IMG/VR virus record: IMGVR_UViG_3300003320_000468 | Coordinates: 3,678 to 67,677 of that record | DNA length: 64,000 bases | Strand: one strand, 5' to 3' | From: a virus | Lineage: Duplodnaviria; Caudoviricetes | Part shown: positions 1 to 64,000 of the stretch, in pieces | Layout of the letters: each line of letters starts with the position of its first letter | Position numbering within the stretch: the stretch's first letter is position 1 | The notes under the pieces: model-generated | Database searches by the model: none | Told to the model about the DNA's origin: nothing | Seen by the model: only the letters and a program-made list of their open reading frames with translations | Translations under genes and position numbers: made by a program

Positions 1-297
1 ATGCTCGCCGCGATCGGCCCGCGCGTCCACGCCACGGTCACCGACCGGGTGCCCATGACCGACGACGGGAAGGTCAACGCCGAAGCGCTGGCCGCGCTCG
101 TCGCCTCGGCGATCAAGTCCGAGGCCGGGCACGCCGCCGCGGTCCTCGAATCCCAGGGCGTCGGCCGCCCGTCCGGGCTCGGCGGCAGCGACGCCACCGG
201 CCTGTCCGAGGCCGAGTTCGAGAACCAGCTCGTCCAGGACTTCATGGAAATGGGCATGGACGAGGCCACCGCCAAGCTCGCAGCGAAGGGCCGGTAA
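1..297 (+). CDS. C-terminal part of head scaffold/maturation protease protein (5' partial)
   Basis: Ala/Glu-rich helical ORF open from base 1, directly upstream of the decoration and capsid genes. Confidence 0.55.
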   Translation: MLAAIGPRVHATVTDRVPMTDDGKVNAEALAALVASAIKSEAGHAAAVLESQGVGRPSGLGGSDATGLSEAEFENQLVQDFMEMGMDEATAKLAAKGR

Positions 298-302
298 CCA
301 CC

Positions 303-683
303 ATGGCGCTCAACCAGGTCTACAACCACGGCGACCAGTTCCGGGTCACCGCCGCTCAGGTCACCACCCCCACGGGTGCGGCCGCGAAGGTCTCCGGGGC
401 TGCTGGCCTCGTCGGCACACTCCCGGTCGTACTCCTGACCGACCCGCAGGAAGACACCGCCGGTGTCAACCAGGTGACGGTCAAGACGAACGGGGTCTAC
501 GAGTTCCCCGTCGCCGCGGTCGGCTCGAACATCACCGTCGGCGCGCGCGTCTACGCGCTCACCGCCCCGGCCTCCACGCTGACGCTCAACAACACCGCCA
601 CGAACAGCACCGCCTTCGGGTACGCGCTGGCGCCGGTGACGAGCGGCCAGACCACCGTCATCCCCGTCAAGATCCACCCGTAA
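303..683 (+). CDS. capsid decoration/cement protein (DUF2190-like)
   Basis: 126 aa beta-rich protein (V..KTNGVYEFPV, AFGYAL) between scaffold and major capsid genes. Confidence 0.65.
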   Translation: MALNQVYNHGDQFRVTAAQVTTPTGAAAKVSGAAGLVGTLPVVLLTDPQEDTAGVNQVTVKTNGVYEFPVAAVGSNITVGARVYALTAPASTLTLNNTATNSTAFGYALAPVTSGQTTVIPVKIHP

Positions 684-695
684 GGAGCCACCACC

Positions 696-1874
696 ATGGC
701 AAACGAACTCGAAGAGGTGGGGCGCTTCTCGCGGGAACGCGCCTCCACCACGGCGCTGTACGCGGGCGAGGGCGCTTCGGTGTCCCAGCGCGCCCGTGCC
801 CGCCGCGCCAACGCCGACGCCCGCTACCAGAAGCGGTACTCCGAGGCGATGGGCCTCTACAAGGACGTCCTGAAGGGCTCCAAGCGGGCCGCCCTGGACT
901 TCCAGGAGGCCATGACCACCTCGGACTTCAGCTTCCTGTTCGGCGACATCATCGACCGGCAGATGCTCGCCGCCTACCAGCAGATGCCCGTCCAGTGGGA
1001 GCAGCTCGCGCGCACCGGCCGCGTCCGCGACTTCCGCACCGTCAAGCGGTTCACCATGGACGGCGGCGAGTCGGTCCTCCAGGAGGTCGGCGAGCAGTCC
1101 GAGTACCCGGCTGCGGAACTCAACGACGGCGACTACGAGTACCGGGTCCGCAAGTTCGGGCGGCGCATCCCCCTGTCGTGGGAGACGCTCATCAACGACG
1201 ACCTCGACGCGTTCGCGGACATCCCCCGCCGCCTCGGGAACGCCGCCCGGCGCTCCGAAGAGCGGTTCGCGACCAGCCTGTACGCCACCGCCTCCGGCCC
1301 GGACTCGACGTTCTTCGCGACCGGCAACGCGAACAAGACGGACGTGCAGCTGAACGTCGACGGCCTCCAGGAGGCCATGCGGATGCTCGGCGAGCAGCGC
1401 GACACCGAGGGCTCCCCGATCTACATCGAGGCCGCCACGCTCGTGGTCCCGCCGTCGCTGGAGGTCCCCGCCCGGAACATCCTCAACGCAACCGAGATCC
1501 TCGCCGCGAACGGCGGCGGCCCCGGCACCGGCAACGACCAGCTGCGGGTGACGAACTGGATGCGCAACCGCGTGTCCCTGATCGTCAACCCCTGGTTGCC
1601 GATCATCGACACCACCACGGGCAGCACCGCCTGGTACCTGTTCGCGAACCCCAACGCTGGCCGCCCGGCGATGGAGATCGGCCGCCTGATCGGGCACGAG
1701 TCCCCGGAGCTGTTCCAGAAGTCCCCGAACGCGACCCGTGTGGGTGGCGGGACGGTCGACCCGACGGACGGCGACTTCGACACCGACTCGGTCGAGTGGA
1801 AGGTCCGCCACGTCCTCGGCGGGACGCTCATGGACCCGAAGTCCGCGCTGGCCTCCACGGGTACGGGCTCGTAG
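696..1874 (+). CDS. major capsid protein (Mu gpT-like, HK97 fold)
   Basis: 392 aa; TTSDF, KFGRRIPLSWETLINDDL and EWKVRH motifs; AAGGAG RBS; position in head module. Confidence 0.9.
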   Translation: MANELEEVGRFSRERASTTALYAGEGASVSQRARARRANADARYQKRYSEAMGLYKDVLKGSKRAALDFQEAMTTSDFSFLFGDIIDRQMLAAYQQMPVQWEQLARTGRVRDFRTVKRFTMDGGESVLQEVGEQSEYPAAELNDGDYEYRVRKFGRRIPLSWETLINDDLDAFADIPRRLGNAARRSEERFATSLYATASGPDSTFFATGNANKTDVQLNVDGLQEAMRMLGEQRDTEGSPIYIEAATLVVPPSLEVPARNILNATEILAANGGGPGTGNDQLRVTNWMRNRVSLIVNPWLPIIDTTTGSTAWYLFANPNAGRPAMEIGRLIGHESPELFQKSPNATRVGGGTVDPTDGDFDTDSVEWKVRHVLGGTLMDPKSALASTGTGS

Positions 1875-1876
1875 CG

Positions 1877-2113
1877 ATGTCTTCCCGGCCAGGGGCACCG
1901 CAGTCCGTCACGGACGAGTACCTGAAGGCGATCCTGGCTGAGCTGCGTGAACTCAACGCGCGGCTCAGCCAGGACACCGTGCAGGAGACCGTCACTGTCG
2001 AGACCGCCGTCGAGTACCTCGTGCGCGAGCACGAGGGCACGATGGTCGATCCCGAGGACCTCACCGGGCAGATCCTGAACCTGCTCCACCCAGGCCGAGG
2101 TGCCGCAACGTGA
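1877..2113 (+). CDS. hypothetical protein (78 aa)
   Basis: ATG 3 nt after capsid stop; stop overlaps next start (GTGA). Confidence 0.55.
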   Translation: MSSRPGAPQSVTDEYLKAILAELRELNARLSQDTVQETVTVETAVEYLVREHEGTMVDPEDLTGQILNLLHPGRGAAT

Positions 2114-2757
2114 TCCCCCAGACGCTCCACCAGATCTGGATCGGGCCCGACCCGCTCCCCGCCGAGTTCGAGGCGTACGCCCAGACGTGGCGGGCGCATC
2201 ATCCCGGCTGGGAGTACCGGCTGTGGGGCGAGGACGCACTCCCGGCGATGCGCAACCGGGACCTGTACGACGCCGCGGAGGACCTCGTCCCCGAGCATTC
2301 GGTGTGGCAGTTCCGGGCCGACGTCCTCCGCTACGAGATCCTCTGGTCCTACGGCGGCGTGTACGTCGACGTCGACTTCGAATGCCTCGCGCCTCTCGAC
2401 CGGCACATCGCGGGCTTGGAGGCGTTCGCGGCGTGGGAGTCCCAGGACCGGTGGGTGAACAACGCGATTCTCGGCGCCGAACCAGGACACCCGTTCCTTG
2501 ACCGGCTGATCACCGGGCTTCCGGCGTCGGTGGCGCATCACCGCGGGCAGCGCCCGAACATCTCGGCGGGGCCCCAGTACCTGACGGGCCTGTGGCGCCG
2601 CCACCGCGACGAGCTCACGGTCCTCGACCAGGCATTGTTCTATCCGTACGGTTTCGCGGACGTCGGCACGCCCCGCGAACACGGCCCGTTCCCAGGCGCC
2701 GTGGCGATTCACCACTGGGCGAACCGGCGCCGCACCATCGCGAGGGGACGGCGATGA
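2110..2757 (+). CDS. glycosyltransferase, GT32/OCH1-like
   Basis: IPQTLHQIW start, ADVLRYEILWSYGGVYVDVD (DxD) and HHW near C-terminus. Confidence 0.85.
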   Translation: MIPQTLHQIWIGPDPLPAEFEAYAQTWRAHHPGWEYRLWGEDALPAMRNRDLYDAAEDLVPEHSVWQFRADVLRYEILWSYGGVYVDVDFECLAPLDRHIAGLEAFAAWESQDRWVNNAILGAEPGHPFLDRLITGLPASVAHHRGQRPNISAGPQYLTGLWRRHRDELTVLDQALFYPYGFADVGTPREHGPFPGAVAIHHWANRRRTIARGRR

Positions 2758-3431
2758 AAACCGTCACGCTCCCCGCCGGTGACCGGGTCGCGCGCATCGA
2801 GGTCGACGAGACCGACCACATCGGCCGGATCATCAACCGCGGCACCTGGTACGAGCAGGACCTCCTCGACGACGCGTTCACCCGCATCCAGGGCCCCGGT
2901 ACAGCAATCGACGTCGGCGCCCACATCGGCAACCACAGCCTGTGGTTTGCGCGGGTGATGGGCCTGAACGTGATCGCGCTCGAACCCAACCCCGCCACGT
3001 TCCAGCAGCTCATACGGAACGTCGAACTCAACGACCTCTCGCGCACTCCCTACCCGGGCGGCCCGTCGGTGTGGTGCCAGAACATCGCCGCGGGCTCGCG
3101 CCCCGGCTGGGGGCGCGTCACTGAACCGGCGATCGCCTACAACTCCGGGACGTGCGCCGTTGTCCGCCACGCTGACGCGGAGGCGGGCGCCGACTCGGTG
3201 ATGATCCGCGCCCTCGATGAGCAGCCGCTCGTGGAGGACCTGCGGCTCATCAAGATCGACGTCGAGGGAGCAGCCGCAGCCGTGTTGAACGGCGCAGCCG
3301 ATCTGATCGCGACGTACTCCCCGGTGATCTACGCCGAGGGCGACCGGAACGCGATCCGGGCGTGCCTCCCCCAGGGGTACAAGTGCATCGGGAAGTTCGG
3401 GCGCACCCCGACGTGGGGGTTCGCGCGATGA
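2754..3431 (+). CDS. FkbM-family SAM-dependent methyltransferase
   Basis: IDVGAHIG, ALEPNP and LIKIDVEG motifs; ATGA coupling on both sides. Confidence 0.85.
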   Translation: MKTVTLPAGDRVARIEVDETDHIGRIINRGTWYEQDLLDDAFTRIQGPGTAIDVGAHIGNHSLWFARVMGLNVIALEPNPATFQQLIRNVELNDLSRTPYPGGPSVWCQNIAAGSRPGWGRVTEPAIAYNSGTCAVVRHADAEAGADSVMIRALDEQPLVEDLRLIKIDVEGAAAAVLNGAADLIATYSPVIYAEGDRNAIRACLPQGYKCIGKFGRTPTWGFAR

Positions 3432-4537
3432 TCCGCGTGTCCGTCGCGATCATGGCGCACCCGCGGCGCGCCGCCTTCGTCCCCGAGCTCGAAGCGACGC
3501 TCGACCGGGCCGCCAAGGTCGTATGGGACGACGGCTCCAACTCCCGCTGGGGCACCGGGCGCCGCGCACTCGCCGCCTATGACCCCGCCGCGACCCATCA
3601 CCTCGTTCTCCAGGACGACTCGGTCATCCCGCGAGACCTCGTCGCCGGAGTCGAGCAGATGCTCGCGCACGCCCCCCAGGACGTGCCCGTCTGCCTGTAC
3701 GTGGGGAAGGTCAGGCCGTACAAGGAGATGGTCGCCGAGTACGTCAAGCGCGCTGAGGGCGCGTCGTGGCTGGTCATGGATCGCCTCAACTGGGGCGTTG
3801 CCGTCATCCTCCCCGTCTCGATGATCGAGGCGGTCGTGGCGGCTGGGGACTCACAGACGATCCCGAACTACGACTCCCGCATGTCGACATTCTTCGAGGC
3901 CAAAGGGATTGACGTCTGGTACCCGTGGCCCTCCCTGGTCGACCACCGCGAGTCCCCGTCGCTTGTGCCAGGCCGCGGCCACTCCGGCAGGGTCGCGCAC
4001 CAGTTCATCGGCGCTGAGGCTTCGGCGCTGGACATCGACTACTCGGGCGCGGTCCTGCGCCTGCCGAATGCCGACAGCTACAGGCCAGGAGGTCAGTCCA
4101 CCATGCTGTTCATCTGCGAGAAGTACGACAACTTCTCGATCCCCACCGCGAACGTGAAGTTCAAGGACCACTACTTCGAGGCCACCACACCGGGCCAGGT
4201 CGCGCACCTCCAGATGCCGCACGTCAAGCGCCGCGGCGTCCGCCCGGCCACCGAGGAGGAGGCCACCGCCTGGTACGAGGCGAAGCACCCGGCCGCCGCG
4301 GCGGTGAGCGAGCCCGCTCCCGTCGAGCCGCCCTCGGGCACCGAGGAGGTCAAGGAACCTGCCCCGGTCCCGGCCGAGGGTGTCAAGGTATCCGAGGACG
4401 TCCCTGACGGCACCGCCGACGAGGTCCTCGCGTGGGTCGGCGGCGACTTCGAGCGGGCCGTTGCCGCGGAAGCTGCCGAGCTCGCCGGGAAGCGCCGGAA
4501 GACCCTCCTCGCTGACCTCGCCAAGATCATCGGCTAG
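3428..4537 (+). CDS. GT-A fold glycosyltransferase fused to a C-terminal putative virion-associated domain (internal start at 4103)
   Basis: HLVLQDD and PSLVDH motifs; in-frame ATG 4103 with GGAGG RBS; C-terminal VPDGTADEVLAWVGGD helical module. Confidence 0.7.
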   Translation: MIRVSVAIMAHPRRAAFVPELEATLDRAAKVVWDDGSNSRWGTGRRALAAYDPAATHHLVLQDDSVIPRDLVAGVEQMLAHAPQDVPVCLYVGKVRPYKEMVAEYVKRAEGASWLVMDRLNWGVAVILPVSMIEAVVAAGDSQTIPNYDSRMSTFFEAKGIDVWYPWPSLVDHRESPSLVPGRGHSGRVAHQFIGAEASALDIDYSGAVLRLPNADSYRPGGQSTMLFICEKYDNFSIPTANVKFKDHYFEATTPGQVAHLQMPHVKRRGVRPATEEEATAWYEAKHPAAAAVSEPAPVEPPSGTEEVKEPAPVPAEGVKVSEDVPDGTADEVLAWVGGDFERAVAAEAAELAGKRRKTLLADLAKIIG

Positions 4538-4543
4538 CGCACC

Positions 4544-4900
4544 GTGGCGATCGACTACGGAACCCCGCTCGGGCAGGTCCGGCTGCTGATCTCGGACGTT
4601 GACGAGGAGAGCCCTCTCCTTACCGATGACCAGATCAATGCGTTCCTGTCCATCGAGCACGACCGCGTCAAGCGGGCCGCGGCGCGGGCGCTGGAGTCGA
4701 TCGCCGCCTCCGAGGTCCTGGTCTCCAAGAAAATCCGGACCCTGGACCTCCAGACCGACGGGCCCGCGGTCGCTGCGGAGCTGCGCGCCCAGGCGAAGCA
4801 GCTCCGCGACGAGGACGACAACGACGACGGCGGCGAGCCGTGGGCGATCGACGTCATCCCGTTCGACCCGAACGCGCCCTACCGGTCGGGGTGGTGCTGA
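4544..4900 (+). CDS. head-to-tail adaptor
   Basis: VRLLISD...LLTDDQINAFL...AAARALE pattern and position. Confidence 0.7.
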   Translation: MAIDYGTPLGQVRLLISDVDEESPLLTDDQINAFLSIEHDRVKRAAARALESIAASEVLVSKKIRTLDLQTDGPAVAAELRAQAKQLRDEDDNDDGGEPWAIDVIPFDPNAPYRSGWC

Positions 4901-5340
4901 TGCCGTTCCCGGGCACACGAGTTATCCCCCCTGGTTGGGATGCACATCATCGGCCCGTCGCCGAGGGCGCGCAGACCTCGACCGGCCGCGCCTACCGGTT
5001 CAACTCGACCGGGGTGTTCAACAACGCCACCGGCAAGACCGAGTACTTCGACCCGGTGCCGGTGTACGGGACCGCCGAGACCGCGGCGCCGATGCGGATC
5101 GTCCGTGACGGCGTCGACACCCGGGTCGTGATCGGCGAGCGCGAGGTTATCCAGCGGTCCTACATCGTAACGCTCCCCGCCAGCGCCGCAGAGATCCTCG
5201 TCAACGACATGGTCGTAGCCGAGACTGCCTCGGACCCGCTCCTGCCCGGCCTGAAGCTGTACGTCAGAGACGTCCGGTACGGGTCGCAGGTGTGGGAGCG
5301 GGACCTGGTGTGCGACAACGTCCCGCCCGCGAACCGATAG
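4900..5340 (+). CDS. head closure/stopper protein (DUF6093-like)
   Basis: VIPPGWDAHHRP start; position; TGATG overlap. Confidence 0.6.
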   Translation: MPFPGTRVIPPGWDAHHRPVAEGAQTSTGRAYRFNSTGVFNNATGKTEYFDPVPVYGTAETAAPMRIVRDGVDTRVVIGEREVIQRSYIVTLPASAAEILVNDMVVAETASDPLLPGLKLYVRDVRYGSQVWERDLVCDNVPPANR

Positions 5341-5349
5341 GGGGCAGCG

Positions 5350-5721
5350 GTGGCCGGCTTCTCTGTTGACGATTCGGAGCTTCGCCGGTTCGAGCGAGAC
5401 GTCGAGGTCGGCACCGAGTATGCGCGCAAGCAGGTCCGGAACGTCGTCCGCAAGTCCGTGTTCGAGACGCAGGCCCGCGGGGCTGCAAAGGCGCCAGTGC
5501 TGACCGGTGCGCTCCGTGCCTCGATCTCCGCGGACTTCCGCGGGTCGAACCGTGACGTCGCGCAGGGCGAGACCGGCCCCGAAGTGAACTACGCGCGATT
5601 CGTGGAGCTCGGCACGTCCAGGCAGGCGCCGCAGCCGTACATGGGCCCTGCCGCCGACGAAGTCGAGCCCACGTTCTACGCCGCGCTGGAGGCGATCGAC
5701 CCGCTCGGGGAGGCCCCCTGA
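5350..5721 (+). CDS. HK97 gp10-like neck protein
   Basis: APVLTGALRASI, YARFVELGTSRQAPQPYM. Confidence 0.75.
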   Translation: MAGFSVDDSELRRFERDVEVGTEYARKQVRNVVRKSVFETQARGAAKAPVLTGALRASISADFRGSNRDVAQGETGPEVNYARFVELGTSRQAPQPYMGPAADEVEPTFYAALEAIDPLGEAP

Positions 5722-6161
5722 TGGCGCAGGTGTCCCGGCCGTTCCAGTACGCCGTCAAAGCGCTCGTGCAGGCCCACATGCCCGACCACCCGTACCACTA
5801 CGGCGGCGTGCAGGTCCCCGACTCCGAACTGGTGTACCCGTACCTGGTGCACTGGCCGGTCCCGGCGACCGGGGAGATCGCGAACTTGGCCGGGAACCTG
5901 ATCCCGAAGCTGAACGAATGCAGGTTCGTTGCGTGCGGCAGGGACACCGACGAGGTCCTGTGGGCGCTCGACGAGATCGCAACGGCGCTGGTCGGCCAGC
6001 GCCCGGTCATCGACGGCTGGAACTGCAACCTCATCCGGCAAGTCCCGGACAGGGCGCCGGTCGTGGAGAACACGAAGGCCCTGTGGCAGGGGCGGCCGAC
6101 CTGGACCGGGTGGGGCCTGTACCGCATGGGCGCCGAACCCGCCGCCGTCACGACTTCGTGA
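5721..6161 (+). CDS. tail terminator/completion protein
   Basis: Position between gp10-like and major tail genes; PY.V.W motif. Confidence 0.55.
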   Translation: MAQVSRPFQYAVKALVQAHMPDHPYHYGGVQVPDSELVYPYLVHWPVPATGEIANLAGNLIPKLNECRFVACGRDTDEVLWALDEIATALVGQRPVIDGWNCNLIRQVPDRAPVVENTKALWQGRPTWTGWGLYRMGAEPAAVTTS

Positions 6162-6354
6162 CGTCCTGCTTCGGTACGTCCTGCTTCGGTTTGAGGAACG
6201 AGCTGACGATCAGCACGGCCACACCCGTGACGAACAGCGCTTTCGCCCACAACGGGACTTCTGAACCGACCACCACCGCGGCGGCGATGCCCGCGATGAC
6301 CGAACCGAGCACCAGCGCAAGCCCGGCACTGGCGACGAGTTTCTGAGGAGTCAT
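6148..6354 (-). CDS. small two-TM membrane protein (antisense moron)
   Basis: 68 aa with two hydrophobic helices and a basic tail; 15-nt tandem duplication 6161-6190 (PKQDV x2). Confidence 0.55.
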   Translation of the reverse strand: MTPQKLVASAGLALVLGSVIAGIAAAVVVGSEVPLWAKALFVTGVAVLIVSSFLKPKQDVPKQDVTKS

Positions 6355-6413
6355 ACCGCCACGGTAGCGGCCCGGCCACACCGTCCACATCCACCAGTCG
6401 GAGGAGGCCGGTC

Positions 6414-6623
6414 ATGTCCGTGCGCTACGTCCGGCTCCGCTGCCTCGCCACCGGGCACCAGTGGGACGCGAGTGAAGCCGCCGCAAAGTCGTATCTCGCC
6501 TCGGGCGGCTGCGTCGCCGTCCGGCCCCCCGTCGCCCGGTCCCACCCCCTCCCCATGAAGGCGTTCCGCGACCTCGCGCGCCTCACCAAGCCCCGGCCAC
6601 AACCCAGCAAGGAGACACCATGA
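6414..6623 (+). CDS. hypothetical protein preceding major tail protein
   Basis: GGAGG RBS; ATGA overlap with tail gene. Confidence 0.55.
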   Translation: MSVRYVRLRCLATGHQWDASEAAAKSYLASGGCVAVRPPVARSHPLPMKAFRDLARLTKPRPQPSKETP

Positions 6624-7138
6624 GCGACGCCGTCGTTCCCACATCCATCTCGGCCGACGGGTCCCTCAAGGTCCTCGCCGTGCCCACTATCGCCGACCCG
6701 TCCGAGCCGACCATCACCGAGTTGACCGCGCTCACCGTCGTCGACCTGTCCTGCTACATCACCGCCGACGGGTGGGCCCCGGCCACCGACGAGCAGACCT
6801 CGACCGACGACCGGCTCTGCTCCCGGCAGACCCTGGAGCGCCGCGGCCGGTTCACCGACTCGCTCACCATCACCTACGTGTACCAGGCGCAGGCCCCCGA
6901 CGCCGCCGACAACAAGGCGCAGGCCACCCTCCGGGCTGGGGAGCTGCTCAACCTCGCGGCCCGGTGGGGCATGGACTTCGAGCCCGCCGTCGAGGTCGGC
7001 GACATCGTCGACATCTACCAGATCGAGTGCGGCATCCAGCAGAAGCAGCCGCCCGAGGCCAACGGCCGCCAGAAGATCATGCAGAAACTCTTCATCCGCG
7101 GCCTGACCCAGCGCGACGTCCTCGTCGTCGCCTCCTGA
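6620..7138 (+). CDS. major tail protein
   Basis: 172 aa, VVDLSCYIT..DDRLCSRQ; upstream of chaperone and tape measure. Confidence 0.8.
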   Translation: MSDAVVPTSISADGSLKVLAVPTIADPSEPTITELTALTVVDLSCYITADGWAPATDEQTSTDDRLCSRQTLERRGRFTDSLTITYVYQAQAPDAADNKAQATLRAGELLNLAARWGMDFEPAVEVGDIVDIYQIECGIQQKQPPEANGRQKIMQKLFIRGLTQRDVLVVAS

Positions 7139-7141
7139 TCG

Positions 7142-7178
7142 GGGCCCGTGCATCAACCTGGCCGGGATGCGCGGGCCC
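7142..7178 (+). terminator. stem-loop after major tail gene
   Basis: GGGCCCGTGCATC / GATGCGCGGGCCC 13-bp stem with one GU pair; no strong U tract. Confidence 0.4.
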
Positions 7179-7220
7179 TCCTTCATGTCTACGGCCAGGC
7201 CCACCGGCCAGGAGCAGTGC

Positions 7221-7889
7221 ATGTCCAACACCAAGAAGACGAAGCCCGCGAAGACCCTCGATGAGAAGCTCGCCTCCGTGCAGCGGCTCGAAGACCGCAT
7301 GGTCATCCACTTCCCCGGCCCGCTCCGGGCGGAGTGGACTCGCATCAAGGACGAGTTCGACCAGCTGAAAGCCCGCAAGACGTCCACGGAGATGCTCAAT
7401 CCCGACCCGGAGGAACGCAAGCTTGCCGCGGCGCTCGCCGACCTGGAAGCGCAGATGCGCGAGGACTCGGTGGAGGTGACGCTCCGGGCGCTGCGCCGCC
7501 AGCGCACCCCCGCCACCCCGAAGGACGAGGCGACCTGGCGGGAGCTCGTCGCCGCGCACCCGCCGCGCAAGGGCCCGGACGGGAAACCCGAGCCCGCAGA
7601 CGCGAACTCGGGCTTCAGCTGGGAAACGTTCCCTGAAGCGTTGATCCGCGCCTCCGTGGTCGACCCGGTCATGACTTCCGAGCAGTGGGACATGCTCCTG
7701 TACGAGGTCCTTACCGACAGGCAGTTCGACGCGCTCTACGACAAGGCGTTCCGCCTCAACCGCTCGGACGTCGACATCCCTTTCTCACACGTCGCCTCGA
7801 AGACCCTGAAGAGCGGTGGCCCGTCGAGGCGGCGGAGCGGCTCGGGGTCTCCCTCAAGCGGTTCCGCGGCTGGGAACCCGAGCAGGTAA
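7221..7889 (+). CDS. tail assembly chaperone (gpG-like)
   Basis: GGAG RBS; between major tail and tape measure genes. Confidence 0.75.
   Translation: MSNTKKTKPAKTLDEKLASVQRLEDRMVIHFPGPLRAEWTRIKDEFDQLKARKTSTEMLNPDPEERKLAAALADLEAQMREDSVEVTLRALRRQRTPATPKDEATWRELVAAHPPRKGPDGKPEPADANSGFSWETFPEALIRASVVDPVMTSEQWDMLLYEVLTDRQFDALYDKAFRLNRSDVDIPFSHVASKTLKSGGPSRRRSGSGSPSSGSAAGNPSR
7778..7784 (+). other. -1 programmed frameshift heptamer C CCT TTC giving a 7221..8215 gpGT-like fusion
   Basis: X XXY YYZ in chaperone frame (D-I-P-F); -1 frame open to TGA 8215. Confidence 0.7.
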
Positions 7890-8233
7890 CGACCTACGAA
7901 TACGACGACGCCGGGCGGCTGACCCAGTCGGTTACTCGGCGAGAGCCGGAGTGGACCGAGGACCAGCAGGCATGGATGCTCGCGCTCGCCGCATGGCGTG
8001 ACGCCCGCTGCGGCCAGTGCGGCGGCGACCTCGAAGAAACCACGAACCCCGACAACGACGGCTCCCCCGGCAACGGCGCCTACCTGCCGCTGCTGCCGGT
8101 CCGCTGCCACCGGTGCACCGCGCTCGCGAAGTCCGAGAAGACGTACCGCGACGGCGGCGCCGAGTTCCCCCAGGCCCTGATGCACCGCGTGCAGCTGCAC
8201 GAGAAGCACACCTGACCACCGAAAGGAGGCCGG

Positions 8234-11020
8234 GTGCGCACTGTCTCCGTCAAATTCGTCGCGAACATGAAGGACTACGTCGCGGCGATGAAGGAGGGCA
8301 TCCAGTACACGCGGACCCTCCGGCAGGAGATCGCGGACGCCGCCGCCAAGGGGACGGGCGAGCTGGACGAGGTCGCGAACGGCGCGATCGTCTTCGGCGG
8401 CGCCCTCGGCGCAGCGCTCGGCTCCGGGGTCGCGATGGCCGCTCAATTCGAGTCCGCGATGTCCCAGGTGAATGCTGTCTCTGGGGCGACGGAAGCGGAG
8501 TTCGAAGCGCTGCGGCAGGCCGCTATCGAGATGGGCGCGTCCACGCAGTTCAGTGCCACGGAGGCCGCGAACGCGATCGAGGAGCTCTCCAAGGCCGGGC
8601 TCTCGGCTGCCGAGATCACCGGCGGGGCGCTCGCCGGGGCGCTCGCGCTCGCCGCCGCGGGCGGCATCGGCCTCGCCGAGGCCGCCACGATCGCCTCAGT
8701 CACGTTGAAGCAGTTCAACCTCGACGCCAAGGAGATGTCCGCCGTCGCCGACACCCTCGCCGGGTCTGCGAACGCCTCCAACACGGACGTGTCCGGGCTG
8801 GGCCAGTCCCTCAAGAACGTCGGCACGGTCGCCGCCCAGACTGGCCTCACCGTCGAGGAGACCGTCGGCATCCTCTCCGCGATGGGCGACCAGGCCATCA
8901 CCGGCGCCGAAGCCGGGACCGCGCTCCGCACCGTGCTGCTGCGCCTGACCGCGCCGACCGCCGAAGCGAAGCGGCTCATGGACCAGCTCGGCATCTCCGT
9001 CTACGACGCGAACGGTCAGGTCAAGGACGCGGTGGGTATCGTCCGGTCGCTGGAGAACGGTTTCTCGGGCCTCTCGGTCGAGCAGCGCACCGCCGCGATG
9101 AACACGATCTTCGGCGCTGAGGCCATCGCGGGCGCGAACGTCATCATGGCCGAAGGCTCCACCGGCATCCAGGACTACATCAACAAAGTGTCCGAACAGG
9201 GCGTCGCCGCAGAGACCGCCGCGAAACGCATCGACAACCTCCAGGGCGACATCGGGAACCTCACCTCCGCGCTGGAGGGCCTCGCGATCCAATCGTCCGG
9301 CGGCGCCACCGACGGGCTCCGCATCCTCACCCAGGCCGCCACCGACCTGCTCGGCACCATCAACGAAATCCCGACCCCGGTCACGAACACCGTCGTCGTC
9401 ATCGGCGGCCTCGTCGCCGCTGGCGCGCTCATGTGGGGCATGGCGATCAAGGCCCGCGACCACTTGGCCTCGATGAACGCGCAGCTCGCCGCCACGGGCC
9501 CCGCCGGGACCAAAGCCGCCGCCGCGCTCTCCAAAGTCGGGTCCGTGGCCGGCGGCCTACTGACCGCCTTTGCCGCGATCGAGGCCGCGTCGGCGCTCCT
9601 CGGGCAGGTCATGTACAAGGACGTCAACCCTCAGGTCGACGCCCTGGCTGCCGGCCTGGAGCGGTGGAGCAAGGAAGGCGAGATCTCGGGCGAGATGGCC
9701 CGGGTCCTCGGCGAGGACTTCAACGACCTCGGCGAGGCCATGGCCTACGCCGGCGACCAGGACTTCCGGAACTTCGGCTCCAGACTGGACCCCATCGACT
9801 TGTTCGAGAACAAGATGGAGGACTCCGAGAAGAAGATCCAGGCCGTCGACGACGCGCTCGCATCAATGGCCTCCAGCGGCAACGGTGAAGCCGCAGCCAG
9901 GATCTTCGCGCAGCTCAGCGCCGCCGCGGTCCAGCACGGCATGACCCTCGAAGAGGTAAAAGCGCTCTACCCCGAGTACCTGGCCGCGGTAGAAGTCGCT
10001 GGGGAGGAAGCCGCGGCGATTGCCGAGGAGCAGTCGGCCGCGATGGTCGATCCGTACCTGATCCAGATGGACTACCTCGCGAACCAGTTCGGGGTGACCG
10101 GCGAGACCTCCGCCGAAGCTGTGCAGACGATGCTCGACGCCTGGTCCGAGGGGGCGACAGCATTCGTCGACCTGATCGGCGCGTACCAGACCGCGCTCGA
10201 CGGCCTCGAAGAAGGCCAAGAGATGACCAAAGAGGCGTTCATCGACTCGCTCCGCCAGCAGGTCGAGGCCCAGCAGGAATGGGCCGACAACATGGAGTAC
10301 CTCGCCGAGCGGGTCCCCGCGACGATGATCGATGAGCTCGCCGCCATGGGCCCCGAGGGCGCGGAGATGGTCGCGCTCATGCGGGAGATGACCGACGAGG
10401 AGCTCCAGGAGGTCGTGGAACTGTGGGGACACCGCGGCGACCAGGTCGGCGACGAGATCGCCGCGGGCATCCTCCAGGGCACGGGTGCCGCCGAGGACGG
10501 CCTGCACAACATGCAGGACGTCATCAACTCCCTGACTGGGAAGAACGTCACCATCACGGTCACGATGCTCAACCAGATCGCGACCGGGGAGTTCGGCGGC
10601 AGGGCATCGGAGATCCGCCGGTGGGGCGGTATCACCACCCACGCCCGCTCCGGGTACCTCCGCGACGCCGGCATCTACTCCAACACCTCTGCCCCCGCAC
10701 TGTATGCGTTCGCCGAGCCCGAGACCGGCGGCGAGGCGTTCATCCCCAAACGCGGCGACTACGGCAGGTCGATGGCGATCCTCGAAGAGGCCGCGTCCTG
10801 GTACGGCGCTGAGCTCGTCGCCGCCGGAGGCCGGCAGTGGCGCGGGGCCCGCCCGGTCGCGATCGCCTCCGGCGCCACCGACACCGCTGCCGCGGGGGCA
10901 ACGCCTCGCGGTGCGGGGACGACGGTCGTCGAACACCAGGAGGTCATCGTGCAGGCCCACACTGAGATGTTCTCCTACCGGCAGGTCATGGACGAGATGT
11001 CCTGGCATGAGGCGGTCTGA
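8234..11020 (+). CDS. tape measure protein (TP901-like)
   Basis: 928 aa Ala-rich; FESAMSQVNAVSGAT and AFAEPETGGEAFIP. Confidence 0.95.
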   Translation: MRTVSVKFVANMKDYVAAMKEGIQYTRTLRQEIADAAAKGTGELDEVANGAIVFGGALGAALGSGVAMAAQFESAMSQVNAVSGATEAEFEALRQAAIEMGASTQFSATEAANAIEELSKAGLSAAEITGGALAGALALAAAGGIGLAEAATIASVTLKQFNLDAKEMSAVADTLAGSANASNTDVSGLGQSLKNVGTVAAQTGLTVEETVGILSAMGDQAITGAEAGTALRTVLLRLTAPTAEAKRLMDQLGISVYDANGQVKDAVGIVRSLENGFSGLSVEQRTAAMNTIFGAEAIAGANVIMAEGSTGIQDYINKVSEQGVAAETAAKRIDNLQGDIGNLTSALEGLAIQSSGGATDGLRILTQAATDLLGTINEIPTPVTNTVVVIGGLVAAGALMWGMAIKARDHLASMNAQLAATGPAGTKAAAALSKVGSVAGGLLTAFAAIEAASALLGQVMYKDVNPQVDALAAGLERWSKEGEISGEMARVLGEDFNDLGEAMAYAGDQDFRNFGSRLDPIDLFENKMEDSEKKIQAVDDALASMASSGNGEAAARIFAQLSAAAVQHGMTLEEVKALYPEYLAAVEVAGEEAAAIAEEQSAAMVDPYLIQMDYLANQFGVTGETSAEAVQTMLDAWSEGATAFVDLIGAYQTALDGLEEGQEMTKEAFIDSLRQQVEAQQEWADNMEYLAERVPATMIDELAAMGPEGAEMVALMREMTDEELQEVVELWGHRGDQVGDEIAAGILQGTGAAEDGLHNMQDVINSLTGKNVTITVTMLNQIATGEFGGRASEIRRWGGITTHARSGYLRDAGIYSNTSAPALYAFAEPETGGEAFIPKRGDYGRSMAILEEAASWYGAELVAAGGRQWRGARPVAIASGATDTAAAGATPRGAGTTVVEHQEVIVQAHTEMFSYRQVMDEMSWHEAV

Positions 11021-12576
11021 TGGCGCTCGCTGAGGACCAGGTGCAACTGGTCGGGACCGGCCGGAACCTGCTCATGGGAGCGGGCACCCGGTTCGACACC
11101 CAGTCGGCGTTCAACCCGTTCATTACGTCGGTCAGGGCTCCGCAGGGCGGGGACCGTCCATACACGCACGGCTCCTGGGTTGGCGCAGAGTGGATGGACG
11201 CCCGGGTCGTCCCGATCAGGGTGATCGCCAACGGCGCCGACCGGGATGTGCCGTCCACGCGGGCCGCGATCCAGGACATGCAGGCGGCGTTTGTGGCGGT
11301 CGGCGCCACCGGTGAGGACATCGAGCTCCGGTTCCGGCTCAAGGACGACCCCGACGAGTATGTGCTGTTCGGACGTACCAGAGGCGTGGAGCCGGACCTG
11401 GCGACGATCGGCCTGGGGTATGTGTACGCCTCTACGGCGTTCGTGGCCGCGGACCCGCGCATCTACTCCGGGACCCTGACCACCCAGGCGACGGGCCTGC
11501 CGTTGCAGCAGGGCGGGCTGGTGCTTTCGGCGGCTCCGGCGTCGACGCGGCTGCGGCTGACCGGCGCGTCCGGCGCCTACGCCTCCGCACCTGACACTGC
11601 GGCTCTGGACATTACCGGGGACTTCGAGCTGGAAAGCGATCTCGACCCCGCGGTCTGGGCGTCCGGCGCCACCCAGGCTCTGGTCAGCAAATACTCCGGC
11701 ACGGGCAACCAGCGGTCGTACGCGTTGTGGCTGTCGTCCACGGGCCAGCTCCAGGTCGTGTGGTCGACCGACGGGACGAGCGCGGGACGGACGATCGTCT
11801 CTTCAGCGACGCCCGTCCCAGTGACCGCAGCCGGCGTCAGGGGTTCGCTGGACGTCAACAACGGCGCGGGCGGCAAGACCATGACATTCTCCTACCGGCT
11901 CACCGACACCGGTCCGTGGATCCAGTTCGACCAGCAGACGACCGCGGGCACCACGTCGGTGTTCTCGGGGTCGGCGCTGCTGGAGGTGGGCGCGCACACG
12001 GGCGGCACGGCAGACCGGTTCACCGGCGTGATCCGCGGGGCGCGGGTGCGCAGCGTCATCGGCGGCACGATCGTCGCCAACCCCGACTTCACGAACCAGA
12101 CCGTGGGGGCCGCCTCGTTCGCGGACGCGACCGGGAAGACGTGGACGGTCAACGGGTCCGCGCAGCTCACCGCCGGTTCCACCTTCCGCGGCGGCCTGAC
12201 AGTCCCGTTCACGGTCCCCGGCGTCCTCAACGGCGGGTTCCTCGACCTGGTCAACTCCGGGACCGCGGATGCGGGGATGACGGTCCGGATCGACGGGCCC
12301 GCGGTCGAGCCGCGGCTGATCCTGCGCCGCCCGGACGGGTCAGTGCAGTCGGTCCGGTTCTTCATCACGCTTGCGGCGGGCCAGTGGCTGGAGATCGACT
12401 CCACGCGGCGCCTCGCGCTCCTCAACGGCCTCGCGTCCTCCAACCAGAGGGGCAACGCGACGTGGGATCTGGACCCGTATCCGCTGCTGCCGGGGACGAA
12501 CACGCTCCGGTTCCTGTCCGGTGAGTACGACGCCGACTCCCAGTTGACGGTCTCGTACCGGTCCGCCTGGTGGTAG
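11020..12576 (+). CDS. distal tail (Dit-like) protein with inserted LamG/ConA-like domain
   Basis: First gene after TMP; Dit-like C-terminus (LLPGTNTLRF..YRSAWW); central beta-sandwich insert. Confidence 0.7.
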   Translation: MALAEDQVQLVGTGRNLLMGAGTRFDTQSAFNPFITSVRAPQGGDRPYTHGSWVGAEWMDARVVPIRVIANGADRDVPSTRAAIQDMQAAFVAVGATGEDIELRFRLKDDPDEYVLFGRTRGVEPDLATIGLGYVYASTAFVAADPRIYSGTLTTQATGLPLQQGGLVLSAAPASTRLRLTGASGAYASAPDTAALDITGDFELESDLDPAVWASGATQALVSKYSGTGNQRSYALWLSSTGQLQVVWSTDGTSAGRTIVSSATPVPVTAAGVRGSLDVNNGAGGKTMTFSYRLTDTGPWIQFDQQTTAGTTSVFSGSALLEVGAHTGGTADRFTGVIRGARVRSVIGGTIVANPDFTNQTVGAASFADATGKTWTVNGSAQLTAGSTFRGGLTVPFTVPGVLNGGFLDLVNSGTADAGMTVRIDGPAVEPRLILRRPDGSVQSVRFFITLAAGQWLEIDSTRRLALLNGLASSNQRGNATWDLDPYPLLPGTNTLRFLSGEYDADSQLTVSYRSAWW

Positions 12577-12627
12577 CCCCACCGTTTCTTCTTCTTTCCC
12601 TTCACGTCTCGAATTGTGGGGTGCTCT

Positions 12628-13917
12628 GTGACTAACGTGCCTGGATGGATCAACACGGGCGGGACGACGCTCGTCGGGTCCGCGACCATCGCCACCAGCG
12701 GGACGTTCACCCTCGCCGCGCACGGCCTCGCGAACGGCACGGTCGTCGAGTTCAAAACGATCGCCTCAGGCGCGGTCGGCGTACTCGTAGCGGGCGCAGA
12801 GTACTACGTGCGCAACCAGACCACGAACACGTTCCAGGTGTCCGCCACCCCCGGCGGCACCATCATGGTGTTCGCGTCCACCGGGACCGCCGACGTCTAC
12901 ACCGCGGTCCCCGCCTACTCGGCGCTGGACCTGCGCCGCCTGGACGCGTTCAACCTCCACCCCGCCTCCGCCGACCGGCTCGGCGCCCGCCAGGGGGTGC
13001 GGCCCCACTCGACCGACCCGATCTCGGTCGCGGGCACCAACTACAGCATCCCCGCCGGGACCGCGGTCGTCTACCCCCGTGAGACCTCCACATCGGGGGC
13101 GTACCGCGTCTACTACGACGGGGTCTCGGCGGCCCTGAACCCCGCAGACGGCACCAACCCGAGGATCGACGGGTTCGACCTCCAGGTGCAGGACGAGGAC
13201 GAGGACGGCGGCACCCAGCGCCGCGCCCAGGTCGTGTACGTGCCCGGGACCCCGGCGGGTTCCCCGTCGGCGCCGCTGGTGACCGACAACTCGTGGCGAC
13301 TGGGGACGATCCTCGTCCCCGCGGGCGGCTCCCCGGCGCCGAGCGTCGCCACCAGGTCGCAGTTCGCCGACGGGCCGGGCATCCTCCCCGTCCGCACCAC
13401 CGCGGAGCGACCGAGCGAGGGCCTGTTCGAGGGCATGATGGTGTGGCGCCAGGACACCGACACCCTGGAGGTGTGGGACGGCGCCGCCTGGCAGTCCCTC
13501 GCCAGTTTCACGTCGTTCAACGCGATGCGCCGCATCGCCCGCACCATCCGGGACACCAACTCTTCAAGTTTCACGGCCGAGACCGTCATCAACTCCGTCA
13601 CCGCGTCCCTAGTGGCGGGGAAGACGTACGCCATCAAGTGGAAGACGAACGGGTCGTCGACGGTGGCGGGCGATAGGGCGCGGTTCCGGATCCGGGAGAC
13701 CAACGTCTCCGGAACCCAGCGCGACCTCGCAAACCTGACCTGCGACGCCGCCACCGTCGACTACCCGGTGACGTTGTACGACGAGTACACCGCAGTGTCG
13801 ACCGGCAGCAAGACGTTCGTCGGGACCTGCCAGCTTCAGGCCGGGGCCGGGAACATCTCGGTGAACGCCAACGCGAACCAGCGGCACTTCCTGACCGTCG
13901 ACTACATCCAGGACTAG
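12628..13917 (+). CDS. minor tail protein
   Basis: NPRIDGFDLQVQD and WRQDTDTLEVWDGAAW motifs typical of actinophage minor tail proteins; start may be 12616. Confidence 0.75.
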   Translation: MTNVPGWINTGGTTLVGSATIATSGTFTLAAHGLANGTVVEFKTIASGAVGVLVAGAEYYVRNQTTNTFQVSATPGGTIMVFASTGTADVYTAVPAYSALDLRRLDAFNLHPASADRLGARQGVRPHSTDPISVAGTNYSIPAGTAVVYPRETSTSGAYRVYYDGVSAALNPADGTNPRIDGFDLQVQDEDEDGGTQRRAQVVYVPGTPAGSPSAPLVTDNSWRLGTILVPAGGSPAPSVATRSQFADGPGILPVRTTAERPSEGLFEGMMVWRQDTDTLEVWDGAAWQSLASFTSFNAMRRIARTIRDTNSSSFTAETVINSVTASLVAGKTYAIKWKTNGSSTVAGDRARFRIRETNVSGTQRDLANLTCDAATVDYPVTLYDEYTAVSTGSKTFVGTCQLQAGAGNISVNANANQRHFLTVDYIQD

Positions 13918-13920
13918 ACG

Positions 13921-16035
13921 GTGGCGCTCCCTGACCCGACCACGATCTCGGGGCCGGTGGGGTCGCGTGTCGCGATCCCCACCCCCGACGGCACCGGCGA
14001 GGCCACCCACCCGTCGGTCGTGAAACTCGATGCTCCGGTCGCCGGGTTCACGTACTGGATGGCGTTCACCCCGTACGCGGGCGGGGACGACGAGCACGAG
14101 GACCCGTGCATCGCCGCCTCCAACGACGGCGTCACCTGGGTTGTCCCGCCCGGCCTGGTCAACCCGATCGACAACCAGCCCGGGTCTCCGGGCGCCTACA
14201 ACTCTGATGTGGACCTGCGCTACTACGACGGCGTGTTCACCCTGGTGTGGCGCACCTACGACCCCGCCGCGACCGGCGCCGAGGAGAAGCTGTACTTCTC
14301 CACCAGCGCTGACGGGATCGGGTGGGCACCGAAAACCCTGTTCTACAGCTCCAGCCAGTCGGTGCGGCGGCTCCTGTCGCCATGCGTGCTGCGCGAGGCC
14401 GGGGCGTGGGTCATGTGGGCGGTCGACATCGTGCCCTCCCCGAACCAGGCCGTCCGCGTCCAAGGCGGCGCGGCGCTCACGGACGCGTGGGCGGACCCGG
14501 TCGGGGTCTCCATGGGGGCCATGCAGCCGGGCAAGGAACCATGGCACCTCGGGCTCATCCGCGTCGATGACGGATACGTGGGGCTGCTGACCGACTGCAC
14601 CCAGGACCTCTCCGGCAGGGACGGCGACCTCCTCCTCGTCGTCTCCTCCGACGGGCTGACGTTCACCAACTCCGGGTCCACGGTCATCCCCCGGGAGCAG
14701 CCCGGCGAGCACGACCAGCTGTACCGCGCCGCCCTCCTCCCCGAGACCGTCAACTCGGTCGAGGGCTTCCGGGTGTGGTATTCGGCGTGGCTGCTGGGCC
14801 CCCCACAGGTGTGGCACATCTACCGCACCTGGATCGGCCCCTCCGGCGGGGACACCCCGACACCGGTCCCGCCGCCGGCGTTCGCCACCGCCGCGGTCCG
14901 CGACCACGTCACCTGGCTCGGTGTCGACCGCTCCACCGGGCGGATCATCGCCGAGCTCCCCGACATCACCGGCGAGCCGCAGCGGATCCTCTCCGCATAC
15001 GCCTCAACCGAGGTGGGCGTCCCGGTCGCGCGCGGCGGCCCCGGGTACGTGCCGGTGCAGATCATCGACGCGTGCATGGACGGTCGCACCGGCGCCCTCG
15101 TCGCGGTCATCAACGACCTGCCCCTGTGGATGGGCCTCCCGGTCAACCCCCGCAAGGGCTCGAAGGGCTACCGGGCCTCGTGCAACACCCCGGAGTCGTA
15201 CCTGCTCAAGCGCCGCGTCCGCCAAGACGTCACCCACACCGACACGGACCGGTCCCTGGTCGCGCTCGCGCTCGCGCAGCAGGCCGAGGACATCGACGGT
15301 CTCGGGCAAGGACTCCACCTGGAGTACGACGTGTCCCTCACCGGCGATCCCGTCACCATCACCTACACGGCGACCGACCGGCAGACGGTCTACGACGCCA
15401 TCAGGGACCTGTGCGTGGGCGGCCTGGAGTTCGAGGTGTACCTCGACTGGGCCGACGCCCGCCAGACCACCATCACGAAGATCCTGCGGATCGCCCGCCG
15501 GATCGGGCGCGTGTCCGGGACCCCCGCGGCGATGTTCGAGACCGGCGACGCCGGCAGCGTTGTTGACTACGAGGAGCTCGCCTCGTTCGCTGAGGGCGCG
15601 TACGCGAACCACACCACCGGGCTGGGCCCGGGGCAGGGCGACTCCCAGCCCGTGTCCACTCCCGTGATCAACACGGCAGAGCTCGCCGGCGGTGTGCCGA
15701 TCGTGGAAGCTGTGGTGACCGGCGGGAACAACATCAACACCACTGATCTCGTGCAGGAGTATGCGGCCTCGGAGGCGGTGCGGATGGCGGACGGCGCTTC
15801 CACGATCGATGTGGAGGCCGCGATTGACGGCTACCCGCGGCTCGGTGTCGATGCGGTCCTGGGCGATCAGGTGTCGTACCGGCTCGAATCCGCCGCCCAC
15901 CCGGCCCCATCGGCGATGGACCCGACCGATCTGCGCCTGGTCGGGGAGCGGCGCATGACCGCCTGGTCGATCAACCCCGCCGCGGGTACGTGGAAGACCT
16001 CGCTCGTCGCCGACCCGACCCTTGAGGAGGCGTGA
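13921..16035 (+). CDS. minor tail protein: N-terminal propeller/BNR-like domain plus C-terminal Gp37/hub-like domain
   Basis: HPSVV..YWMAFTPY..AASNDGVTW and SSDGLTF repeats; C-terminal GLEFEVYLDW..YAN..GLGPGQG. Confidence 0.65.
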   Translation: MALPDPTTISGPVGSRVAIPTPDGTGEATHPSVVKLDAPVAGFTYWMAFTPYAGGDDEHEDPCIAASNDGVTWVVPPGLVNPIDNQPGSPGAYNSDVDLRYYDGVFTLVWRTYDPAATGAEEKLYFSTSADGIGWAPKTLFYSSSQSVRRLLSPCVLREAGAWVMWAVDIVPSPNQAVRVQGGAALTDAWADPVGVSMGAMQPGKEPWHLGLIRVDDGYVGLLTDCTQDLSGRDGDLLLVVSSDGLTFTNSGSTVIPREQPGEHDQLYRAALLPETVNSVEGFRVWYSAWLLGPPQVWHIYRTWIGPSGGDTPTPVPPPAFATAAVRDHVTWLGVDRSTGRIIAELPDITGEPQRILSAYASTEVGVPVARGGPGYVPVQIIDACMDGRTGALVAVINDLPLWMGLPVNPRKGSKGYRASCNTPESYLLKRRVRQDVTHTDTDRSLVALALAQQAEDIDGLGQGLHLEYDVSLTGDPVTITYTATDRQTVYDAIRDLCVGGLEFEVYLDWADARQTTITKILRIARRIGRVSGTPAAMFETGDAGSVVDYEELASFAEGAYANHTTGLGPGQGDSQPVSTPVINTAELAGGVPIVEAVVTGGNNINTTDLVQEYAASEAVRMADGASTIDVEAAIDGYPRLGVDAVLGDQVSYRLESAAHPAPSAMDPTDLRLVGERRMTAWSINPAAGTWKTSLVADPTLEEA

Positions 16036-17174
16036 TGTTGTTCTCCGATGCGGGCTCCAACGACGGCATCCGGCAGATCCTCAACGACCATGAGCGTCGC
16101 ATCAACGCGCTCTACACCGCCCGATCGGCGCAGGCCACGACGATCTCCGACGGAGACTTCACTGTCAACGGCGGCTCCATCATCGTCCTCGGCGGCCGCA
16201 TCGCCGCCGCCTACCCGTCAGGGCGGCCCGCAGCGTTCTTCGGACCCCTGTTCTATGAGAGCGACGGGCTCCCCGCCGGGCACGGCCTCCAAGTCCAAGC
16301 CGACGACGACTCCCAGGGCCGGGATGTCTTCCGCGCCAAGTACGAGAACGGCAAACGGTACGTCATCTTCGGCCAGACACCCGGTGCGGACGCTTCCGGC
16401 GCGGTCGACGTCTTTACCTCTGACGCCGTCCGGACCGGCATCCACACGCACGGGGATGAGCTCCGTCTCCAGTCCCACCACGGCGGGGACATCGCCATCA
16501 TCGGCGGCGAATCCACTACCGGGCCCAGCCGGATCCTCATCTGGACCCCGAGTGGTGGTGACATCGATGTGATCGCTGATGATGGCGGACATGTCAGCAT
16601 CACCGCCGACGGGGATTTCGATGTGGATGCGGCGGGCCACGCGTTCATCGTCGGGACCGGCCAGGCGGCCCTAGGCGGCGGCACCGGGACGTTTCTCCAA
16701 CCCCAGTCCGGGTCTGGTACTGCAAACGTCAGGATGGATACGACGACCGGGCAGATCACGTGGGTGGCCTCGACCGAGCGAGTCAAGCACGACATCCAGG
16801 ACCTCGTCGTCGACCCGGCGGCGGTCCTCGGGCTGCGGCCGAGGACGTGGCTGCCGGGCCAGACGGCCCGGCAGTGCCCGGAGTGGATGCACGCCCAGCA
16901 CCCCGACGGCGAATGCCACGCCGGGGAACCCGTCGACCCGCCTCCGGATGCGCCGCGCGAGGTGGGGTTCGTCGCCGAGGAGCTGGACGCACTCGGCCTG
17001 GCCCAGTTCGTGGAGTACGACTCCGAGGGCCTGCCGATCTCGATCCGCTACGACCGCCTCACCGCGGCGCTCGTGCCGGTGGTGCAGCAGCAGCAGGCGC
17101 AGATCACGGCGCTTACCGAGCAGCTCGCGGCGCTCACGGACCGTGTCGACGCGCTCGAACCCCCGGCTGGCTAG
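16035..17174 (+). CDS. tail fibre/spike with C-terminal intramolecular chaperone (peptidase S74-like)
   Basis: STERVKHDIQD, GFVAEEL, IRYDRLTAALV followed by coiled coil. Confidence 0.8.
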   Translation: MLFSDAGSNDGIRQILNDHERRINALYTARSAQATTISDGDFTVNGGSIIVLGGRIAAAYPSGRPAAFFGPLFYESDGLPAGHGLQVQADDDSQGRDVFRAKYENGKRYVIFGQTPGADASGAVDVFTSDAVRTGIHTHGDELRLQSHHGGDIAIIGGESTTGPSRILIWTPSGGDIDVIADDGGHVSITADGDFDVDAAGHAFIVGTGQAALGGGTGTFLQPQSGSGTANVRMDTTTGQITWVASTERVKHDIQDLVVDPAAVLGLRPRTWLPGQTARQCPEWMHAQHPDGECHAGEPVDPPPDAPREVGFVAEELDALGLAQFVEYDSEGLPISIRYDRLTAALVPVVQQQQAQITALTEQLAALTDRVDALEPPAG

Positions 17175-17422
17175 TCGCCGCCCTGCTCCCACGTTTCCAG
17201 CAGGATCGCCGCGAGCGTGTCGAGCACGACGCCGATCCCGTACACCACGGCCCCGGCAACGACCCCGGCCAGTCCGGTGGTGACGCCTTCGAGGACGCCG
17301 GCGTTCGCGATGAGCACGAGGCCACCGAACACGCCGACGGCCGCGACGACGACTCCGAGGACTTCCAGCACACCCCCGATAGACCGGGCTGTCCTGACCT
17401 GCACGGGCGCCTGCTCGCTCAT
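17171..17422 (-). CDS. small two-TM membrane protein (antisense moron)
   Basis: 83 aa with two long hydrophobic segments. Confidence 0.55.
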   Translation of the reverse strand: MSEQAPVQVRTARSIGGVLEVLGVVVAAVGVFGGLVLIANAGVLEGVTTGLAGVVAGAVVYGIGVVLDTLAAILLETWEQGGD

Positions 17423-17537
17423 GCCCTGACCCTACGAGCACATTGGAGGCTCCGATGGCCGATCCCCACGACTGGCACGTCTTCGACGCCGATGCAGGCC
17501 TAGAGGTCCGCCAGACCACCCCGGACGCCGAGGGCCG

Positions 17538-18197
17538 CTAGGCGGCCTTACCGGCTTCCCGTTCGGCCTTCTTCTTGGCCTGGCTTCGGCGGACCGAGTC
17601 GCGTCGGCACTCGCGGCACTGCCGGTTCCCGCGCGGGTCGACGTAGATGTTCTCCTCGGTGTACTCGTGCCCGTTCTTGCAGTGGGTCTTCGTCACCTGG
17701 CCGATCACTACGCGGTCCGCGACGGCCACGCCCTCTTGCAGCTTGGCGCGTTTCTGCTGGGCCTTGTGCACGATCTGGCGGCGGCATTCGTTGCAGTCGC
17801 GGCCGCCACGACCCGGTCTGATGTAGGTGTTCTCCGGAGTGAATTCGTGGCCCTGAGAGCAGTGGGTTGCCTTCGCGTACGTTGCGGCGAAGTTCTCGCT
17901 GCGGAGGACGTTCACCTTCAACGTGACCGGCTCCAGGTGCTCGGGATTGCAGCAGGCGCGAACCCTGCACAGGTGGTCGATCTGAAGCCCTTCAGGGATC
18001 GGCCCCACCCACTCCTCATAGGCGACCCGATGCACGTAGAAGGACCGACCCTTCAGGACTCCGATCTGTCCGTATCCGTTGGGGCGGATGTACTTCTGCC
18101 ATATCCAGCACCCGTTGTCGTCGATCTTGATGCCCGCCAGGACCCGGTCTTTGATCGGCTTCGGGTCGGGCCCGGATCTTCCGCTTGCAGCACCCAT
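17538..18197 (-). CDS. HNH endonuclease with two C-terminal CxxGHE(F/Y)T.EN..CxxC modules
   Basis: CWIWQ..GYG..HRVAYE..IDHLC..CCNPEHL (HNH_3-like). Confidence 0.85.
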   Translation of the reverse strand: MGAASGRSGPDPKPIKDRVLAGIKIDDNGCWIWQKYIRPNGYGQIGVLKGRSFYVHRVAYEEWVGPIPEGLQIDHLCRVRACCNPEHLEPVTLKVNVLRSENFAATYAKATHCSQGHEFTPENTYIRPGRGGRDCNECRRQIVHKAQQKRAKLQEGVAVADRVVIGQVTKTHCKNGHEYTEENIYVDPRGNRQCRECRRDSVRRSQAKKKAEREAGKAA

Positions 18198-18268
18198 GCG
18201 AGCGCTCCTCTCATCCCTCTCAGATTAGTGCATGTGCCAAGCGAGGCGCATAGTCATAGGAGGTGAAC

Positions 18269-19057
18269 ATGGCCTGGAGGCTTGCGAAGTCCCTCGTCGT
18301 CTTCCGCAACGAGCTCAACACCATCGCCCCGAACCGGTCCAAGCGAAGCGACGGCACGATCGGCGACGCCGCCCACGCCGCGTCCGACTCGGACCACAAC
18401 GAGAACGACGCCGGGGTGGTGTGCGCCTTCGACGGCACCCACGACCCCGCGGGCGGTGCCGACATGGCCGCCATCACCGAGTTCTTGCGGCGGAATCCGC
18501 CGCGCGCGCTGAAGTACATGATCTTCAATCGCCGCATCTGCTCTCGCAAGAACGGCTGGAAGTGGGTCGCCTACACAGGCTCGAACCCGCACGACAAGCA
18601 CGCCCACTTCTCCACCGGCGAAGGTCCCGACGGGCACTCGACCGGACCCTACGACGACCAGAGCCCGTGGGGGCTCCTCGACACCAACACCATCGATGGA
18701 GGCATCATGCTCCCCAAGCACGGCGATTCCGGCCCGGAGGTCGGCTACTGGCAGCGGATGCTCATCTCCGCTGGCGAGAAGCTCCCGAAGTACGGCGTCG
18801 ATGAGAAGTTCGGCGACGAGATGGCCGCGGCGATCCTCTCCTGGTACAAGCGCAACGGCGGTGACCCCGCGAAGTTCAACGGCAAGTCCGTGACCGCGTG
18901 GACCGCGAAGTCCCTCCAGGAGAAGGTGTTCGGCGGCCAGGTTACCGAAGCGCAGATCGCCGCCGCCGTCGCGGCCTACCTCAAGGCCAACCCGGTCAAG
19001 CTCCCGGAGAAGATGACCTTCGCGGGCGGTTCGCTGAACGGGATCAAGGCGGGCTAG
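18269..19057 (+). CDS. endolysin (N-terminal Zn-peptidase-like domain plus PG-binding-like domain)
   Basis: SDGTIGDAAH..SDH..AFD..HxH pattern; GDSGPEV..WQ..L..YGVDEKFG; GGAGG RBS. Confidence 0.8.
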   Translation: MAWRLAKSLVVFRNELNTIAPNRSKRSDGTIGDAAHAASDSDHNENDAGVVCAFDGTHDPAGGADMAAITEFLRRNPPRALKYMIFNRRICSRKNGWKWVAYTGSNPHDKHAHFSTGEGPDGHSTGPYDDQSPWGLLDTNTIDGGIMLPKHGDSGPEVGYWQRMLISAGEKLPKYGVDEKFGDEMAAAILSWYKRNGGDPAKFNGKSVTAWTAKSLQEKVFGGQVTEAQIAAAVAAYLKANPVKLPEKMTFAGGSLNGIKAG

Positions 19058-19060
19058 CGT

Positions 19061-19360
19061 GTGGCCGACCTCGGTCCCCTCGTCGGCGGCGGCGCCGCCG
19101 CTGGCGTCCTCGGCATCCTTGCCTACGTCATCGGCTGGCTCCTCAAGGCCATGCGCGACGACCGCAAGGAGTTCGGCAAGGAGATCGACGACGCCGAGCT
19201 TCGCGCAGACCGGGCCGAGCAGCGCGCCGAACGCCTCCAGGACCTGCTCGACAAGGCGAACGAGGAGCGCCGCAAGGCGCTCGATCTCGCCGCGGAGCAG
19301 GCGCGTGTGGCGGCCGCGCACGCTGCGGAGGCCGCGAGACTGCGGGAGCAGGGCCCATGA
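19061..19360 (+). CDS. lysis-associated membrane protein (TM plus coiled coil)
   Basis: N-terminal TM and heptad-rich C-terminus directly after endolysin. Confidence 0.6.
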   Translation: MADLGPLVGGGAAAGVLGILAYVIGWLLKAMRDDRKEFGKEIDDAELRADRAEQRAERLQDLLDKANEERRKALDLAAEQARVAAAHAAEAARLREQGP

Positions 19361-20052
19361 GCACTAGGGTGCCGCGCCGCCGCGTCGTCATCTCGCTCGC
19401 GGGGATCCTCCTTGCGGTCCTGACCGCGGCGTGGATGTTCATCGCCGACCAGCGGCAGGGCGCGCAGATCGATGCGCTTGCCGAGGCGCTCGCGGTCGAG
19501 CAGTCCGCGGCGGAGGAGCGCGGCGAGACGCCGGTGGCTCCGGCCCCGGACGAGCTGATCGAGGACCCGGACGTTGAGATCCCGCCGGGACCGTCTGGCC
19601 CGCCGGGGCCGGGCCCGTCGGACGCGCAGGTGTACGCCGCAGTCGCCGCGTACCTCTCCGATCACCCCGTCACCGCGGAGGGGCCCTCGGCCGCGGAGAT
19701 CGCCGCGGCGGTCGCGGAGTACCTTCGGGACTACCCGCCAGGGCCCACCCCCGAGCAGGTCGCGGTCGCGGTCGCGGCGTACCTGACCGAGCATCCGCCC
19801 GCCGCCGGGGCCGATGGGGCCGACGGCGCCGACGGGGCCCCGGGCCCGGCCGGGCCCACTGGTCCGCCGGGGCCGCAGGGTGAGGCGGGCCGGGCGCCGA
19901 CGGCCGAGGAGGTCGCCGGCGCGGTCGAGTCGTTCATGCGCGAGCACCCCCTCCCCCCGAGCTGCCCCGACGGTTACGCGTTCGAGGCCCGGACCCTGCT
20001 CACGCTCGACGGGCCGCCGGTCGAGGCCGTCATCTGCGTCGCCGAGGAGTAG
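19357..20052 (+). CDS. membrane-anchored collagen-like protein of the lysis cassette
   Basis: N-terminal TM, Gly-X-Y runs, four A(A)VAAYLxxHP-like repeats, C-terminal Cys pair. Confidence 0.65.
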   Translation: MSTRVPRRRVVISLAGILLAVLTAAWMFIADQRQGAQIDALAEALAVEQSAAEERGETPVAPAPDELIEDPDVEIPPGPSGPPGPGPSDAQVYAAVAAYLSDHPVTAEGPSAAEIAAAVAEYLRDYPPGPTPEQVAVAVAAYLTEHPPAAGADGADGADGAPGPAGPTGPPGPQGEAGRAPTAEEVAGAVESFMREHPLPPSCPDGYAFEARTLLTLDGPPVEAVICVAEE

Positions 20053-20053
20053 G

Positions 20054-20350
20054 TCACCACAGCTCCCACGGCCGGTACCCGGCCGCAGCGAGCCGCGGCG
20101 CGGCTTCGGCCATGACTGCCTCCGCGACCGCCCACGCGTCGTCTTTCGTCCAGTACAGCTCGGCTCGGTCGGGCCCGGACACGCTGTGCCGGTAGTGCCA
20201 CACCCACCAGCGGCCGTCATCGAGAGCGCCGATCTTCACGATCGCGTCGGCTAGCTTCCCCCACGTCCCGTACTCCCGTGACCACCAGTAGAGCGTCGTG
20301 CCCGGAACTGTGTGGTCGCGGATCAGTGCGTAGATCTCATCTTGCAACAC
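20054..20350 (-). CDS. Trp-rich hypothetical protein
   Basis: 98 aa ORF filling the gap between flanking genes. Confidence 0.45.
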   Translation of the reverse strand: MLQDEIYALIRDHTVPGTTLYWWSREYGTWGKLADAIVKIGALDDGRWWVWHYRHSVSGPDRAELYWTKDDAWAVAEAVMAEAAPRLAAAGYRPWELW

Positions 20351-20376
20351 GTGTACGAATTTACAAGGAGTCGATC

Positions 20377-20745
20377 ATGTCCCTGCCCGCCACCGACATC
20401 ACCCAGACCGACCTCGCGAACCGGGGCCACTCCCTCGTCCGCACCTACGTCCCGATCGGCGTCGGCTACGCCCTGACATGGCTCGCGGCCTACGGTTTCG
20501 GCGTCGACCCCGACACCCAGAACGCGCTCATCAACGGCCTCGCCACCCTCGGCGGCGCCCTCTGGTACGGCCTCCTCCGCCTCGTCGAGCCCCACCTCCC
20601 GACGTGGGTCCGGATCGTGGTGTTCTGGTCGGCGAAGATGCCGACCTACGCCTCCGCTGAGGCCACGGCCGCGCCGCCGCGCAGGCTCACCGACCCGGAG
20701 ACGGGCGAGGAGGTCCTCGCCTACCTGGTGACCAGCCTCAAGTAG
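20377..20745 (+). CDS. putative holin
   Basis: AAGGAG RBS; 2-3 TM segments (SLVRTYVPIGVG..GALWYGLLR). Confidence 0.65.
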   Translation: MSLPATDITQTDLANRGHSLVRTYVPIGVGYALTWLAAYGFGVDPDTQNALINGLATLGGALWYGLLRLVEPHLPTWVRIVVFWSAKMPTYASAEATAAPPRRLTDPETGEEVLAYLVTSLK

Positions 20746-20765
20746 ACCCGCCAGCGCAAGCAGAT

Positions 20766-20795
20766 GCCCCCGCCGCTCATGTGAGCGGCGGGGGC
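20766..20795 (+). terminator. stem-loop ending the late/lysis operon
   Basis: Perfect 14-bp inverted repeat GCCCCCGCCGCTCA/TGAGCGGCGGGGGC. Confidence 0.65.
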
Positions 20796-21054
20796 GTTGC
20801 GTCGCGCTTGGGAGCGAAGGCCCCGATGTGCTCGGCGCACCTCACGATGAGTCCTCCGACGCACCTGTACTAAATCTGGTCGGTTGAACTAACTCTCGAT
20901 TGCACTTCTGCAACACGGCTACCACCTGGGCGAATACAACCGATTGGGTGGTGTCTTTGTGCGTTTCGGTGGTAGCGCCGGAGGTGATACACCGGTACCG
21001 TGAAACATAAGAGGCAACACCCCTGCGCCACCGCTCAACGATGAGAGGAGCGAC

Positions 21055-21276
21055 TTGCCCGAACGGCCGAGACATCCGAAGAAGGAACTCGAAACCCTCA
21101 TCCAGTGGCTTGAAACGCACGGATGGCGGGTAAAGCGAGATAAGAGATACTATCGGGCGTTCTGTCCGTGCAAGCTACATCAGAAAACGATTCATATTTC
21201 CCCTTCTGACCCTAATTACGAACTGAATCTTCGAAAATGGTTCCTGAGACAACCCTGCTGGGAGGAGGCAACATGA
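21055..21276 (+). CDS. HicA-like small basic protein (putative toxin)
   Basis: 73 aa, RHPKKELE..GWRV..CPC..H..TIH; low GC; GAGGAG RBS with TTG start. Confidence 0.5.
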   Translation: MPERPRHPKKELETLIQWLETHGWRVKRDKRYYRAFCPCKLHQKTIHISPSDPNYELNLRKWFLRQPCWEEAT

Positions 21277-21605
21277 CCACCCGCTTCTACATCGACCTCG
21301 AAGTAATCGCCCGCGGTGCTTCAAGAGGTCAGATGGAAGACATGTTCGAACCCCTCGCCGACGCGCTCTTCGACCTGTCCGACGTCATCGACGCCGACCT
21401 GGGTATGGACACCGGGAAGCGAACGTTCGAGTTCTCCATGGCTGTCGACGCGGACACTGACCGGGACGCCCTCCAGGTCGCTCTGAATGCAGTACGCACC
21501 GCCCTGCACTGCGTCGGAGCGCACACCCCTGGGTGGGAGTCACTGTTCGAGATCATCCGCCGCACGGTATGGAATGAGCCGAGCGGCAACCTGCTGAACG
21601 TGTAA
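21273..21605 (+). CDS. acidic partner protein (putative HicB-like antitoxin)
   Basis: ATGA-coupled to the upstream gene; acidic; GGAGGAGG RBS. Confidence 0.45.
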   Translation: MTTRFYIDLEVIARGASRGQMEDMFEPLADALFDLSDVIDADLGMDTGKRTFEFSMAVDADTDRDALQVALNAVRTALHCVGAHTPGWESLFEIIRRTVWNEPSGNLLNV

Positions 21606-21620
21606 GGTCGCTACAACTTC

Positions 21621-21645
21621 GCGCCCCGCCTTCGTGGCGGGGCGC
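21621..21645. terminator. stem-loop between convergent operons
   Basis: GCGCCCCGCC-TTCGT-GGCGGGGCGC. Confidence 0.65.
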
Positions 21646-21746
21646 TTCGTCGTGTCTGAGGCCGGGCCGCCCTGGTGGTAACTGGCCCCCCGGCGGCCCG
21701 GCCCCGTGAGCCTACGGCCGCGGGCGGTGCGGGCGCCATGGCCCGA

Positions 21747-22130
21747 TCAGGCGCCGCTCTCGTCCGTGCGGGGGACGGCGTAGGCGATGCGGGCGCCGGT
21801 GCGGTCCGCCGCTCTCCATGCCGCAGCCCGGTACCACGCCGCAGAGAGCCTGCGGTCGCCGTACGCGGCCAGCTCGTCGGGGAGCGAGGCCTTCCCGTCC
21901 GGGTAGACGGTGATGGTCGACCCGGCGGGGTGTGCCTCGGCGAGCTGGTCGACCAGGCGGTCGGTGAACGCAACCAGGTCATTCAGCGCGTCCGCCGCGG
22001 CCCGGGTGACGGCGGAATCGCCGCTCTCCCAGCGGTGGACGTTCCGCTCATGCCAGCCGATGGCGAGCGCGAGGTCCCGGACGGTCATCCCCAGTGACTC
22101 CCGCAGACACCGCAGCTCGGCGGTGGTCAT
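21747..22130 (-). CDS. HTH DNA-binding protein (DUF1870/XRE-like)
   Basis: MTTAELRCLRESLGMT..LA..IGW..RNVHRWE. Confidence 0.7.
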   Translation of the reverse strand: MTTAELRCLRESLGMTVRDLALAIGWHERNVHRWESGDSAVTRAAADALNDLVAFTDRLVDQLAEAHPAGSTITVYPDGKASLPDELAAYGDRRLSAAWYRAAAWRAADRTGARIAYAVPRTDESGA

Positions 22131-22210
22131 CAGCAGCGGGTGTTCCACGGTGGCCTTCCGGTATGTAGGTGGGGCGGTTGGGATCACGATAGCTGGTCCC
22201 GCGGGCCATG

Positions 22211-24187
22211 TCAGCCCCTGCACTGGGGGTGCCCGCAGTTCGCCTCGAAACCGACGGCGTGGTAATGGCCGGTGCCGACGCGCACGGCGGTACCGTCGGC
22301 GACGAACTGCCGCAGCCGCTGCTCGACGAGGGATGTGGAGACCTCGATCTGGTAGTGGGCGGCGTGCGGGATGATCTCGGCGGTCCGCCACGCCCCGGCG
22401 CGGAGCGCGAGGAGCACGGCCTGGGTTTTCTCGGGGTACTCCTCGGCCGGGGCTTCCTCGTCGGGGCCGCCGAGACGCAGCGACGGCAGCGCATCAACGG
22501 CGGTCTTCTTGGCGTCCTTCTTCGCGGCCTGGTCGAACTCGTCGAGGCCCGCGGGGTCCATCTGGCCGCTGCCCGCCGCAGTGCAGGCGGCGAGGAACGC
22601 CTCGTCGTTCTCGTCGGCCTCGGCGCGATCCTGGTCGCGACGGGCGAATGCGGCACCGAGCGCACCAACCTCCTCGACGGGGAGGTCGGCGAATTCGCAG
22701 GTCGCTTCGAGGTGTTCGAGCCATGCCAGACCTGGATTCATGCCGTCGAAGTCGTCTTCGTGCCCGAGCCAGAACGCCCTGATGGGGGCGGCGCGGGTGA
22801 TCAACTTGCCCTTGACGCGCAGCTCCTTCACGTACCCGAACCCGGGGGTGCCGGAGGGGAGGGTACTCGGGTCGAACTCGTTGTTGCCGGACAGGCGGCC
22901 CTGCTGCTTGGACGAGGAGTAGAAGTAGACGACGTTGCGGGACATGAACTGCGCCCGCAGGTCGTTGTTACCGCCGAATGCGGGAAGGCCGACATTCTGG
23001 GTGCCGACGAGGAAGATCCCGCCGACCTTCCGGAGGGTCTTGACCATGTCCACCAGGGTCTTCTGGTCCTCCGGCGAGAGCCCGTTGATGATCTCGTGGA
23101 CCTCGTCCATGAACAGCACGAGCACAGGGTGCTTCTTGGAAAGCTTGTAGCCGTTGCGGCCCATCTTCCGGAACGTGATCTGGCGCAGGCGCCGCCAGCG
23201 CGGGAGCGAGCGGACGAGCTCGGCGGCCTCCTGCACGGAGCGGGCGGTCCACTTGCTGGCTTTCGCGAGTGCCGGGGAGGACATGCCGCCTTGCGGGTCG
23301 ACGTACAGGCCCACGAAGTACCCGGATGCGAGGAGGGAGAGCCCGACCTGTTCCATGCACGCGGATTTGCCGGTGCCGACGTCCCCGGAGAACAGGACCC
23401 CGAACGCGCCGTTGTCGTCGACGACCGACAGGGAGGCGGGGGCGCGGTCGGCGTCGTAGAGCCCGAACGTCACCAGCCCGGTCTCGGGGTCGAAGCTGGG
23501 CCCGGGGTACATGGCCGGGGGGCGTTCGGCGGCGCCGGTGATGACGGTGAGCTTCCCGGAGGCGGCGGTGCGTCCGCGGGTGATGGTGATGTTCTCCTCG
23601 GGGACGTCGAGCGCGGAGGCGATCTGCGCTTTCTGGGCGGTGAGCTGGCTGTAGGTGTGCTTGCCGCGGACGAAGAGGACGTTGAAGTCGTGGACGAGCC
23701 CGTTGGTTCTGACGAGCGCGAGGACGGTGCCTTTGAGGGGCCCGTCGGCGGCGACGTACTCGGTCCAGTCGTCGAGTACCGCGGCCGCCGCAGCGAGCGA
23801 GGCGCCGCTGTCCTCCTCGGTCTCCTCTTCTGCGATGGTGGTCCGGGTGCGCTGCCAGGCGGGCCAGAACGCGCCGATGGCGGTGGCCCAGACGGCGGTG
23901 AGGAGCCACGACCACCCGAGGACGGCGAACAGCCCAGCCCAGACGGCGGCGGTGGCGACAGCGGCGAGCGCGGGGCGGCGCCCGGCCGCGGTGCGGGAGC
24001 GGATGACGAGGGCCGCGACACCGGCGGCGAGGCCGATGGCGATGAACGCTGGGAAGTGCCCAGCGGCGGATTGGAGTCCCCACAGCGGGAACGCCGCGGC
24101 GTAGACGGCGATACCCGTCTTGAGCGGGAGCCCACGCCCGGGCGGCGCGGGTGTGGCCTGGTCGGGCCGGGTCAGGGTGTCGGTCAC
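22211..24187 (-). CDS. TraB-like FtsK/SpoIIIE DNA translocase
   Basis: N-terminal TM helices, Walker A GDVGTGKS, Walker B VLFMDE, GTQ motif, C-terminal winged-helix-like domain. Confidence 0.8.
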   Translation of the reverse strand: MTDTLTRPDQATPAPPGRGLPLKTGIAVYAAAFPLWGLQSAAGHFPAFIAIGLAAGVAALVIRSRTAAGRRPALAAVATAAVWAGLFAVLGWSWLLTAVWATAIGAFWPAWQRTRTTIAEEETEEDSGASLAAAAAVLDDWTEYVAADGPLKGTVLALVRTNGLVHDFNVLFVRGKHTYSQLTAQKAQIASALDVPEENITITRGRTAASGKLTVITGAAERPPAMYPGPSFDPETGLVTFGLYDADRAPASLSVVDDNGAFGVLFSGDVGTGKSACMEQVGLSLLASGYFVGLYVDPQGGMSSPALAKASKWTARSVQEAAELVRSLPRWRRLRQITFRKMGRNGYKLSKKHPVLVLFMDEVHEIINGLSPEDQKTLVDMVKTLRKVGGIFLVGTQNVGLPAFGGNNDLRAQFMSRNVVYFYSSSKQQGRLSGNNEFDPSTLPSGTPGFGYVKELRVKGKLITRAAPIRAFWLGHEDDFDGMNPGLAWLEHLEATCEFADLPVEEVGALGAAFARRDQDRAEADENDEAFLAACTAAGSGQMDPAGLDEFDQAAKKDAKKTAVDALPSLRLGGPDEEAPAEEYPEKTQAVLLALRAGAWRTAEIIPHAAHYQIEVSTSLVEQRLRQFVADGTAVRVGTGHYHAVGFEANCGHPQCRG

Positions 24188-24210
24188 GTCCGCTCCTCGG
24201 GCTAGGGGTC

Positions 24211-24236
24211 GGGGCGGCCGGTCACCCGGCCGCCCC
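24211..24236. other. intergenic stem-loop upstream of traB-like gene
   Basis: GGGGCGGCCGG-TCAC-CCGGCCGCCCC, 11-bp perfect stem. Confidence 0.55.
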
Positions 24237-24247
24237 TGTCAGTGGGT

Positions 24248-25282
24248 TTACTGGGCGTTGTCGGAGTACTCGTCGCGCGCGAGGTTCTCGCGGCCGACGC
24301 CGTCGCGGGTGTCCTTGACGACCAGCTGCGCGTCGTGCGCGGCGAGGATCGCGGCCAGGTGCGTCTGGGCGGCGGCGGACTGGTCGGTGAGGGCCGCGGC
24401 GGCGATGTCGTGCGCTTCGGAGAGCGTGACGAGGGTGTCGACGATGGTGGACTGGATCTCGGCGAGCGCGCCGGCGGCCGCGGCGGCCGCGGGCATGTCG
24501 AGGCGGCGCATGTCGGCGGCGGCGGTCTCGGTGGCGTTGATGTTGGACCGGACCTCGTTGATCCGTTCGCCGATCTCGCCGGCGCGGGCGGTGAGGGTGT
24601 CCGCCATGGCGGCGGCGGTGTCCATGACGGTCTTGAGCTGGTCGTGGAAGGTCTTGACGGCGGCGGGGCCGGTGATCTCTCCGGTGGTCATGGTGAGGTT
24701 CTCCTTGGTGTCGGTGTTGTCGGTCGGTGCGTATGGGGACCAGGGCTCAGCCCGGACCCACGGGTCGGGGATCGTGTCGGGGACGCTGGTGTCGTCCATG
24801 AGGTCCGCGTTCGAGTCGAAGTGGTCGTCGACGGTGGGGACGGGCTCGGGGAGGACCGAGGGCGGCTCGGCGAGCGGCTCCTCCGCAGGCGCCTCCCACG
24901 GCACCGGTCGCCCGTTCTCGCCGCGCGGCGGGAACAGCGGCGGCATCGTGTCGGGGTCGATGCCCTGGTCGATCAGCCCGAGCCGGTATTCGTGCTCCTT
25001 GCGGGCGCGGGCGACGTCCTCGTCGGTCGCGAGGCCCGCGAGCTTGAGGGCCTTCGTGCGGGCCAGGTGCTTGCGGGCGGCGCGCGCGTCGGCGGCGGTG
25101 AGCAGCCCGGAGGCTTTGACGGCGTGGTGGTGGTCGGCAAGGGCCTGCCACCGGTCGTCGAGGTAGCCGCGCAGGCCGCGGCGCTCAGACCGGGGCTCCT
25201 GTCCGCGGCCTGCGCGGACGGCGTCTTCGACGGCGCCGGCCAGCACCCAGGCGATGGCGCCGACGACGAGCAAAGTGACCAT
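24248..25282 (-). CDS. membrane-anchored transfer/spread-associated protein with internal start at 24691
   Basis: N-terminal hydrophobic helix, Pro-rich linker, in-frame AAGGAG-N9-ATG, Ala-rich helical C-terminus. Confidence 0.65.
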   Translation of the reverse strand: MVTLLVVGAIAWVLAGAVEDAVRAGRGQEPRSERRGLRGYLDDRWQALADHHHAVKASGLLTAADARAARKHLARTKALKLAGLATDEDVARARKEHEYRLGLIDQGIDPDTMPPLFPPRGENGRPVPWEAPAEEPLAEPPSVLPEPVPTVDDHFDSNADLMDDTSVPDTIPDPWVRAEPWSPYAPTDNTDTKENLTMTTGEITGPAAVKTFHDQLKTVMDTAAAMADTLTARAGEIGERINEVRSNINATETAAADMRRLDMPAAAAAAGALAEIQSTIVDTLVTLSEAHDIAAAALTDQSAAAQTHLAAILAAHDAQLVVKDTRDGVGRENLARDEYSDNAQ

Positions 25283-25308
25283 GGTGTTCTCCTTTCAGAT
25301 TGGGTCGG

Positions 25309-25845
25309 TTAGGAACTGGCGTCGGCGGTCTCGCGCTTGCCGCCCTTCTTGGTGCGGAACTTGACGTTGATGAACCACATCGCGACGAACACCGTGCAGA
25401 GGCTGAACAGCGAGATCGAGCCGAGCGCGATGTTCAGCAGCGGGTAGACCAGGACCGAGACGATCCACATGAGCAGGTGCCCGCTGGGCTTCCCGGAGTT
25501 CGGCTCCAGGCCGCCGGGGGCGATGTAGTCGGCGAGGAGGAACACCGCGGCAACGGCGACGGCGAGGACTCCGACGCCGCCCAGCGCCCAGTTGGCTCCT
25601 TCGGTCACCCGCTCCAGGAGCCAGGCGCGGCCGTCGTTGAACCAGTCGGCGACGGTCCCGGTGAACGACGTGGCGCCGTAGCCGACGGCGGTGAGTGCGA
25701 GGCACTGGACCTTCGGGGCGTACTTGAGGGTCGCGTGAACGAACTTGCCTCTGTCCCGCCACGGGAGGATGAGCCCGTAGACGACGAAGATCGCGAGCGC
25801 GATGCCCAGGACGGTCAGGTTGAGGTGTCCGGTGATGATGTCCAT
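25309..25845 (-). CDS. multi-TM membrane protein (Spd-like)
   Basis: 178 aa, about 4-5 TM segments, basic tail; AAGGA RBS. Confidence 0.65.
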   Translation of the reverse strand: MDIITGHLNLTVLGIALAIFVVYGLILPWRDRGKFVHATLKYAPKVQCLALTAVGYGATSFTGTVADWFNDGRAWLLERVTEGANWALGGVGVLAVAVAAVFLLADYIAPGGLEPNSGKPSGHLLMWIVSVLVYPLLNIALGSISLFSLCTVFVAMWFINVKFRTKKGGKRETADASS

Positions 25846-25856
25846 GGACGGTGTCC

Positions 25857-26738
25857 TTACTCGGTGGCTTTGATGACGGCGGGGATGACGATGACGGTGG
25901 ACACCCAGTAGCCCAGGACCGTCCACCAGGCGAGCGTGGACGCGTCCACGGGACCGGTCAGGGCGGCGAGCGTCCACAGGAGCGCGGTCGCGGACGTCCC
26001 GACAAGCCGCCACTTGGTGTGTCCGGTGCGGTCGAGGACGCGGGCGGCGATGGACAGGGGGACGCCGACGCCGCAGACGAGCGCGATCTCGGTGGCCCGG
26101 TCGAACCCGGTGCGGGCGGCGACGGAGTCCCATGCGGCGTGGTAGACCGCGCGCACCGGCGCGAGCGGCTGGTCGACGATCTCGTAGACGTTGAGCCAGG
26201 CGACGGCGCGCCGCCAACTCCACACTTGGGCCGCCGCCGCGGGTGTGGAGTGTGGCGTTTCGGGGGCCTCGGTACGGTCCTGACCTGCATCCGCCGCTCC
26301 CGCAGGGGCGTTCTCCGGGTGTGGAGTGCGGAGTGTGGAGTCGGGCTCCACGACGGCCTCCGGCGGCGCCTGCGGGGCGCTCACGGGCTCCGGCGCGGGA
26401 GCCGCAGGGACCTCAACGGGCGCCGCGGGTTCGACGGCGGCAGGGGCCTCCGGCTCGGGTTCGGGTGCCGGGGCGGGCTCGGCTGCGGTCGGTGCCATGA
26501 ACGCGAGCACCTCGTCCACGGCGGCGTCGAATCCGTCCGCGTCCACTGCACCGTCCGGGCCCGCGTCCGCCGTCGAGGTGTCCTCCTGGGGCTCGTCCGC
26601 GTGTCCGCGTCCGCCCTCGATGACGACCGGACGCCACCCGGCCGCGTCCGCGTGGACGGCGGACGGGCGCGCGTCCGCGTACGGCGTCCAGAACCCGTCC
26701 ATGTCCGCATCCCGCTGCGGTGTCCTGTCCTGCGTCAC
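25857..26738 (-). CDS. Pro/Ala/acidic protein with C-terminal TM segments (Spd-like)
   Basis: Repetitive N-terminal half, hydrophobic C-terminus; AAGGAG RBS. Confidence 0.6.
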   Translation of the reverse strand: MTQDRTPQRDADMDGFWTPYADARPSAVHADAAGWRPVVIEGGRGHADEPQEDTSTADAGPDGAVDADGFDAAVDEVLAFMAPTAAEPAPAPEPEPEAPAAVEPAAPVEVPAAPAPEPVSAPQAPPEAVVEPDSTLRTPHPENAPAGAADAGQDRTEAPETPHSTPAAAAQVWSWRRAVAWLNVYEIVDQPLAPVRAVYHAAWDSVAARTGFDRATEIALVCGVGVPLSIAARVLDRTGHTKWRLVGTSATALLWTLAALTGPVDASTLAWWTVLGYWVSTVIVIPAVIKATE

Positions 26739-28000
26739 GCGGACGCTCCTTCCAGATCGGCCGCCGCTTCGGCGAGCGCCTCAGCTTCGAGCGCCGCGAG
26801 ATCGGTGCGCTCGTCGGTCATCCACTTGTGCGCGGTCGACTTGCTCCACAGCGGCGCGCCGTCGTCCCCGAGGGGCGCCGCGTCGCCGAGCTGGCGGACC
26901 GAGGGCCGCTTGCCGAGCGCGAGATACAGGCGCTTGAACGCCGCCTCGAAGTCGGCGGGCGAGATCTTCCCGGCGGCCCGGCGGGGCTTCCGCGGCGCCG
27001 CCGGTACGGCAGGCAGTACGGGCGCCGCGGGGAGCGCGGGCAGGCGGAGGAACTCCGGGGCTACCGGCTTCGCGACCGCGGCCGTCGGCGCAGCTTCGGC
27101 GGGCGCCGGGGCGGTGCGCTGCTCGATCTGGTGCCGGATGAACTCCGGGGCGGTGCGCTCGACGGCGGTGAACCGGCGGTACAGGCGCCGCTCAACCTCC
27201 TCCTCGGTGTCCTGGTCCCACAGGCCGCGGGCGTCGAGGCCGTCCATGAGTTCCTGCTGCTTCTCTTCCAGGGCCTCGCGGAGCGGGCGGCGCAGCCCGC
27301 GCCAGCGGGTCTTGCCGGGCTCGGCGTTGTGGAGGCGGTGGACGCAGCGCACGTACCGGGTGATGCGCCGCTGCCGGTCGAGCTCGTTCGTGTCCTCCTC
27401 GGTCGGAGTCCACAGGCGCAGGGCGACCGCGGCCCGCAGGAACATGCGGGTGAGCCACGAGCGGGCGGCGCTGTCGCCGTGCTCGTGGGCCTGCTCGGCG
27501 GCGAGGGCGATCTCCCAGGCGAGCGCGGCCACGTAGGCGGGGATTGCGGCGAACCAGGAGCCCTCGCCCCACCAGGAGGCCGCGGCCATGAGCGTCGCGA
27601 GCCCGAAGGTCAAGTAACGGTAGGGGTCGAACTTCCCGGGGTGCTTCATGCGCTGCCGGTAGGACAGGCCCGCCGAGATCGCCATGAAGACCTCGAACAT
27701 GACGAAGGCGCAGACCTTCTCGATCGTCGCGTCGTAGCCGACCTTGTGGAGCGCGCCCCGGATGCCCTTGTTGGACATGACGGTCGCGGCGAGGGCGACG
27801 ACACCGACGGCCATGAAGATGGTGCGGCGCGCGGAGGGGCGGCTGAGGTCGCGGGTTGCGTTCCAGAGCGCTTTGGCGGCCTTGACGATGCCGACGAGGA
27901 GCGCGACGGCGACGACGGCCCCGGCGCCGAAGAGCACGGCCTGTACGGGATCGCTGAAAGGGACGCCGGTCCACTGCTCAAGTAGGGTGGGAGGTGCCAT
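26735..28000 (-). CDS. DUF2637/SpdA-like membrane protein with C-terminal HTH-like segment
   Basis: Several N-terminal TMs, coiled coil, C-terminal RPSVRQL..SKSTAHKW; start may be 28018. Confidence 0.6.
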   Translation of the reverse strand: MAPPTLLEQWTGVPFSDPVQAVLFGAGAVVAVALLVGIVKAAKALWNATRDLSRPSARRTIFMAVGVVALAATVMSNKGIRGALHKVGYDATIEKVCAFVMFEVFMAISAGLSYRQRMKHPGKFDPYRYLTFGLATLMAAASWWGEGSWFAAIPAYVAALAWEIALAAEQAHEHGDSAARSWLTRMFLRAAVALRLWTPTEEDTNELDRQRRITRYVRCVHRLHNAEPGKTRWRGLRRPLREALEEKQQELMDGLDARGLWDQDTEEEVERRLYRRFTAVERTAPEFIRHQIEQRTAPAPAEAAPTAAVAKPVAPEFLRLPALPAAPVLPAVPAAPRKPRRAAGKISPADFEAAFKRLYLALGKRPSVRQLGDAAPLGDDGAPLWSKSTAHKWMTDERTDLAALEAEALAEAAADLEGASA

Positions 28001-28096
28001 CGCTTGGGGCCAATCCAATCGGTGGTCGCAGCCCTGCCGGAGCGCCGCTCGGGTGGGGCTGTTGTCGTATCGGCCAACGAAGGCCGCGCCATGCTA

Positions 28097-28115
28097 TATG
28101 GCGACTGTCGCCATA
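28097..28115. promoter_or_regulatory. palindromic operator candidate upstream of the tra/spd genes
   Basis: TATGGCGAC-T-GTCGCCATA perfect inverted repeat in a lower-GC intergenic gap. Confidence 0.55.
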
Positions 28116-28219
28116 CAGTCTGACATACGGTGCAGCGGGTGTCCACCCCGGTCCATGGACGCTGTCCACCGGGCACGACGAAGGCCCCGCCCGGACGGAC
28201 GGAGCCTCGGATCGCGCGT

Positions 28220-28666
28220 TCAGCTCGTGGCGGAGATGACGGCCGCGGCGGCGGTGATGAGCGCGAGCGCGCCGAGGAGGATCGCGACCTCGATCCAGCC
28301 CCATTTGGCGGCGAGGATCGCCTGGAGCCGCCGCACCTCCGCGGCATACCCCGCCTCGGCGGTCGCACCCCCAGCGGCACGCTGCTGCGCGGCGGCGATG
28401 ATCGCGGCGCGGGACTGGCGGCGCTGGAGTCCGCGGGGGCGGCGGGGCAGGAGCGCGGCACCGATCGGTGCGGCCATGGCGACCGCGAGGATCAGCGCCC
28501 ACGCCCCGAGGGTCCGGGCCTCCCCGGCGAGCCCGGCGAGGAGCCCGGACGCAGCCAGCGCACCGCCCGGCGCGAGGAGGAGGAGCGAGGCTTTCTGGTC
28601 GGCGTGGCGGGTGGTCTCACGGAGCGAGGCGATCTGGGATCGGAGCTCGTCGGTCGTGGTCGGCAT
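28220..28666 (-). CDS. DUF5706/Pycsar-effector-like membrane protein
   Basis: RHADQKAS motif before TM1, K..W before the last TM; three TM segments. Confidence 0.6.
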   Translation of the reverse strand: MPTTTDELRSQIASLRETTRHADQKASLLLLAPGGALAASGLLAGLAGEARTLGAWALILAVAMAAPIGAALLPRRPRGLQRRQSRAAIIAAAQQRAAGGATAEAGYAAEVRRLQAILAAKWGWIEVAILLGALALITAAAAVISATS

Positions 28667-28721
28667 GCTGGTCTCCCGGGGTGTTGGCGGCCCGGGACGT
28701 GAGCCCCGGGCCGCAGGGTGG

Positions 28722-29219
28722 TTAGGCCGCCGCGCGGGTGCGGTAGGCGGCCACGGCGGCGGTGAGGATCGTGTCGTGGTCGAATCCGAGGCCGGTCGCG
28801 CGCGCCTCGGCGACGTTCACGAACCGGGCCTCCGTGGCGTCGGAGCCGGCCACGAGCCCGTGTACCGGCCCCTCGTGGAACGGCGGGACGGCTGCGTGCG
28901 GGGCGAGGTAGGCGGCGGTGATGACGCGGCCCCGCGGGTCGCGGTCGACCGCGGAGTAGGTGCCGATGAGGACGAGGTTGCTGGGATTCGCGAGTGCGGC
29001 GGTCTCCTCGCGGAGTTCGCGGCAGGCGGCGTCCTCCAGGGACTCGTCGTCGGGTTCGAGGTGCCCGCCGGGGAGGACGTACGCGCCCTCGAACGGGGGC
29101 TTGCCGCGCCGGACGAGGAGGACTTCCAGGTCGCTGTCGTCCTCGCGGGGCGTGTAGATGATGGGGACGATCACCGCGATGTCGACAGTGAGGAGGTAGA
29201 GGTGGCGGTCTTCGGTCAT
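28722..29219 (-). CDS. Nudix hydrolase (ADP-ribose pyrophosphatase/Pif-like)
   Basis: Nudix box GGHLEPDDESLEDAACRELREET; RDPR and FDH motifs. Confidence 0.85.
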   Translation of the reverse strand: MTEDRHLYLLTVDIAVIVPIIYTPREDDSDLEVLLVRRGKPPFEGAYVLPGGHLEPDDESLEDAACRELREETAALANPSNLVLIGTYSAVDRDPRGRVITAAYLAPHAAVPPFHEGPVHGLVAGSDATEARFVNVAEARATGLGFDHDTILTAAVAAYRTRAAA

Positions 29220-29298
29220 GTTGCTCCTTGGGGTTGTGGCCCGGGCCAGTCTCGGGCCTCCGGGGGGGTACTCACCCGGCGAGTACCCCCGGGCCGGT

Positions 29299-29451
29299 CT
29301 ACTTGGCGTGGCGGCCCTTCGGCCGGTCGGCCTGGTCCTTCGGCTTGTCGTCCTTCTTGTGGTTGACGACGACCTTGCCCTTCGATCCGTCGCCGACCGC
29401 ACCGATGTTCACGGTGTTGCCGTCGCCGACCGCGGCGATGTTCTTGCCCAT
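29299..29451 (-). CDS. 50 aa hypothetical protein with NIxAVGDG repeat
   Basis: GAGAGGA RBS; MGKNIAAVGDGNTVNIGAVGDGSK...; absent from the supplied ORF track. Confidence 0.5.
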   Translation of the reverse strand: MGKNIAAVGDGNTVNIGAVGDGSKGKVVVNHKKDDKPKDQADRPKGRHAK

Positions 29452-29759
29452 GTGTTGTCCTCTCGGGTTGGGTGGGCCCCGGTTGAGCGAGGCCTTCGGT
29501 TGGTCAGAAGTCGCCGTGCGACGGTGAGGTCGTGGCAGGTGCCGTTCCGACCGTGCGCCTTGTAGTCGTCGTCGGTCTCGAAGTCGACGTTCTCCCGCCC
29601 GGAGAAGAAGACGATGCGGTTGCCCGCGTCGTGGAGAGCCTGGACGGTCCTGATGACCGGCCAGTTCGGGAGGTCGGCGTCGGCAAGGTGGTAGTGGAAC
29701 GGGTCCCTGTCACCCTTGAGGGCGATGGTGCCGTCGATGTCGACGATGACGTAGCTCAT
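29409..29759 (-). pseudogene. truncated HAD 3'-phosphatase (PNKP C-terminal-like)
   Basis: VDIDGT motif I and FSGR motif II present; later motifs absent, sequence runs into the next gene. Confidence 0.6.
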
Positions 29760-29803
29760 GAGGTTCCTCTCGGGCGGGCCCCAGTTGCCCGGGGCCCTGG
29801 GTC

Positions 29804-30211
29804 CTAGTGGTCGAGGGCGGTGGTGAGGAGCCAGTCGACGGCGTCGGCGAGGCTCATGTCCCGATCGCTGGCCCAGTCGGCGACGCGGGCGGCGATGGCG
29901 AGCGACAGTTCGACCGTGGCCGGCTCCTCGACGGCCGGATCCTCCACATCGTCGTCGGCGAGCTCGTCCTCGGTGACCAGCGTCAGGACGACGCGGTCGC
30001 TGTCGTCGGAGACGATCCCCCACACAGTCTTGGTAGCCCACTTGAAGTTGGTGACGAACCGGGCGGCGCTTGCGAGGGACCTTGCCGACTCGACGGGACG
30101 CGCTTCGCTGTAGGTGTGCTCCTTGACGACGCCGTCGATGGTGAGGGTGATGTGGATGTCGCGCCCGGCCTCGGTGGCGGTACTGGTGGCGGTTCCGGCG
30201 GTGACGTTCAT
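29804..30211 (-). CDS. hypothetical protein, first gene of the leftward operon
   Basis: GAGAGGAG RBS; C-terminal short helical segment. Confidence 0.55.
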   Translation of the reverse strand: MNVTAGTATSTATEAGRDIHITLTIDGVVKEHTYSEARPVESARSLASAARFVTNFKWATKTVWGIVSDDSDRVVLTLVTEDELADDDVEDPAVEEPATVELSLAIAARVADWASDRDMSLADAVDWLLTTALDH

Positions 30212-30244
30212 TTCGGGGCTCCTCTCGGGGGTATGCATCTATTA

Positions 30245-30313
30245 TGACGACCATGGAAGGCAATTAACATCCTCCGAACGGATGATATTGACGACAGACC
30301 AAGGCAATATAAT
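30245..30313. promoter_or_regulatory. divergent control region with two TGACGAC-N5-AAGGCAAT repeats and TATAAT
   Basis: Repeats at 30245-30264 and 30289-30308; TATAAT 30308-30313 ends 6 nt before ATG 30320. Confidence 0.6.
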
Positions 30314-30319
30314 GGGGGC

Positions 30320-30553
30320 ATGGACCCAGACGAACTCACACGCCTCTCCATCACCGCAGAGGAAGCCCAACAAGCCGCCACGGCAGCCATCCGCGCCCGC
30401 GACCGAGCCATCGTCACCGCCGCAGAGGAAGGCATGCCGCAGCCCGTCATCATCGAAGCCACCGGCCTCAGCCGCGACCGCATCCGCATCATCGAACGCG
30501 CCGGCGGCGTGCCCGAACGCAAGCGCGGCCGACCCAGAAAGGACTCCCGATGA
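30320..30553 (+). CDS. small HTH protein with AT-hook-like RKRGRPRK tail
   Basis: [24 protein letters not shown]-like segment; probably leaderless. Confidence 0.65.
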
Positions 30554-31128
30554 TCCTCGCCGACCACGAGCTCCTCGATGCCGTCAAGTCGGGCCGCCTC
30601 GGCATCGACCCGTTCGACGAGGTGCTCGTGCAGCCCTCCAGCATCGACGTGCGCCTCGACCGCCGCTTCCGGGTGTTCAACAACCAGAAGTACACGCACA
30701 TCGACCCCTCCCGGCAGCAGGACGAGCTGACCTCGCCCGTGGAGGTCGCTGACGACGAGCCGTTCGTGCTCCACCCGAGCGAGTTCGTGCTCGCCTCGAC
30801 CCTGGAGGTCATCTCCCTCCCCGACGACCTCGCCGCCCGCCTCGAAGGCAAGTCCAGCCTCGGGCGCCTGGGCCTGCTCACCCACTCCACCGCCGGGTTC
30901 ATCGACCCGGGCTTCTCCGGGCACGTCACCCTGGAGCTCTCGAACGTCGCGAACCTGCCCATCACGCTGTGGCCGGGCATGAAGATCGGGCAGCTGTGCC
31001 TGTTCGGGTTGTCGTCGCCGGCTCAGCACCCGTATGGGTCTGGGGCTGCGGGGTCGCGGTATCAGGGGCAGGAGGGGCCGACGCCGTCACGGTCGTGGAT
31101 CGGCTGGCAGACCTGGCCCGTGGCCTGA
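30550..31128 (+). CDS. dcd: dCTP deaminase
   Basis: [38 protein letters not shown]. Confidence 0.95.
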
Positions 31129-31230
31129 CACGAATGAGCGGCCCTCCCCAATGCCGGGAAGGGCCGCTACGCTGGGTTCTGATGCCTTGTCAGCGTCGTC
31201 CAGTCTGCGTCGTCGGTGGGCCCGTCAACG

Positions 31231-31410
31231 TCAGCGCTGGGCGGCGCGCAACAAGCTGCTGAACTCCTCAGTCCGCAAATCGAACACCGGCGACTCAGTG
31301 CCGAGCTTCGAATCGCGAACCTGGAAACCCCCCGCGGCGGTACGGGCCTCGACGCAGTTCGAGTCCGCGGTCCCCTGACTCCGGGTGGATTTGCGCCATC
31401 TGCCTGGCAT
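31231..31410 (-). CDS. DUF397 family protein
   Basis: MPGRWRKSTRS..NCVEAR..VRDSK (59 aa, below the ORF-track cutoff). Confidence 0.85.
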   Translation of the reverse strand: MPGRWRKSTRSQGTADSNCVEARTAAGGFQVRDSKLGTESPVFDLRTEEFSSLLRAAQR

Positions 31411-31419
31411 GCTCTGCTC

Positions 31420-32229
31420 CTAGATGATCTCTGCATTGTCCCGAGCGGCAACGAACGTCCGCTCGTACAGAGACACTACGTCCGGGTCATCGACATAGCG
31501 ACAGCCGTCCACGGCGTCCAGGAACACGAATGGCGGGATCTCGGAACCGGCGACCACGGTAAACGAATTGGCGGTCGCCGCATGCAGCCGCTTGAGGACG
31601 CGAATGGTGACGTTGGGCCTCGCCGCCATCGCGTGGAGTCGCTCCATCTGCCCGTCTCGGACCGGGCCGGGCAGCTGCTGGAGGTAGTGCATCGCGGCGA
31701 ACCCGATGATGAATTCGAACTCCGGGAAGTCGGTGCGCTCGTCAAGCGCCTGCTGGCGGTGCGCCCTCAACCCTTGGGCGGCTGCGCTGTCCTCCTCTGA
31801 GATCGGCAGGCCCGCATCCTGGATGCAGCGCAGGTACTCCATGGTCTGCGTCGGCCCGGGGAGCACCTCGGTCTCGATGCCCCAGATACGGTTCGCGGTC
31901 TGCTCGGATTCGAGGAAGAGCGGAGTCTTCGGGGCAGTCGTGGTGCCGCGCCCCTTGTCGAAGTACGGCTCCCACCAGCCTTTCTCCTGCCCGCGGTTGG
32001 CGAGGTCGCAGAGTCGGGATTTCTCCTCGGCGGAGACTCCGAACTGCTCGCACAGCTCCTTGACCTCTAGATAGCTCGTGGGCCGCTCGCCGTCTTCGAG
32101 GCGGCCGAAAGTCTGGCGGCTGACGCCGATGATTGCGCCGGCCTCCTGAGGGGACATGCGGTGTTCGATGCGGAGACGTTTGAAGGCCAGGCCGAGCGCT
32201 CGACGGGCCAGTGTCGGTTGTTCAGGCAT
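31420..32229 (-). CDS. XRE-family HTH plus DUF5753 transcriptional regulator
   Basis: ALGLAFKRLR HTH N-terminus; LPGPTQT.EY; paired with DUF397. Confidence 0.85.
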   Translation of the reverse strand: MPEQPTLARRALGLAFKRLRIEHRMSPQEAGAIIGVSRQTFGRLEDGERPTSYLEVKELCEQFGVSAEEKSRLCDLANRGQEKGWWEPYFDKGRGTTTAPKTPLFLESEQTANRIWGIETEVLPGPTQTMEYLRCIQDAGLPISEEDSAAAQGLRAHRQQALDERTDFPEFEFIIGFAAMHYLQQLPGPVRDGQMERLHAMAARPNVTIRVLKRLHAATANSFTVVAGSEIPPFVFLDAVDGCRYVDDPDVVSLYERTFVAARDNAEII

Positions 32230-32451
32230 GGGGTCAGTGTGGCATGACCGTCATGGACATGTCCAGATTTGGCCGACCGCCGTGGACAGTCCAAGACGGG
32301 CAGCCCGTGTTCTCTTCCCCCACAGGTGTTGCCCGTCATACCGTCGAGATATGGGAGGCGCCGCGAAGCGCTGAACAGTAAGCGGCGGGGCGCCGGTTCG
32401 ACAAGGCATCTTCCGGCGTCCCGCCCCACGTCAACCAGAGGAGCTAGCTCT

Positions 32452-32757
32452 GTGACGCACATGAACAGCGTAGACACCGACAGCCCCCCAGGGCAAGACG
32501 CCATCAGCTCGTGGGGCGTGTGGATGGGGACGATCACCCTGGAGCCCACCGGCGACACCGCCGGGGAGCTCTGGTTCACCCCCGACCACGGCGCGCGTAA
32601 GAAGTTCGGGTCGGTCGCCCTCGACACCGAGCGCGACCAGTACATCGTCAAGTGGAACCGCCCCGCGCGCATGACCATCGACAACTACCAAATCGAGGTC
32701 ATCGACCGCCAAATCCACTACGCGATGACCAACCACGCGAGGAGCCGGGTCCGATGA
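32452..32757 (+). CDS. hypothetical protein
   Basis: GAGGAG RBS with GTG start; divergent from XRE gene. Confidence 0.55.
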   Translation: MTHMNSVDTDSPPGQDAISSWGVWMGTITLEPTGDTAGELWFTPDHGARKKFGSVALDTERDQYIVKWNRPARMTIDNYQIEVIDRQIHYAMTNHARSRVR

Positions 32758-32978
32758 GCGCCTTCGAGTTCGGCGGGATGACGCTCGACCCGCGCACCGC
32801 CACCGACCCGTCCTCCGGGGAGTCCATCACGTACGTGTACCGGACCGACGTCCACCCGGAATCGCTGGTTGCCCTGTCTTCGAGCGCGGGCTTGTACCTC
32901 CAGCGGGACTACCGGGGCTTGGACCCCGACGTCCTCGCCGCCGAGATCGCCCGCCGAGCATCCACGGCGTCGGTATGA
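32754..32978 (+). CDS. hypothetical protein
   Basis: ATGA coupling. Confidence 0.55.
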   Translation: MSAFEFGGMTLDPRTATDPSSGESITYVYRTDVHPESLVALSSSAGLYLQRDYRGLDPDVLAAEIARRASTASV

Positions 32979-33268
32979 CCCTTATCCTGCCCGCGACCAC
33001 CCGCCGCGCCGAACGTGACCAGCGCCGACACGACGCCCGCGAGGGCACCTCGCGGTGCCGCGAGTGCGGCGAGATGGTGCCGTGCCGGGCGTGGACGGTC
33101 GCGCAGGCGGTCCTCGTCCTCGCCAGCGAGCAGGAGCAGGCTCGCCGCCGCCCGGCGCGGGGACGCGCCCGGGTCCCGACTCGATCTGACCCACTCCCGC
33201 GGCGCCCTGACGCGCCGCGGCCTCCAGGCGGCCTGGCTGGCGTCGTCTGGCGGTACGAGGGCCCCTAG
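32975..33268 (+). CDS. hypothetical protein with CxxC..C motif
   Basis: ATGA coupling; CRECGEMVPC. Confidence 0.45.
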   Translation: MTLILPATTRRAERDQRRHDAREGTSRCRECGEMVPCRAWTVAQAVLVLASEQEQARRRPARGRARVPTRSDPLPRRPDAPRPPGGLAGVVWRYEGP

Positions 33269-33472
33269 CCCTCCCCCTGCGGGCCAGGGGTTGCACTCTC
33301 CGGTCCCGCCCTTCGGTGGGCCGCCGCTTCGGGGCAGTCGCGGCGGCCCACCCCCCTCGGCCCCGACCGCGCTGGTGGCGGCCGGGGCTCTCACTCTTGT
33401 GGGGGACTTTGAAGTCAATCTTGATGGGGTAGGCAACACCTCTCCCCTATTCGCCCGCTCGCCGAGTGGGCA

Positions 33473-33524
33473 GAGCGGCCCGGCGTACGGCTTGGGGGTC
33501 AGTCCGTCGGGTCGCTCCTTTTTT
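33473..33524 (+). terminator. intrinsic terminator-like hairpin
   Basis: 13-bp stem (two GU pairs) 33473-33485/33505-33517 followed by CTTTTTT. Confidence 0.55.
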
Positions 33525-33629
33525 GCCCTCTAATCAGACAAGTCGGGTGGCCGTTTGGGGGATGTCTGGGATCGATAACACGGAGGAGAGTGGTCCTCGG
33601 GTACCAACCCCGTGTGGGCTGGAAACAAG

Positions 33630-33658
33630 ACCGCCGCCCGGCATCGCCGGGCGGCGGT
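33630..33658. terminator. stem-loop upstream of integrase
   Basis: ACCGCCGCCCGGC/GCCGGGCGGCGGT 13-bp perfect stem. Confidence 0.5.
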
Positions 33659-33736
33659 TCTCTGCTCCTGCCCCAACTACCAGCAGATTCATATGCACTA
33701 TAAACACGCCTCCAGCTCACTGGATGCGCGTGAAAA

Positions 33737-35287
33737 GTGTATGATCAAGTGATGTTCGACCTACGTGGTTGCCCCGCATGCGGCTACGCCCGCGCCTCCT
33801 TCGACGATGCCGCCGGAACCTCCCAAGGTGGCCGGTCAGTCGAAAGCCAGAGCGTCGAGATCGACGCCACCGGCAACGATCTCGGCGTAAACCTGATCGA
33901 GGTCTACTGCGACAACAACGCCTCCGCGTCCGGGCACGCCAGAAAGTCCCGTGACGATTGGGAACGGCTCTTGGCTGATGTGGGCGCGGGCAAGTACCGG
34001 CTCATCATCTTGTGGGATGCCTCGCGCGGCAGCCGGGAGCTGCTGGACTGGATCGGTTTCCTGGGGCTGCTTCGCGACCAGAGGATGCTGGTGCACCTGA
34101 TCACGCACGGCCGCACCTATGACCCGGCGAACTCCCGGGACTGGAAGATTCTTGTCCAAGAGGGCGTCGAGGCGCATTCGCAAGCGGACGTGATCTCCGA
34201 GAACGTCAAGCGGGGCAACAAGAGGGCCCGCCAGAAGGGCCGACCGCACGGACATCCGCCGTTCGGGTGGAGGCGAGTCTACGACCCCGCTTCCGGGAAG
34301 ATGGAGACGCAGAAACCGGTCGAGGAGCAACAGGCCCAGTTGTTGGACATGTTCACGCTCCTCGTGTCCGGTGAGAAGCCCACTAGGATCGCGATCGAGA
34401 TGAACCGCCGCATCCTGCACCCGGAGGAGGGCGAACAGGGCTACCGGACGGCGTTCGGGAACCTGTGGAGGGCGGACGCAGTCCGGCGAATCCTGCTGAG
34501 CCCGACGCATATCGGGAAGATCCGTGACCCCGACACTGGCGAACTGATCGAGGGGAACTGGGACGGCACGATCAGGGAGGACATTTGGTGGGCGGCCCAG
34601 GAGATCCTGGAGCATCGCGCGAAACGCTCGAATGCGCGCACATACCTGTTGACGGGCTACGCGGGATGCGGGGTGTGCGGGTCGTGGACCGTGGCGCAGG
34701 GGCCCCGCGGGCGCAAGAACCTGTCGTGCGCTGGTGTGGACGAGACCGGTGCGCCGGATGGTCGCGGGTCCACTCACAACCTCGCGATCCGGATGGACTG
34801 GGTCGATGATTACGTCATCGGCTACATCCTCCGTCGCATGTGCGACCTGGACTTTATCCGGTCCTTGACAGCGGATGCGGGCGAGAAGCGCGCGGCGGCG
34901 CTGGCGGAGGCGCGGCGGTTGCAGGCGGAGTTGGAGGAGATGTGGGCCAAGGTCGAGGCGCGCGAGCCCGGGTACAAGTTCGACCGGGTGGCAGCCCTGG
35001 AGGCGTCGTGGGAGCCGGAGATCAAGCGGCTTGAGGAGGAAGCGGCGGCAGGGTTGAGCGTCGGCAGAGCTCTGGCCCTGGAGTTCGCCCGCATGGTCGA
35101 AGACTCAGGCGCCGAAGGACAAGAGCTCCTGGAGTTGCTCCGGGAGGCGTGGGATGAGACTCCTCTTGGGGGGAGGCGTGAGCTGGTGCGCATCTACACG
35201 AAGTCGATCACGATCTATCCGCGCAAGCAGCGAGGAAAGAAGTTCGATCCGACCCGGGTGGTCATTGAGCCGGCGGCGTTCGCATAG
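33737..35287 (+). CDS. large serine integrase
   Basis: YARAS catalytic motif, WDASRGSR, G.PPFGW recombinase domain, CGVCG..C zinc ribbon, coiled coil; exact start uncertain. Confidence 0.9.
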   Translation: MYDQVMFDLRGCPACGYARASFDDAAGTSQGGRSVESQSVEIDATGNDLGVNLIEVYCDNNASASGHARKSRDDWERLLADVGAGKYRLIILWDASRGSRELLDWIGFLGLLRDQRMLVHLITHGRTYDPANSRDWKILVQEGVEAHSQADVISENVKRGNKRARQKGRPHGHPPFGWRRVYDPASGKMETQKPVEEQQAQLLDMFTLLVSGEKPTRIAIEMNRRILHPEEGEQGYRTAFGNLWRADAVRRILLSPTHIGKIRDPDTGELIEGNWDGTIREDIWWAAQEILEHRAKRSNARTYLLTGYAGCGVCGSWTVAQGPRGRKNLSCAGVDETGAPDGRGSTHNLAIRMDWVDDYVIGYILRRMCDLDFIRSLTADAGEKRAAALAEARRLQAELEEMWAKVEAREPGYKFDRVAALEASWEPEIKRLEEEAAAGLSVGRALALEFARMVEDSGAEGQELLELLREAWDETPLGGRRELVRIYTKSITIYPRKQRGKKFDPTRVVIEPAAFA

Positions 35288-35291
35288 CAGA

Positions 35292-35325
35292 GAACGGCCC
35301 CGCCCCCCGAGGAGCGGGGCCGTTC
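35292..35325. terminator. stem-loop between convergent genes
   Basis: GAACGGCCCCGC/GCGGGGCCGTTC. Confidence 0.65.
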
Positions 35326-35330
35326 CTTCC

Positions 35331-35834
35331 CTAGGCGGCTAAGGCTTCTTCGCGGCGGCCCTCCTTGTCCTCTTCGATGTCGAGCTCGTCTGCCGGCAGC
35401 ACGAGCGCCCGCCCTTCCTCGAAGTAGGTGTCCTGGAGTGCCTCGACGGCGCCGGTGCATGCGGCGATACCGTCAGCGAGTTTCTTGATGGCGCCGGTGT
35501 TCTCGTCGACCTGGGCCCCGAATTCTTGGAGGACGGCAAGGAGCCGGTCCTCGCGCGCTGCGGCTTCGGCCATGCTCTCGGCGATGGTGTCGCCGAGGTC
35601 GTCGTGGTCGGCGCGAAGTCGCTGCATGACGCACCAGAGCCAGTAGGTCATGACGGCGAAGGTGGCGACGACGCCGCATACGCCGAAAACGGAACGGTAG
35701 ACGGCGGCGTGGGGAACATTGAAGTAGATGACGAAGGCGGTGACGGCGGTGATACCGAGTGCGGCGCCGATGCCGAGGTGGACGATGGACGGGACGGAGA
35801 TCGAGATGGTGACTCGTCTGGAGGGTGCTGTCAT
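35331..35834 (-). CDS. two-TM membrane protein with coiled-coil acidic tail
   Basis: 167 aa; located in the immunity region. Confidence 0.6.
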   Translation of the reverse strand: MTAPSRRVTISISVPSIVHLGIGAALGITAVTAFVIYFNVPHAAVYRSVFGVCGVVATFAVMTYWLWCVMQRLRADHDDLGDTIAESMAEAAAREDRLLAVLQEFGAQVDENTGAIKKLADGIAACTGAVEALQDTYFEEGRALVLPADELDIEEDKEGRREEALAA

Positions 35835-35989
35835 GGTGGGTACCCCGTGGCAGGTGGACGTGACTGGGTTCATTGGGGGTCAGTCAGTGCCGGATTACCC
35901 AGTGTAGCCACATGTAGTGATCTACACCTCATCCATTCGGTTACCACATCCAACTTGATGGATGCAACATTTTGTCAGGGACGCGACAG

Positions 35990-36460
35990 CTATCGTTCGG
36001 CATCCTCGGACTCCCCAAGCGCTTCCCGCAGTAGGGATTCCGCCGATTTCTCCATGTCCCGTGCGGCCTTCAGCGCCGCCTCGGCTGCCTCGATCCGCGC
36101 TTCAAGGACTCTGCGACGCTCTGCGGACGTCTTCGGGTGATCCGCGATCCCACGGACGCGCCGGATGAACCCTTCGAGGTCTTGCGGCGGCGACCCCAGC
36201 GCCTCGGTCCACCCGAGCGCCTCGGCGTAGGGCTCGAACGGGATGCCCAGACTTTCGGCATACCGCTTCACGGACTCGACTTTCGGCATCCGCTCCGAGT
36301 CGGTCTTCAGCCACTCGTAGATGGTCACCCTAGGAGTCCGCGACTCCCTGATGAAGTCGCTGACGGTCCAGCCATGTTCCTGCATGCGGAGGTCGAGCTC
36401 GGCTTGCACGAGAGCTGTGAAGCGCTGTCGTGGCGTTCGAGTGTCTTCCCTGCGGGACAT
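35990..36460 (-). CDS. immunity repressor (XRE HTH)
   Basis: WTVSDFIRESRTPRVTIYEWL HTH; divergent from a Cro-like gene across a low-GC gap. Confidence 0.75.
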   Translation of the reverse strand: MSRREDTRTPRQRFTALVQAELDLRMQEHGWTVSDFIRESRTPRVTIYEWLKTDSERMPKVESVKRYAESLGIPFEPYAEALGWTEALGSPPQDLEGFIRRVRGIADHPKTSAERRRVLEARIEAAEAALKAARDMEKSAESLLREALGESEDAER

Positions 36461-36684
36461 ACGAGGAGCGTATTCCCGTTTCGCATGTCTGCGCTGGTAG
36501 GTCGAGGGTTTGTTTCGCGGACGAAACACTGATTCCCGATATCGTGTGGCTTGAGGTCGTTGCCGGATTCGCATCCTTTAATGATGCTGTCCCGCACACG
36601 GAACATGAATCGACTGTTCGGATGATGGAACATCACCCAAAAGGATGATGTCCTGGACAGAGAACACGTAGATATAGTTGTTCC

Positions 36685-36936
36685 GTGAACGGAACACTTC
36701 CGGCCAAGATCCGCCGCTACAAGGTCGAAGATCAGGACTGCATCCTCGCCAGCGTCGCGGCCGACATCCTCGGGGTTCACCGCAAGACGATCACCCGTCG
36801 ACAGCAGACAGGCCGATACGGCCGCCTCGTCGACGAGGACCTCAAGCGGGTCATGGTTCCCCTGGACGACCTCAAGCCGGATCTGCAACCCGGTGTCCTG
36901 CTGCACATCGAGAGCGAGGCCGAGCATGCGTTATGA
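36685..36936 (+). CDS. Cro/excisionase-like HTH protein
   Basis: VAADILGVHRKTITRR. Confidence 0.65.
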   Translation: MNGTLPAKIRRYKVEDQDCILASVAADILGVHRKTITRRQQTGRYGRLVDEDLKRVMVPLDDLKPDLQPGVLLHIESEAEHAL

Positions 36937-37141
36937 GGGCGATCGACCCGGAGGTGCGCCGCCAGCCCCTAGGCCCGTACCGAATCCGGGGCCGCCGCGG
37001 TTCTGTGAAATGCCGGCAGCCGATCAGAACCGGATCATCGAAATCTTCCGTCCGGGGTTCGAGCGCGCGCTTGCCCGCTGGCAAGAGCGGAAGCGACTGG
37101 CCGCGCAGGCGGCCGAGACAGAGCACGTCAAGGCCGCGTAG
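36926..37141 (+). CDS. hypothetical protein
   Basis: Overlaps the preceding stop; plausible coding pattern. Confidence 0.45.
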   Translation: MRYEGDRPGGAPPAPRPVPNPGPPRFCEMPAADQNRIIEIFRPGFERALARWQERKRLAAQAAETEHVKAA

Positions 37142-37231
37142 AGACGTCCCGTCTGTTTCCGGGGGTGGTACGGACGGGCACGGGGCCGGCCTCTTCTGAG
37201 GGGTGAGGGGTCGGCCCATCAAATCCCCCGA

Positions 37232-37304
37232 TGCGGCTTAGCGCAGTTGGTAGCGCATCCGGCTCATACCCGGGAGGTCGTGGGTTCGATCCCCACCGCC
37301 GCTA
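37232..37304 (+). tRNA. tRNA-Met(CAT), initiator-like but atypical
   Basis: Cloverleaf; anticodon CAT 37265-37267; GTGGG-TTCGATC-CCCAC T arm; U1:U72 and U7:C66 mismatches; CCA not encoded. Confidence 0.85.
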
Positions 37305-37397
37305 CGACACAAGAAAAGAGGGCCGCGATCTCGCGAACTGTTTGCCCAGTTCACGCGCGGCCCTCCGGACAACCAGATCTAGTGGAAGAGGAAGTCC

Positions 37398-37889
37398 ATG
37401 AACAACAACCGTACCGGGGCTACCGAGGTCCTGCAAGAGGCGGCCCCGTCGCGGCCCACCTGCGAGATCCCGGGCTGCACGGACCGAGCGCGCTACCGGG
37501 GCACCTGTTCTCCGGACCACCACCGGGAGCGTGCGCTCCGCCGCCAGGCGGCCCTCCGCGGCTTCAAGCTCGACGACTCGGGGGCCACGCACGCCGACGC
37601 CGAGTGGGAGGTGGTGCGCTCGAAGGCGCTCACCTCCCTGCGCCTCTTGCGCCAGTCGCTCGACAACCTGGAACGGGGCTTGGCCGCGGACAGGACGGCG
37701 TTCGAGGACCGGACTCCGTACGAGTGGGGTCGCCTCGTCGCGGAGAACCTGGCTCACGAGGCCGAGGAACTGCGGAAGGCCATGATCGACCCGGTCGGAA
37801 CCGATGTGATCGAGTCCGCCCGCGTCGAGATGAACGGCCGCCGCGCGCTCGCCGAGATCCACGCCGCGTCGCAGACCGGTGGTGCGTGA
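37398..37889 (+). CDS. hypothetical protein with N-terminal Cys/His motif
   Basis: CEIPGC..C..H; GAGGA RBS. Confidence 0.6.
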   Translation: MNNNRTGATEVLQEAAPSRPTCEIPGCTDRARYRGTCSPDHHRERALRRQAALRGFKLDDSGATHADAEWEVVRSKALTSLRLLRQSLDNLERGLAADRTAFEDRTPYEWGRLVAENLAHEAEELRKAMIDPVGTDVIESARVEMNGRRALAEIHAASQTGGA

Positions 37890-38143
37890 TGGAGACCTGC
37901 AAGCACTGCGGCAAAACCTGGGGTGTCACGGGGACACCGCGCGCCGACATCCGATGCTCTGACTGCCTGCGCCGCCCGGACCTGTACCCGGTCCACTACT
38001 GGGCTGCTCGTCGGGCGTCCCTGAGCTACATGAGGGGGCCGGTACTGAAGTTCCGGTCGGTGGCCTACCACGACTGGTGGACGTCGATGGCGGACCTCGC
38101 GATCGCCGCTGACATCGCGGAGCAGACGTGGGGCGGTGCGTGA
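37889..38143 (+). CDS. hypothetical protein (CxxC x2)
   Basis: TGATG coupling. Confidence 0.5.
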   Translation: METCKHCGKTWGVTGTPRADIRCSDCLRRPDLYPVHYWAARRASLSYMRGPVLKFRSVAYHDWWTSMADLAIAADIAEQTWGGA

Positions 38144-38373
38144 TGGTGCTGCATCTCCCCCACAAGCCCCAGGCCTCCGCGCCGCCGCAGCCGAAAGCGT
38201 GCGTCTCGAACGGCCTGTACTGGGTCACCACCAAGGGCGGCGCGCTGCGCTGCTCATGTGGGCCGCATCTCGCGCCGATGCTCGGTGACCTCCAGGGCGA
38301 GGGCGCCGAGGTCGACCAGGTGTCGTTCCCGGCTGCCGGGACCCCCTGTGACTACCTGGAGGTGTCGCGGTGA
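38143..38373 (+). CDS. hypothetical protein
   Basis: TGATG coupling. Confidence 0.45.
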   Translation: MVLHLPHKPQASAPPQPKACVSNGLYWVTTKGGALRCSCGPHLAPMLGDLQGEGAEVDQVSFPAAGTPCDYLEVSR

Positions 38374-38693
38374 ACGACGACACGATGCCGATCGCCCGGG
38401 TCCGGGACCTGGACGAGTCCCTGACCGGGGAGCACCGTGCGGCCCTGGACGAGATCCGGAGCCTCGCGTCCGCGGCGCGTACGCACTTGACGGTGTGGGA
38501 CGCCCGTGAGATGGAGGGTGACCCGGGCGCGGTGGAGGCGATGGGCCGGGCGATCGAGTCGCTGGATCGTCTGCTGAAGACGGGCCGGGGCCTGGTCGGC
38601 GGACTCCGCTTGGAGGATGCGACGGCGGCGGTGGAGGACGGCCGTGAGGCGTACCAGATCCGCAGGCGCTCGCGCCGGGACGGGAGCGTCTGA
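38370..38693 (+). CDS. hypothetical protein
   Basis: GGAGG RBS; GTGA overlap. Confidence 0.55.
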   Translation: MNDDTMPIARVRDLDESLTGEHRAALDEIRSLASAARTHLTVWDAREMEGDPGAVEAMGRAIESLDRLLKTGRGLVGGLRLEDATAAVEDGREAYQIRRRSRRDGSV

Positions 38694-38857
38694 TGGCTCC
38701 CTTCGAGATCGTCTTCAACTCCGTCATCGCCGCCGTGGTGCTGTTCGCCCTCGTCGTGGTCGTGAACAACGCGCTATGGAGCCCGGAGCGTGTCGAGGTC
38801 GAGGACCCGCCGACCGTCCCGATTCGCACGGCCCGGTCGCACCGGAGGTCCCGATGA
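38693..38857 (+). CDS. small single-TM protein
   Basis: MAPFEIVFNSVIAAVVLFALVVVV; coupled on both sides. Confidence 0.5.
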   Translation: MAPFEIVFNSVIAAVVLFALVVVVNNALWSPERVEVEDPPTVPIRTARSHRRSR

Positions 38858-39165
38858 TCCTCCTCGCTGCTCTCGCGCTGGTCGCGATCATCACCGCGGC
38901 TGGGATCGCCTGGCTGGTGACGGCCTGGGTGTACCGCCGCCGTATCGACCGGCTCTCCGATGACCTTGATGTCGCCCGTGAGGCGGTCGAGGATGCCGTC
39001 GATCAGCTCCGCGAGTTCGGTGACCGTTTGGACATCGAGCCTCCTGACACGGACGAGATGACGCTGCGGGCGATCGCCCGTGACCTCGCCTCGGAGGCGG
39101 GTTTCACGCGTCGCCTTGACCGGTTCAACGCCCGCCATGCGGGCACGGACCTTCCCCGAACTTGA
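38854..39165 (+). CDS. single-TM coiled-coil protein
   Basis: GGAGG RBS; N-terminal TM. Confidence 0.55.
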   Translation: MILLAALALVAIITAAGIAWLVTAWVYRRRIDRLSDDLDVAREAVEDAVDQLREFGDRLDIEPPDTDEMTLRAIARDLASEAGFTRRLDRFNARHAGTDLPRT

Positions 39166-39227
39166 CACCTGTGCGGGGTCGTGCTGCTGCTCGCCGCGGC
39201 CCCGCCAACACCTTGAGAGGTAACACG

Positions 39228-39539
39228 ATGACCGACAAGAACACCATCCGAGAAGTGCTTCTCCGCGACGGCACGACCCAGCCGGAGCCCCTGGTGATGA
39301 CCACCTACGTCGCTCTGCTCAAGCTCATGGACTCGCCCATGCGGTTCCTGGATGTCGCTGAAGCCGCCCGCGAGGAAAGCCCGCTCCACCCGAACAGCGT
39401 CCCTTCGGCCGCGGCGCTGGCCCTGGTCGACGAGAACGGCGACATGCATTCGTCCGTCCGCTCAGTCATCCGGTCCTGCATCGAGGGTGAGGGCCTTGAG
39501 ATGCGCCTGGTCTCGCCGTTCGCTGAGCGGGAGGCGTAG
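39228..39539 (+). CDS. hypothetical protein
   Basis: GAGAGG RBS. Confidence 0.55.
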   Translation: MTDKNTIREVLLRDGTTQPEPLVMTTYVALLKLMDSPMRFLDVAEAAREESPLHPNSVPSAAALALVDENGDMHSSVRSVIRSCIEGEGLEMRLVSPFAEREA

Positions 39540-39542
39540 GCC

Positions 39543-40079
39543 ATGACCGACACCCTGAAAGCCAAGCCGTTCGATTCCCGCTCCTACACCGAGGGCATGG
39601 TCACGCTCAACGTCGACCTGGCCCGCCCGACCGCGCTGGACCAGGTCCGCGCGGACTGGCTCGACGCGCACCAGGCCGTGATGGACGACGAGACCGGCCT
39701 GTCGCTGGAGCTGCGCCGCCTCATCCCGCCGTACCTGACCGCCCGCGAGGCGTACGAGGAGACCGGGAACGCGCACGGCGACGCGGCCCGCGAGTACTCC
39801 AAGGCCACCGAGGCACTCGTGCACATCCTGGTCGCGATCGGCGCGTACGACAGTGACGAGGCTGCCGCGGCGGCCGTCGACGCGATGCGCGCGCCCGGCC
39901 TCGCGACCATGTTCGTGGAGCGGTGGGCGGCCCGGGAGGGCTACCTGGACGACCTCGGGTTCGGGGAGATCGCCCGGATCGCTGACCGGGTCACCGACCT
40001 CGTCGCCGAGGGCGCGCGCCTGGACGACATGGGCATGGCCGACCTGGTCGCCATGTACCTCCCCGGCGGTGCGGCATGA
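39543..40079 (+). CDS. hypothetical protein
   Basis: Operon continuity. Confidence 0.55.
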   Translation: MTDTLKAKPFDSRSYTEGMVTLNVDLARPTALDQVRADWLDAHQAVMDDETGLSLELRRLIPPYLTAREAYEETGNAHGDAAREYSKATEALVHILVAIGAYDSDEAAAAAVDAMRAPGLATMFVERWAAREGYLDDLGFGEIARIADRVTDLVAEGARLDDMGMADLVAMYLPGGAA

Positions 40080-40942
40080 GCGATCCGATCTTCTCCGAGA
40101 CCGACTTCGACGGCGCCCGCTACTACGTCCTCAACACCGGCGAGCGGTTCATCTCCGTCACCACCGTCCTGTCGCACATCGCCAAGAATTACCTGACCGA
40201 CTGGGCCGCAGGCATGGCCGCCGACGCCGCACTGGACAACGCCGAGCGGGTCTTCTCCGCCGCCGACACGCCGTCCTGCAATACCACCGGCGAGGACGCA
40301 TGCGGCATGTGCCGCACCTGCGTCCGCACCTGGCTCGCGAACCGGCACAACGACTACCGCGACGCCGCTGGCGCCCGCGGCACGAAGCTCCACGAAGCCG
40401 CCGAGCACCGTGAACTCCATGGCCCCGGCGGCGCCGTGGACGAGGACGCGGCCCCGTTCTTCGAGGCGTACGTGAACTGGTTCGACCAGGCGAAGCCCAC
40501 CGTCCTCGCCACGGAGATGACCGTGGTCTCACGCAAGTGGGGTATGGCCGGGACGCTCGACAACCTCATGGTGTTCGAGGCCGACTCGGTGCTCCCGAAG
40601 GCCCTGGAGCACCTGCGGGGCAAGGTCCTCCTGGTCGACAAGAAGACCTCGAAGTCCGTGTCCTTCGAGCAGGGCTGGCAGGTCAACGGCTACTCGCTGT
40701 GCGAGACCGCGGTCATGCCCGACGGCTCCGAGATCGACACCCCGGCAGTCGATTCGGGTCTGATCCTCCACATCCGGCCCGAGTCCGAGGGCGGCGTGAA
40801 GATGCGCGAGGCCCACATCAACCCGCTCAACCAGGCCGCGTTCATCCACACCCTGCGCATGGCCGAACGCGCGGCCGCGCCGCTCGGGGACGTGCTGTCG
40901 CGTCCCGCGTCCCTCCCGAAGACGAAGGAGACCACGAAGTGA
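40076..40942 (+). CDS. PD-(D/E)XK / Cas4-like exonuclease (RecE-like)
   Basis: SVTTVL, GTKLHEAAE, AGTLD, VDKKTS, Q...Y. Confidence 0.8.
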   Translation: MSDPIFSETDFDGARYYVLNTGERFISVTTVLSHIAKNYLTDWAAGMAADAALDNAERVFSAADTPSCNTTGEDACGMCRTCVRTWLANRHNDYRDAAGARGTKLHEAAEHRELHGPGGAVDEDAAPFFEAYVNWFDQAKPTVLATEMTVVSRKWGMAGTLDNLMVFEADSVLPKALEHLRGKVLLVDKKTSKSVSFEQGWQVNGYSLCETAVMPDGSEIDTPAVDSGLILHIRPESEGGVKMREAHINPLNQAAFIHTLRMAERAAAPLGDVLSRPASLPKTKETTK

Positions 40943-41850
40943 TCATCGGACTCCAGCAGCAGCAGACCGAGGTCGGCCGCATCCGCCTCGGCGTCAAGGT
41001 CGCCACCTCCAGCGGTGGGCAGCGGCCCGCGAAGCTCGACACGCTCCGCTTCACCTCACCGCGCCGCGACCTCATCGAGAAAGTCGCCGAACTGTACGGC
41101 GGGAAGGTCGAGCCGTGGCAGCCGCTCAAGGGCAACGCGCAGTGGCAGGTCATCACCACCTCCACAGAGGTCCCGGTCATGGTGCCCCCGCAGGACCCGG
41201 CCCAGTCGCAGTGGCTGGAGATGTGGTCCAAGGGCGGGTGCCTGCGCCGGTGCGACGGACAGACCGAGCGGATCTCGGGGAACCCGTGCATGTGCGACCC
41301 CGACCCGCAGGAGCGGGACTGCAAGATGCACACCCGCGTCAACGTCCTCCTCGAAGAGGTCCCCGGGATCGGTGTGTGGCGGGTCGACACCGGCTCGTTC
41401 TACGCCGCGGTCGAACTCCCCTCGGTCGCGGCGATCCTGGCCGCGGCGAACGGGTTGATTCCCGGGAAGCTGATCCTCGACCAGCGGACCGTCACCCGCG
41501 GCGGGAAGACGTTCAACTTCGCCGTCCCGGTCTTGGACATCGCCGAGTTCACGCCGGCCGAGCTGCTGTCGGGGAAGGTTCCCGAGCTCGCGGCGACCCG
41601 CCGGGCTGAGGCGATCGACGCGCGTTCGCGGGTCGCTATCGCCGCGGGCCCGGACTACTCGTCGCTGCTGCTCGCGGTCACCACGATCCCCGCGCTCACT
41701 GACCTGTGGGAGGAGGCGGGGAACGCTGGCGCGCTCACCGACGAGCTCCGCGCCGAGTTCGAAGCCAAGGGCGCCGCCATCCGCAAGGCCGCGGCGCGTA
41801 AGCCCACCGAGCCTGTCGACGCCGAGATTGTCGAGGAGGTCTCGCCGTGA
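40939..41850 (+). CDS. recombination protein (actinophage Gp3-like/RDF-annotated family)
   Basis: GRIRLG..RPAKLDTLRFTS, CLRRCDG, GVWRVDTGSFYAAVEL; paired with the exonuclease. Confidence 0.7.
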   Translation: MIIGLQQQQTEVGRIRLGVKVATSSGGQRPAKLDTLRFTSPRRDLIEKVAELYGGKVEPWQPLKGNAQWQVITTSTEVPVMVPPQDPAQSQWLEMWSKGGCLRRCDGQTERISGNPCMCDPDPQERDCKMHTRVNVLLEEVPGIGVWRVDTGSFYAAVELPSVAAILAAANGLIPGKLILDQRTVTRGGKTFNFAVPVLDIAEFTPAELLSGKVPELAATRRAEAIDARSRVAIAAGPDYSSLLLAVTTIPALTDLWEEAGNAGALTDELRAEFEAKGAAIRKAAARKPTEPVDAEIVEEVSP

Positions 41851-42071
41851 TGCCGTTCTTGACCGCAGCCCCGGCGGTCACGTCCGCCGCCGGGGCCCGG
41901 ATGCAGGTCTACAAGGTTGGGCGTTTCTGGTACGCCGACTGCCCGCTGCGCCCCGCCGAGCTCGGCGGACGGTCTTTCCACGAGATCGGGAAGGTGACCG
42001 GGTCTCTGAAGGAGACACATGGGTGGGCGATGGCGCACGTCGCCGAGCACCGGGCGGAGGTGGAGCGATGA
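41847..42071 (+). CDS. hypothetical protein
   Basis: GGAGG RBS; coupled on both sides. Confidence 0.5.
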   Translation: MMPFLTAAPAVTSAAGARMQVYKVGRFWYADCPLRPAELGGRSFHEIGKVTGSLKETHGWAMAHVAEHRAEVER

Positions 42072-42427
42072 CTGCTCCGACGAACGCCGCCCAGATCACC
42101 GAGAAGCTCGGGAAGCTCTCCCTGGACCTGTGGCGCTGCGTGGAGCAACTGGAGCAGGCCGACCTCGACGCTACGACGAAACGAGCGGCATTCGACCTCG
42201 CATATTCGAAGGCGTTCCTCGCCGCCGAGGGGCCCATGGACATCCGCAAGCACAAGGCCGTCGTCGAGACCATGTACCTGCGGGAAGCCGCGGACCTCGC
42301 TGATGCGGTGGTGCGCAGTCTCGTCCGGCGCATGAAGGCCCTGGAGAAGCGCGTTGAAGTCGGGCGCTCCACTTCGTCGTGGCACAAGACCGAACTCGCT
42401 CTCTTGCAATCGGGAGTGGAGTCATGA
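42068..42427 (+). CDS. coiled-coil hypothetical protein
   Basis: ATGA coupling. Confidence 0.55.
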   Translation: MTAPTNAAQITEKLGKLSLDLWRCVEQLEQADLDATTKRAAFDLAYSKAFLAAEGPMDIRKHKAVVETMYLREAADLADAVVRSLVRRMKALEKRVEVGRSTSSWHKTELALLQSGVES

Positions 42428-42804
42428 AGCGTCGGAACACGGGCCCGTCCCCTGAAACGGCGGCGCTGGTCTTGGAGCGCGACGGCTGGTCGTGCACCCG
42501 CTGCGGCCGGTCGGTCGCCGGCGGGGAGCGGGGCCGGGACTGGTCGGTGCAGCATCGGATTGCCCGCGGGATGGGCGGGTCCCGTGACGAGCGGTTGAAC
42601 CTGCCCTCGAACCTGCTGGTGCTGTGTGGATCTGGAACCACGCGCTGCCACGGGCAGGTTGAGCAGAACCGGGAGATCGCGTACGCCGAGGGTTTCCTGC
42701 TGCACCGCATCCAGGAGCCTGCCGAGGTGCCGGTGGCTGCCGTCGAGGGCTGGGTGCTCCTTGACGACGAGGGTGGCCGTCGGGCCGTGGAGGTGGCGTC
42801 GTGA
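42424..42804 (+). CDS. HNH endonuclease
   Basis: CTRC..QHR..N..LC..CHG. Confidence 0.8.
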   Translation: MKRRNTGPSPETAALVLERDGWSCTRCGRSVAGGERGRDWSVQHRIARGMGGSRDERLNLPSNLLVLCGSGTTRCHGQVEQNREIAYAEGFLLHRIQEPAEVPVAAVEGWVLLDDEGGRRAVEVAS

Positions 42805-43247
42805 ACATGCGCGACTTCCTCTCCCACGTCCCGGCCTGGCACCTCCAGGCAGCGTGCCGGGGTGTCAAGAACCCGGACATCTTCTTCCCGCACGGGAACA
42901 CCGCCACCGAGGCTGCCATCGAGCTGTGCGGGCGCTGCCCGGTCAGGGACGCCTGCCGCCAGTCCGCTACCGACTTGAATCTGTGGGGCACCTGGGGCGG
43001 GACGACCCGGCCCGAGCGCCGCGCCGCCAGGCAGAACCGTGAGTACCGGCCGCCGCAGGGGGGACCGTTCGGGCAGGCCGTCCTCAACGCTCAGAAGACC
43101 CACTGCAAGTGGGGCCACCAGTTCACTCCCGAGAACACCCGCTGGTGCCAGGGGAAGCGCTCCTGCATCGCCTGCGAGAAGCGCCGCCGCGCCGAACGCC
43201 GCGCCGCGACCGCAGCCCGCAAGCAGGGGGTGCCCCATGGCGCGTAG
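42801..43247 (+). CDS. WhiB-family regulator with C-terminal Cys/His module
   Basis: W..AAC..FFP..CGRCPV..C..GTWGG. Confidence 0.9.
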   Translation: MNMRDFLSHVPAWHLQAACRGVKNPDIFFPHGNTATEAAIELCGRCPVRDACRQSATDLNLWGTWGGTTRPERRAARQNREYRPPQGGPFGQAVLNAQKTHCKWGHQFTPENTRWCQGKRSCIACEKRRRAERRAATAARKQGVPHGA

Positions 43248-44070
43248 CCGCGGCATCTCCTGCTACCAGACCCGGTGCGACCACCCCGAGTGCGCAGACG
43301 CATGGCGCGCCTACGGCCGCATGGTCACCAAGATGAAGGCGTACGGGATCTGGGCTCCCCTGGTTGATGCCCGACCCGCCCGCGAGCACGTGCTCGCGCT
43401 CAAAGCCGCGAACATCGGGGCCCGCCGCATCGCCGAACTCGCCGGGGTGTCACAGCCAGCGGTCACTCGGTTGCTGTACGGGACGCCGTCGGTGGGTCGG
43501 CCCCCGACACAGCGTCTGCGCCCCGAGCGCGCGGCTGCGTTCTTGTCGGTCCGGTTGGACATCTCGTCCCTGGCCGACGGCACCCGGATCGACGGGACCG
43601 GGGCACGCCGGCGTCTCCAGGCCCTGGGGACGCTCGGCTGGCCTGTCCCTCCCCTGGCGGTGCGCGCTGGCGTCTCCGACCTGGCGCTGCACAGCGTCCT
43701 GAGCGGCAACCGGGTGACCGTCCGTGTCGCCCGGGCGGTCCGTGACCTGTACGACGACATGTGGGATGAGGCGCCGCCGGAAACGAACCGGGCTGAGCGG
43801 TCGCGTGCACAGCGGGCACGGATCGGCGCGGCCCGGCGAGGCTGGGCGCCACCGTTGGCGTGGGACGAGGACACGATCGATGATCCGGCCGCGGAACCTG
43901 CGGGTCTGGAGATCGAGCCGAGGCATGCGCGGAAGCTTCCGCTCCCGGAGGACCTGCACTGGCTGATCCAGGGTGGCGACTCGATCGAGGTGATCGCGGA
44001 CCGGTTCGGGGCAAAGCCCACGGCGGTCCGCCAGGCACTCCACCGGTATCGGGAGCAGGTGACGGCATGA
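43237..44070 (+). CDS. HTH DNA-binding protein
   Basis: GARRIAELAGVSQPAV and GARRRLQAL..GW motifs. Confidence 0.7.
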   Translation: MARSRGISCYQTRCDHPECADAWRAYGRMVTKMKAYGIWAPLVDARPAREHVLALKAANIGARRIAELAGVSQPAVTRLLYGTPSVGRPPTQRLRPERAAAFLSVRLDISSLADGTRIDGTGARRRLQALGTLGWPVPPLAVRAGVSDLALHSVLSGNRVTVRVARAVRDLYDDMWDEAPPETNRAERSRAQRARIGAARRGWAPPLAWDEDTIDDPAAEPAGLEIEPRHARKLPLPEDLHWLIQGGDSIEVIADRFGAKPTAVRQALHRYREQVTA

Positions 44071-44420
44071 GCGAGTTCGTGGCTCAGGCCGTGCCCTGTA
44101 TGCAGTGTGTCGCGCAGGACCCGGATGCGGCGGTCGAGGTGATCCGGCGGCTCGAAGCCGAACGCACCGCCGCCGTTGACGAGGCCCGGACCGAGCGCCG
44201 TGAGCGTGCCCGCCACCAGGCCGACGCGAACCACTACCGGGCCGAGGCCCGACAGCTTGCGGGCCAGATGGAGCAGCTCGGCGACGCCCTGCGCGCCGCT
44301 GCCGCCTCGGCCCGGCAGGCGTCAGCAGACAACCCCGGGCACGCCGTGCTCGCGGCCATGGTCCGGCAGGCCGACACCTCCTACCGCATCTACACCGCCT
44401 GTACAGGAGGCGACCAGTGA
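44067..44420 (+). CDS. hypothetical coiled-coil protein
   Basis: ATGA coupling. Confidence 0.5.
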   Translation: MSEFVAQAVPCMQCVAQDPDAAVEVIRRLEAERTAAVDEARTERRERARHQADANHYRAEARQLAGQMEQLGDALRAAAASARQASADNPGHAVLAAMVRQADTSYRIYTACTGGDQ

Positions 44421-44797
44421 CCTACATCGAGGAACCGCTCCTGATCGAGATCGGCCCAAGGATCGACCCGGTCACGGAGAAGCCCGCCACGCTCGCGGAG
44501 CAGCAGCAGTCCCGCATCGATGCCGGCATGCATCCGCTGTCGGGGGTCGGCGCGGCGCCACGGCTGATCCGCCTCGCCCCTGAAGGGACGTGCGGTACCT
44601 GCCGCCACCGACAGGTCATCGACCTGCCCATCGGCGACGGCTACCGACACAAGCGGGTCCCCAAGTGCGTCCTCGCCGCCCAGTGGCGCGAGAACGGGTC
44701 GTTCGTCGGCGCGCCGCGGGTCGCGAACTCCCAGCAGACCGACTGCCGCGCCAAGTGGCCCGCCTGCACCGACTACCAGGAGGCGACCGATGCCTGA
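44417..44797 (+). CDS. Cys-rich hypothetical protein
   Basis: CGTC..KC..DCRAKWPAC. Confidence 0.55.
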   Translation: MTYIEEPLLIEIGPRIDPVTEKPATLAEQQQSRIDAGMHPLSGVGAAPRLIRLAPEGTCGTCRHRQVIDLPIGDGYRHKRVPKCVLAAQWRENGSFVGAPRVANSQQTDCRAKWPACTDYQEATDA

Positions 44798-45167
44798 GCG
44801 TATCCGCCGTCTCCGCCAGAAGGACTGGTCGAAGGGCAACGCGGTGATCGTCGACCGCACCTCCGGCTACGGGAACCCATGGAAGGTCGGCGAGCCCGGC
44901 ATCCCCGACCGGGCGGCCGCCGCGGCGCAGTTCGCGCTCGGTCTCGCGGTCCGCCGGATCGTCCTCGCCACCGCCACCGACCCCGGTCCGGCGCTTCTGG
45001 CGATGCGCCTGGGCTCGAACTACCCGAGCGACGAGCAGATCCGCGCCGAGCTCGCCGGGCGGGACCTCGCGTGCCCGTGCGAACTCCCCGGCCCGGGCGA
45101 GGTCGACCACTGCCATGCGCGGGTCCTCATGGACCAGGCAAACCAGGAGGTGCCCGGTGACCGTTGA
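44790..45167 (+). CDS. DUF4326-like protein
   Basis: VDRTSGYGNPW..LAGRDLACPC..CHA. Confidence 0.75.
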   Translation: MPERIRRLRQKDWSKGNAVIVDRTSGYGNPWKVGEPGIPDRAAAAAQFALGLAVRRIVLATATDPGPALLAMRLGSNYPSDEQIRAELAGRDLACPCELPGPGEVDHCHARVLMDQANQEVPGDR

Positions 45168-45390
45168 GTCGTTCATCCACCAGTGCGTCGACTATCGCGC
45201 GGTCGAGACCGAGCACTTCGCGTGCTCGTGCGACTGGCGTACCGCGTTCTGCGGCATCGACATCACCGGCTCCGCGTGGACCGACCAGTCCCAGGAACCG
45301 CGCCTGTGCGTCGTGTGCGTCGACCTGTACGAGCACTTCCAGGACGTCAGCCTGTGCTGCACGAAAGACCCCGACGTGCGCCATGGCTGA
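45157..45390 (+). CDS. small Cys/His protein (paralogue of 45759-45992)
   Basis: H..C..AFCG.DIT..CVVC.DL. Confidence 0.55.
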   Translation: MTVESFIHQCVDYRAVETEHFACSCDWRTAFCGIDITGSAWTDQSQEPRLCVVCVDLYEHFQDVSLCCTKDPDVRHG

Positions 45391-45766
45391 CATCGAGTGG
45401 GGCCGTTGGGAGCAGTCCCCGGTCATCTTCCACCTGGACCAGTCCTGCACCAAGTGCCTGTACACGGGCCCGCTTCTGGCCCGGTTCGGGTTGACGCTCC
45501 AGCCCGCGCGGCGAGTGCGGCGGCTCGTGCAGCGGTCGAAGATCACCGAGGGCATCCGTCCCAAGGCCGTAACCGAGTACGAGCCGGAGCGGAAGCTCCG
45601 CACCCACTACGCCGTCCGCTGCCAAGGATGCGGCGAGGAGACCGTCTACCTCCTGGAGTCGTGGACCGAGGTCGAGGAGCTGTACAAGTCTCCGGACTTC
45701 GACCTCGCCAAGCACGCGCGGCTCAAGCAGCCCTTCCTGTTCGACGTCGAGGTGCACCGTGTCTGA
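45383..45766 (+). CDS. hypothetical protein with two CxxC motifs
   Basis: CTKC...CQGC. Confidence 0.55.
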   Translation: MADIEWGRWEQSPVIFHLDQSCTKCLYTGPLLARFGLTLQPARRVRRLVQRSKITEGIRPKAVTEYEPERKLRTHYAVRCQGCGEETVYLLESWTEVEELYKSPDFDLAKHARLKQPFLFDVEVHRV

Positions 45767-45992
45767 CGTTCAGACCGCCCCCGATCCGCACGCCGCCAAT
45801 ACAAGCGACGACAACCTCACCCACGACGTGTGCGAGCACGACCTCGACACCGCACTGTGCGGCAGCGACGTCACCGATGCGCCTCTCGTCGACAACGACG
45901 ACGACCAGTGCATCGTCTGCGCCGACCTCGCCGCCTACTACGACCGGCTTGGCATCTGCTGCCGCATCGGAGAGGGGGCCGACCGTGGCTGA
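45759..45992 (+). CDS. small Cys/His protein (paralogue of 45157-45390)
   Basis: H..C..ALCG.DVT..CIVC.DL. Confidence 0.55.
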   Translation: MSDVQTAPDPHAANTSDDNLTHDVCEHDLDTALCGSDVTDAPLVDNDDDQCIVCADLAAYYDRLGICCRIGEGADRG

Positions 45993-46410
45993 CCCTTTGA
46001 TCCGGGTGATCGCGACCGGCGGCCGGGACTACACGAACCGGGACCGGGTCGCCGCCGCCTTGGCGCACCTCCAGGACCTGTACATCCACGGCGTGGCCCC
46101 GGAGGAGATCGTCCTCGTCCACGGCGACTGCAAACGCACCCGGCCGGACGGGTCGTTCGACCCGGACCGGTCCCTCGACCAGCTCGCCGCCCAAGAAGCC
46201 GGGGCACTCGGCTGGGACACCGAACCCCACCCCGCCGACTGGGACCTGTACGGCGCCAACGCAGGCCCGATCCGCAACAAGCACATGGTCTCGCTCGGCG
46301 CGAACTACTGCCTCGTGTTCGAAGGCGGCGACGGCACCGCCAACTGCCGGAAGCTCGCGAAGCAGGCCGGTATCCCCGTCATCGACATCAAGGAGCCCCG
46401 CCATGGGTGA
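45985..46410 (+). CDS. DUF2493/SLOG-family protein
   Basis: VIATGGRDY, LVHGD, ADW..G..AGPIRN..M, F.GG.GT. Confidence 0.8.
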   Translation: MADPLIRVIATGGRDYTNRDRVAAALAHLQDLYIHGVAPEEIVLVHGDCKRTRPDGSFDPDRSLDQLAAQEAGALGWDTEPHPADWDLYGANAGPIRNKHMVSLGANYCLVFEGGDGTANCRKLAKQAGIPVIDIKEPRHG

Positions 46411-46900
46411 GATCCGCATCGTCGTCTACGGCCAGCCCGCCGCGCAGGGCTCGAAACGGTACGTGGGCCACCGCAAGGGGGCTGACGGCCGCGACCGCGC
46501 CGTCCTCGTCGAGCAGTCCAAGCGCGTCAAACCGTGGCGCCGGGGCGTTGCCGACGCCGCGGTCCTGGTCCGCCCGGTCGAGCTCATGGACGGGCCGCTG
46601 GTCGCCGACATGGTGTTTACGTTCGCGCGCCCGGCTGGGCACTTCGGGACGGGCCGGAACGCGCACCTGGTGAAGGTCACCGCACCGTCAGCGCCCGCGG
46701 TCGCCCCGGACCTGTCGAAGCTGGCCCGGTCGACTGAGGACGCGCTGACCGGGATCGTGTGGAAAGACGACTCCCGGGTGGTCGCCTACGGGCGGCTCGC
46801 GAAGGTCTACGCCGGGAGCGGGGACGCGGACGCGCTCGACAAGCCGGGCGCAGTCATCCGGGTCCGGCCGTTCCTGCCTTGGGCAGGCGGTGCCGCGTGA
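46403..46900 (+). CDS. RusA-like Holliday junction resolvase
   Basis: PAAQGSK, PDLSKL.RS..DAL..WKDDS.VV. Confidence 0.85.
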   Translation: MGEIRIVVYGQPAAQGSKRYVGHRKGADGRDRAVLVEQSKRVKPWRRGVADAAVLVRPVELMDGPLVADMVFTFARPAGHFGTGRNAHLVKVTAPSAPAVAPDLSKLARSTEDALTGIVWKDDSRVVAYGRLAKVYAGSGDADALDKPGAVIRVRPFLPWAGGAA

Positions 46901-46905
46901 AGGGG

Positions 46906-47115
46906 CTAGGAGGCGGACTTGTCCTCGGCGAGAATGCGCGTCACGTGCTCCCGGGTGTAGCCGGTCATGCGGGCGATCTCGGACTTGGAGAGCTTGTTGT
47001 CGGGCTCGGCGAACGTGGCCCGGATGGTCGCGATGAGTTCCTCGCGGGATCGCTCCAGGCTCCGTTCAGCGCTGCGGAATCTCTTGGCGGCAGCGGCGAG
47101 CTCCTCGGTGGTCAT
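46906..47115 (-). CDS. small HTH protein (probably leaderless)
   Basis: LSKSEIARMTGYTREHV; CATACT 6 nt before ATG. Confidence 0.7.
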   Translation of the reverse strand: MTTEELAAAAKRFRSAERSLERSREELIATIRATFAEPDNKLSKSEIARMTGYTREHVTRILAEDKSAS

Positions 47116-47241
47116 TGCCCCAGTATGCCGCAACACGGGGTCACACACCCAGGCGGCTTCAGTAATGTTACCTCGCATTGTGATATCGTATCACGATATG
47201 ATGTTATGATGTCATGTAACGCTCTGACGGAAGGGGGAGAG

Positions 47242-47472
47242 TTGAACGAAAACGACGCCGTGTTCAGCATCGCGGCCCACTTGGTCCGGTGCTTCGACGA
47301 AGCCATTGACAGGCACGGAAGCGTTCCCCCTGAGGAGGTAATCCGGCTCGAACTGGAGAAGCTCCACCTCTGCGTGGACGTGGCAGCCAAGGAATCGTTG
47401 GGGCGCTACGAGGCATTCAGCCGGATGATCGCGAGGGAGATCGACCGCGACTTGCAGGACGGGGTCGAGTAG
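47242..47472 (+). CDS. hypothetical protein
   Basis: AAGGGGGAG RBS with TTG start; stop abuts the replication gene; not in the ORF track. Confidence 0.45.
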   Translation: MNENDAVFSIAAHLVRCFDEAIDRHGSVPPEEVIRLELEKLHLCVDVAAKESLGRYEAFSRMIAREIDRDLQDGVE

Positions 47473-48417
47473 ATGGCCCGCATCCGCACGATCAAGCCCG
47501 AGTTCTTCACGAGCCTGACGATCGCCGACCTCCCCGAGGTGGAGACGCGCCTGACGTTCATCGGCCTGTGGACGCACGTCGACGACGAAGGCCGCTGCGT
47601 CGATGACGCCCGGCTCGTCAAGGCGGCGATCTGGCCGCTGGACGACCGCACCTCACATGACGTCGAACTCGACTTGAAGTGGCTCAGTGAGTCCTCACTG
47701 ATCACTCGCTACAAGGTCGGTGAGCGCTCCTTCATTCAGGTCACGAACTGGCGTGAGCACCAGAAAATCAACCGTCCGACCCGATCGAAGTTCCCTCCGG
47801 TCGAACAGGCCACCGAAATCGTGGGCGCGCCTGCACCTGCCTCATCCTCGCAGCCTTCTACCAGCAGTGATGAGTCCTCACCCTCAAAGCGTGAGGGGAA
47901 CACGGAGGACTCAGTGAGTGCTCATGGAGACCTCACTGGCGGAAAGGAACAGGGAACAGGGAACAGGGAACAGGGAAAGGAAGAAGCTAACGCTCCTTCG
48001 TCGGAGACGGGCAAGCCGTCCCGCGACGACGTCGAACGTGTCTGCAACCACCTCGCGGACTGGGTCGAGAAGAACGGATCGAAGCGACCGAACATCACGA
48101 AAAAGTGGCGCGATGCCGCTCGCCTGATGATCGACACCGACAAGCTGACCGAAGAGCAGATCCGCAAGGCCATCGACTGGTGCCAGCAGGACGAGTTCTG
48201 GCGCGCCAACATCATGTCCCTGCCGACCCTTCGCAAGCAGTTCGATCGACTCCGTCTCGCTGCTCAGCGCAAGAGCGGCCATGCGGCTCCGCAAGGCCCT
48301 GAGTCCACGGCGCCGAAGCGGCTGACCGAATCCGAGAAGTGCCCCGAGCACCGCCGCGCGCTCCCGTGCGGCCTGTGCAAGGCCGAACAGATGGGCAGGA
48401 ACCAGCATGCAGCTTGA
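47473..48417 (+). CDS. replication initiator/replisome organiser
   Basis: MARIRTIKPEFF, LWTHVDDEGR, FW..NI.S..LRK.FD.L; upstream of DnaB. Confidence 0.85.
   Translation: MARIRTIKPEFFTSLTIADLPEVETRLTFIGLWTHVDDEGRCVDDARLVKAAIWPLDDRTSHDVELDLKWLSESSLITRYKVGERSFIQVTNWREHQKINRPTRSKFPPVEQATEIVGAPAPASSSQPSTSSDESSPSKREGNTEDSVSAHGDLTGGKEQGTGNREQGKEEANAPSSETGKPSRDDVERVCNHLADWVEKNGSKRPNITKKWRDAARLMIDTDKLTEEQIRKAIDWCQQDEFWRANIMSLPTLRKQFDRLRLAAQRKSGHAAPQGPESTAPKRLTESEKCPEHRRALPCGLCKAEQMGRNQHAA
47946..47973 (+). repeat. GGAACAG x4 tandem repeat (candidate origin iterons)
   Basis: Four exact 7-mers inside the initiator gene. Confidence 0.6.
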
Positions 48418-49762
48418 CCTCCACGACGACGCGCTGTTCCCCGACGACCCGCGCGCGTTCGACCGGACCCCGCCCCACGACATGCTCGCCGAGCAGTCCG
48501 TCCTCGGCGCGATGCTCATGAGCCGGACCGCCCGCGACGAGGTCGCCGAGATCCTCGGCAGCGACGCGTTCTACAACCCGCGGCACGCCATCCTGTTCGA
48601 CGAGATCACCGCGATGGACGCCGCTGGGCTCCCCGTCGACGCCGTCACCCTCGTCGCGAACCTCGTCGACGCTGGCATCCTGACCAAGGTCGGTGGTGGC
48701 CCCTACGTCCAGGAGCTCCTTCACGCCGTCCCCACCGCCGCGAACGCCGGGTACTACGCGAACATCATTGCCGGGCACGCTCGGCTGCGGACCGTCATCG
48801 AGCAGGGCACGAAGATGGTCCAGTACGGCTACAACGGCGGCGGCCGCGACGTCGAGGAGATCGTCAACCTCGCGCAGACCGCGCTCTCGGAAGCCATCCG
48901 CGGCAAGCGCGCGAAGAAGGTCCTGGACTTCTCGGACTACCTCGACGAGACCATCGCGCAGATCCTCGACAAGGACGGCACCGCCCGCGGCCTGTCCACC
49001 GGGATCGGCGCCCTCGACGACGTCATCGGCGGACTCAAGGGCGGGCAGCTCGTCATCGTCGCCGGACGCCCGGGCATGGGCAAGACGATCCTCGGGGTCG
49101 ACATGCTCCGCGCCGTGGCGCTCCGCCAGGGCGAGTCGGTCCTCATGCACTCCCTGGAGATGTCCAGGAACGACATCCAGAAGCGCATCCTCGCCGCCGA
49201 GTCCGAGGTCAACCTGAAGCGGATCATGAACGGGTCCGTGCGCGACTGGGAGGCGGCGAAGATCGCCGCGGCCGCCGACAAGATGCGCGGCTGCTTCATC
49301 CGCATCGACGACACCGCCTCCGTGTCCCTCGCGCACGTCCGCGCCACCGCCCGCCAGATCGAAGCCGAGAAGGGTCTCGCGCTCATCCTCGTCGACTACC
49401 TCCAGCTCATGGACACCGGCGGCGACGGCCGCAACCGGGCCGTGGAGCTCGGGCGCGTCTCCAGCGGGCTCAAGGTCCTTGCCCGGGAGATGAACGTCCC
49501 GATCGTGGCATGCGCGCAGCTCAACCGCGGCTCCGAGGGCCGCTCCGACCGCCGCCCGCAGCTGTCCGACCTCCGCGAGTCCGGCTCGCTGGAGCAGGAC
49601 GCCGACATCGCGATCCTGCTGCACCGCGACGACTACCACGAACCCGAGCACCCGCGCGCCGGCGAAGCCGACTTCATCATCGCGAAGAACCGCAACGGCC
49701 CGATCGAGACCGTCGAGGTCGCCGCACAGCTCTCGTGGGCCCGATTCGTGGACATCACATGA
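48407..49762 (+). CDS. dnaB: DnaB-like replicative helicase
   Basis: AGRPGMGKT, ILVDYLQL, QLNR, DLRESGSLEQDAD, KNRNGP. Confidence 0.95.
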   Translation: MQLDLHDDALFPDDPRAFDRTPPHDMLAEQSVLGAMLMSRTARDEVAEILGSDAFYNPRHAILFDEITAMDAAGLPVDAVTLVANLVDAGILTKVGGGPYVQELLHAVPTAANAGYYANIIAGHARLRTVIEQGTKMVQYGYNGGGRDVEEIVNLAQTALSEAIRGKRAKKVLDFSDYLDETIAQILDKDGTARGLSTGIGALDDVIGGLKGGQLVIVAGRPGMGKTILGVDMLRAVALRQGESVLMHSLEMSRNDIQKRILAAESEVNLKRIMNGSVRDWEAAKIAAAADKMRGCFIRIDDTASVSLAHVRATARQIEAEKGLALILVDYLQLMDTGGDGRNRAVELGRVSSGLKVLAREMNVPIVACAQLNRGSEGRSDRRPQLSDLRESGSLEQDADIAILLHRDDYHEPEHPRAGEADFIIAKNRNGPIETVEVAAQLSWARFVDIT

Positions 49763-50478
49763 GCGCCGGAGACCGCCGCGGCCCCGTCAAATGGGGCGAC
49801 CTCGCCGAGGAGGTCCTCACGGACCTGTGGGACCGCACCTGCAAGTACCGGGCCGCCCACGGCGAGCCCCCGCCACCCGAGCACCTCAACCCCCGCAACT
49901 ACCAGCCGAAGGAGCACCACCCCATGAAGGCCATCGAAACCCGCTACGCCGGCCACCGCTTCCGGTCCCGGCTCGAAGCCCGCTGGGCGGTGTTCTTCGA
50001 CCACCTCGGTATCCGCTGGCAGTACGAGCCGCAGGGCTTCAACATCCAGGGCCGCCCGTATCTCCCGGACTTCCTGCTCCCGGACACGCAGACGTGGGTG
50101 GAGGTGAAGGGCAACGAAGAGTTCCTCGATCACGACCTCATGGAGGCGTTCGCGCTCACGCTCCCCCGTGGCGCCCGCATCGTCTTCCTCGGTCCGCTCC
50201 CGGAGGCGAAGATCCCGGGCAACTGGGACTGGGGCTGGCAGTCCCTGCACAGCGCCTTCATCGACGAAGCGGACCGGGTCGTTTTCGGTGAGTGGATCGG
50301 GTTCGGCGCCCGTCAGCCGACCGTGCTGCGCGAGACCAGCTCCTCGACTGCGTTCGACGACGGCCGTGAGAACTGGCTGAAGCCGACCGAATCCATGGCC
50401 GGTCCTTGCTGCGAGTCCGCCTACGACGCCGCCCGGATGGCTCGCTTCGAGCACGGCGAGTCCGGCACCACCCGATGA
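49759..50478 (+). CDS. PD-(D/E)XK nuclease-like protein (likely main start 49924)
   Basis: FRSRLEARWA..YEP..PDF..VEVKG; AAGGAG before ATG 49924. Confidence 0.7.
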   Translation: MSAGDRRGPVKWGDLAEEVLTDLWDRTCKYRAAHGEPPPPEHLNPRNYQPKEHHPMKAIETRYAGHRFRSRLEARWAVFFDHLGIRWQYEPQGFNIQGRPYLPDFLLPDTQTWVEVKGNEEFLDHDLMEAFALTLPRGARIVFLGPLPEAKIPGNWDWGWQSLHSAFIDEADRVVFGEWIGFGARQPTVLRETSSSTAFDDGRENWLKPTESMAGPCCESAYDAARMARFEHGESGTTR

Positions 50479-50541
50479 CCATCTCCCAGTTCTCGGCTGA
50501 GGTGCTCTCGCGCCGAGCCGCCTGACCCGAAAGGACCCCTG

Positions 50542-50883
50542 ATGAACGACCGCTACGCCACCGCACCAACATCCCACCGGATCCAGAACCCGCACGATGT
50601 CGCGAAGGCGGTGTTGCGTCCGGACGTCTACACCGAGCTGCACGACTGGCTCCGGGAGACGCACCCGGGCTTCGCCGACGACTCGGGGTTCCGGGCCGCG
50701 TTGGACGGGATCAAGGGCCGCGCGCTCGCCGCCGCGGAGGCGCCGTCGGCGCGGCTGCTCGACCACATCACGGCCGCGTACTACCGGCAGGCCGCGGACT
50801 CGCTCGAACGCGCCGGCTACTCGGGCGCGGCGACGCTCCTGCGGCACGTCGCTGACGACCTCGACAGTCCCGATTCTCTCTGA
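50542..50883 (+). CDS. hypothetical protein
   Basis: AAAGGA RBS. Confidence 0.55.
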   Translation: MNDRYATAPTSHRIQNPHDVAKAVLRPDVYTELHDWLRETHPGFADDSGFRAALDGIKGRALAAAEAPSARLLDHITAAYYRQAADSLERAGYSGAATLLRHVADDLDSPDSL

Positions 50884-50909
50884 TCCCTCTGCTACCTGAA
50901 GGAGCAACC

Positions 50910-51218
50910 ATGACCACCGATTTCACCCCGGACGATGTCCTCGGCCTGATTCTCGACCACCACGGCACGATCCACGAAGGGCTGGATGCCCGTGTGCTCG
51001 CTGTCTCCGACGGGGAGTCCACGGCTACGGCCACGGTCGCGCTGGTGGGGCCGGGAGCGATCGGCGAGCCGTCCCCGGTCGCCGAGTTCCGGGTGACCGT
51101 GGAGCGGATCGCCGAGCCCGTCGCCCCCCGTGGTCTGCCCGCCCACCTCCGCGACGCCGGACACGCCTCGCTCGCCAACGCCATCGACCGGGCCGAGTCT
51201 GCGGGTGGTGTCCGGTGA
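50910..51218 (+). CDS. hypothetical protein
   Basis: AAGGAG RBS. Confidence 0.55.
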   Translation: MTTDFTPDDVLGLILDHHGTIHEGLDARVLAVSDGESTATATVALVGPGAIGEPSPVAEFRVTVERIAEPVAPRGLPAHLRDAGHASLANAIDRAESAGGVR

Positions 51219-51703
51219 CCGCCCGTTACGCCGAGCGCACCGAGGTTTCCTCGGACCGTTCCCGCGGCGAGATCGAGAAGACCCTGAAGCGGTACGGGGC
51301 CACGCAGTTCGCGTACGGCTGGGACCGGACGGGCGCGGTGATCGCGTTCGTCGCGCACGGCCGCCAGATCCGGTTCGTCCTGCCGCTGCCCGACAGCGAC
51401 GACCGCGAGTTCACGCGCACCCCGACCGGCCGCCCGCGTGCCGCCGCGCAGGCCGAGGCCGAGTACGAGCGGGCCGTCCGGCAGCGTTGGCGCGCCCTGT
51501 CGCTGGTGGTGAAGGCGAAGCTCGAAGCGGTCTCGGCGGGGATCGCGGTGTTCGAGGACGAGTTCCTCGCGTACACGGTCCTGCCCTCCGGCGAGACGGT
51601 CGGGCAGGCGGTCGGCCCCCGGGTCGAGGAGGCGTACCGGACCGGGCAGGTGCCCGCGCTGATGCCGTCGTATCCGAAGGCGATCGAAGGGGGTGTCCGG
51701 TGA
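51215..51703 (+). CDS. conserved phage hypothetical protein
   Basis: YAERTEVSSDRSRGEIE..RQRWRAL..KAKLE. Confidence 0.65.
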   Translation: MTARYAERTEVSSDRSRGEIEKTLKRYGATQFAYGWDRTGAVIAFVAHGRQIRFVLPLPDSDDREFTRTPTGRPRAAAQAEAEYERAVRQRWRALSLVVKAKLEAVSAGIAVFEDEFLAYTVLPSGETVGQAVGPRVEEAYRTGQVPALMPSYPKAIEGGVR

Positions 51704-52341
51704 GCCAGTTGACGTGCCCGCGGTGCGGGAGCGAGGACTTGGAGTCCTACGAGCTGACCGGCCATGCTGACGGGTCGGTGACGTGCCCGTACTGCCCGGT
51801 CGAGGCTGCGTCGGTGGATGCGGCGTCGTGGACGGCGGACGCTGCCGCCCCGCTGTCCCCGGCCGAGCTGGCCGCCGCCAAGGCGCTGGCCCGCGATTGG
51901 AACCTGCGTCTCGCTGATGGCATCCAGCGCATGGTGCCCTCCGACTTCACCGACGAGGCCCGCGCTGTCGTGGCCGCCGTCCGGCCGATCCTGGCCGCCC
52001 AGGCGCTCGCGTGGGTCGCCTCCAGCTCCGAACGCTGGAACGGCTACTGCTGCCACGACCACATGGCCGGGGTCGTCATGAAGGCCGCCGAGGAGATCCG
52101 GGCCGGGCTCGACACCGTCGATGACGCCGCCGCCGAGGCCGCCCTGGAGGACTACTTCCGCTGGGAGGTCGCGCGCCGCCTCAAGGACGAACGCGACCTG
52201 ATCACCGACCACGCCGACGACCTGGAGTACTCGGGCCGCCGGAAGACCAAGGGACGCATCAAGGGCCTGCGTGAAGCCGTCCGGATGCTCACCACCGCAA
52301 TCGACGACCTGTCCCGTCCTACCTCCGAGGAGACCCAGTGA
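51700..52341 (+). CDS. hypothetical protein with N-terminal Zn ribbon
   Basis: CPRC..CPYC; GTGA overlap. Confidence 0.5.
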   Translation: MSQLTCPRCGSEDLESYELTGHADGSVTCPYCPVEAASVDAASWTADAAAPLSPAELAAAKALARDWNLRLADGIQRMVPSDFTDEARAVVAAVRPILAAQALAWVASSSERWNGYCCHDHMAGVVMKAAEEIRAGLDTVDDAAAEAALEDYFRWEVARRLKDERDLITDHADDLEYSGRRKTKGRIKGLREAVRMLTTAIDDLSRPTSEETQ

Positions 52342-52484
52342 CCACCGAACCGCCTTGGAAGGGCTGCTGCGAGTACTGCGGCACCCGCCTGAAGAAGCAC
52401 GAGAAGGAACACCGCTTCTGCGAGAAGTGCGTGGGCGAGGACGTCTACGACGACTACTACGCCGACACCGAGGAGTCCCGATGA
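52338..52484 (+). CDS. 48 aa Zn-finger-like protein
   Basis: CEYC..CEKC; coupled on both sides. Confidence 0.45.
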   Translation: MTTEPPWKGCCEYCGTRLKKHEKEHRFCEKCVGEDVYDDYYADTEESR

Positions 52485-52972
52485 CCGCTGAGTCCCCCTC
52501 CACCACCGACCGCCTCGCCGAGATCCGCGCGCGCCTCGACGCCGTCGGGCACACCACCTGGGGCGCAACCTACGACGACTACGACGAGGACAAGGGCTCG
52601 CACTGGAAGCTGCACTTCGGCAACGGCCGCACCGCGGACCTCCCTGGCGGCTACGACGAATGGCACCCGGTTCTGGACCTGGTGTGCAACGCCCCCGAAG
52701 ACCTCGCGCTCCTGCTGAAGCGAAGGACGCTCCTGGAGCGGGCCTATGAGGACGCGAAGGATCTGCGAGACAAGTACGAGCGTCGCGTCATTGAATGGCG
52801 CGAGGCTGCCGAGCAGGCCCGAGCGGAGTCGGCCAGCCTGCGGGCTCGCCTCGACACGGCCGAGGAGCGGCTGGTCTGGACCGAGCAGGAATGCGACGAC
52901 CTCGCCATCCAGCGAAACCACCTGAAGAACCGGCTGGAAGACCTCGGGGTGATGGTCGATGACGAGGACTGA
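52481..52972 (+). CDS. hypothetical coiled-coil protein
   Basis: GAGGAG RBS. Confidence 0.55.
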   Translation: MTAESPSTTDRLAEIRARLDAVGHTTWGATYDDYDEDKGSHWKLHFGNGRTADLPGGYDEWHPVLDLVCNAPEDLALLLKRRTLLERAYEDAKDLRDKYERRVIEWREAAEQARAESASLRARLDTAEERLVWTEQECDDLAIQRNHLKNRLEDLGVMVDDED

Positions 52973-53786
52973 ACCGCTGCCCGGTGAGGGCCCCATGACC
53001 GACGAGGAACTGGCCGCGGTCGAAGCGGAGTGGGCGGACTACCGCGCCTCCCAGACCGAGCGGACCTCGTTCGGGGCCGAGATGGTGCCCGTCGCCGTGG
53101 ACCTGCTCGACCACAAGCTGGCGCAGGTGTTCGCTGAGGTCCAGCGACTCCGTGGCGAGAACGACCGACAAGAGCGCAGGCTCGCGATGGAGAAGCTGCA
53201 CCGCGAGTCCAGCGTCCGGCGGCGGGAGAACCTCGAACGCAAGGTGATCGGCTGGCGCGAAGCGGCTGAGGAGGCCCGGTCGGAGTGCGCCGCCCTGACC
53301 GCCAAGGCCGAAGCCGCGCGGCAGGGGCTCGCGGAGAACCTCACCGAGTACGAGCAGGTGATCTCCTCCTTCGGGCCGTCGAAGACCATGAGCCGCGAAG
53401 AGGAAGAGCACCGAGACCTTGCTCGCGCGGAGACCGCCGAGGCCCGCAACTGCCTCGCGATCTTCGACGCCGCCATGGGCTCGGGGATGCCCCACACGCC
53501 CGCCCAGGAGGCCGACCCCGCGCTCATCGCTCGCAACGCGAACGTGTCCACGTACGGCGCCGTCTTCTTCGACTACAGCCCGTACGTGTGCGTCCGGACG
53601 GGCTGCGGGCACTTCACGGACCTCCACGCGCCAGGGTGCGGCGTCTGCGACTGCACGATCCTCCTCCGCCAGTCCTCTGCGATGCCGATTCCGCCCGCTG
53701 AGGCGGCCGCTGACGGCCTCGCAGCCGCCGAGAGGACGGGCGTCCGAGAACCGCACACGCGTCCACAGGGCAGCTCTGATGGCTGA
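52959..53786 (+). CDS. hypothetical coiled-coil protein with C-terminal Cys cluster
   Basis: Operon continuity. Confidence 0.5.
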   Translation: MTRTEPLPGEGPMTDEELAAVEAEWADYRASQTERTSFGAEMVPVAVDLLDHKLAQVFAEVQRLRGENDRQERRLAMEKLHRESSVRRRENLERKVIGWREAAEEARSECAALTAKAEAARQGLAENLTEYEQVISSFGPSKTMSREEEEHRDLARAETAEARNCLAIFDAAMGSGMPHTPAQEADPALIARNANVSTYGAVFFDYSPYVCVRTGCGHFTDLHAPGCGVCDCTILLRQSSAMPIPPAEAAADGLAAAERTGVREPHTRPQGSSDG

Positions 53787-55191
53787 GTACACGATCGGCA
53801 GCCTCTGCTCCGGGTACGGCGGCCTCGATCTGGCTGTCATGGACGTGCTCGACGCTGAACCTGCCTGGCACTGCCAGTACGACCCCGACGACAAGCACCA
53901 GTACGCCGCGAAGATCCTCGCCCACCACTGGCCGACCGTCCCCAACCACGGCGACATCACCGGCATCGACTGGGCCGCAGTGGATCCCGTCGACATCCTC
54001 ACCGCCGGGTTCCCGTGCCAAGACCTGTCCCTCGCCGGGAAACGCGCCGGCATGCGCGACGGGAACCGCTCCGGCCTCTGGTTCCACGTCGCCCGCGCCA
54101 TCGAAGCCCTCCGACCCTCCCTGGTGGTGATCGAGAATGTCCCCGGAATCCTCACAGCCGAAGCCGACGGCGACCTGGAACCCTGCCCGTGGTGTCTGGG
54201 AGACCTCGGCCGAAAGCGACGCTCTCTGCGGGCACTCGGTGCCGTTCTTGCAGACCTGGCCCGCCTCGGGTTCGATGCGGAATGGGTCAGTCTGGACGCC
54301 GCCGACGTCGGCGCCCCGCACAAGCGCCGCAGGGTCTTCCTCGCCGCCTGGCCTGCCGCTGTTCAAGACCCCGACCTCGCAGCTCGCGGTGAACGGCGGC
54401 TCGCAGCACCCGGACAAGCGGAAAGCCGGCGGCCACGGCCCGACGCTCGCGGACGAGGTCGAGCACCTGCTGCCGACGCCGACGGCCCGATTGGGGGACA
54501 ACACCTCCAGGGGTGCCGACCCAGCACGGTACAAGGGGCCCAAATCACTGAACGGGCGCCGGAGCAATCTGGACGACTGCATCGCGGCGATCGAGGAGCA
54601 GTCGCCATGGCTGCCCTCTGCACCGCCGAAGCTCCTGCCGACGCCGACGGCCTCGAACCCGAACGACGGGGAGGACTTGCAGTCCTGGGAGGCCCGGCGC
54701 CAGCGGAACCTCGCGAAGGGGATCAACGGGAACGGGCAGGGGACGCCGTTGAGCGTCGCGGTCCGGCTTTTGCCGACGCCCACGGCGCAGGCGCACTCGC
54801 GCAACTCGACCGCGAACCGGACCGACCCGAAGCCGTCGACGAACACGCGCAGCCAGACGCTGCTGGACGTGTTCTGGACTGGGGCGCCTACGGACCCGCC
54901 ATCACCCGATGGGAGCACGTCATGATGCGCCCCGCACCTTCCCCTGTCGAGCCCGGCAAGACCGGGATGCGCCTCGCCCCCCGATTCGTCGAATGGCTCA
55001 TGGGCTGCCCTGACGGGTGGATCACCGCCGTCCCCGGCATCCCCCGCAACGCCCAGTTGAAGGCCGGCGGCAACGGCGTCGTCCGCCAGCAGGGCGCCGA
55101 AGCGCTACGCCGACTCCTTGCCCCGTCCCTGCCCGTCGAGGAGGGGCCGTCCCTCCCCGCTACCGAGAAAGGCACCACCAATGACCAGTGA
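53779..55191 (+). CDS. C5-cytosine DNA methyltransferase
   Basis: GSLCSGYGGLD, AGFPCQDLS, IENV, RRRVF and C-terminal GNGVV. Confidence 0.9.
   Translation: MAEYTIGSLCSGYGGLDLAVMDVLDAEPAWHCQYDPDDKHQYAAKILAHHWPTVPNHGDITGIDWAAVDPVDILTAGFPCQDLSLAGKRAGMRDGNRSGLWFHVARAIEALRPSLVVIENVPGILTAEADGDLEPCPWCLGDLGRKRRSLRALGAVLADLARLGFDAEWVSLDAADVGAPHKRRRVFLAAWPAAVQDPDLAARGERRLAAPGQAESRRPRPDARGRGRAPAADADGPIGGQHLQGCRPSTVQGAQITERAPEQSGRLHRGDRGAVAMAALCTAEAPADADGLEPERRGGLAVLGGPAPAEPREGDQRERAGDAVERRGPAFADAHGAGALAQLDREPDRPEAVDEHAQPDAAGRVLDWGAYGPAITRWEHVMMRPAPSPVEPGKTGMRLAPRFVEWLMGCPDGWITAVPGIPRNAQLKAGGNGVVRQQGAEALRRLLAPSLPVEEGPSLPATEKGTTNDQ
54137..54925 (+). CDS. overlapping +1-frame ORF with LLPTP repeats nested in the methyltransferase gene
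   Basis: 262 aa; LFKTP plus three LLPTP repeats; ATG overlaps the ENV codons. Confidence 0.55.
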   Translation: MSPESSQPKPTATWNPARGVWETSAESDALCGHSVPFLQTWPASGSMRNGSVWTPPTSAPRTSAAGSSSPPGLPLFKTPTSQLAVNGGSQHPDKRKAGGHGPTLADEVEHLLPTPTARLGDNTSRGADPARYKGPKSLNGRRSNLDDCIAAIEEQSPWLPSAPPKLLPTPTASNPNDGEDLQSWEARRQRNLAKGINGNGQGTPLSVAVRLLPTPTAQAHSRNSTANRTDPKPSTNTRSQTLLDVFWTGAPTDPPSPDGSTS

Positions 55192-55771
55192 ACTCACCGG
55201 CGACGACCTGGACGCTATCCAGCAGCGCACCGACGCCTTCGGAAGCCGAGGTCTCTACGGGTACGTCATCAACGACATCGAGTACCAGGGGAACTGGGTG
55301 CACGACATCCACCGCCTGCTACAGGAGGTGGACCGGCTCCGGGCCGAGAACACCGCCCAGGCCGAAGCGCTCGCTGAGGCACGTGGCGAGGTTGCGTTCC
55401 ACCACACCTGGGACGGGCTCATGGCCCTCATGGAGCAGCACTACCCGGAGGAGGTATTCCCGATCGTTGCCGGACCCGACCGGCGGGACCCAGGGCCTCG
55501 GATCGTTTCGCTGGTTCGCTGGGTGGACCAGGTTCGCGCAGAGCTGGCCTCCATGACCAAGTTCGCCGAGGACCTGCGTGAGGAACGCGACCAGCGGCTG
55601 CGGTCCGAGGGGAAACGTGGCGTCGAGCGTGACGCCCTCGCCGCGAAGATCGCGGATGCCGCCGAGCTCCACCTTCCGTGGTTTTGCGAGACCTGCAACA
55701 GTCCAGGGCCGTGCCTCACTCGTGTCCGGCTCGGGCTCGTCCAGGACAGAGAGGGACAGGCCGATGGCTGA
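55181..55771 (+). CDS. hypothetical protein
   Basis: AAAGG RBS. Confidence 0.5.
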   Translation: MTSELTGDDLDAIQQRTDAFGSRGLYGYVINDIEYQGNWVHDIHRLLQEVDRLRAENTAQAEALAEARGEVAFHHTWDGLMALMEQHYPEEVFPIVAGPDRRDPGPRIVSLVRWVDQVRAELASMTKFAEDLREERDQRLRSEGKRGVERDALAAKIADAAELHLPWFCETCNSPGPCLTRVRLGLVQDREGQADG

Positions 55772-55964
55772 ACCGTGCTACCGACTCCAGCGCCACCAGG
55801 GCACCACGACGCTCCGGCTGGACAAGATCCCGCTGCGGTGGGTGCTCGTTGAACACATCGCCGGGCCGCTCATCGAGCACTCGCTCACGTGGCGGCTCGG
55901 GAACTGGCTGTATGCCGAGGCAGACGCCCAAGAGCAGAAAGGAAACGGACAGGCCAATGCGTAA
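55764..55964 (+). CDS. hypothetical protein
   Basis: Overlapping starts and stops. Confidence 0.45.
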   Translation: MAEPCYRLQRHQGTTTLRLDKIPLRWVLVEHIAGPLIEHSLTWRLGNWLYAEADAQEQKGNGQANA

Positions 55965-56235
55965 GCAGACCGTAAACCTGAAGGCCCGATCACGTGATCT
56001 GAAGATGCTCCGCGAGGTGCTCACTGAGGCTCAGACGGCGTCGTGGCGGCGTCCGTACCGGGCGGACAGGATCAACGCGCTGATCGCCGAGATCGACCAC
56101 CACCGGCCGCTCGGCCCGGACGGGAAGCACGGCGACTTGCACACCCGCACCTGTGGTTGCGAGGACAAGCCGGGCTGGTGGAAGCGACTCAAGCGGCGCG
56201 CCGCACGCCGGGCCGGGGGTGATGGCCATGCGTGA
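55957..56235 (+). CDS. hypothetical protein
   Basis: RPLGPDGKHGDLHTRTCGCED. Confidence 0.55.
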   Translation: MRKQTVNLKARSRDLKMLREVLTEAQTASWRRPYRADRINALIAEIDHHRPLGPDGKHGDLHTRTCGCEDKPGWWKRLKRRAARRAGGDGHA

Positions 56236-56581
56236 GGTCGTCTACACCGCGCACTCGAAGTTGAGCTTCTACGCCCGGGACATCATCTGCGAGCATGCGT
56301 TCGGGCAGGGTGTGACGCCGTTGAACCCGTTCCGCATGTTCGGGTACTTCCTGTCCGACCGGGTCGACCGGAGCCTGCAAGGCGTCTTCGAACAAGTCGC
56401 GACCGTCTCCCAGACTCCCGAGGAGCTGGCCCAGCTCATGCGCGACCTCTACGAGACGTGCAACCGTCCCGCCCGGCCGCCGGCGTCCGGCGGCGAGTTC
56501 CGCCGCCGCGCCCTCGAACACCGCCAGAACCGCGGCACCGGTCCGGCCCGCCGCGACAACCGCCGCTGGAGGAACCCGTGA
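56228..56581 (+). pseudogene. chimeric/truncated DUF4406-like gene
   Basis: VYTAHSK..PLNPF..GYFL.DRVDR start followed by an unrelated-looking C-terminus. Confidence 0.4.
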
Positions 56582-56904
56582 ACGCCGCCCTGCTCTACGT
56601 CAAGATCATCGGCCGGGAACTCCTCGGCCTTATCCGCGACGCCCCCAGGCTCCTTGCCGAACGCATCGACGCGTTCGTGAAACACGAGCACGCCAAGGAC
56701 ACGCTCACGGCTGTCGTAGGCGCGGCCGCCCCCGGGTACTTGTACGCCGCCCGCGGCAACGCCCACATCGCGCTCGACATCGCACAGACCGGCATCCACC
56801 CTGCGGACGCGATGGACTACCGCGACCAGGGCTTCAGCCCCGAGTCGATCAGGACGCTCGCCCACATCTCCGCCCAGCCCACCGACCCCGGGAGCACGAC
56901 ATGA
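56578..56904 (+). CDS. hypothetical protein
   Basis: GGAGG RBS; GTGA overlap. Confidence 0.5.
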   Translation: MNAALLYVKIIGRELLGLIRDAPRLLAERIDAFVKHEHAKDTLTAVVGAAAPGYLYAARGNAHIALDIAQTGIHPADAMDYRDQGFSPESIRTLAHISAQPTDPGSTT

Positions 56905-57365
56905 GCCGCGACAGCTACGCACCGCCCACCTCCACCGGCCCGATGTCGCCACTGCCAGCAGCAGCCCAGGAACCCGCCCAGCATGACCTGTGCTGCGCGC
57001 ACGGGGAACAGATCCTCCAGCGCCTCGACCGGCTCGTGGAACTCATGGAGACCGTCGCCCAGGCACGCGCCGTCCCGCAACCACCGGCAGACGGCGTCTA
57101 CCGCGTCAACATCCCCGCCGCCAGCCGCGCCCAGATGCGCGCAGAGGAACGCATGATCCAAGCCCGCCTCGACGCCGGAGACCTGGACGAGGTGCTCGCC
57201 GACCAAGCCCTCCGCCGCGCCGTCAACGAGAAGATCAAAGCGGCCGCCGACACCGCTCTCGGGGATGAGGGTGGCCGGTTCGGCATCAACGCTACCCAAC
57301 ACGATCCGAGCCTCGCCTACCACTTCAAGCCTGCCGAAGGGGTTGACACCACAAACGCCGAATAG
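56901..57365 (+). CDS. hypothetical protein
   Basis: ATGA coupling. Confidence 0.5.
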   Translation: MSRDSYAPPTSTGPMSPLPAAAQEPAQHDLCCAHGEQILQRLDRLVELMETVAQARAVPQPPADGVYRVNIPAASRAQMRAEERMIQARLDAGDLDEVLADQALRRAVNEKIKAAADTALGDEGGRFGINATQHDPSLAYHFKPAEGVDTTNAE

Positions 57366-57451
57366 ACCCTGTCGCATCCGAACCCCGAGAGAACTTCATC
57401 GATCGTCTACCCTCACCACCACACCACCCCCTCCACTCGACTGGAGGAACC

Positions 57452-58192
57452 ATGAACACCACCCGCACCGAACGCGTCTGCGTCACCTGCCCCGGCCTCG
57501 GACGCGACGGCCAAGACGACCGCCCCGCACCCAACTACTACGACTACCAGCACGCCTGCGAGGAATGCCGACCCCAACTCCGCGGCATCCTCAACCGCGC
57601 ACCCCGCGCCTTTGCGCTCCTCGACGCCACCCCCACCACCGGCCGACACCAACACGTCTCCGGCACCAAAGACGCCCCACTCGGCGTCCGCATCGCCGTC
57701 CTCGACGAACTCGTCGGCCGCCCCGCCATCGCCCTCGTCGCCCCGCCCCTCCCCGACGGCCCCGACCAAGAAGGCAACCTCTCAACCGCCCGCATCCTCG
57801 CCCACATCGCCACCGCCTGGCTCCCCCACCGAGGCGCCTGGGAACGCCTCCCCGAACACGCCACCGTCACCACACTCGCCGCGTGGCTCGAACACCGCAT
57901 CGACTGGGCGTGCGACACCCTCCCCCACCTCATGGGCGACCACGACGACCAGCCCGGCCACGCCCGCATCCTCGGCGCACTCTCGCGCCGCCTCGACCGC
58001 CTCAACGACCCCGGCACCTCCAAACCAGAAGCGATCAAGTACGTCCCCTGCCCCGAATGCGACCGGTACACGCTCATCCGTCTCGGCGACGAAGTCCTCT
58101 GCACCGGCACGAACTGCACCTGCCGCCTCACCGGCACCCAGTACGAGAACTGGTCGAAGCTCACCGCCGAAGCCGCCAAGCAAGCCGCCTGA
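57452..58192 (+). CDS. Zn-ribbon-containing putative DNA-binding/regulatory protein
   Basis: CVTC, CEEC and C-terminal CPEC..CT..NC; GGAGG RBS. Confidence 0.6.
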   Translation: MNTTRTERVCVTCPGLGRDGQDDRPAPNYYDYQHACEECRPQLRGILNRAPRAFALLDATPTTGRHQHVSGTKDAPLGVRIAVLDELVGRPAIALVAPPLPDGPDQEGNLSTARILAHIATAWLPHRGAWERLPEHATVTTLAAWLEHRIDWACDTLPHLMGDHDDQPGHARILGALSRRLDRLNDPGTSKPEAIKYVPCPECDRYTLIRLGDEVLCTGTNCTCRLTGTQYENWSKLTAEAAKQAA

Positions 58193-58204
58193 AAGGGGCA
58201 CACG

Positions 58205-58480
58205 ATGACCGACCCCACGATCTCGGCCGACTGGCAGGAGACCCTCAAAGGCGCCCGCCGCATCGCCGCCCAACACCACGCCAAGACACTCCGCAAAGCT
58301 GCCGCCGAAATCGACGAAGCCGCAGACAACACCCAGAACGAAATCGAGAGGCACGGCATGGACCGCGCCGCCGCCATCGTGCGCACCCGAGCCCTCCAAA
58401 TGCTCCAGGACGCCGACGCAAAGGACATCGGCCCGTTTCACTCCCCCAAGGACCACGAAGCGATCGGAGAAAGCCGATGA
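58205..58480 (+). CDS. hypothetical protein
   Basis: AAGGGG RBS. Confidence 0.5.
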   Translation: MTDPTISADWQETLKGARRIAAQHHAKTLRKAAAEIDEAADNTQNEIERHGMDRAAAIVRTRALQMLQDADAKDIGPFHSPKDHEAIGESR

Positions 58481-58779
58481 GGCGCCACAACCCCTGCGCC
58501 ATGACCGTCACCGAGGCGTACTGGTTCACCTTCTCGCTGATCACCAGTGGAATCGGAGCCCTCACCGTCGCAGGAGCGACCGCCCTTCTTACGGTCGGCG
58601 AACGAGACACCGCCCTCGCGGCCCTCGCAGCCGCGAGCGGCCTCTGGCTCGCCGGGCTCATCATCTGCGGCATTCAGACCATGATCGTCGGCATCGAGCC
58701 AGTCGAACGACACGTCCAACCCATCGAAGACGATCCGAACGGCCGACCCTTCGAACACGACACCAGCACCACCCAGTGA
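58477..58779 (+). CDS. two-TM membrane protein
   Basis: Hydrophobic segments; start may be 58501. Confidence 0.5.
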   Translation: MRRHNPCAMTVTEAYWFTFSLITSGIGALTVAGATALLTVGERDTALAALAAASGLWLAGLIICGIQTMIVGIEPVERHVQPIEDDPNGRPFEHDTSTTQ

Positions 58780-58790
58780 GAGGATGAACC

Positions 58791-59225
58791 ATGGGCACCA
58801 TCGAAGTGCTGACCGACGACGACCTGGCGATGATCGCCCGCAGGCTCGACGAACCCGGCAATGACACGTACATGGCAGCGTTCGCCGCCGGCCACATGCG
58901 ATCACTCGTCAAGGAAGTCCAGCAGCACCGTGCTGAGGCCGCCGCTGCGAAGGCCGTCCCGACTTGCAGTGCGCACGGCAACATGGCGTGCGAGCTGTGC
59001 TCCCTCAACCCCGGCAGTTGCGCCACCGAAGCACGGGAGTGCGAGATGTGGCGGGAGACCGGCATGCACTGGGACACCTGCCCGAACCGGGTCAGGGGCT
59101 ACTCCGGCGCCATGGTCTACTTCGGCGAGAAGCTGGCGGATCAGGACAGGCGCCAGCGCGCCGAGCTGTCGCATTTCCGTTTGGCCGCAGTCAAAGCGCA
59201 GCGTGAACGGGAGGAGCAGCCGTGA
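58791..59225 (+). CDS. hypothetical Cys-rich protein
   Basis: GAGAGGA RBS. Confidence 0.5.
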   Translation: MGTIEVLTDDDLAMIARRLDEPGNDTYMAAFAAGHMRSLVKEVQQHRAEAAAAKAVPTCSAHGNMACELCSLNPGSCATEARECEMWRETGMHWDTCPNRVRGYSGAMVYFGEKLADQDRRQRAELSHFRLAAVKAQREREEQP

Positions 59226-59782
59226 CCGGCATCTGCGACTTCGTCGTCTCCCGCCTCAATGAAGCCGAGGAAGCGCTCAAGCTCGTGCCGCGCCAGTACC
59301 GGATCTACGTCTACGACGACGGGCAAGTCCGCGAACCCGAAACCGAGGAGCGCTGGGACTCCGACAGATACGGGTCGTACCGTCAAGACTTCGACGGTGA
59401 CGACATCGTGCCCAACCGCCACCAGGGGTATGCGCTGCTGTTCGACCCCGACCAGACGCTGCGGGAAATCGCCGCCAAGCGCCGCGTCCTTGACCGGCAC
59501 TGTCTCTACGAGGGCGGCGACTACCACTACTGCGCTGGCTGCCCCACCGGCGACGAGACCGGCTACCCCGACACCGAACTGGCCGACTGCCCCGAGCTTC
59601 AGGACCTCGCGTTCATCTGGAACGACCACGAGGACTGGGACACTAGGTGGTGTCCGCACGTCGAAGGCCGCCACGAGACCGACGTCCCCGAACTCCCGCC
59701 AGCGCGCGGGGCCTACACGAACGCCTGCAACCGGTGCGGGACCGGCGACGGCTGGCACTACAGGAAGGACCGGAGAGCATGA
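59222..59782 (+). CDS. DUF6221-like protein
   Basis: FV..RL.E.E, DPDQTLREIAAKRRVLDRH, LA..WNDHEDW. Confidence 0.55.
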   Translation: MTGICDFVVSRLNEAEEALKLVPRQYRIYVYDDGQVREPETEERWDSDRYGSYRQDFDGDDIVPNRHQGYALLFDPDQTLREIAAKRRVLDRHCLYEGGDYHYCAGCPTGDETGYPDTELADCPELQDLAFIWNDHEDWDTRWCPHVEGRHETDVPELPPARGAYTNACNRCGTGDGWHYRKDRRA

Positions 59783-59946
59783 CCGTCCACAACAAGAAGT
59801 TCACCCACCTCTCCGGCGGTACACCCGGGGTCGTCCTCGAATGCTCCTGCGGCGAGTTCACGAAGACGGCCACCGGCGGCAGCCGGAAAGCCTGCGAGGA
59901 ACGCCTCGACTACGAGTTCGAGCAGCACCTCCAGGAGGTCAAGTGA
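59779..59946 (+). CDS. 55 aa hypothetical protein
   Basis: CSCG; coupled on both sides. Confidence 0.45.
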   Translation: MTVHNKKFTHLSGGTPGVVLECSCGEFTKTATGGSRKACEERLDYEFEQHLQEVK

Positions 59947-60236
59947 ATCCGGAACAGGACACCATGCAGGAAATCATCAAGCAGCGTCTCGTGGAACGAT
60001 CGCTCCAGCTGGAACGACACGGCCTCGCGAGAATCCTCGACATCGATCCGGATTCCATCGCCGCAATCATCGGAGTCCACGGCGGCTACACCAAGACGGT
60101 CCGGTACCGCCTCGCCGACGGCAGCGAACACGACCACCAGCTCACAGACCAGGAGATCGACGACCTCACCGAGTGGTTCGGTGCCCAGGAGCGCTACACA
60201 CTCGGGCCCGCACAGAACCCTGGTGACGGGCACTAG
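59943..60236 (+). CDS. hypothetical protein
   Basis: GGAGG RBS. Confidence 0.5.
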   Translation: MNPEQDTMQEIIKQRLVERSLQLERHGLARILDIDPDSIAAIIGVHGGYTKTVRYRLADGSEHDHQLTDQEIDDLTEWFGAQERYTLGPAQNPGDGH

Positions 60237-60299
60237 TTGACGATCCTCAAAACGAGTGTCACACTTAGACCGCTGGTACGACTGTGCCCAATAGCTTCT

Positions 60300-60330
60300 G
60301 AAAGCCCCACCCTCACCAGGTGGGGCTTTC
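60300..60330 (+). terminator. intrinsic terminator-like hairpin
   Basis: GAAAGCCCCAC/GTGGGGCTTTC followed by TTC. Confidence 0.65.
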
Positions 60331-60356
60331 TTCATACCCGAAACGGGAGGCCCGCC

Positions 60357-60641
60357 ATGCTCGACCCCGCCGCCCCCGTCTCCGGCCCCGACGCCGCCGC
60401 CTACCTCACCGATCACACGCCCTCCCGCGTCACCGGCGCGATGATCCGCAAGTGGGCGTCCCGCGGGTACAAGGACATTGACGGGCAGCGGCGCAAGCTC
60501 GAAGCCGTCGACCATGCTGGCCCTCGCGGCGCCGCGAGGTACCGGTGGTCGGACATCGCCGACGCCGAACGCGCCACCCGCCGCAACCCCAAGTCCCCCG
60601 GCCGCGGCCGCCCAAACGTCCGAGAACTGGTCCCCGCATGA
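60357..60641 (+). CDS. MerR-like HTH DNA-binding protein
   Basis: IRKWASRG..ARYRWSDI; GGAGG RBS. Confidence 0.6.
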   Translation: MLDPAAPVSGPDAAAYLTDHTPSRVTGAMIRKWASRGYKDIDGQRRKLEAVDHAGPRGAARYRWSDIADAERATRRNPKSPGRGRPNVRELVPA

Positions 60642-60889
60642 GCAACACCAACGACGTCTACCACGCGAAGGTCAACATCCCCGGTATTCCTGTCTCCGTC
60701 CCGCGGGACAAGCTCATCGAAGCGTTCGAATCGCTCGGGTTCAACACGAACCTCATCAGCTCGCTGGAGATCCACTCCGACGTGCTCTACGTCAAGACCA
60801 CCGCAGTCTCGCCTGACGGACGCGCGGTGATCGAGAACCACGAAACCATCAAGCACACCATCGCGATCCCGATCACCGGGACCGTCTGA
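60638..60889 (+). CDS. hypothetical protein
   Basis: ATGA coupling. Confidence 0.55.
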   Translation: MSNTNDVYHAKVNIPGIPVSVPRDKLIEAFESLGFNTNLISSLEIHSDVLYVKTTAVSPDGRAVIENHETIKHTIAIPITGTV

Positions 60890-60895
60890 CCACAC

Positions 60896-60980
60896 GCCGC
60901 ACTGCCGGAACGGCATACGGACCCGGACCACCGGGTGCCAGCTACGCGCTGGCGTCAGGGTTCAAATCCCTGGTGCGGCA
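60896..60980 (+). ncRNA. class II (tRNA-Leu-like) tRNA with a 4-nt anticodon loop
   Basis: Perfect acceptor (GCCGCAC/GTGCGGC), D, anticodon, variable and T stems; TTCAAAT T loop; A73; loop is only ACCA. Confidence 0.8.
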
Positions 60981-61040
60981 CCTACCCATATCGGCACCGC
61001 CGACACACCAACCCGCCACCAACCGCCCGGGAGGTGCCTC

Positions 61041-61664
61041 ATGCCCCCGTTTGAGGAACCTCCCGGGTCTCCCCGCTGCAAAGCCCGCTCCAACCGCACC
61101 GGCACACAATGCAAACGGCCCCCCATGGCCGGACAGCAGGTGTGCGGCACCCACGGCGGGAAAGCACCCCAGAACCTCGCCGCCGCCCAGCGGCGCATGG
61201 CCGAAGTCCGCGCAGCCAAGTACGTCGAGACATTCGGACTCCCCCGCGAGATCGACCCCAAAGACGCGCTCCTCGAAGAGCTCTACCGGACCGCCGGCGC
61301 CGTCGACTGGCTCCACGCCCAAGTGCAGGAGCTCGAACCCGCACAGGTCACGTGGGGGAAAACCGACGAGGTCACGAAGACCGCGACCGAGTACGAAGGC
61401 GTCGACACCACGTACGCCGCCTCGGTCAACATGTGGGTCCAGTTGTGGCAGGCCGAACGCAAGCACCTTGTGGCCGTCTCCAAGGCCGCGATCGACGCGG
61501 GTATCGAGGAGCGCCGGGTGCGGCTCGCCGAGCAGCAGGGCGTCATCCTCGCCGGGGTCATCAAAGCCGTCCTCGGGGACCTCAACCTCACGCCCGAGCA
61601 GGCGAAAGCCGCGCCACGGATCGTCGCCGACAACCTCCGGAAGGTCTCCCTCTCCGTCAACTAG
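61041..61664 (+). CDS. terminase small subunit
   Basis: CKARSNRTGTQC..CGTHGG; ERKHLVAVSKAAIDAGIEER; directly before TerL. Confidence 0.75.
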   Translation: MPPFEEPPGSPRCKARSNRTGTQCKRPPMAGQQVCGTHGGKAPQNLAAAQRRMAEVRAAKYVETFGLPREIDPKDALLEELYRTAGAVDWLHAQVQELEPAQVTWGKTDEVTKTATEYEGVDTTYAASVNMWVQLWQAERKHLVAVSKAAIDAGIEERRVRLAEQQGVILAGVIKAVLGDLNLTPEQAKAAPRIVADNLRKVSLSVN

Positions 61665-61670
61665 GGGGCG

Positions 61671-63188
61671 GTGGTGGACACCCTCTCCCCGTGGGAAGCC
61701 GCCGCCCGGCACTTCGAGCCACGCGAGGCCCTGTGGCCCACGCCGGGGGCGATGGCCGCCGAGCTGGACCCGACGACGATGCAGACGCCGGCGCTCGACC
61801 TGATCGACGCCGCGCTGGTAGATGTTGCTGAGGGCCGAACGAAGCGTCTCGCGATCTCGCTCCCGCCGCAGGAGGGGAAGAGCCAGCGCGTGTCGCGGCG
61901 GTTCCCGCTGTGGCTGCTGACCCGCGACCCGGATCTGCGGATCGTCATCGCCTCGTACGAGCTGGGTGTGGCCCGACGCTGGGGCCGGGACATCCGCAAC
62001 GACATCGCCACCCACGACGGCCTCCTGGACATCGCGGTGCGGCACGATACGTCCGCGGCGCACGAATGGCAGCTTGAAGGCTACCGGGGTGGATGTTACG
62101 CGTGTGGCATCGGAGGTGCCCTGACTGGGCGGCCCGCCGACCTGCTCGTGATCGATGACCCGCACAAGAACCGCAAGGACGCCGACTCGCTCCTCCAGCG
62201 GAACGCCGTGTGGGACTGGTGGACCGACACCGCCCGCACCCGCCTCTCACCTGAAGCGCCCGTCGTGGTTATCCAGACGCGCTGGCACGAAGACGATTTG
62301 ACCGGCAGGTTGATCGCCGACAACCCCGGCGAGTGGACGGTCCTCAACATCCCCGCGCAGGCGAACCACCGGCCCGAGAAGGGCCAGACTGATCCGCTCG
62401 GCCGCGCCCCCGGGGTCTATCTCGAATCGACGCGTGGGCGTGAGAAGCCCCGCCCCGCCGGGACGTGCAGGCGCCACCCCGACTGGGCGTGCTGCGACTG
62501 GGACGACATCAAAGCCGACGTCCAGGACCGCACGTGGGAAGCCCTCTACCAAGGCGAACCGGCACCGCCCACGGGTTCGGTGTTCAAGTTCGCGTGGTGG
62601 ACGTACTACGAGCAGCCGCAATGGATCGACCACGGCGAGCACTACACCGCGCTGGGGTTCGACGAGGTCATCCAGTCGTGGGACCTCGCGTTCAAGGACT
62701 CCGACGGCTCCGACTTCGTGTGCGGGCAGGTGTGGGGCCGCCGCGGCATCGACGCGTGGCTCCTCGACCAGGTCCACGCACGCATGGACTTCGTGACCAC
62801 CTGCGAAGCGGTCGTTGAGCTGTCGCAGCGGTGGCCGCAGGCGGTCGCGAAGCTCATCGAGGACAAAGCGAACGGCCCGGCCGTGATCAACCAGTTGCGG
62901 CGCACCGTCCCCGGGCTGATCCCCATCGAGCCCGACGGATCGAAGGTCGCGCGCGCCGCCGCGGTCTCCCCGCTCGTGCAGGCCGGGAACATCCACCTCC
63001 CCGCGAAAGCCCTCGCCCCTTGGGTGGACGGGTTCGTGCAGGAGGCGACGTCGTTCCCGACGTCCCCGCACGACGACCGTGTCGACGCCATGTCCCAGGC
63101 CCTCAACCGGCTGCTCATCAACCCGATCCTCCTCGACGACGACGTGTTCGAAGACGAGGACGCGGAGCAGTCCATCAGCCTCTACTAG
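61671..63188 (+). CDS. terminase large subunit
   Basis: PPQEGKS, LLVIDDP, QTRWHEDD, SWDLAF, IEDKANG, HDDRVDA. Confidence 0.95.
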   Translation: MVDTLSPWEAAARHFEPREALWPTPGAMAAELDPTTMQTPALDLIDAALVDVAEGRTKRLAISLPPQEGKSQRVSRRFPLWLLTRDPDLRIVIASYELGVARRWGRDIRNDIATHDGLLDIAVRHDTSAAHEWQLEGYRGGCYACGIGGALTGRPADLLVIDDPHKNRKDADSLLQRNAVWDWWTDTARTRLSPEAPVVVIQTRWHEDDLTGRLIADNPGEWTVLNIPAQANHRPEKGQTDPLGRAPGVYLESTRGREKPRPAGTCRRHPDWACCDWDDIKADVQDRTWEALYQGEPAPPTGSVFKFAWWTYYEQPQWIDHGEHYTALGFDEVIQSWDLAFKDSDGSDFVCGQVWGRRGIDAWLLDQVHARMDFVTTCEAVVELSQRWPQAVAKLIEDKANGPAVINQLRRTVPGLIPIEPDGSKVARAAAVSPLVQAGNIHLPAKALAPWVDGFVQEATSFPTSPHDDRVDAMSQALNRLLINPILLDDDVFEDEDAEQSISLY

Positions 63189-63200
63189 GAGGGGGCGAGC

Positions 63201-64000
63201 ATGGCCCTGCCGGTCCCCGTCCAACGCGCCGTCGAAGCCGTGCAGTCGCGTGTGGTCGCCCCGATCCGGGACCGGATCGTCGCTCCCATCCGCGAGCAGC
63301 TCTCGGTGGAGCGCAACGAGGTCCAGCGGCTCAACGAGTCGGTCGCCGACCTGCAACGGCAGCTCTACGAGCCCGGGTGGGTCAGCTACGTTGCCGCGAC
63401 CGAGCAGGAGTTCTCCCCCGAGGGGCTGCGGCAGATGCGGATGATCTGCCGCCTGTTCACTCTCAAGAACCCGCTCCTCAAGAGGGGCGCGGCACTCCGG
63501 TCCGCGTACGTGTGGGGCCAGGGCGTGGAGATCACCGCCCGCGCCAACGGCAAGAAGCGCGGCGAGCAGGACGTCCAGAAGGTCGTCTCGGCGTTTCTGA
63601 CCGACCCGGGGAACCAGCGGGTCCTCACCTCCGCGCAAGCGCAGAACGAGCTCGAACACACCCTGTTCCACGACGGCGAGAAGTTCCTCGCCCTGTTCAC
63701 CAACCCCCGCACCGGCCGCGTCCAGATCCGGGCGCTTCCCGCCGACGAGATCTACGACGTCCTCACCAACCCCGAGGACGCCTCCGAACCCTGGTTCTAC
63801 CGGCGCCGGTGGACGCAGGTCACCGACATGGCCGACGGCTCCCAGGTGACTGAGGTCCGCGATGAGCTGTACCCGTCGATCGACTACCGTCCCGCCACCC
63901 GCCGTGGCCGATACGCGAACCTGCCGGTCCGGTGGGATGCGCCGGTCTACCACGAGGCCGTGAACAAGCCGTCCGACCGGACGCGTATGCGGCGATCGAC
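63201..64000 (+). CDS. portal protein (3' partial)
   Basis: GGAGGGGG RBS; directly after TerL; NPLLKRG..YVWGQG..DGE.F; open to window end. Confidence 0.8.
   Translation, partial: MALPVPVQRAVEAVQSRVVAPIRDRIVAPIREQLSVERNEVQRLNESVADLQRQLYEPGWVSYVAATEQEFSPEGLRQMRMICRLFTLKNPLLKRGAALRSAYVWGQGVEITARANGKKRGEQDVQKVVSAFLTDPGNQRVLTSAQAQNELEHTLFHDGEKFLALFTNPRTGRVQIRALPADEIYDVLTNPEDASEPWFYRRRWTQVTDMADGSQVTEVRDELYPSIDYRPATRRGRYANLPVRWDAPVYHEAVNKPSDRTRMRRS

Follow-up and report, generated by a model that had tools for sequence, protein, structure and literature searches.

A candidate plasmid-type DNA transfer operon in the core genome of temperate Glycomyces siphophages

Why should a temperate, tailed phage carry, next to its lysis genes, an operon that resembles the transfer region of a Streptomyces plasmid? 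The question arises from a window of 64,000 nucleotides (positions 3,678 to 67,677 of virus record IMGVR_UViG_3300003320_000468), whose source is the virtually complete 67.7-kb genome of a siphophage with Glycomyces, a filamentous soil actinomycete, as host. The reading that we prefer, at a probability of roughly 0.55, is that the block is a double-stranded DNA transfer (Tra/Spd-like) operon of the Streptomyces plasmid type, that it belongs to the core genome of temperate, integrating Glycomyces siphophages, and that it pumps phage DNA between cells or across septa.

Phage context and gene order

An earlier note on this DNA had placed the block in a tailed phage with virion genes, a serine integrase and DnaB. 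This is borne out by matches to TerL, a capsid/protease fusion, tape measure, lysin, serine integrase and DnaB, and by a portal gene that is divided across both contig ends; neither ParA nor ParB was found in the phage genome. Positions 21747–30238 of the minus strand form a single leftward operon. Its genes were called by GC3 frame analysis, and the 658-aa ATPase, the four membrane proteins upstream of it (TM prediction), the Nudix hydrolase and the HTH gene announced by the same note are all present there, the latter two confirmed by Pfam:

18263..19057, plus strand: endolysin (context; phrog_1493), last gene of the rightward virion/lysis block converging on the operon
21660..21703, no strand: perfect 12-nt inverted repeat between the convergent genes
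21747..22223, minus strand: HTH_31/XRE-type (Aca2/MqsA-like) DNA-binding protein, about 158 aa (Pfam HTH_31 1.1e-8, Aca2_YdiL 1.7e-5)
22211..24187, minus strand: TraB-like FtsK-family dsDNA translocase, 658 aa (fold, profile comparison, tree)
24248..25282, minus strand: gene D, 344 aa (TM prediction)
25309..25830, minus strand: gene C, 173 aa, four TM helices (TM prediction)
25857..26738, minus strand: gene B, 293 aa, start overlapping the end of gene A by 4 nt
26441..26745, no strand: G[CT]GGAC direct-repeat array, core ACGCGGAC, in the 5' part of gene B; candidate clt-like site (repeat counts)
26735..28018, minus strand: gene A, 427 aa, in the SpdB/DUF2637 position (alignment A4, TM prediction)
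28220..28666, minus strand: 148-aa membrane protein, 3-4 TM helices (TM prediction), weakly Pycsar TM effector-like (DUF5706 type)
28722..29222, minus strand: Nudix hydrolase (Pfam NUDIX 1.5e-16)
29517..29759, minus strand: truncated HAD_PNKP remnant (polynucleotide kinase phosphatase domain; Pfam PF25109, 2.6e-16, profile positions 3-68 of 143)
29804..30238, minus strand: first operon gene, 144 aa (GC3 0.90)
33737..35287, plus strand: large serine integrase (context; phrog_95, 1e-64)

The inverted repeat is likely to mark the end of the operon. At its other end, the 144-aa gene had no family match in Pfam, PHROGs, NCBIfam or PADLOC. The HAD_PNKP remnant keeps residues 1-81 of a homologue of about 152 aa in the related locus L002 (tblastn, any frame); its truncation shows local gene flux, and it seems that the Nudix-PycTM cassette came in at its cost.

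All six independent loci with enough flanking sequence show the same gene order, A-B-C-D-ATPase, with lysin and tail genes alongside, and gene C is conserved in seven of seven loci. Integrases differ among these loci, being of the serine type in the window and L008 and of the tyrosine type in L004. One relative is situated inside a 127-kb Glycomyces contig, and a more distant phage relative (L003) possesses WhiB. Neither att-like repeats bounding the block nor a Rep gene were found. Because phage lysis and tail genes adjoin the operon in every flanked locus, it is not a recently inserted AICE, of which the earlier note had seen no mark either, and the data support the view that it is an integral and conserved part of the phage lineage.

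The ATPase and its plasmid relatives

The 658-aa protein does belong to the FtsK family of translocases, albeit as a very divergent member, and is built like TraB. Transmembrane helices at about residues 22-116 are followed by a pre-ATPase domain, a motor with Walker A (GDVGTGKS, 268-275) and Walker B (VLFMDE, 357-362) motifs, and a C-terminal winged helix, which appears in the AF2 model as a helix-helix-helix-hairpin at 586-644; an HxH...Cx4C motif at the C-terminus is invariant. None of the Pfam, PHROG or NCBIfam models recognises the protein, and PF01580, which detects the host FtsK and EccC genes in a Glycomyces genome, misses the prophage copy of the ATPase. When 60 family members were scanned with Pfam, FtsK_SpoIIIE was found in nine and FtsK_gamma in two; several matched winged-helix families (MarR_2 in six). 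The best fold match of the AF2 model (pLDDT 76) was TcpA of pCW3 (3e-15), an FtsK-like protein that serves in conjugation as coupling protein, followed by the FtsK motor (1e-12) and EccC/EssC (5e-9). At 650-737 aa, every one of the 29 family members has its full length, and the 18 that were aligned, which are 39-79% identical to the window ATPase, share invariant Walker A/B and further motor residues.

A search of the INPHARED collection gave no match at E<=1e-3, and tblastn against PLSDB gave 105 plasmid matches, 91 of them from Streptomyces. The nearest non-phage relatives, which fall into the same group of the tree, are Tra-like proteins of large plasmids, namely Pseudonocardia pLS2-1, Streptomyces pFRL1 and a Kitasatospora plasmid. 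The pLS2-1 protein was matched by hmmsearch at 8e-52 and aligned by hhalign with the phage ATPase profile (A1) over its full length (100%, 2e-40); the value for pFRL1 was 98%. Like the phage, these plasmids carry membrane-protein operons upstream, which are led by WhiB; unlike it, they are devoid of virion genes and encode a separate small 'RRQRL zinc-binding protein' after Tra, whereas the phage ATPase carries its own HxH...Cx4C end. To our knowledge, none of these Tra-like proteins has been functionally characterised.

The annotated TraB of pSSPS4.7a, a GntR-traA-traB plasmid, aligned at 97% with the pre-ATPase domain included, and the motifs IASALDVP and M[YW]PGP are common to the pre-ATPase domains of both proteins. 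With pIJ101 Tra (92%) the alignment extends through the C-terminal winged helix, but its score of 61 is no better than those of host FtsK or EccC (59-68; EccC/EssC 63-68). Alignments to the host proteins cover the motor, or the motor and a stretch just past it, and none was obtained by hhalign to the pre-ATPase domain or the winged helix. The tree nests the phage proteins, as a clade with SH-aLRT 99, within a family borne by plasmids (support 90-93) and away from host FtsK and EccC. The EccC domains form a clade of their own, and classical small-plasmid Tra proteins could not be separated from FtsK. By profile comparison and tree, the ATPase groups with actinomycete plasmid-borne Tra proteins (pLS2-1, pFRL1, PhiNon1, the annotated TraB of pSSPS4.7a), and the TraB assignment of the earlier note stands to that extent. 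Given the weak pIJ101 score and the poor placement of the small-plasmid Tra proteins, the link to proven conjugative translocases runs via uncharacterised plasmid proteins.

Membrane proteins, accessory genes and a repeat array

The product of gene A starts with TM helices at the N-terminus, continues with a charged middle part and has a conserved HTH-like segment at the C-terminus. Gene B consists of an Asp/Pro/Ala-rich N-terminal part and 2-3 C-terminal TM helices, and gene D of an N-terminal TM anchor, a Pro-rich linker and a C-terminal helical domain. The earlier note had seen a DUF2637/SpdA-like protein among them. This membership fails at the HMM level, as Pfam found no DUF2637 in the proteins or in the six-frame translated genome, hhalign gave no support for SpdB/DUF2637 in gene A, and for none of genes A-D could homology to SpdB, SpdB2-position or DUF2637 proteins be detected. 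What leads to a Spd/DUF2637 label is gene position together with a language-model and structure lead: in the Atlas, gene A lies near DUF2637 clusters (0.93) and HTH_SpdB_C/SpdB_N clusters (0.85-0.88), and its structure matches a DUF2637 model with a TM-score of 0.51. No family match for gene D was found in Pfam, PHROGs or NCBIfam.

The phage Nudix protein is 39% identical (E 4e-25) to the one encoded next to traB on pSSPS4.7a, a Streptomyces plasmid with traA and traB. On two Kitasatospora plasmids, a Nudix gene is found at a distance of 3-5 kb from the Tra-like gene, and one is present in pZL12. By analogy, the phage protein is a candidate counterpart of the transfer-immunity factor Pif. Taken together, sequence comparisons support homology of the ATPase and the Nudix protein to transfer-region genes of conjugative plasmids of Streptomycetaceae and Pseudonocardia. 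For the 148-aa membrane protein, the DUF5706-like label proposed previously was not recovered, as there was no Pfam match and PADLOC PycTM matched residues 6-68 only (E 1.3e-3). Plasmids carry an annotated 'Pycsar system effector family protein' paired with Nudix near traB, the BLASTP E value between it and the phage protein being only 0.22. The start of the HTH gene, placed by alignment with homologues, overlaps the 3' end of the ATPase gene. This gene follows the ATPase also in L002, L008 and L010, and L004 has a 130-aa gene of no given family at this place; the HTH protein is a candidate kor-like regulator.

Published clt sites consist of arrayed direct repeats that are 5-9 bp long (PMC3583192). 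The G[CT]GGAC array in gene B, with 10-15 copies per 300 bp, is a candidate for such a cis-acting transfer site. GCGGAC occurs ten times in 300 bp, a density unique in the genome (mean 0.53, next-best 3), and six of the 12 genomic copies of ACGCGGAC lie inside the array. All six Ala-Asp dipeptides encoded there use GCG GAC, compared with 19% elsewhere. In the window the repeats fall into two codon phases; in four of five loci they take up all three, and they lie mostly on the sense strand. Their peak has the same position in L002, L004, L008, L010 and L020; as the region is coding and conserved, selection on the peptide explains part of the array. It is absent from the distant subclade L003/L009, though the putative recognition helix is kept there. 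In pLS2-1, the closest relative among the plasmids, 17 copies of TCCGGACC are packed into 400 bp.

Known systems and rival explanations

The Tra/TraB proteins of Streptomyces plasmids (pIJ101 Tra/KilA, pSVH1 TraB, pSSPS4.7a TraB; PMC4447253, PMC3583192) likewise combine a TM anchor, an FtsK-like motor and a C-terminal winged helix. Their plasmids share with the phage a multi-gene membrane-protein operon upstream, a repeat array as possible recognition site, and a Nudix and a Pycsar-effector-like gene nearby. They differ in that sequence similarity of the translocases is remote (92-97% hhalign probability) and uncaught by PF01580, accessory proteins are unrelated in sequence, the regulator is GntR rather than XRE-type, and clt lies at the tra end, whereas the candidate clt of the phage lies within a membrane-protein gene; moreover, the cargo of the phage system would be a 67.7-kb phage genome.

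The novelty implied by the earlier note was overstated. For pZL12/phiZL12 (NC_013420), a Streptomyces plasmid-phage that unites tailed-virion genes and a Tra-type locus on one DNA molecule, the transfer locus was shown experimentally (Zhong et al. [quoted passage not shown] An FtsK/SpoIIIE-like protein (gp071, 725 aa), large neighbour genes, a membrane protein, Nudix gp076 and a GntR regulator adjoin its structural genes. However, it is a 90-kb ParAB plasmid-prophage of a host from another order, whereas the window phage integrates, and the relationship between the two ATPases is a remote one (hhalign 82%, E 1e-5; no tblastn match). PhiNon1 of Nonomuraea gerenzanensis (NZ_LT559120, 59,257 bp; PMC5431353) has the same layout: genes for a DUF2637 protein, small proteins, a 396-aa protein, a 654-aa ATPase and an HTH protein converge on lysin, collagen-like and tail genes. 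Homology extends to its ATPase (hhalign 99.5%, E 2e-23), at only about 24% identity, and PhiNon1 too integrates, at tRNA-Val; by contrast, it is additionally a multicopy self-replicating circle, and its accessory genes have no detectable homology to those of the window. The PhiNon1 paper does not discuss transfer genes, and Thoma et al. 2015 (PMC4447253) speculated that Spd homologues aid the spread of phage DNA. FtsK-like genes are also annotated in other temperate actinophages, namely Thermobifida fusca phage P1312 (ORF63, leftward and near the integrase; PMC4569894) and Gordonia phages Bowser and Schwabeltier (PMC4982277); unlike here, these papers propose DNA segregation or no function.

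The P1312 authors' proposal of 'DNA segregation' for ORF63 (PMC4569894), the FtsK fold with its gamma-like winged helix and the multicopy state of PhiNon1 would fit a purely intracellular role, that is, an FtsK/SffA-like pump that, within a single mycelium, clears or partitions replicating or excised phage DNA across septa as they close, or into spores. We consider such a restriction improbable, because the window phage integrates by a serine integrase in the absence of ParAB, an integrated prophage (as in the 127-kb contig) is segregated with the chromosome, and the ATPase relatives reside in plasmid transfer regions adjoining GntR, WhiB and Nudix genes. This role nevertheless overlaps with intramycelial spreading and is hard to tell from the preferred transfer reading by sequence alone. 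Rather unlikely, too, is a prophage exclusion or defence module in which a membrane ATPase complex, the PycTM-like protein and Nudix bar incoming phage or plasmid DNA from the lysogen and do not export the DNA of the phage itself. In actinophages, lysogen-expressed accessory and defence genes usually lie between the lysis cassette and the immunity/integrase region, which is where this leftward operon is found; the weak PADLOC matches to PycTM and PDC-S07 (Nudix) and the apparent gain of the Nudix-PycTM cassette at the cost of the HAD gene point the same way. Yet PADLOC had no match for the ATPase or genes A, B and C and two marginal ones for gene D (E about 0.006-0.008), the ATPase is closest to Tra proteins of plasmids, which have a winged helix for DNA recognition, and a conserved cis repeat array is unexpected for a defence system.

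We give very little credence to a remnant of an AICE or plasmid that was captured by a phage ancestor and is now functionless for the phage, although plasmid relatives of operon genes and the gene flux at the HAD neighbour could suggest it: the ATPases are full length with invariant catalytic motifs, gene order persists in six loci despite different integrases, att-like repeats and Rep are missing, and no frameshifts or deletions of the operon were seen in the loci read. Equally unlikely is type VII-like export of a helical protein such as gene D by an EccC/EssC-type ATPase with membrane partners. EccC/EssC are indeed among the fold and hhalign matches, and gene D ends in a helical domain; but the protein has one ATPase domain, not three, its DNA-binding winged helix aligns with pIJ101 Tra, EccC domains branch separately, and gene D is anchored at its N-terminus. 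Pfam found no WXG100 or EccB/D/E families.

If the operon does transfer DNA, as we favour, excision by the serine integrase, or circularisation of infecting DNA, would be followed by assembly of the membrane-anchored ATPase into a ring. Its winged helix would bind the G[CT]GGAC array, and the ring would pump the circular dsDNA phage genome across a hyphal contact or septal cross-wall. The four co-transcribed membrane proteins may take the part of Spd proteins and build a channel or a complex for spreading, Nudix may act like Pif of pSAM2 by blocking futile transfer between lysogens, and the translationally coupled HTH protein may restrain a potentially lethal pump gene in a kil/kor-like manner.

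Virion genes and a plasmid-type transfer module on one molecule are a concept already published for pZL12/phiZL12, and PhiNon1 has the same layout. Virion-independent transfer of phage DNA is plausible also for the Glycomyces siphophages; if it occurs, their DNA may spread without virus particles too.

Genome completeness and layout of the operon

The source record is a single 67,677-bp IMG/VR virus contig, of which the window covers bases 3678-67677. A PHROG search identified Dit-like and other tail proteins, a dCTP deaminase and the following genes:

696-1874: capsid/protease fusion
8234-11020: tape measure
18263-19057: endolysin
33737-35287: large serine integrase
48407-49762: DnaB helicase
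61671-63188: large terminase

The virus is a temperate, integrating siphophage; as regards ParA/ParB, no AAA_31 or ParB_N match occurs anywhere in the genome. IMG/VR labels the record as linear and 83% complete. The portal gene is divided between the two ends of the contig (window 63201-63998 and genome bases 35-925 of L001), the ORFs there covering positions 21-245 and 268-493 of a single portal profile, and the ends have 16 bp in common. On these grounds the record is best read as an essentially complete genome in circularly permuted form and not as a fragment. Joining the ends via the 16-bp overlap to obtain one continuous portal ORF was ruled out by a frame shift at the junction, which is probably an artefact of assembly.

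Three other features of the genome deserve mention. A glycosyltransferase-like gene (phrog_854; 3362-4537) occupies the position within the head gene block where the major capsid gene is expected. ARAGORN called a tRNA-like gene with an abnormal anticodon loop and no assigned anticodon just upstream of the terminase genes (60896-60982), and a normal tRNA-Met is located at 37232-37305.

Gene calls in the block were based on GC3 frame analysis and ORF translation, which confirmed the leftward genes and showed the description of the operon in the earlier note to be accurate. The operon extends from 30238 to 21747 and comprises, in transcriptional order:

first gene, minus: 144-aa ORF
29409-29759, minus: HAD_PNKP remnant, second gene
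28722-29222, minus: Nudix hydrolase, third gene
28220-28666, minus: 148-aa transmembrane (TM) protein, fourth gene
26735-28018, minus: gene A, 427 aa
25857-26738, minus: gene B, 293 aa
25309-25830, minus: gene C, 173 aa
24248-25282, minus: gene D, 344 aa
22211-24187, minus: ATPase, 658 aa
start at about 22223, minus: HTH_31 protein, overlapping the end of the ATPase gene, last gene

TM helices are predicted in the 148-aa protein and in all products of genes A to D, which are located directly upstream of the ATPase gene and are separated by short gaps or overlap. A perfect inverted repeat (21660-21703) lies between the operon and a convergent gene. In three relatives an ATP-dependent DNA ligase gene directly follows the HTH gene (L002:12523-13371, L008:12429-13283, L010:9404-10261); at this position the window instead contains a 122-aa ORF (21237-21605, plus) without family assignment.

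Of the HAD_PNKP gene only the 5' part is left, coding for 81 of about 152 residues. These residues (1-81) are 74% identical to a 152-aa homologue in a Glycomyces prophage, and the remainder is absent in all frames. Because the Nudix and 148-aa TM protein genes both follow the truncated gene, these two may form a cassette that has taken the place of its 3' half, and the truncation suggests that this cassette is a later addition in the present phage.

To distinguish a phage locus from an independently inserted AICE, synteny was assessed in six related loci with flanks, of which two are from Glycomyces genomes and four from metagenome or run contigs. The prophage of Glycomyces sp. NPDC021274 (L002/L017) is among the relatives with this operon. 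The order A-B-C-D-ATPase is kept in all six loci, flanked on one side by holin, lysin and tail genes and on the opposite side by immunity/integrase genes. A tyrosine integrase occurs in one relative (L004), a serine integrase in the window and in L008. No att-like direct repeats were found around the block, and it contains neither a Rep gene nor a second integrase gene. The block thus does not qualify as an independent AICE, in line with the earlier note, and the operon belongs to the phage lineage.

The ATPase and its relation to plasmid Tra proteins

The predicted ATPase carries an N-terminal membrane anchor (hydropathy peaks at residues 44-104; helices 22-116 in the AF2 model). Its Walker A (GDVGTGKS) and Walker B (VLFMDE) motifs are invariant in 18 aligned sequences, and the stretch following the motor is also conserved. 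In the AF2 model (pLDDT 76), four helices at the N-terminus are followed by a pre-ATPase domain rich in beta structure, a RecA-like core and, at the C-terminus, a helix-helix-helix-hairpin that corresponds to a winged helix (residues 586-644; pLDDT 79-91). With this model Foldseek ranked TcpA of pCW3, a conjugative coupling protein (3e-15), ahead of the FtsK motor (1e-12) and EccC/EssC. A GHYH...C-x4-C motif at residues 640-656 (22211-22290, minus) is invariant in 18 of 18 aligned relatives and may form a zinc knuckle after the winged helix. Plasmids possess a separate gene for an 'RRQRL motif-containing zinc-binding protein' downstream of the Tra-like gene, immediately so in the Pseudonocardia plasmid pLS2-1 and at a distance of about 2-3 kb in pFRL1 and a Kitasatospora plasmid; in pSSPS4.7a it is located between the Pycsar-effector and Nudix genes.

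Searches of Pfam, PHROGs and NCBIfam with the ATPase returned only sub-threshold P-loop hits, and its score did not exceed the gathering threshold of Pfam FtsK_SpoIIIE (PF01580). On a Glycomyces genome the same profile found FtsK and EccC and missed the prophage copy. The ATPase matched no PDB sequence by phmmer, a profile search yielding FtsK at E 0.026 only, and megablast and tblastn searches of the INPHARED phages gave no match to the block, the ATPase or the 427-aa protein. The close family comprises 29 relatives in a set of 5.8 billion proteins (39-78% identity; 650-737 aa); none is annotated, and those with organism names are from Glycomyces. In a one-genome-per-species scan of prokaryotes the ATPase was found only in two Glycomyces species and on one tiny MAG contig. 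An exhaustive phmmer search delineated a wider family of 454 clusters of 600-800-aa proteins with like architecture. Among 60 members scanned, nine matched FtsK_SpoIIIE, two FtsK_gamma and several winged-helix families (MarR_2 in six). Three wider-family members (P0031, P0033, P0035) reside on short contigs, of which one is plasmid-like and two are uninformative. The plasmid-like one, metagenome contig L011 (P0033), encodes a MOB relaxase, MobC, ParA and a resolvase besides the Tra-like ATPase. It is unusual for a protein of the dsDNA-pump type to be accompanied by mobilisation genes of the relaxase type.

By tblastn the ATPase matched 105 plasmids, 91 of them from Streptomyces. The homologue on pFRL1 is located downstream of GntR, WhiB and DUF2637 genes, and that on pLS2-1 follows a WhiB-led row of hypothetical proteins.

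Like-for-like hhalign comparison of the ATPase family profile (A1) with plasmid, phage and host proteins
pLS2-1: probability 100%, E 2e-40, 584 columns
PhiNon1: probability 99.5%
pFRL1: probability 98%, E 1.6e-13
annotated TraB of the GntR-traA-traB plasmid pSSPS4.7a: 97%, E 1.3e-10, pre-ATPase domain included
pIJ101 Tra: 92%, reaching the C-terminal winged helix
phiZL12 gp071: 82%
host FtsK: 90%, E 1.3e-6, motor only, score 59
host EccC domains: 92-94%, E 1e-7, motor, or motor plus following stretch, scores 63-68

By these sequence comparisons the ATPase is clearly closer to the plasmid Tra-like proteins of pLS2-1 and pFRL1 and to annotated TraB than to host FtsK or EccC. The score of the experimentally studied pIJ101 Tra, however, is no better than that of FtsK or EccC, and the link to proven Tra proteins, as judged from the profiles, appears real but remote. 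In a tree of the motor region only, the phage clade (support 99) is nested inside the plasmid-borne family (90-93) and EccC forms a separate group, whereas host FtsK, pIJ101 Tra, small-plasmid TraB and gp071 branch without resolved order at the base. Taken together, family, hhalign comparison, plasmid contexts and motor tree argue for membership of the ATPase in a plasmid-associated branch of the FtsK superfamily with TraB architecture.

Accessory genes and a candidate clt locus

Genes A to D have no family in Pfam, PHROGs, NCBIfam or PADLOC. They show no HMM similarity to SpdB of pIJ101 or the DUF2637 proteins of pFRL1 and PhiNon1 (hhalign probabilities below 1%), and Pfam DUF2637 (PF10935) matched neither the protein, its homologues nor the six-frame genome. 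The 427-aa product of gene A is without match in PLSDB. When HMMs of genes A to D were compared with six-frame ORFs of pFRL1, pLS2-1 and pIJ101, the single match was dismissed as low-complexity and high-bias. In the ESM Atlas, gene A was associated with DUF2637 clusters (0.93; 215 shared features; structure TM-score 0.51) and with HTH_SpdB_C/SpdB_N clusters (0.85-0.88). We regard this model-based result as a lead only; it fits the conserved C-terminal HTH-like segment of the protein. Spd genes are described as too diverse for homology assignment (Thoma et al., PMC4447253). Since sequence similarity to Spd or DUF2637 proteins was not found, 'Spd-like' refers here to position and membrane character only.

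The Nudix hydrolase, encoded within the operon and matching Pfam NUDIX, is about 40% identical to Nudix proteins encoded on 95 Streptomyces plasmids; identity to the Nudix protein of the traA/traB plasmid pSSPS4.7a is 39% (E 4e-25). Its location in a transfer-type region is like that of the Nudix protein Pif of the conjugative element pSAM2, of which it is a candidate counterpart. The gene order on this 10-kb plasmid is 'Pycsar system effector family protein', zinc-binding protein, Nudix, ..., GntR, traA, traB. On two Kitasatospora plasmids the Nudix gene is located 3-5 kb from the Tra-like gene, and the same linkage is found on pZL12. Among the related loci, a Nudix gene occurs near the operon in L003, L004, L008 and L009 and in neither L002 nor L010. 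The 148-aa TM protein, once labelled DUF5706-like, has no Pfam match; its N-terminal 63 residues weakly match PADLOC PycTM (E 1.3e-3), and BLASTP against the plasmid 'Pycsar system effector family protein' gave E 0.22.

According to the literature, a clt locus consists of an array of 5-9-bp direct repeats to which the winged helix of Tra binds (PMC3583192). The 8-mer with the strongest clustering in the whole genome is ACGCGGAC: of 12 copies, six fall between 26535 and 26744, where genes A and B meet, within a G[CT]GGAC array (26441-26745) that is unique in the genome. The core GCGGAC occurs ten times in 300 bp, whereas the genome averages 0.53 (SD 0.89) and nowhere else exceeds three. All six Ala-Asp dipeptides in the array are encoded as GCG GAC versus 19% of 83 pairs elsewhere, and the motif is also found in other codon phases (Gly-Gly-Arg, Arg-Gly-His, Gln-Arg-Thr), almost exclusively on the sense strand. 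Phases and strand bias hold in the window and in L002, L004, L008 and L010. All six close-clade loci (window and five relatives) show a G[CT]GGAC peak of 10-15 per 300 bp where gene B begins; it is absent from the distant subclade and from the plasmids. On pLS2-1, the nearest plasmid relative, 17 copies of TCCGGACC are clustered within 400 bp (L006:356-760) some 8 kb upstream of the Tra-like gene and are likely to represent the clt of that plasmid. Neither at the 3' end of the ATPase gene nor further downstream (20700-22400) was a clt-type repeat found, the short repeats there being at chance level. The G[CT]GGAC array is put forward as a candidate clt; the case is suggestive and not proof. 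A second small repeat family, GTGTGGAG/CTCCACAC, has four of its five genome copies inside gene B (26218-26340), downstream of the main array.

Precedents and possible virion-free transfer

The idea of a transfer module in a phage is not new. Thoma et al. (PMC4447253) have speculated that homologues of Spd proteins assist the spread of phage DNA. The plasmid-phage pZL12/phiZL12 (Zhong et al. 2010, as cited in PMC3583192) carries the FtsK-like gp071 together with Nudix and GntR genes beside virion genes. As in plasmid-phages of this type, virion genes and a tra-type locus share one replicon in the present phage, which, however, lacks ParA/ParB and possesses a serine integrase instead. PhiNon1 of Nonomuraea, also described as a plasmid-phage (PMC5431353), has the same layout and a homologous ATPase, and FtsK-like genes are carried by P1312 (PMC4569894) and some Gordonia phages (PMC4982277).

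The earlier suggestion is a reasonable one and gains partial support from our comparisons: the operon is a homologous module of the transfer type and an integral part of the phage, with DNA transfer without particles as its putative function. We tentatively propose, with a probability of roughly 0.4, that an ordinary chromosomally integrating siphophage, rather than a plasmid-prophage, has its own TraB-type pump and, hidden in a membrane-protein gene, a clt-like array, and that by means of these its genome, once excised, is transferred without virions from one hyphal compartment to another or into adjacent mycelia.

What the present case contributes beyond those known is a phage lineage of Glycomyces, a lifestyle of integration rather than of a plasmid, a membrane-protein gene that harbours a well-defined candidate recognition array, and a Tra subfamily (29 members in the close family and about 450 clusters in the wider one) that is missed by current HMM libraries. 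If virion-free transfer took place, lysogeny would spread by conjugation in several filamentous actinomycete orders (Glycomyces, Nonomuraea, Streptomyces), and possibly in Thermobifida too, provided that the FtsK-like ORF63 of P1312, whose sequence was not compared, proves to be of the same kind. A pump that moves phage DNA would blur the boundary between phages and conjugative elements in ordinary integrating prophages and not only in rare plasmid-phages. Lysogens could then hand their prophage to neighbours devoid of the receptor, or infection could spread through septated mycelium, which would change our view of host range, of the epidemiology of prophages and of gene flow among soil bacteria that produce antibiotics.

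What the first reader, a model, noticed from the sequence alone, without database searches (positions are those of the whole stretch)
60896..60983. tRNA-Leu-shaped RNA with all stems intact but only a 4-nt anticodon loop
Seen: GCCGCAC (60896-60902) pairs with GTGCGGC (60973-60979), then A73-C-C. D arm is CCG-GAACGGCATA-CGG; anticodon stem CCCGG/CCGGG closes only ACCA (60927-60930); long variable arm GCCAGC-TACGC-GCTGGC; T arm CAGGG-TTCAAAT-CCCTG. Every stem is Watson-Crick perfect, which argues against random decay, yet no 7-nt anticodon loop can form. Established: the D arm, variable arm and A73 match bacterial tRNA-Leu, and bacterial LeuRS relies mainly on A73 and tertiary shape rather than the anticodon. 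Inference: an aminoacylatable but non-decoding RNA, possibly a decoy for anticodon nucleases or tRNA-sensing defences, a LeuRS/EF-Tu sponge or a non-ribosomal Leu donor. It lies directly upstream of terminase.
Basis: partly seen in the sequence, partly recalled or inferred. Interest (0 to 1): 0.85.

Follow-up and report, generated by a model that had tools for sequence, protein, structure and literature searches.

The report
Phage tRNA-Leu look-alike without anticodon
Just ahead of its DNA-packaging genes this phage carries a gene with the full shape of a leucine tRNA whose codon-reading loop is closed to four bases. Sister phages hold a working leucine tRNA, other reshaped versions or nothing at the same spot, so it is either a recently disabled tRNA or a tRNA-shaped RNA kept for another job.

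Summary
ARAGORN calls it tRNA-??? and Rfam's tRNA model does not. It descends from tRNA-Leu. In sister actinophages and a Glycomyces prophage the same slot, upstream of the gene before TerL, holds 74-76-nt type-I tRNA-Leu(CAA/CAG).

Simple decay fits poorly. All five stem differences from L087 preserve pairing (chance about 6e-5). The same slot holds two other non-decoding designs: a UACG-tetraloop arm, and an 82-nt form with an 8-nt loop kept in three diverged phages. An unrelated 90-kb phage contig (L118) has the same architecture.

It cannot decode. Charging is untested, and a competing D hairpin makes it doubtful. No decoy or Leu-donor evidence exists.

My reading is a tRNA-shaped RNA retained for its acceptor/T-arm body (0.45), against a young pseudogene (0.35).

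This scan has noted anticodon-less tRNA-shaped phage RNAs on other DNA before.

Read-level checking was unavailable.

The parts
60896..60982 (+). tRNA-Leu-derived, non-decoding tRNA-shaped element: body 60896-60979, discriminator A 60980, CC 60981-60982
   Evidence: Sequence. ARAGORN tRNA-???. Fold z = -5.5. Models R1 and R2 match it.
60896..60902 (+). Acceptor stem 5' strand, pairing with 60973-60979 (7 Watson-Crick pairs)
   Evidence: Pair 6:67 is A-U here but U.U in four tRNA-Leu(CAA) relatives.
60905..60920 (+). D arm (CCG / GAACGGCATA / CGG). Pair 10:25 is C-G here and G-C in relatives. An alternative hairpin at 60903-60915 competes with it.
60922..60935 (+). Hairpin X in the anticodon-arm position: 5 bp plus the 4-nt loop ACCA (60927-60930). 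The flanking A60921 and U60936 can add a sixth pair.
60937..60953 (+). Hairpin Y in the variable-arm position: 6 bp plus the 5-nt loop UACGC. It is absent from the type-I tRNA-Leu relatives.
   Evidence: No other copy in the window.
60956..60972 (+). T arm: 5 bp plus loop TTCAAAT. Pair 50:64 is A-U here and C-G in the CAA relatives.
60991..61003 (+). Small spacer hairpin (TCGGC-ACC-GCCGA) between the element and the next gene. Only L087/L088 share it.
   Evidence: spacer 80% identical to L087.
61029..61036 (+). Shine-Dalgarno GGGAGGTG of the downstream gene, part of a leader motif conserved in all relatives whether or not they carry the tRNA-like element
60638..60889 (+). Upstream 83-aa gene of unknown function, ending 6 nt before the element. 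Homologues precede the element in L066, L073, L075, L104 and L105.
61041..61664 (+). 207-aa gene in the small-terminase position (phrog_3678, function unknown; Cys-rich N terminus)
61671..63188 (+). Large terminase subunit
   Evidence: Pfam Terminase_6N/6C and phrog_38.

Best explanation
The element is the ortholog of the type-I tRNA-Leu(CAA) gene that sister phages carry at the head of their packaging operon. In this lineage the anticodon arm became a closed 5-6-bp hairpin with a 4-nt loop, and a second perfect hairpin was added in the variable-arm position.

Shown: it descends from tRNA-Leu. It cannot present an anticodon. Its acceptor, D and T stems changed only in pair-preserving ways.

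Inferred: it is still transcribed with the late or packaging genes. Its intact 7-bp acceptor stem and T arm let RNase P and the 3'-end and CCA machinery excise it. It is kept as a very stable tRNA-shaped RNA whose role depends on that body rather than on decoding. That role could be setting or protecting the ends of the flanking mRNAs, or acting as a stable tRNA mimic. Charging with leucine is possible but not required by this reading.
For: 1. Orthology. The same slot, directly upstream of the 207-aa gene that precedes TerL, holds tRNA-Leu(CAA) in L043 (Glycomyces prophage, TerL 87% identical), L066, L087/L088 and L104, and tRNA-Leu(CAG) in L074. These score 40-57 bits on RF00005. The window is sister to L087 on the tree of the neighbouring gene (SH-aLRT 95) and shares its spacer.

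2. Structure is maintained. Over 10 slot elements the acceptor and T stems are 96.7% paired, with 4 pairs changed on both sides (0 of 500 shuffles reach the observed score). With the D stem over 7 elements, 96.2% are paired and 5 pairs are changed on both sides. The 5 stem differences between the window and L087 are all pair-preserving. The chance of that from 5 random substitutions is about 6e-5.

3. Non-decoding forms recur in the same slot. L075 has a 5-bp arm capped by a UACG tetraloop. An 82-nt form with an invariant 8-nt loop occurs in L073, L105 (11 contigs) and L090. It is 100% paired over 26 pairs, with 2 compensatory pairs.

4. An unrelated 90-kb phage contig has the same architecture: Leu-type D arm, 4-nt loop and a long extra hairpin (L118).

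5. Precedent in an actinobacterium: Mycobacterium smegmatis YrlA, with a 7-bp acceptor-like stem, is cut by RNase P and receives CCA (PMC4201824).
Against: Only one copy of this exact design is known, so hairpins X and Y have no covariation support. The closest relative has a normal anticodon loop. The slot is dispensable: L070, L071, L072, L086, L089 and L081/L093 lack any tRNA-like element. There are no expression or processing data. The compensatory changes could predate the loss of the loop, or could come from recombination with the 8-nt-loop form, which shares the T stem. Perfect hairpins can also arise without selection, by templated quasi-palindrome correction. The competing D hairpin casts doubt on an L-shaped fold. 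In L090 a small ORF separates the element from the packaging gene, which weakens a strictly cis role.
Confidence: 0.45

Rival explanations
1. It is a young pseudogene. The phage's tRNA-Leu(CAA) was disabled by a rearrangement of its anticodon and variable region. It is a neutral relic that has not yet decayed or been deleted.
For: The nearest relative, L087, has a decodable 7-nt loop. The slot is empty in many relatives, so the gene is dispensable. TTG makes up about 15% of Leu codons in this phage against 8.6% in a Glycomyces chromosomal sample, so the decoder looks useful and its loss looks like a loss of function. The phage mosaic junction sits exactly at the element's 5' end. One replacement or template-switch event could have produced both perfect hairpins.
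Against: All 26 pairs are Watson-Crick, whereas the decoding CAA relatives carry U6.U67 and 31:39 mismatches. All 5 stem differences from L087 preserve pairing (about 6e-5 by chance). The anticodon stem differs from L087 at three pairs, each changed on both sides, which is more than a 3-nt deletion. Other non-decoding designs persist in diverged phages.
Confidence: 0.35
2. One reading: the RNA is leucylated by host LeuRS without decoding. It acts in trans as a decoy for anticodon nucleases or tRNA-sensing defences, as a LeuRS/EF-Tu sponge, or as a non-ribosomal Leu donor.
For: U8, A14, GG in the D loop, TTC in the T loop, A73 and C74-C75 are all present. The anticodon arm is dispensable for charging by Aquifex LeuRS (PMC2377443). 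[quoted passage not shown] The slot turns over quickly, as conflict loci do.
Against: There is no direct evidence. The competing D hairpin sequesters U8 and the G18-G19 equivalents, and the U8-A14 core matters for LeuRS (PMC6614811, PMC2377443). The record holds no tRNA-repair, CCA-adding or Rsr gene. The sister non-decoding designs have non-tRNA D arms (6 bp plus a 7-nt loop), which suggests LeuRS recognition is not the common denominator.
Confidence: 0.1
3. It works at the DNA level: the two perfect palindromes next to the packaging genes are protein-binding or recombination sites (pac/cos-related, attP, or a module-junction linker), and the tRNA likeness is incidental.
For: It lies immediately upstream of the packaging genes, and a mosaic junction sits at its 5' end. 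Hairpins X and Y are perfect inverted repeats.
Against: In the Glycomyces prophage, phage genes are collinear on both sides of the orthologous tRNA, so it is not the attP crossover site. Long-range acceptor pairing and compensatory changes indicate an RNA-level constraint. The palindromes occur nowhere else in the window or in IMG/VR.
Confidence: 0.05
4. It is an assembly or sequencing artefact: a normal tRNA-Leu with a 3-nt loss in the loop.
For: The record is a metagenome-derived IMG/VR contig, and reads could not be examined.
Against: The difference from relatives is not a 3-nt gap. The stem is rebuilt at three pairs and a 17-nt perfect hairpin is added. Random errors do not yield 26 perfect pairs.
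Confidence: 0.03

Closest known systems
Type-I (short variable loop) tRNA-Leu of actinomycetes and their phages, such as Streptomyces coelicolor tRNA-Leu(CAA) (Fan et al. 2019, PMC6614811)
   Same: Same gene lineage. The orthologous slot in sister phages holds 74-76-nt tRNA-Leu(CAA/CAG) with the same acceptor stem and a Leu-type D arm. The same D arm occurs in tRNA clusters of other phages.
   Different: The window element has a 4-nt loop instead of a 7-nt anticodon loop, a 17-nt extra hairpin instead of a 5-6-nt variable loop, and no RF00005 match.
Phage and prokaryotic tRNA pseudogenes and fragments (see PMC9897764 on tRNA gene fragments)
   Same: It is homologous to a functional tRNA gene and carries a lesion that abolishes decoding.
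   Different: There is no truncation and no stem mismatch. All changes relative to the functional relative preserve pairing.
YrlA-type bacterial and phage Y RNAs (Chen et al. 2014, PMC4201824)
   Same: Both are non-decoding RNAs with a tRNA-like body. The actinobacterial example is cut by RNase P and receives CCA.
   Different: The record has no Rsr/TROVE gene, no Ro-binding stem and no Rfam Y-RNA match. The element is a free-standing cloverleaf.
   Same: They are stable, tRNA-associated phage RNAs with tRNA-like ends and unknown function.
   Different: They are larger and lie inside a tRNA cluster. No sequence or structure comparison was possible with these tools.
mascRNA / MALAT1-type tRNA-like processing modules (Rfam RF01684)
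   Same: It is a functional analogy for the proposed role: a tRNA-like fold used as an RNase P/Z cleavage signal that defines the ends of a longer transcript.
   Different: That module is eukaryotic. The Rfam score is only 22 bits against a cut-off of 42.5, so the element is not a member.

Membership tests
Canonical tRNA (Rfam RF00005) | Score at or above the curated gathering threshold (29 bits) | tested here: not met
   There is no RF00005 match at gathering or at E <= 10 in a 501-nt search. The best clan hit is tRNA-Sec at 26.9 bits against a cut-off of 47.
Canonical tRNA (Rfam RF00005) | 7-nt anticodon loop with U33 on a 5-bp stem | tested here: not met
   The loop is ACCA, 4 nt. ARAGORN can name only a 2-nt 'anticodon'.
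Canonical tRNA (Rfam RF00005) | 7-bp acceptor stem and a T arm with a TTCRANY loop | tested here: met
   Pairing probabilities exceed 0.98.
Canonical tRNA (Rfam RF00005) | D arm able to form the U8-A14 and G18G19-T-loop core | tested here: inconclusive
   The residues are present, but a competing 5-bp hairpin dominates the predicted ensemble. Tertiary folding cannot be computed here.
Bacterial tRNA-Leu | Descent from, or orthology with, tRNA-Leu genes | tested here: met
   The same slot holds tRNA-Leu(CAA/CAG) in sister phages. The D loop matches host tRNA-Leu at 8 of 10 positions. Every R1 hit checked with ARAGORN in 151 Actinomycetes genomes was tRNA-Leu (20 of 20).
Bacterial tRNA-Leu | Leu anticodon (NAG or YAA) | tested here: not met
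   No anticodon can be presented.
Bacterial tRNA-Leu | Leucylation by LeuRS | not testable with these tools
   This needs in vitro charging or acid-gel analysis. The literature shows only that the anticodon arm is dispensable in Aquifex (PMC2377443) and that Streptomyces LeuRS accepts both types (PMC6614811).
Type-I tRNA-Leu (short variable loop) | Variable loop of 5-6 nt | tested here: not met
   The window has a 17-nt hairpin plus flanking bases where relatives have 5-6 nt.
tRNA pseudogene | Homology to a functional tRNA plus a disabling lesion | tested here: met
tRNA pseudogene | Signs of relaxed constraint: stem mismatches, truncation | tested here: not met
   All 26 pairs are Watson-Crick, and all stem changes against L087 preserve pairing.
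YrlA / Y RNA | Encoded next to an Rsr (Ro60, TROVE) gene, with a Ro-binding stem | tested here: not met
   The record has no TROVE match and no Rfam Y-RNA hit.
Phage attP overlapping a tRNA gene | The element lies at the prophage-host junction | tested here: not met
   In the Glycomyces genome the orthologous tRNA has homologous phage genes on both sides.

The most novel reading that the evidence does not exclude
Actinophage lineages repeatedly convert a type-I tRNA-Leu gene into hyper-stable, anticodon-less tRNA mimics. At least three designs occur in this one slot, and an independent copy of the window's design occurs in an unrelated 90-kb phage contig. On this reading selection keeps the mimics because they act in trans on host tRNA-handling machinery: LeuRS, tRNA-directed defence nucleases, or RNase P and the CCA enzyme.
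Probability: 0.15. Interest if true: 0.8.

Novelty: new variant of a known kind. Interest (0 to 1): 0.5.

Why it matters
Phage tRNA genes are normally read only as codon-supply or anti-defence spare parts, and odd ones are discarded as 'pseudo'. Here one defined slot at the head of a packaging operon shows a working type-I tRNA-Leu, three differently rebuilt non-decoding versions, and empty states among close relatives, and the tRNA body keeps its pairing throughout. If the non-decoding forms are made and processed, they would be a compact natural system for asking what a tRNA body does for a phage apart from translation. They would also show that annotation pipelines systematically miss this kind of phage RNA.

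Tried and rejected

2. Close relatives in INPHARED: none for the region or for the element alone. None for L118 either.

3. First protein scans of IMG/VR and JGI metagenomes with the single 207-aa protein gave only relatives at 48% identity or less, with no tRNA and no intergenic gap. Close relatives came only through the protein database and contig look-ups.

4. Exact-pattern scans of IMG/VR for the element's 3' half, for its middle and for the 8-nt-loop arm found no further members. A scan with the upstream 83-aa gene family found none.

5. attP hypothesis: rejected by collinearity in the Glycomyces prophage.

6. Repeated or mobile palindrome hypothesis: there are no other copies in the window.

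7. Reading hairpin Y as the real anticodon arm (5 bp plus a 7-nt loop CUACGCG): this costs 4 kcal/mol against the cloverleaf, leaves a 2-nt variable region, and its loop ends pair with each other. Rejected.

8. YrlA/Rsr, CCA-adding enzyme and RtcB partners in the record: none.

9. Promoter and terminator scan around the element: nothing relevant.

10. TTG codon usage against slot state: no visible relation in small samples.

11. Searches of 33 Glycomyces and 151 Actinomycetes genomes with model R1 found no further non-decoding copies.

Full report
OBSERVATION

It has a 7-bp acceptor stem (60896-60902 with 60973-60979), followed by A, C, C. It has a CCG/CGG D stem with a 10-nt loop, and a CCCGG/CCGGG stem closed by ACCA (60927-60930). 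It has a 6-bp hairpin with a 5-nt loop in the variable-arm position, and a canonical T arm. ARAGORN reports it as 'tRNA-??? (cc)'. Rfam's tRNA model does not match. The best clan hit is tRNA-Sec, at 26.9 bits against a cut-off of 47. The fold is far more stable than shuffled sequence (z = -5.5).

There is one caveat. A competing 5-bp hairpin uses U8 and the G18-G19 equivalents. It dominates the predicted ensemble, at -50.9 against -46.0 kcal/mol for the textbook cloverleaf.

CONTEXT

The window is the right-hand 64 kb of a 67.7-kb IMG/VR virus record. The element fills most of a 151-nt gap between an 83-aa gene (60638-60889) and a 207-aa gene in the small-terminase position (phrog_3678). TerL and portal follow. 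The only ordinary tRNA in the record is tRNA-Met(CAT) at 37232-37305. A prophage in Glycomyces sp. NPDC021274 has a TerL that is 87% identical and is collinear with this region. The host is therefore probably a Glycomyces-like actinomycete.

WHAT SITS IN THE SAME SLOT IN RELATIVES

Distant relatives (48% identity or less) have no gap and no tRNA. Close relatives of the 207-aa protein (66-83% identity) were fetched with their flanks. They fall into four states.

A. Decodable type-I tRNA-Leu.
- These are 74-76 nt, with a Leu-type D arm and a 5-6-nt variable loop.
- The anticodon is CAA in L043 (the Glycomyces prophage), L066-68, L087/88 and L104, and CAG in L074.
- They score 40-57 bits on RF00005.

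B. L075. This has the same body, but the anticodon arm is a 5-bp stem capped by a UACG tetraloop. ARAGORN calls it 'tRNA-???'.

D. An 82-nt cloverleaf-like RNA that neither ARAGORN nor Rfam calls.
- It has a 6-bp D arm, an invariant 8-nt loop on a 5-bp stem, a 3-bp arm with a tetraloop, and a normal T arm.
- It occurs in L073, in L105-108 (one protein seen on 11 contigs) and in L090/91.

None. L070, L071, L072 and L089 carry a gene of about 170 aa on the minus strand instead. L086, L081 and L093 also lack the element.

The window's design (C) is unique in this set. On the tree of the neighbouring gene the window is sister to L087 (SH-aLRT 95), and the slot states are scattered across the tree. 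The window and L087 are 80-86% identical downstream and share a spacer hairpin. They are unrelated upstream, so a mosaic junction sits at the element's 5' end.

LEUCINE IDENTITY

The window's D loop matches the Glycomyces tRNA-Leu D loop at 8 of 10 positions, and differs from the Tyr and Ser D loops. A covariance model built from the slot elements (R1) hit only genes that ARAGORN calls tRNA-Leu in 151 Actinomycetes genomes (20 of 20 checked). A model built only from decodable phage type-I tRNA-Leu (R2, without the window) aligns the window's acceptor, D and T arms at 42.6 bits and skips the middle. It is not Leu-specific, however, since the tRNA-Met scores 41.5.

Type-I tRNA-Leu(CAA) is a known actinomycete peculiarity. 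Streptomyces LeuRS charges it, A73 is not an identity element there, and a variable loop of at least 5 nt and U8-A14 are needed (PMC6614811).

SELECTION OR DECAY

- Across the 10 distinct slot elements, the acceptor and T stems are 96.7% paired. Four pairs are changed on both sides.
- With the D stem, over seven elements, 96.2% are paired and five pairs are changed on both sides.
- The window differs from L087 at five stem nucleotides. A6 repairs a U.U mismatch. Pair 10:25 goes from G-C to C-G. Pair 50:64 goes from C-G to A-U.
- Five random substitutions would leave all 15 pairs Watson-Crick with a probability of about 6e-5.
- The anticodon stem differs from L087 at three pairs, each changed on both sides, so the short loop is not a plain 3-nt deletion.
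- Form D keeps 26 of 26 pairs in three phages, with two compensatory pairs. Three sequences are too few for significance.
- A D-arm pattern scan of IMG/VR found ordinary type-I tRNA-Leu in other phages' tRNA clusters. It also found L118:3985-4077, in a 90-kb contig between thyX and a sigma-factor gene. L118 has a Leu D arm, a short stem with a 4-nt loop, a long extra hairpin and the same T loop (z = -3.9). That is an independent copy of the window's architecture.

These points argue against slow neutral decay. They do not exclude a very recent one-step replacement, recombination with form D (which shares the T stem), or templated palindrome 'perfection'.

EXCLUDED

- attP is excluded, because the prophage is collinear across the orthologous tRNA.
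- A repeated palindromic element is excluded.
- A Y-RNA/Rsr system and tRNA-repair partners are absent.
- No promoter or terminator signal of note lies nearby.

MECHANISM (INFERRED)

The intact 7-bp acceptor stem and T arm are what RNase P, 3' processing and the CCA enzyme need. An actinobacterial tRNA-like Y RNA with such a stem is cut by RNase P and receives CCA in vivo (PMC4201824). My preferred reading is a transcribed and excised, very stable, non-decoding tRNA-shaped RNA retained for that body. It would serve as punctuation or protection for the flanking mRNAs, or as a mimic (0.45).

A young pseudogene is nearly as likely (0.35). It has no support here, and the competing D hairpin counts against it (0.10).

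NOVELTY

Non-decoding tRNA-derived phage RNAs are not new in kind. This scan has noted several on other DNA, which I treat as leads only. I found no description in the searched literature of this slot, this design, or the co-occurrence of decoding and non-decoding versions.

Noticed in passing
L073:1391-1472, L105:1090-1171, L090:882-963: An unannotated 82-nt tRNA-like RNA in the same slot. It has a 6-bp D arm, an invariant 8-nt loop (AAAGCGCG) on a 5-bp stem, a 3-bp arm with a tetraloop, and a normal T arm. ARAGORN and Rfam miss it. It is conserved in three diverged phages with compensatory changes.
   Followed up: partly
L075:1395-1470: A sister phage's slot element has a tRNA-Leu body whose anticodon arm is a 5-bp stem capped by a C(UACG)G tetraloop. 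This is a second route to a non-decoding form.
   Followed up: partly
L118:3985-4077: A 90-kb phage contig carries a 93-nt element between thyX and a sigma-factor gene. It has a Leu-type D arm, a 4-nt 'anticodon' loop, a long extra hairpin and a TTCAAAT T loop. The architecture matches the window's but the context is unrelated.
   Followed up: partly
G001 (Glycomyces sp. NPDC021274), C14:113341-113416: Among 50 RF00005 hits in this draft genome, the only tRNA-Leu(CAA) is the prophage-borne type-I one. The chromosome shows Leu GAG, CAG, TAG and TAA only. The prophage may supply the sole dedicated UUG decoder.
   Followed up: partly
window, all high-GC3 ORFs; L047-L054 for the host: TTG makes up about 15% of Leu codons in the phage, and 12-25% in most relatives. 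A small Glycomyces chromosomal sample gives 8.6%. This fits a benefit from carrying tRNA-Leu(CAA).
   Followed up: partly
window 60991-61003; L087 about 1365-1380: A small GC hairpin followed by ACACACCA lies between the element and the next gene. Only the window and L087/L088 share it.
   Followed up: no
L070:1421-1957, L071:1397-1900, L072:1408-1914, L043 about 1900-2230 (minus strand): In relatives that lack the tRNA-like element, the slot holds a family-less gene of about 165-178 aa on the opposite strand, laid out like a moron. L043 has both this gene and the tRNA.
   Followed up: no
window 61004-61040 and the equivalent leaders in L066-L105: A conserved leader (CACACCA, a few bases, then GCTCGGGAGGTG) precedes the 207-aa gene in nearly all relatives, with or without the tRNA-like element.
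   Followed up: no
window 61041-61664: The protein in the small-terminase position has invariant C13, C24, C35 and H38-G39-G40 near its N terminus (zinc-ribbon-like). It matches no Pfam family, only phrog_3678 of unknown function.
   Followed up: no
L116, L117, L119, L120, L076, L079: Other actinophage tRNA clusters carry 74-77-nt type-I tRNA-Leu with several anticodons (CAA, TAG, GAG, TAA). The short-variable-loop tRNA-Leu therefore seems common in phages of this host group.
   Followed up: partly
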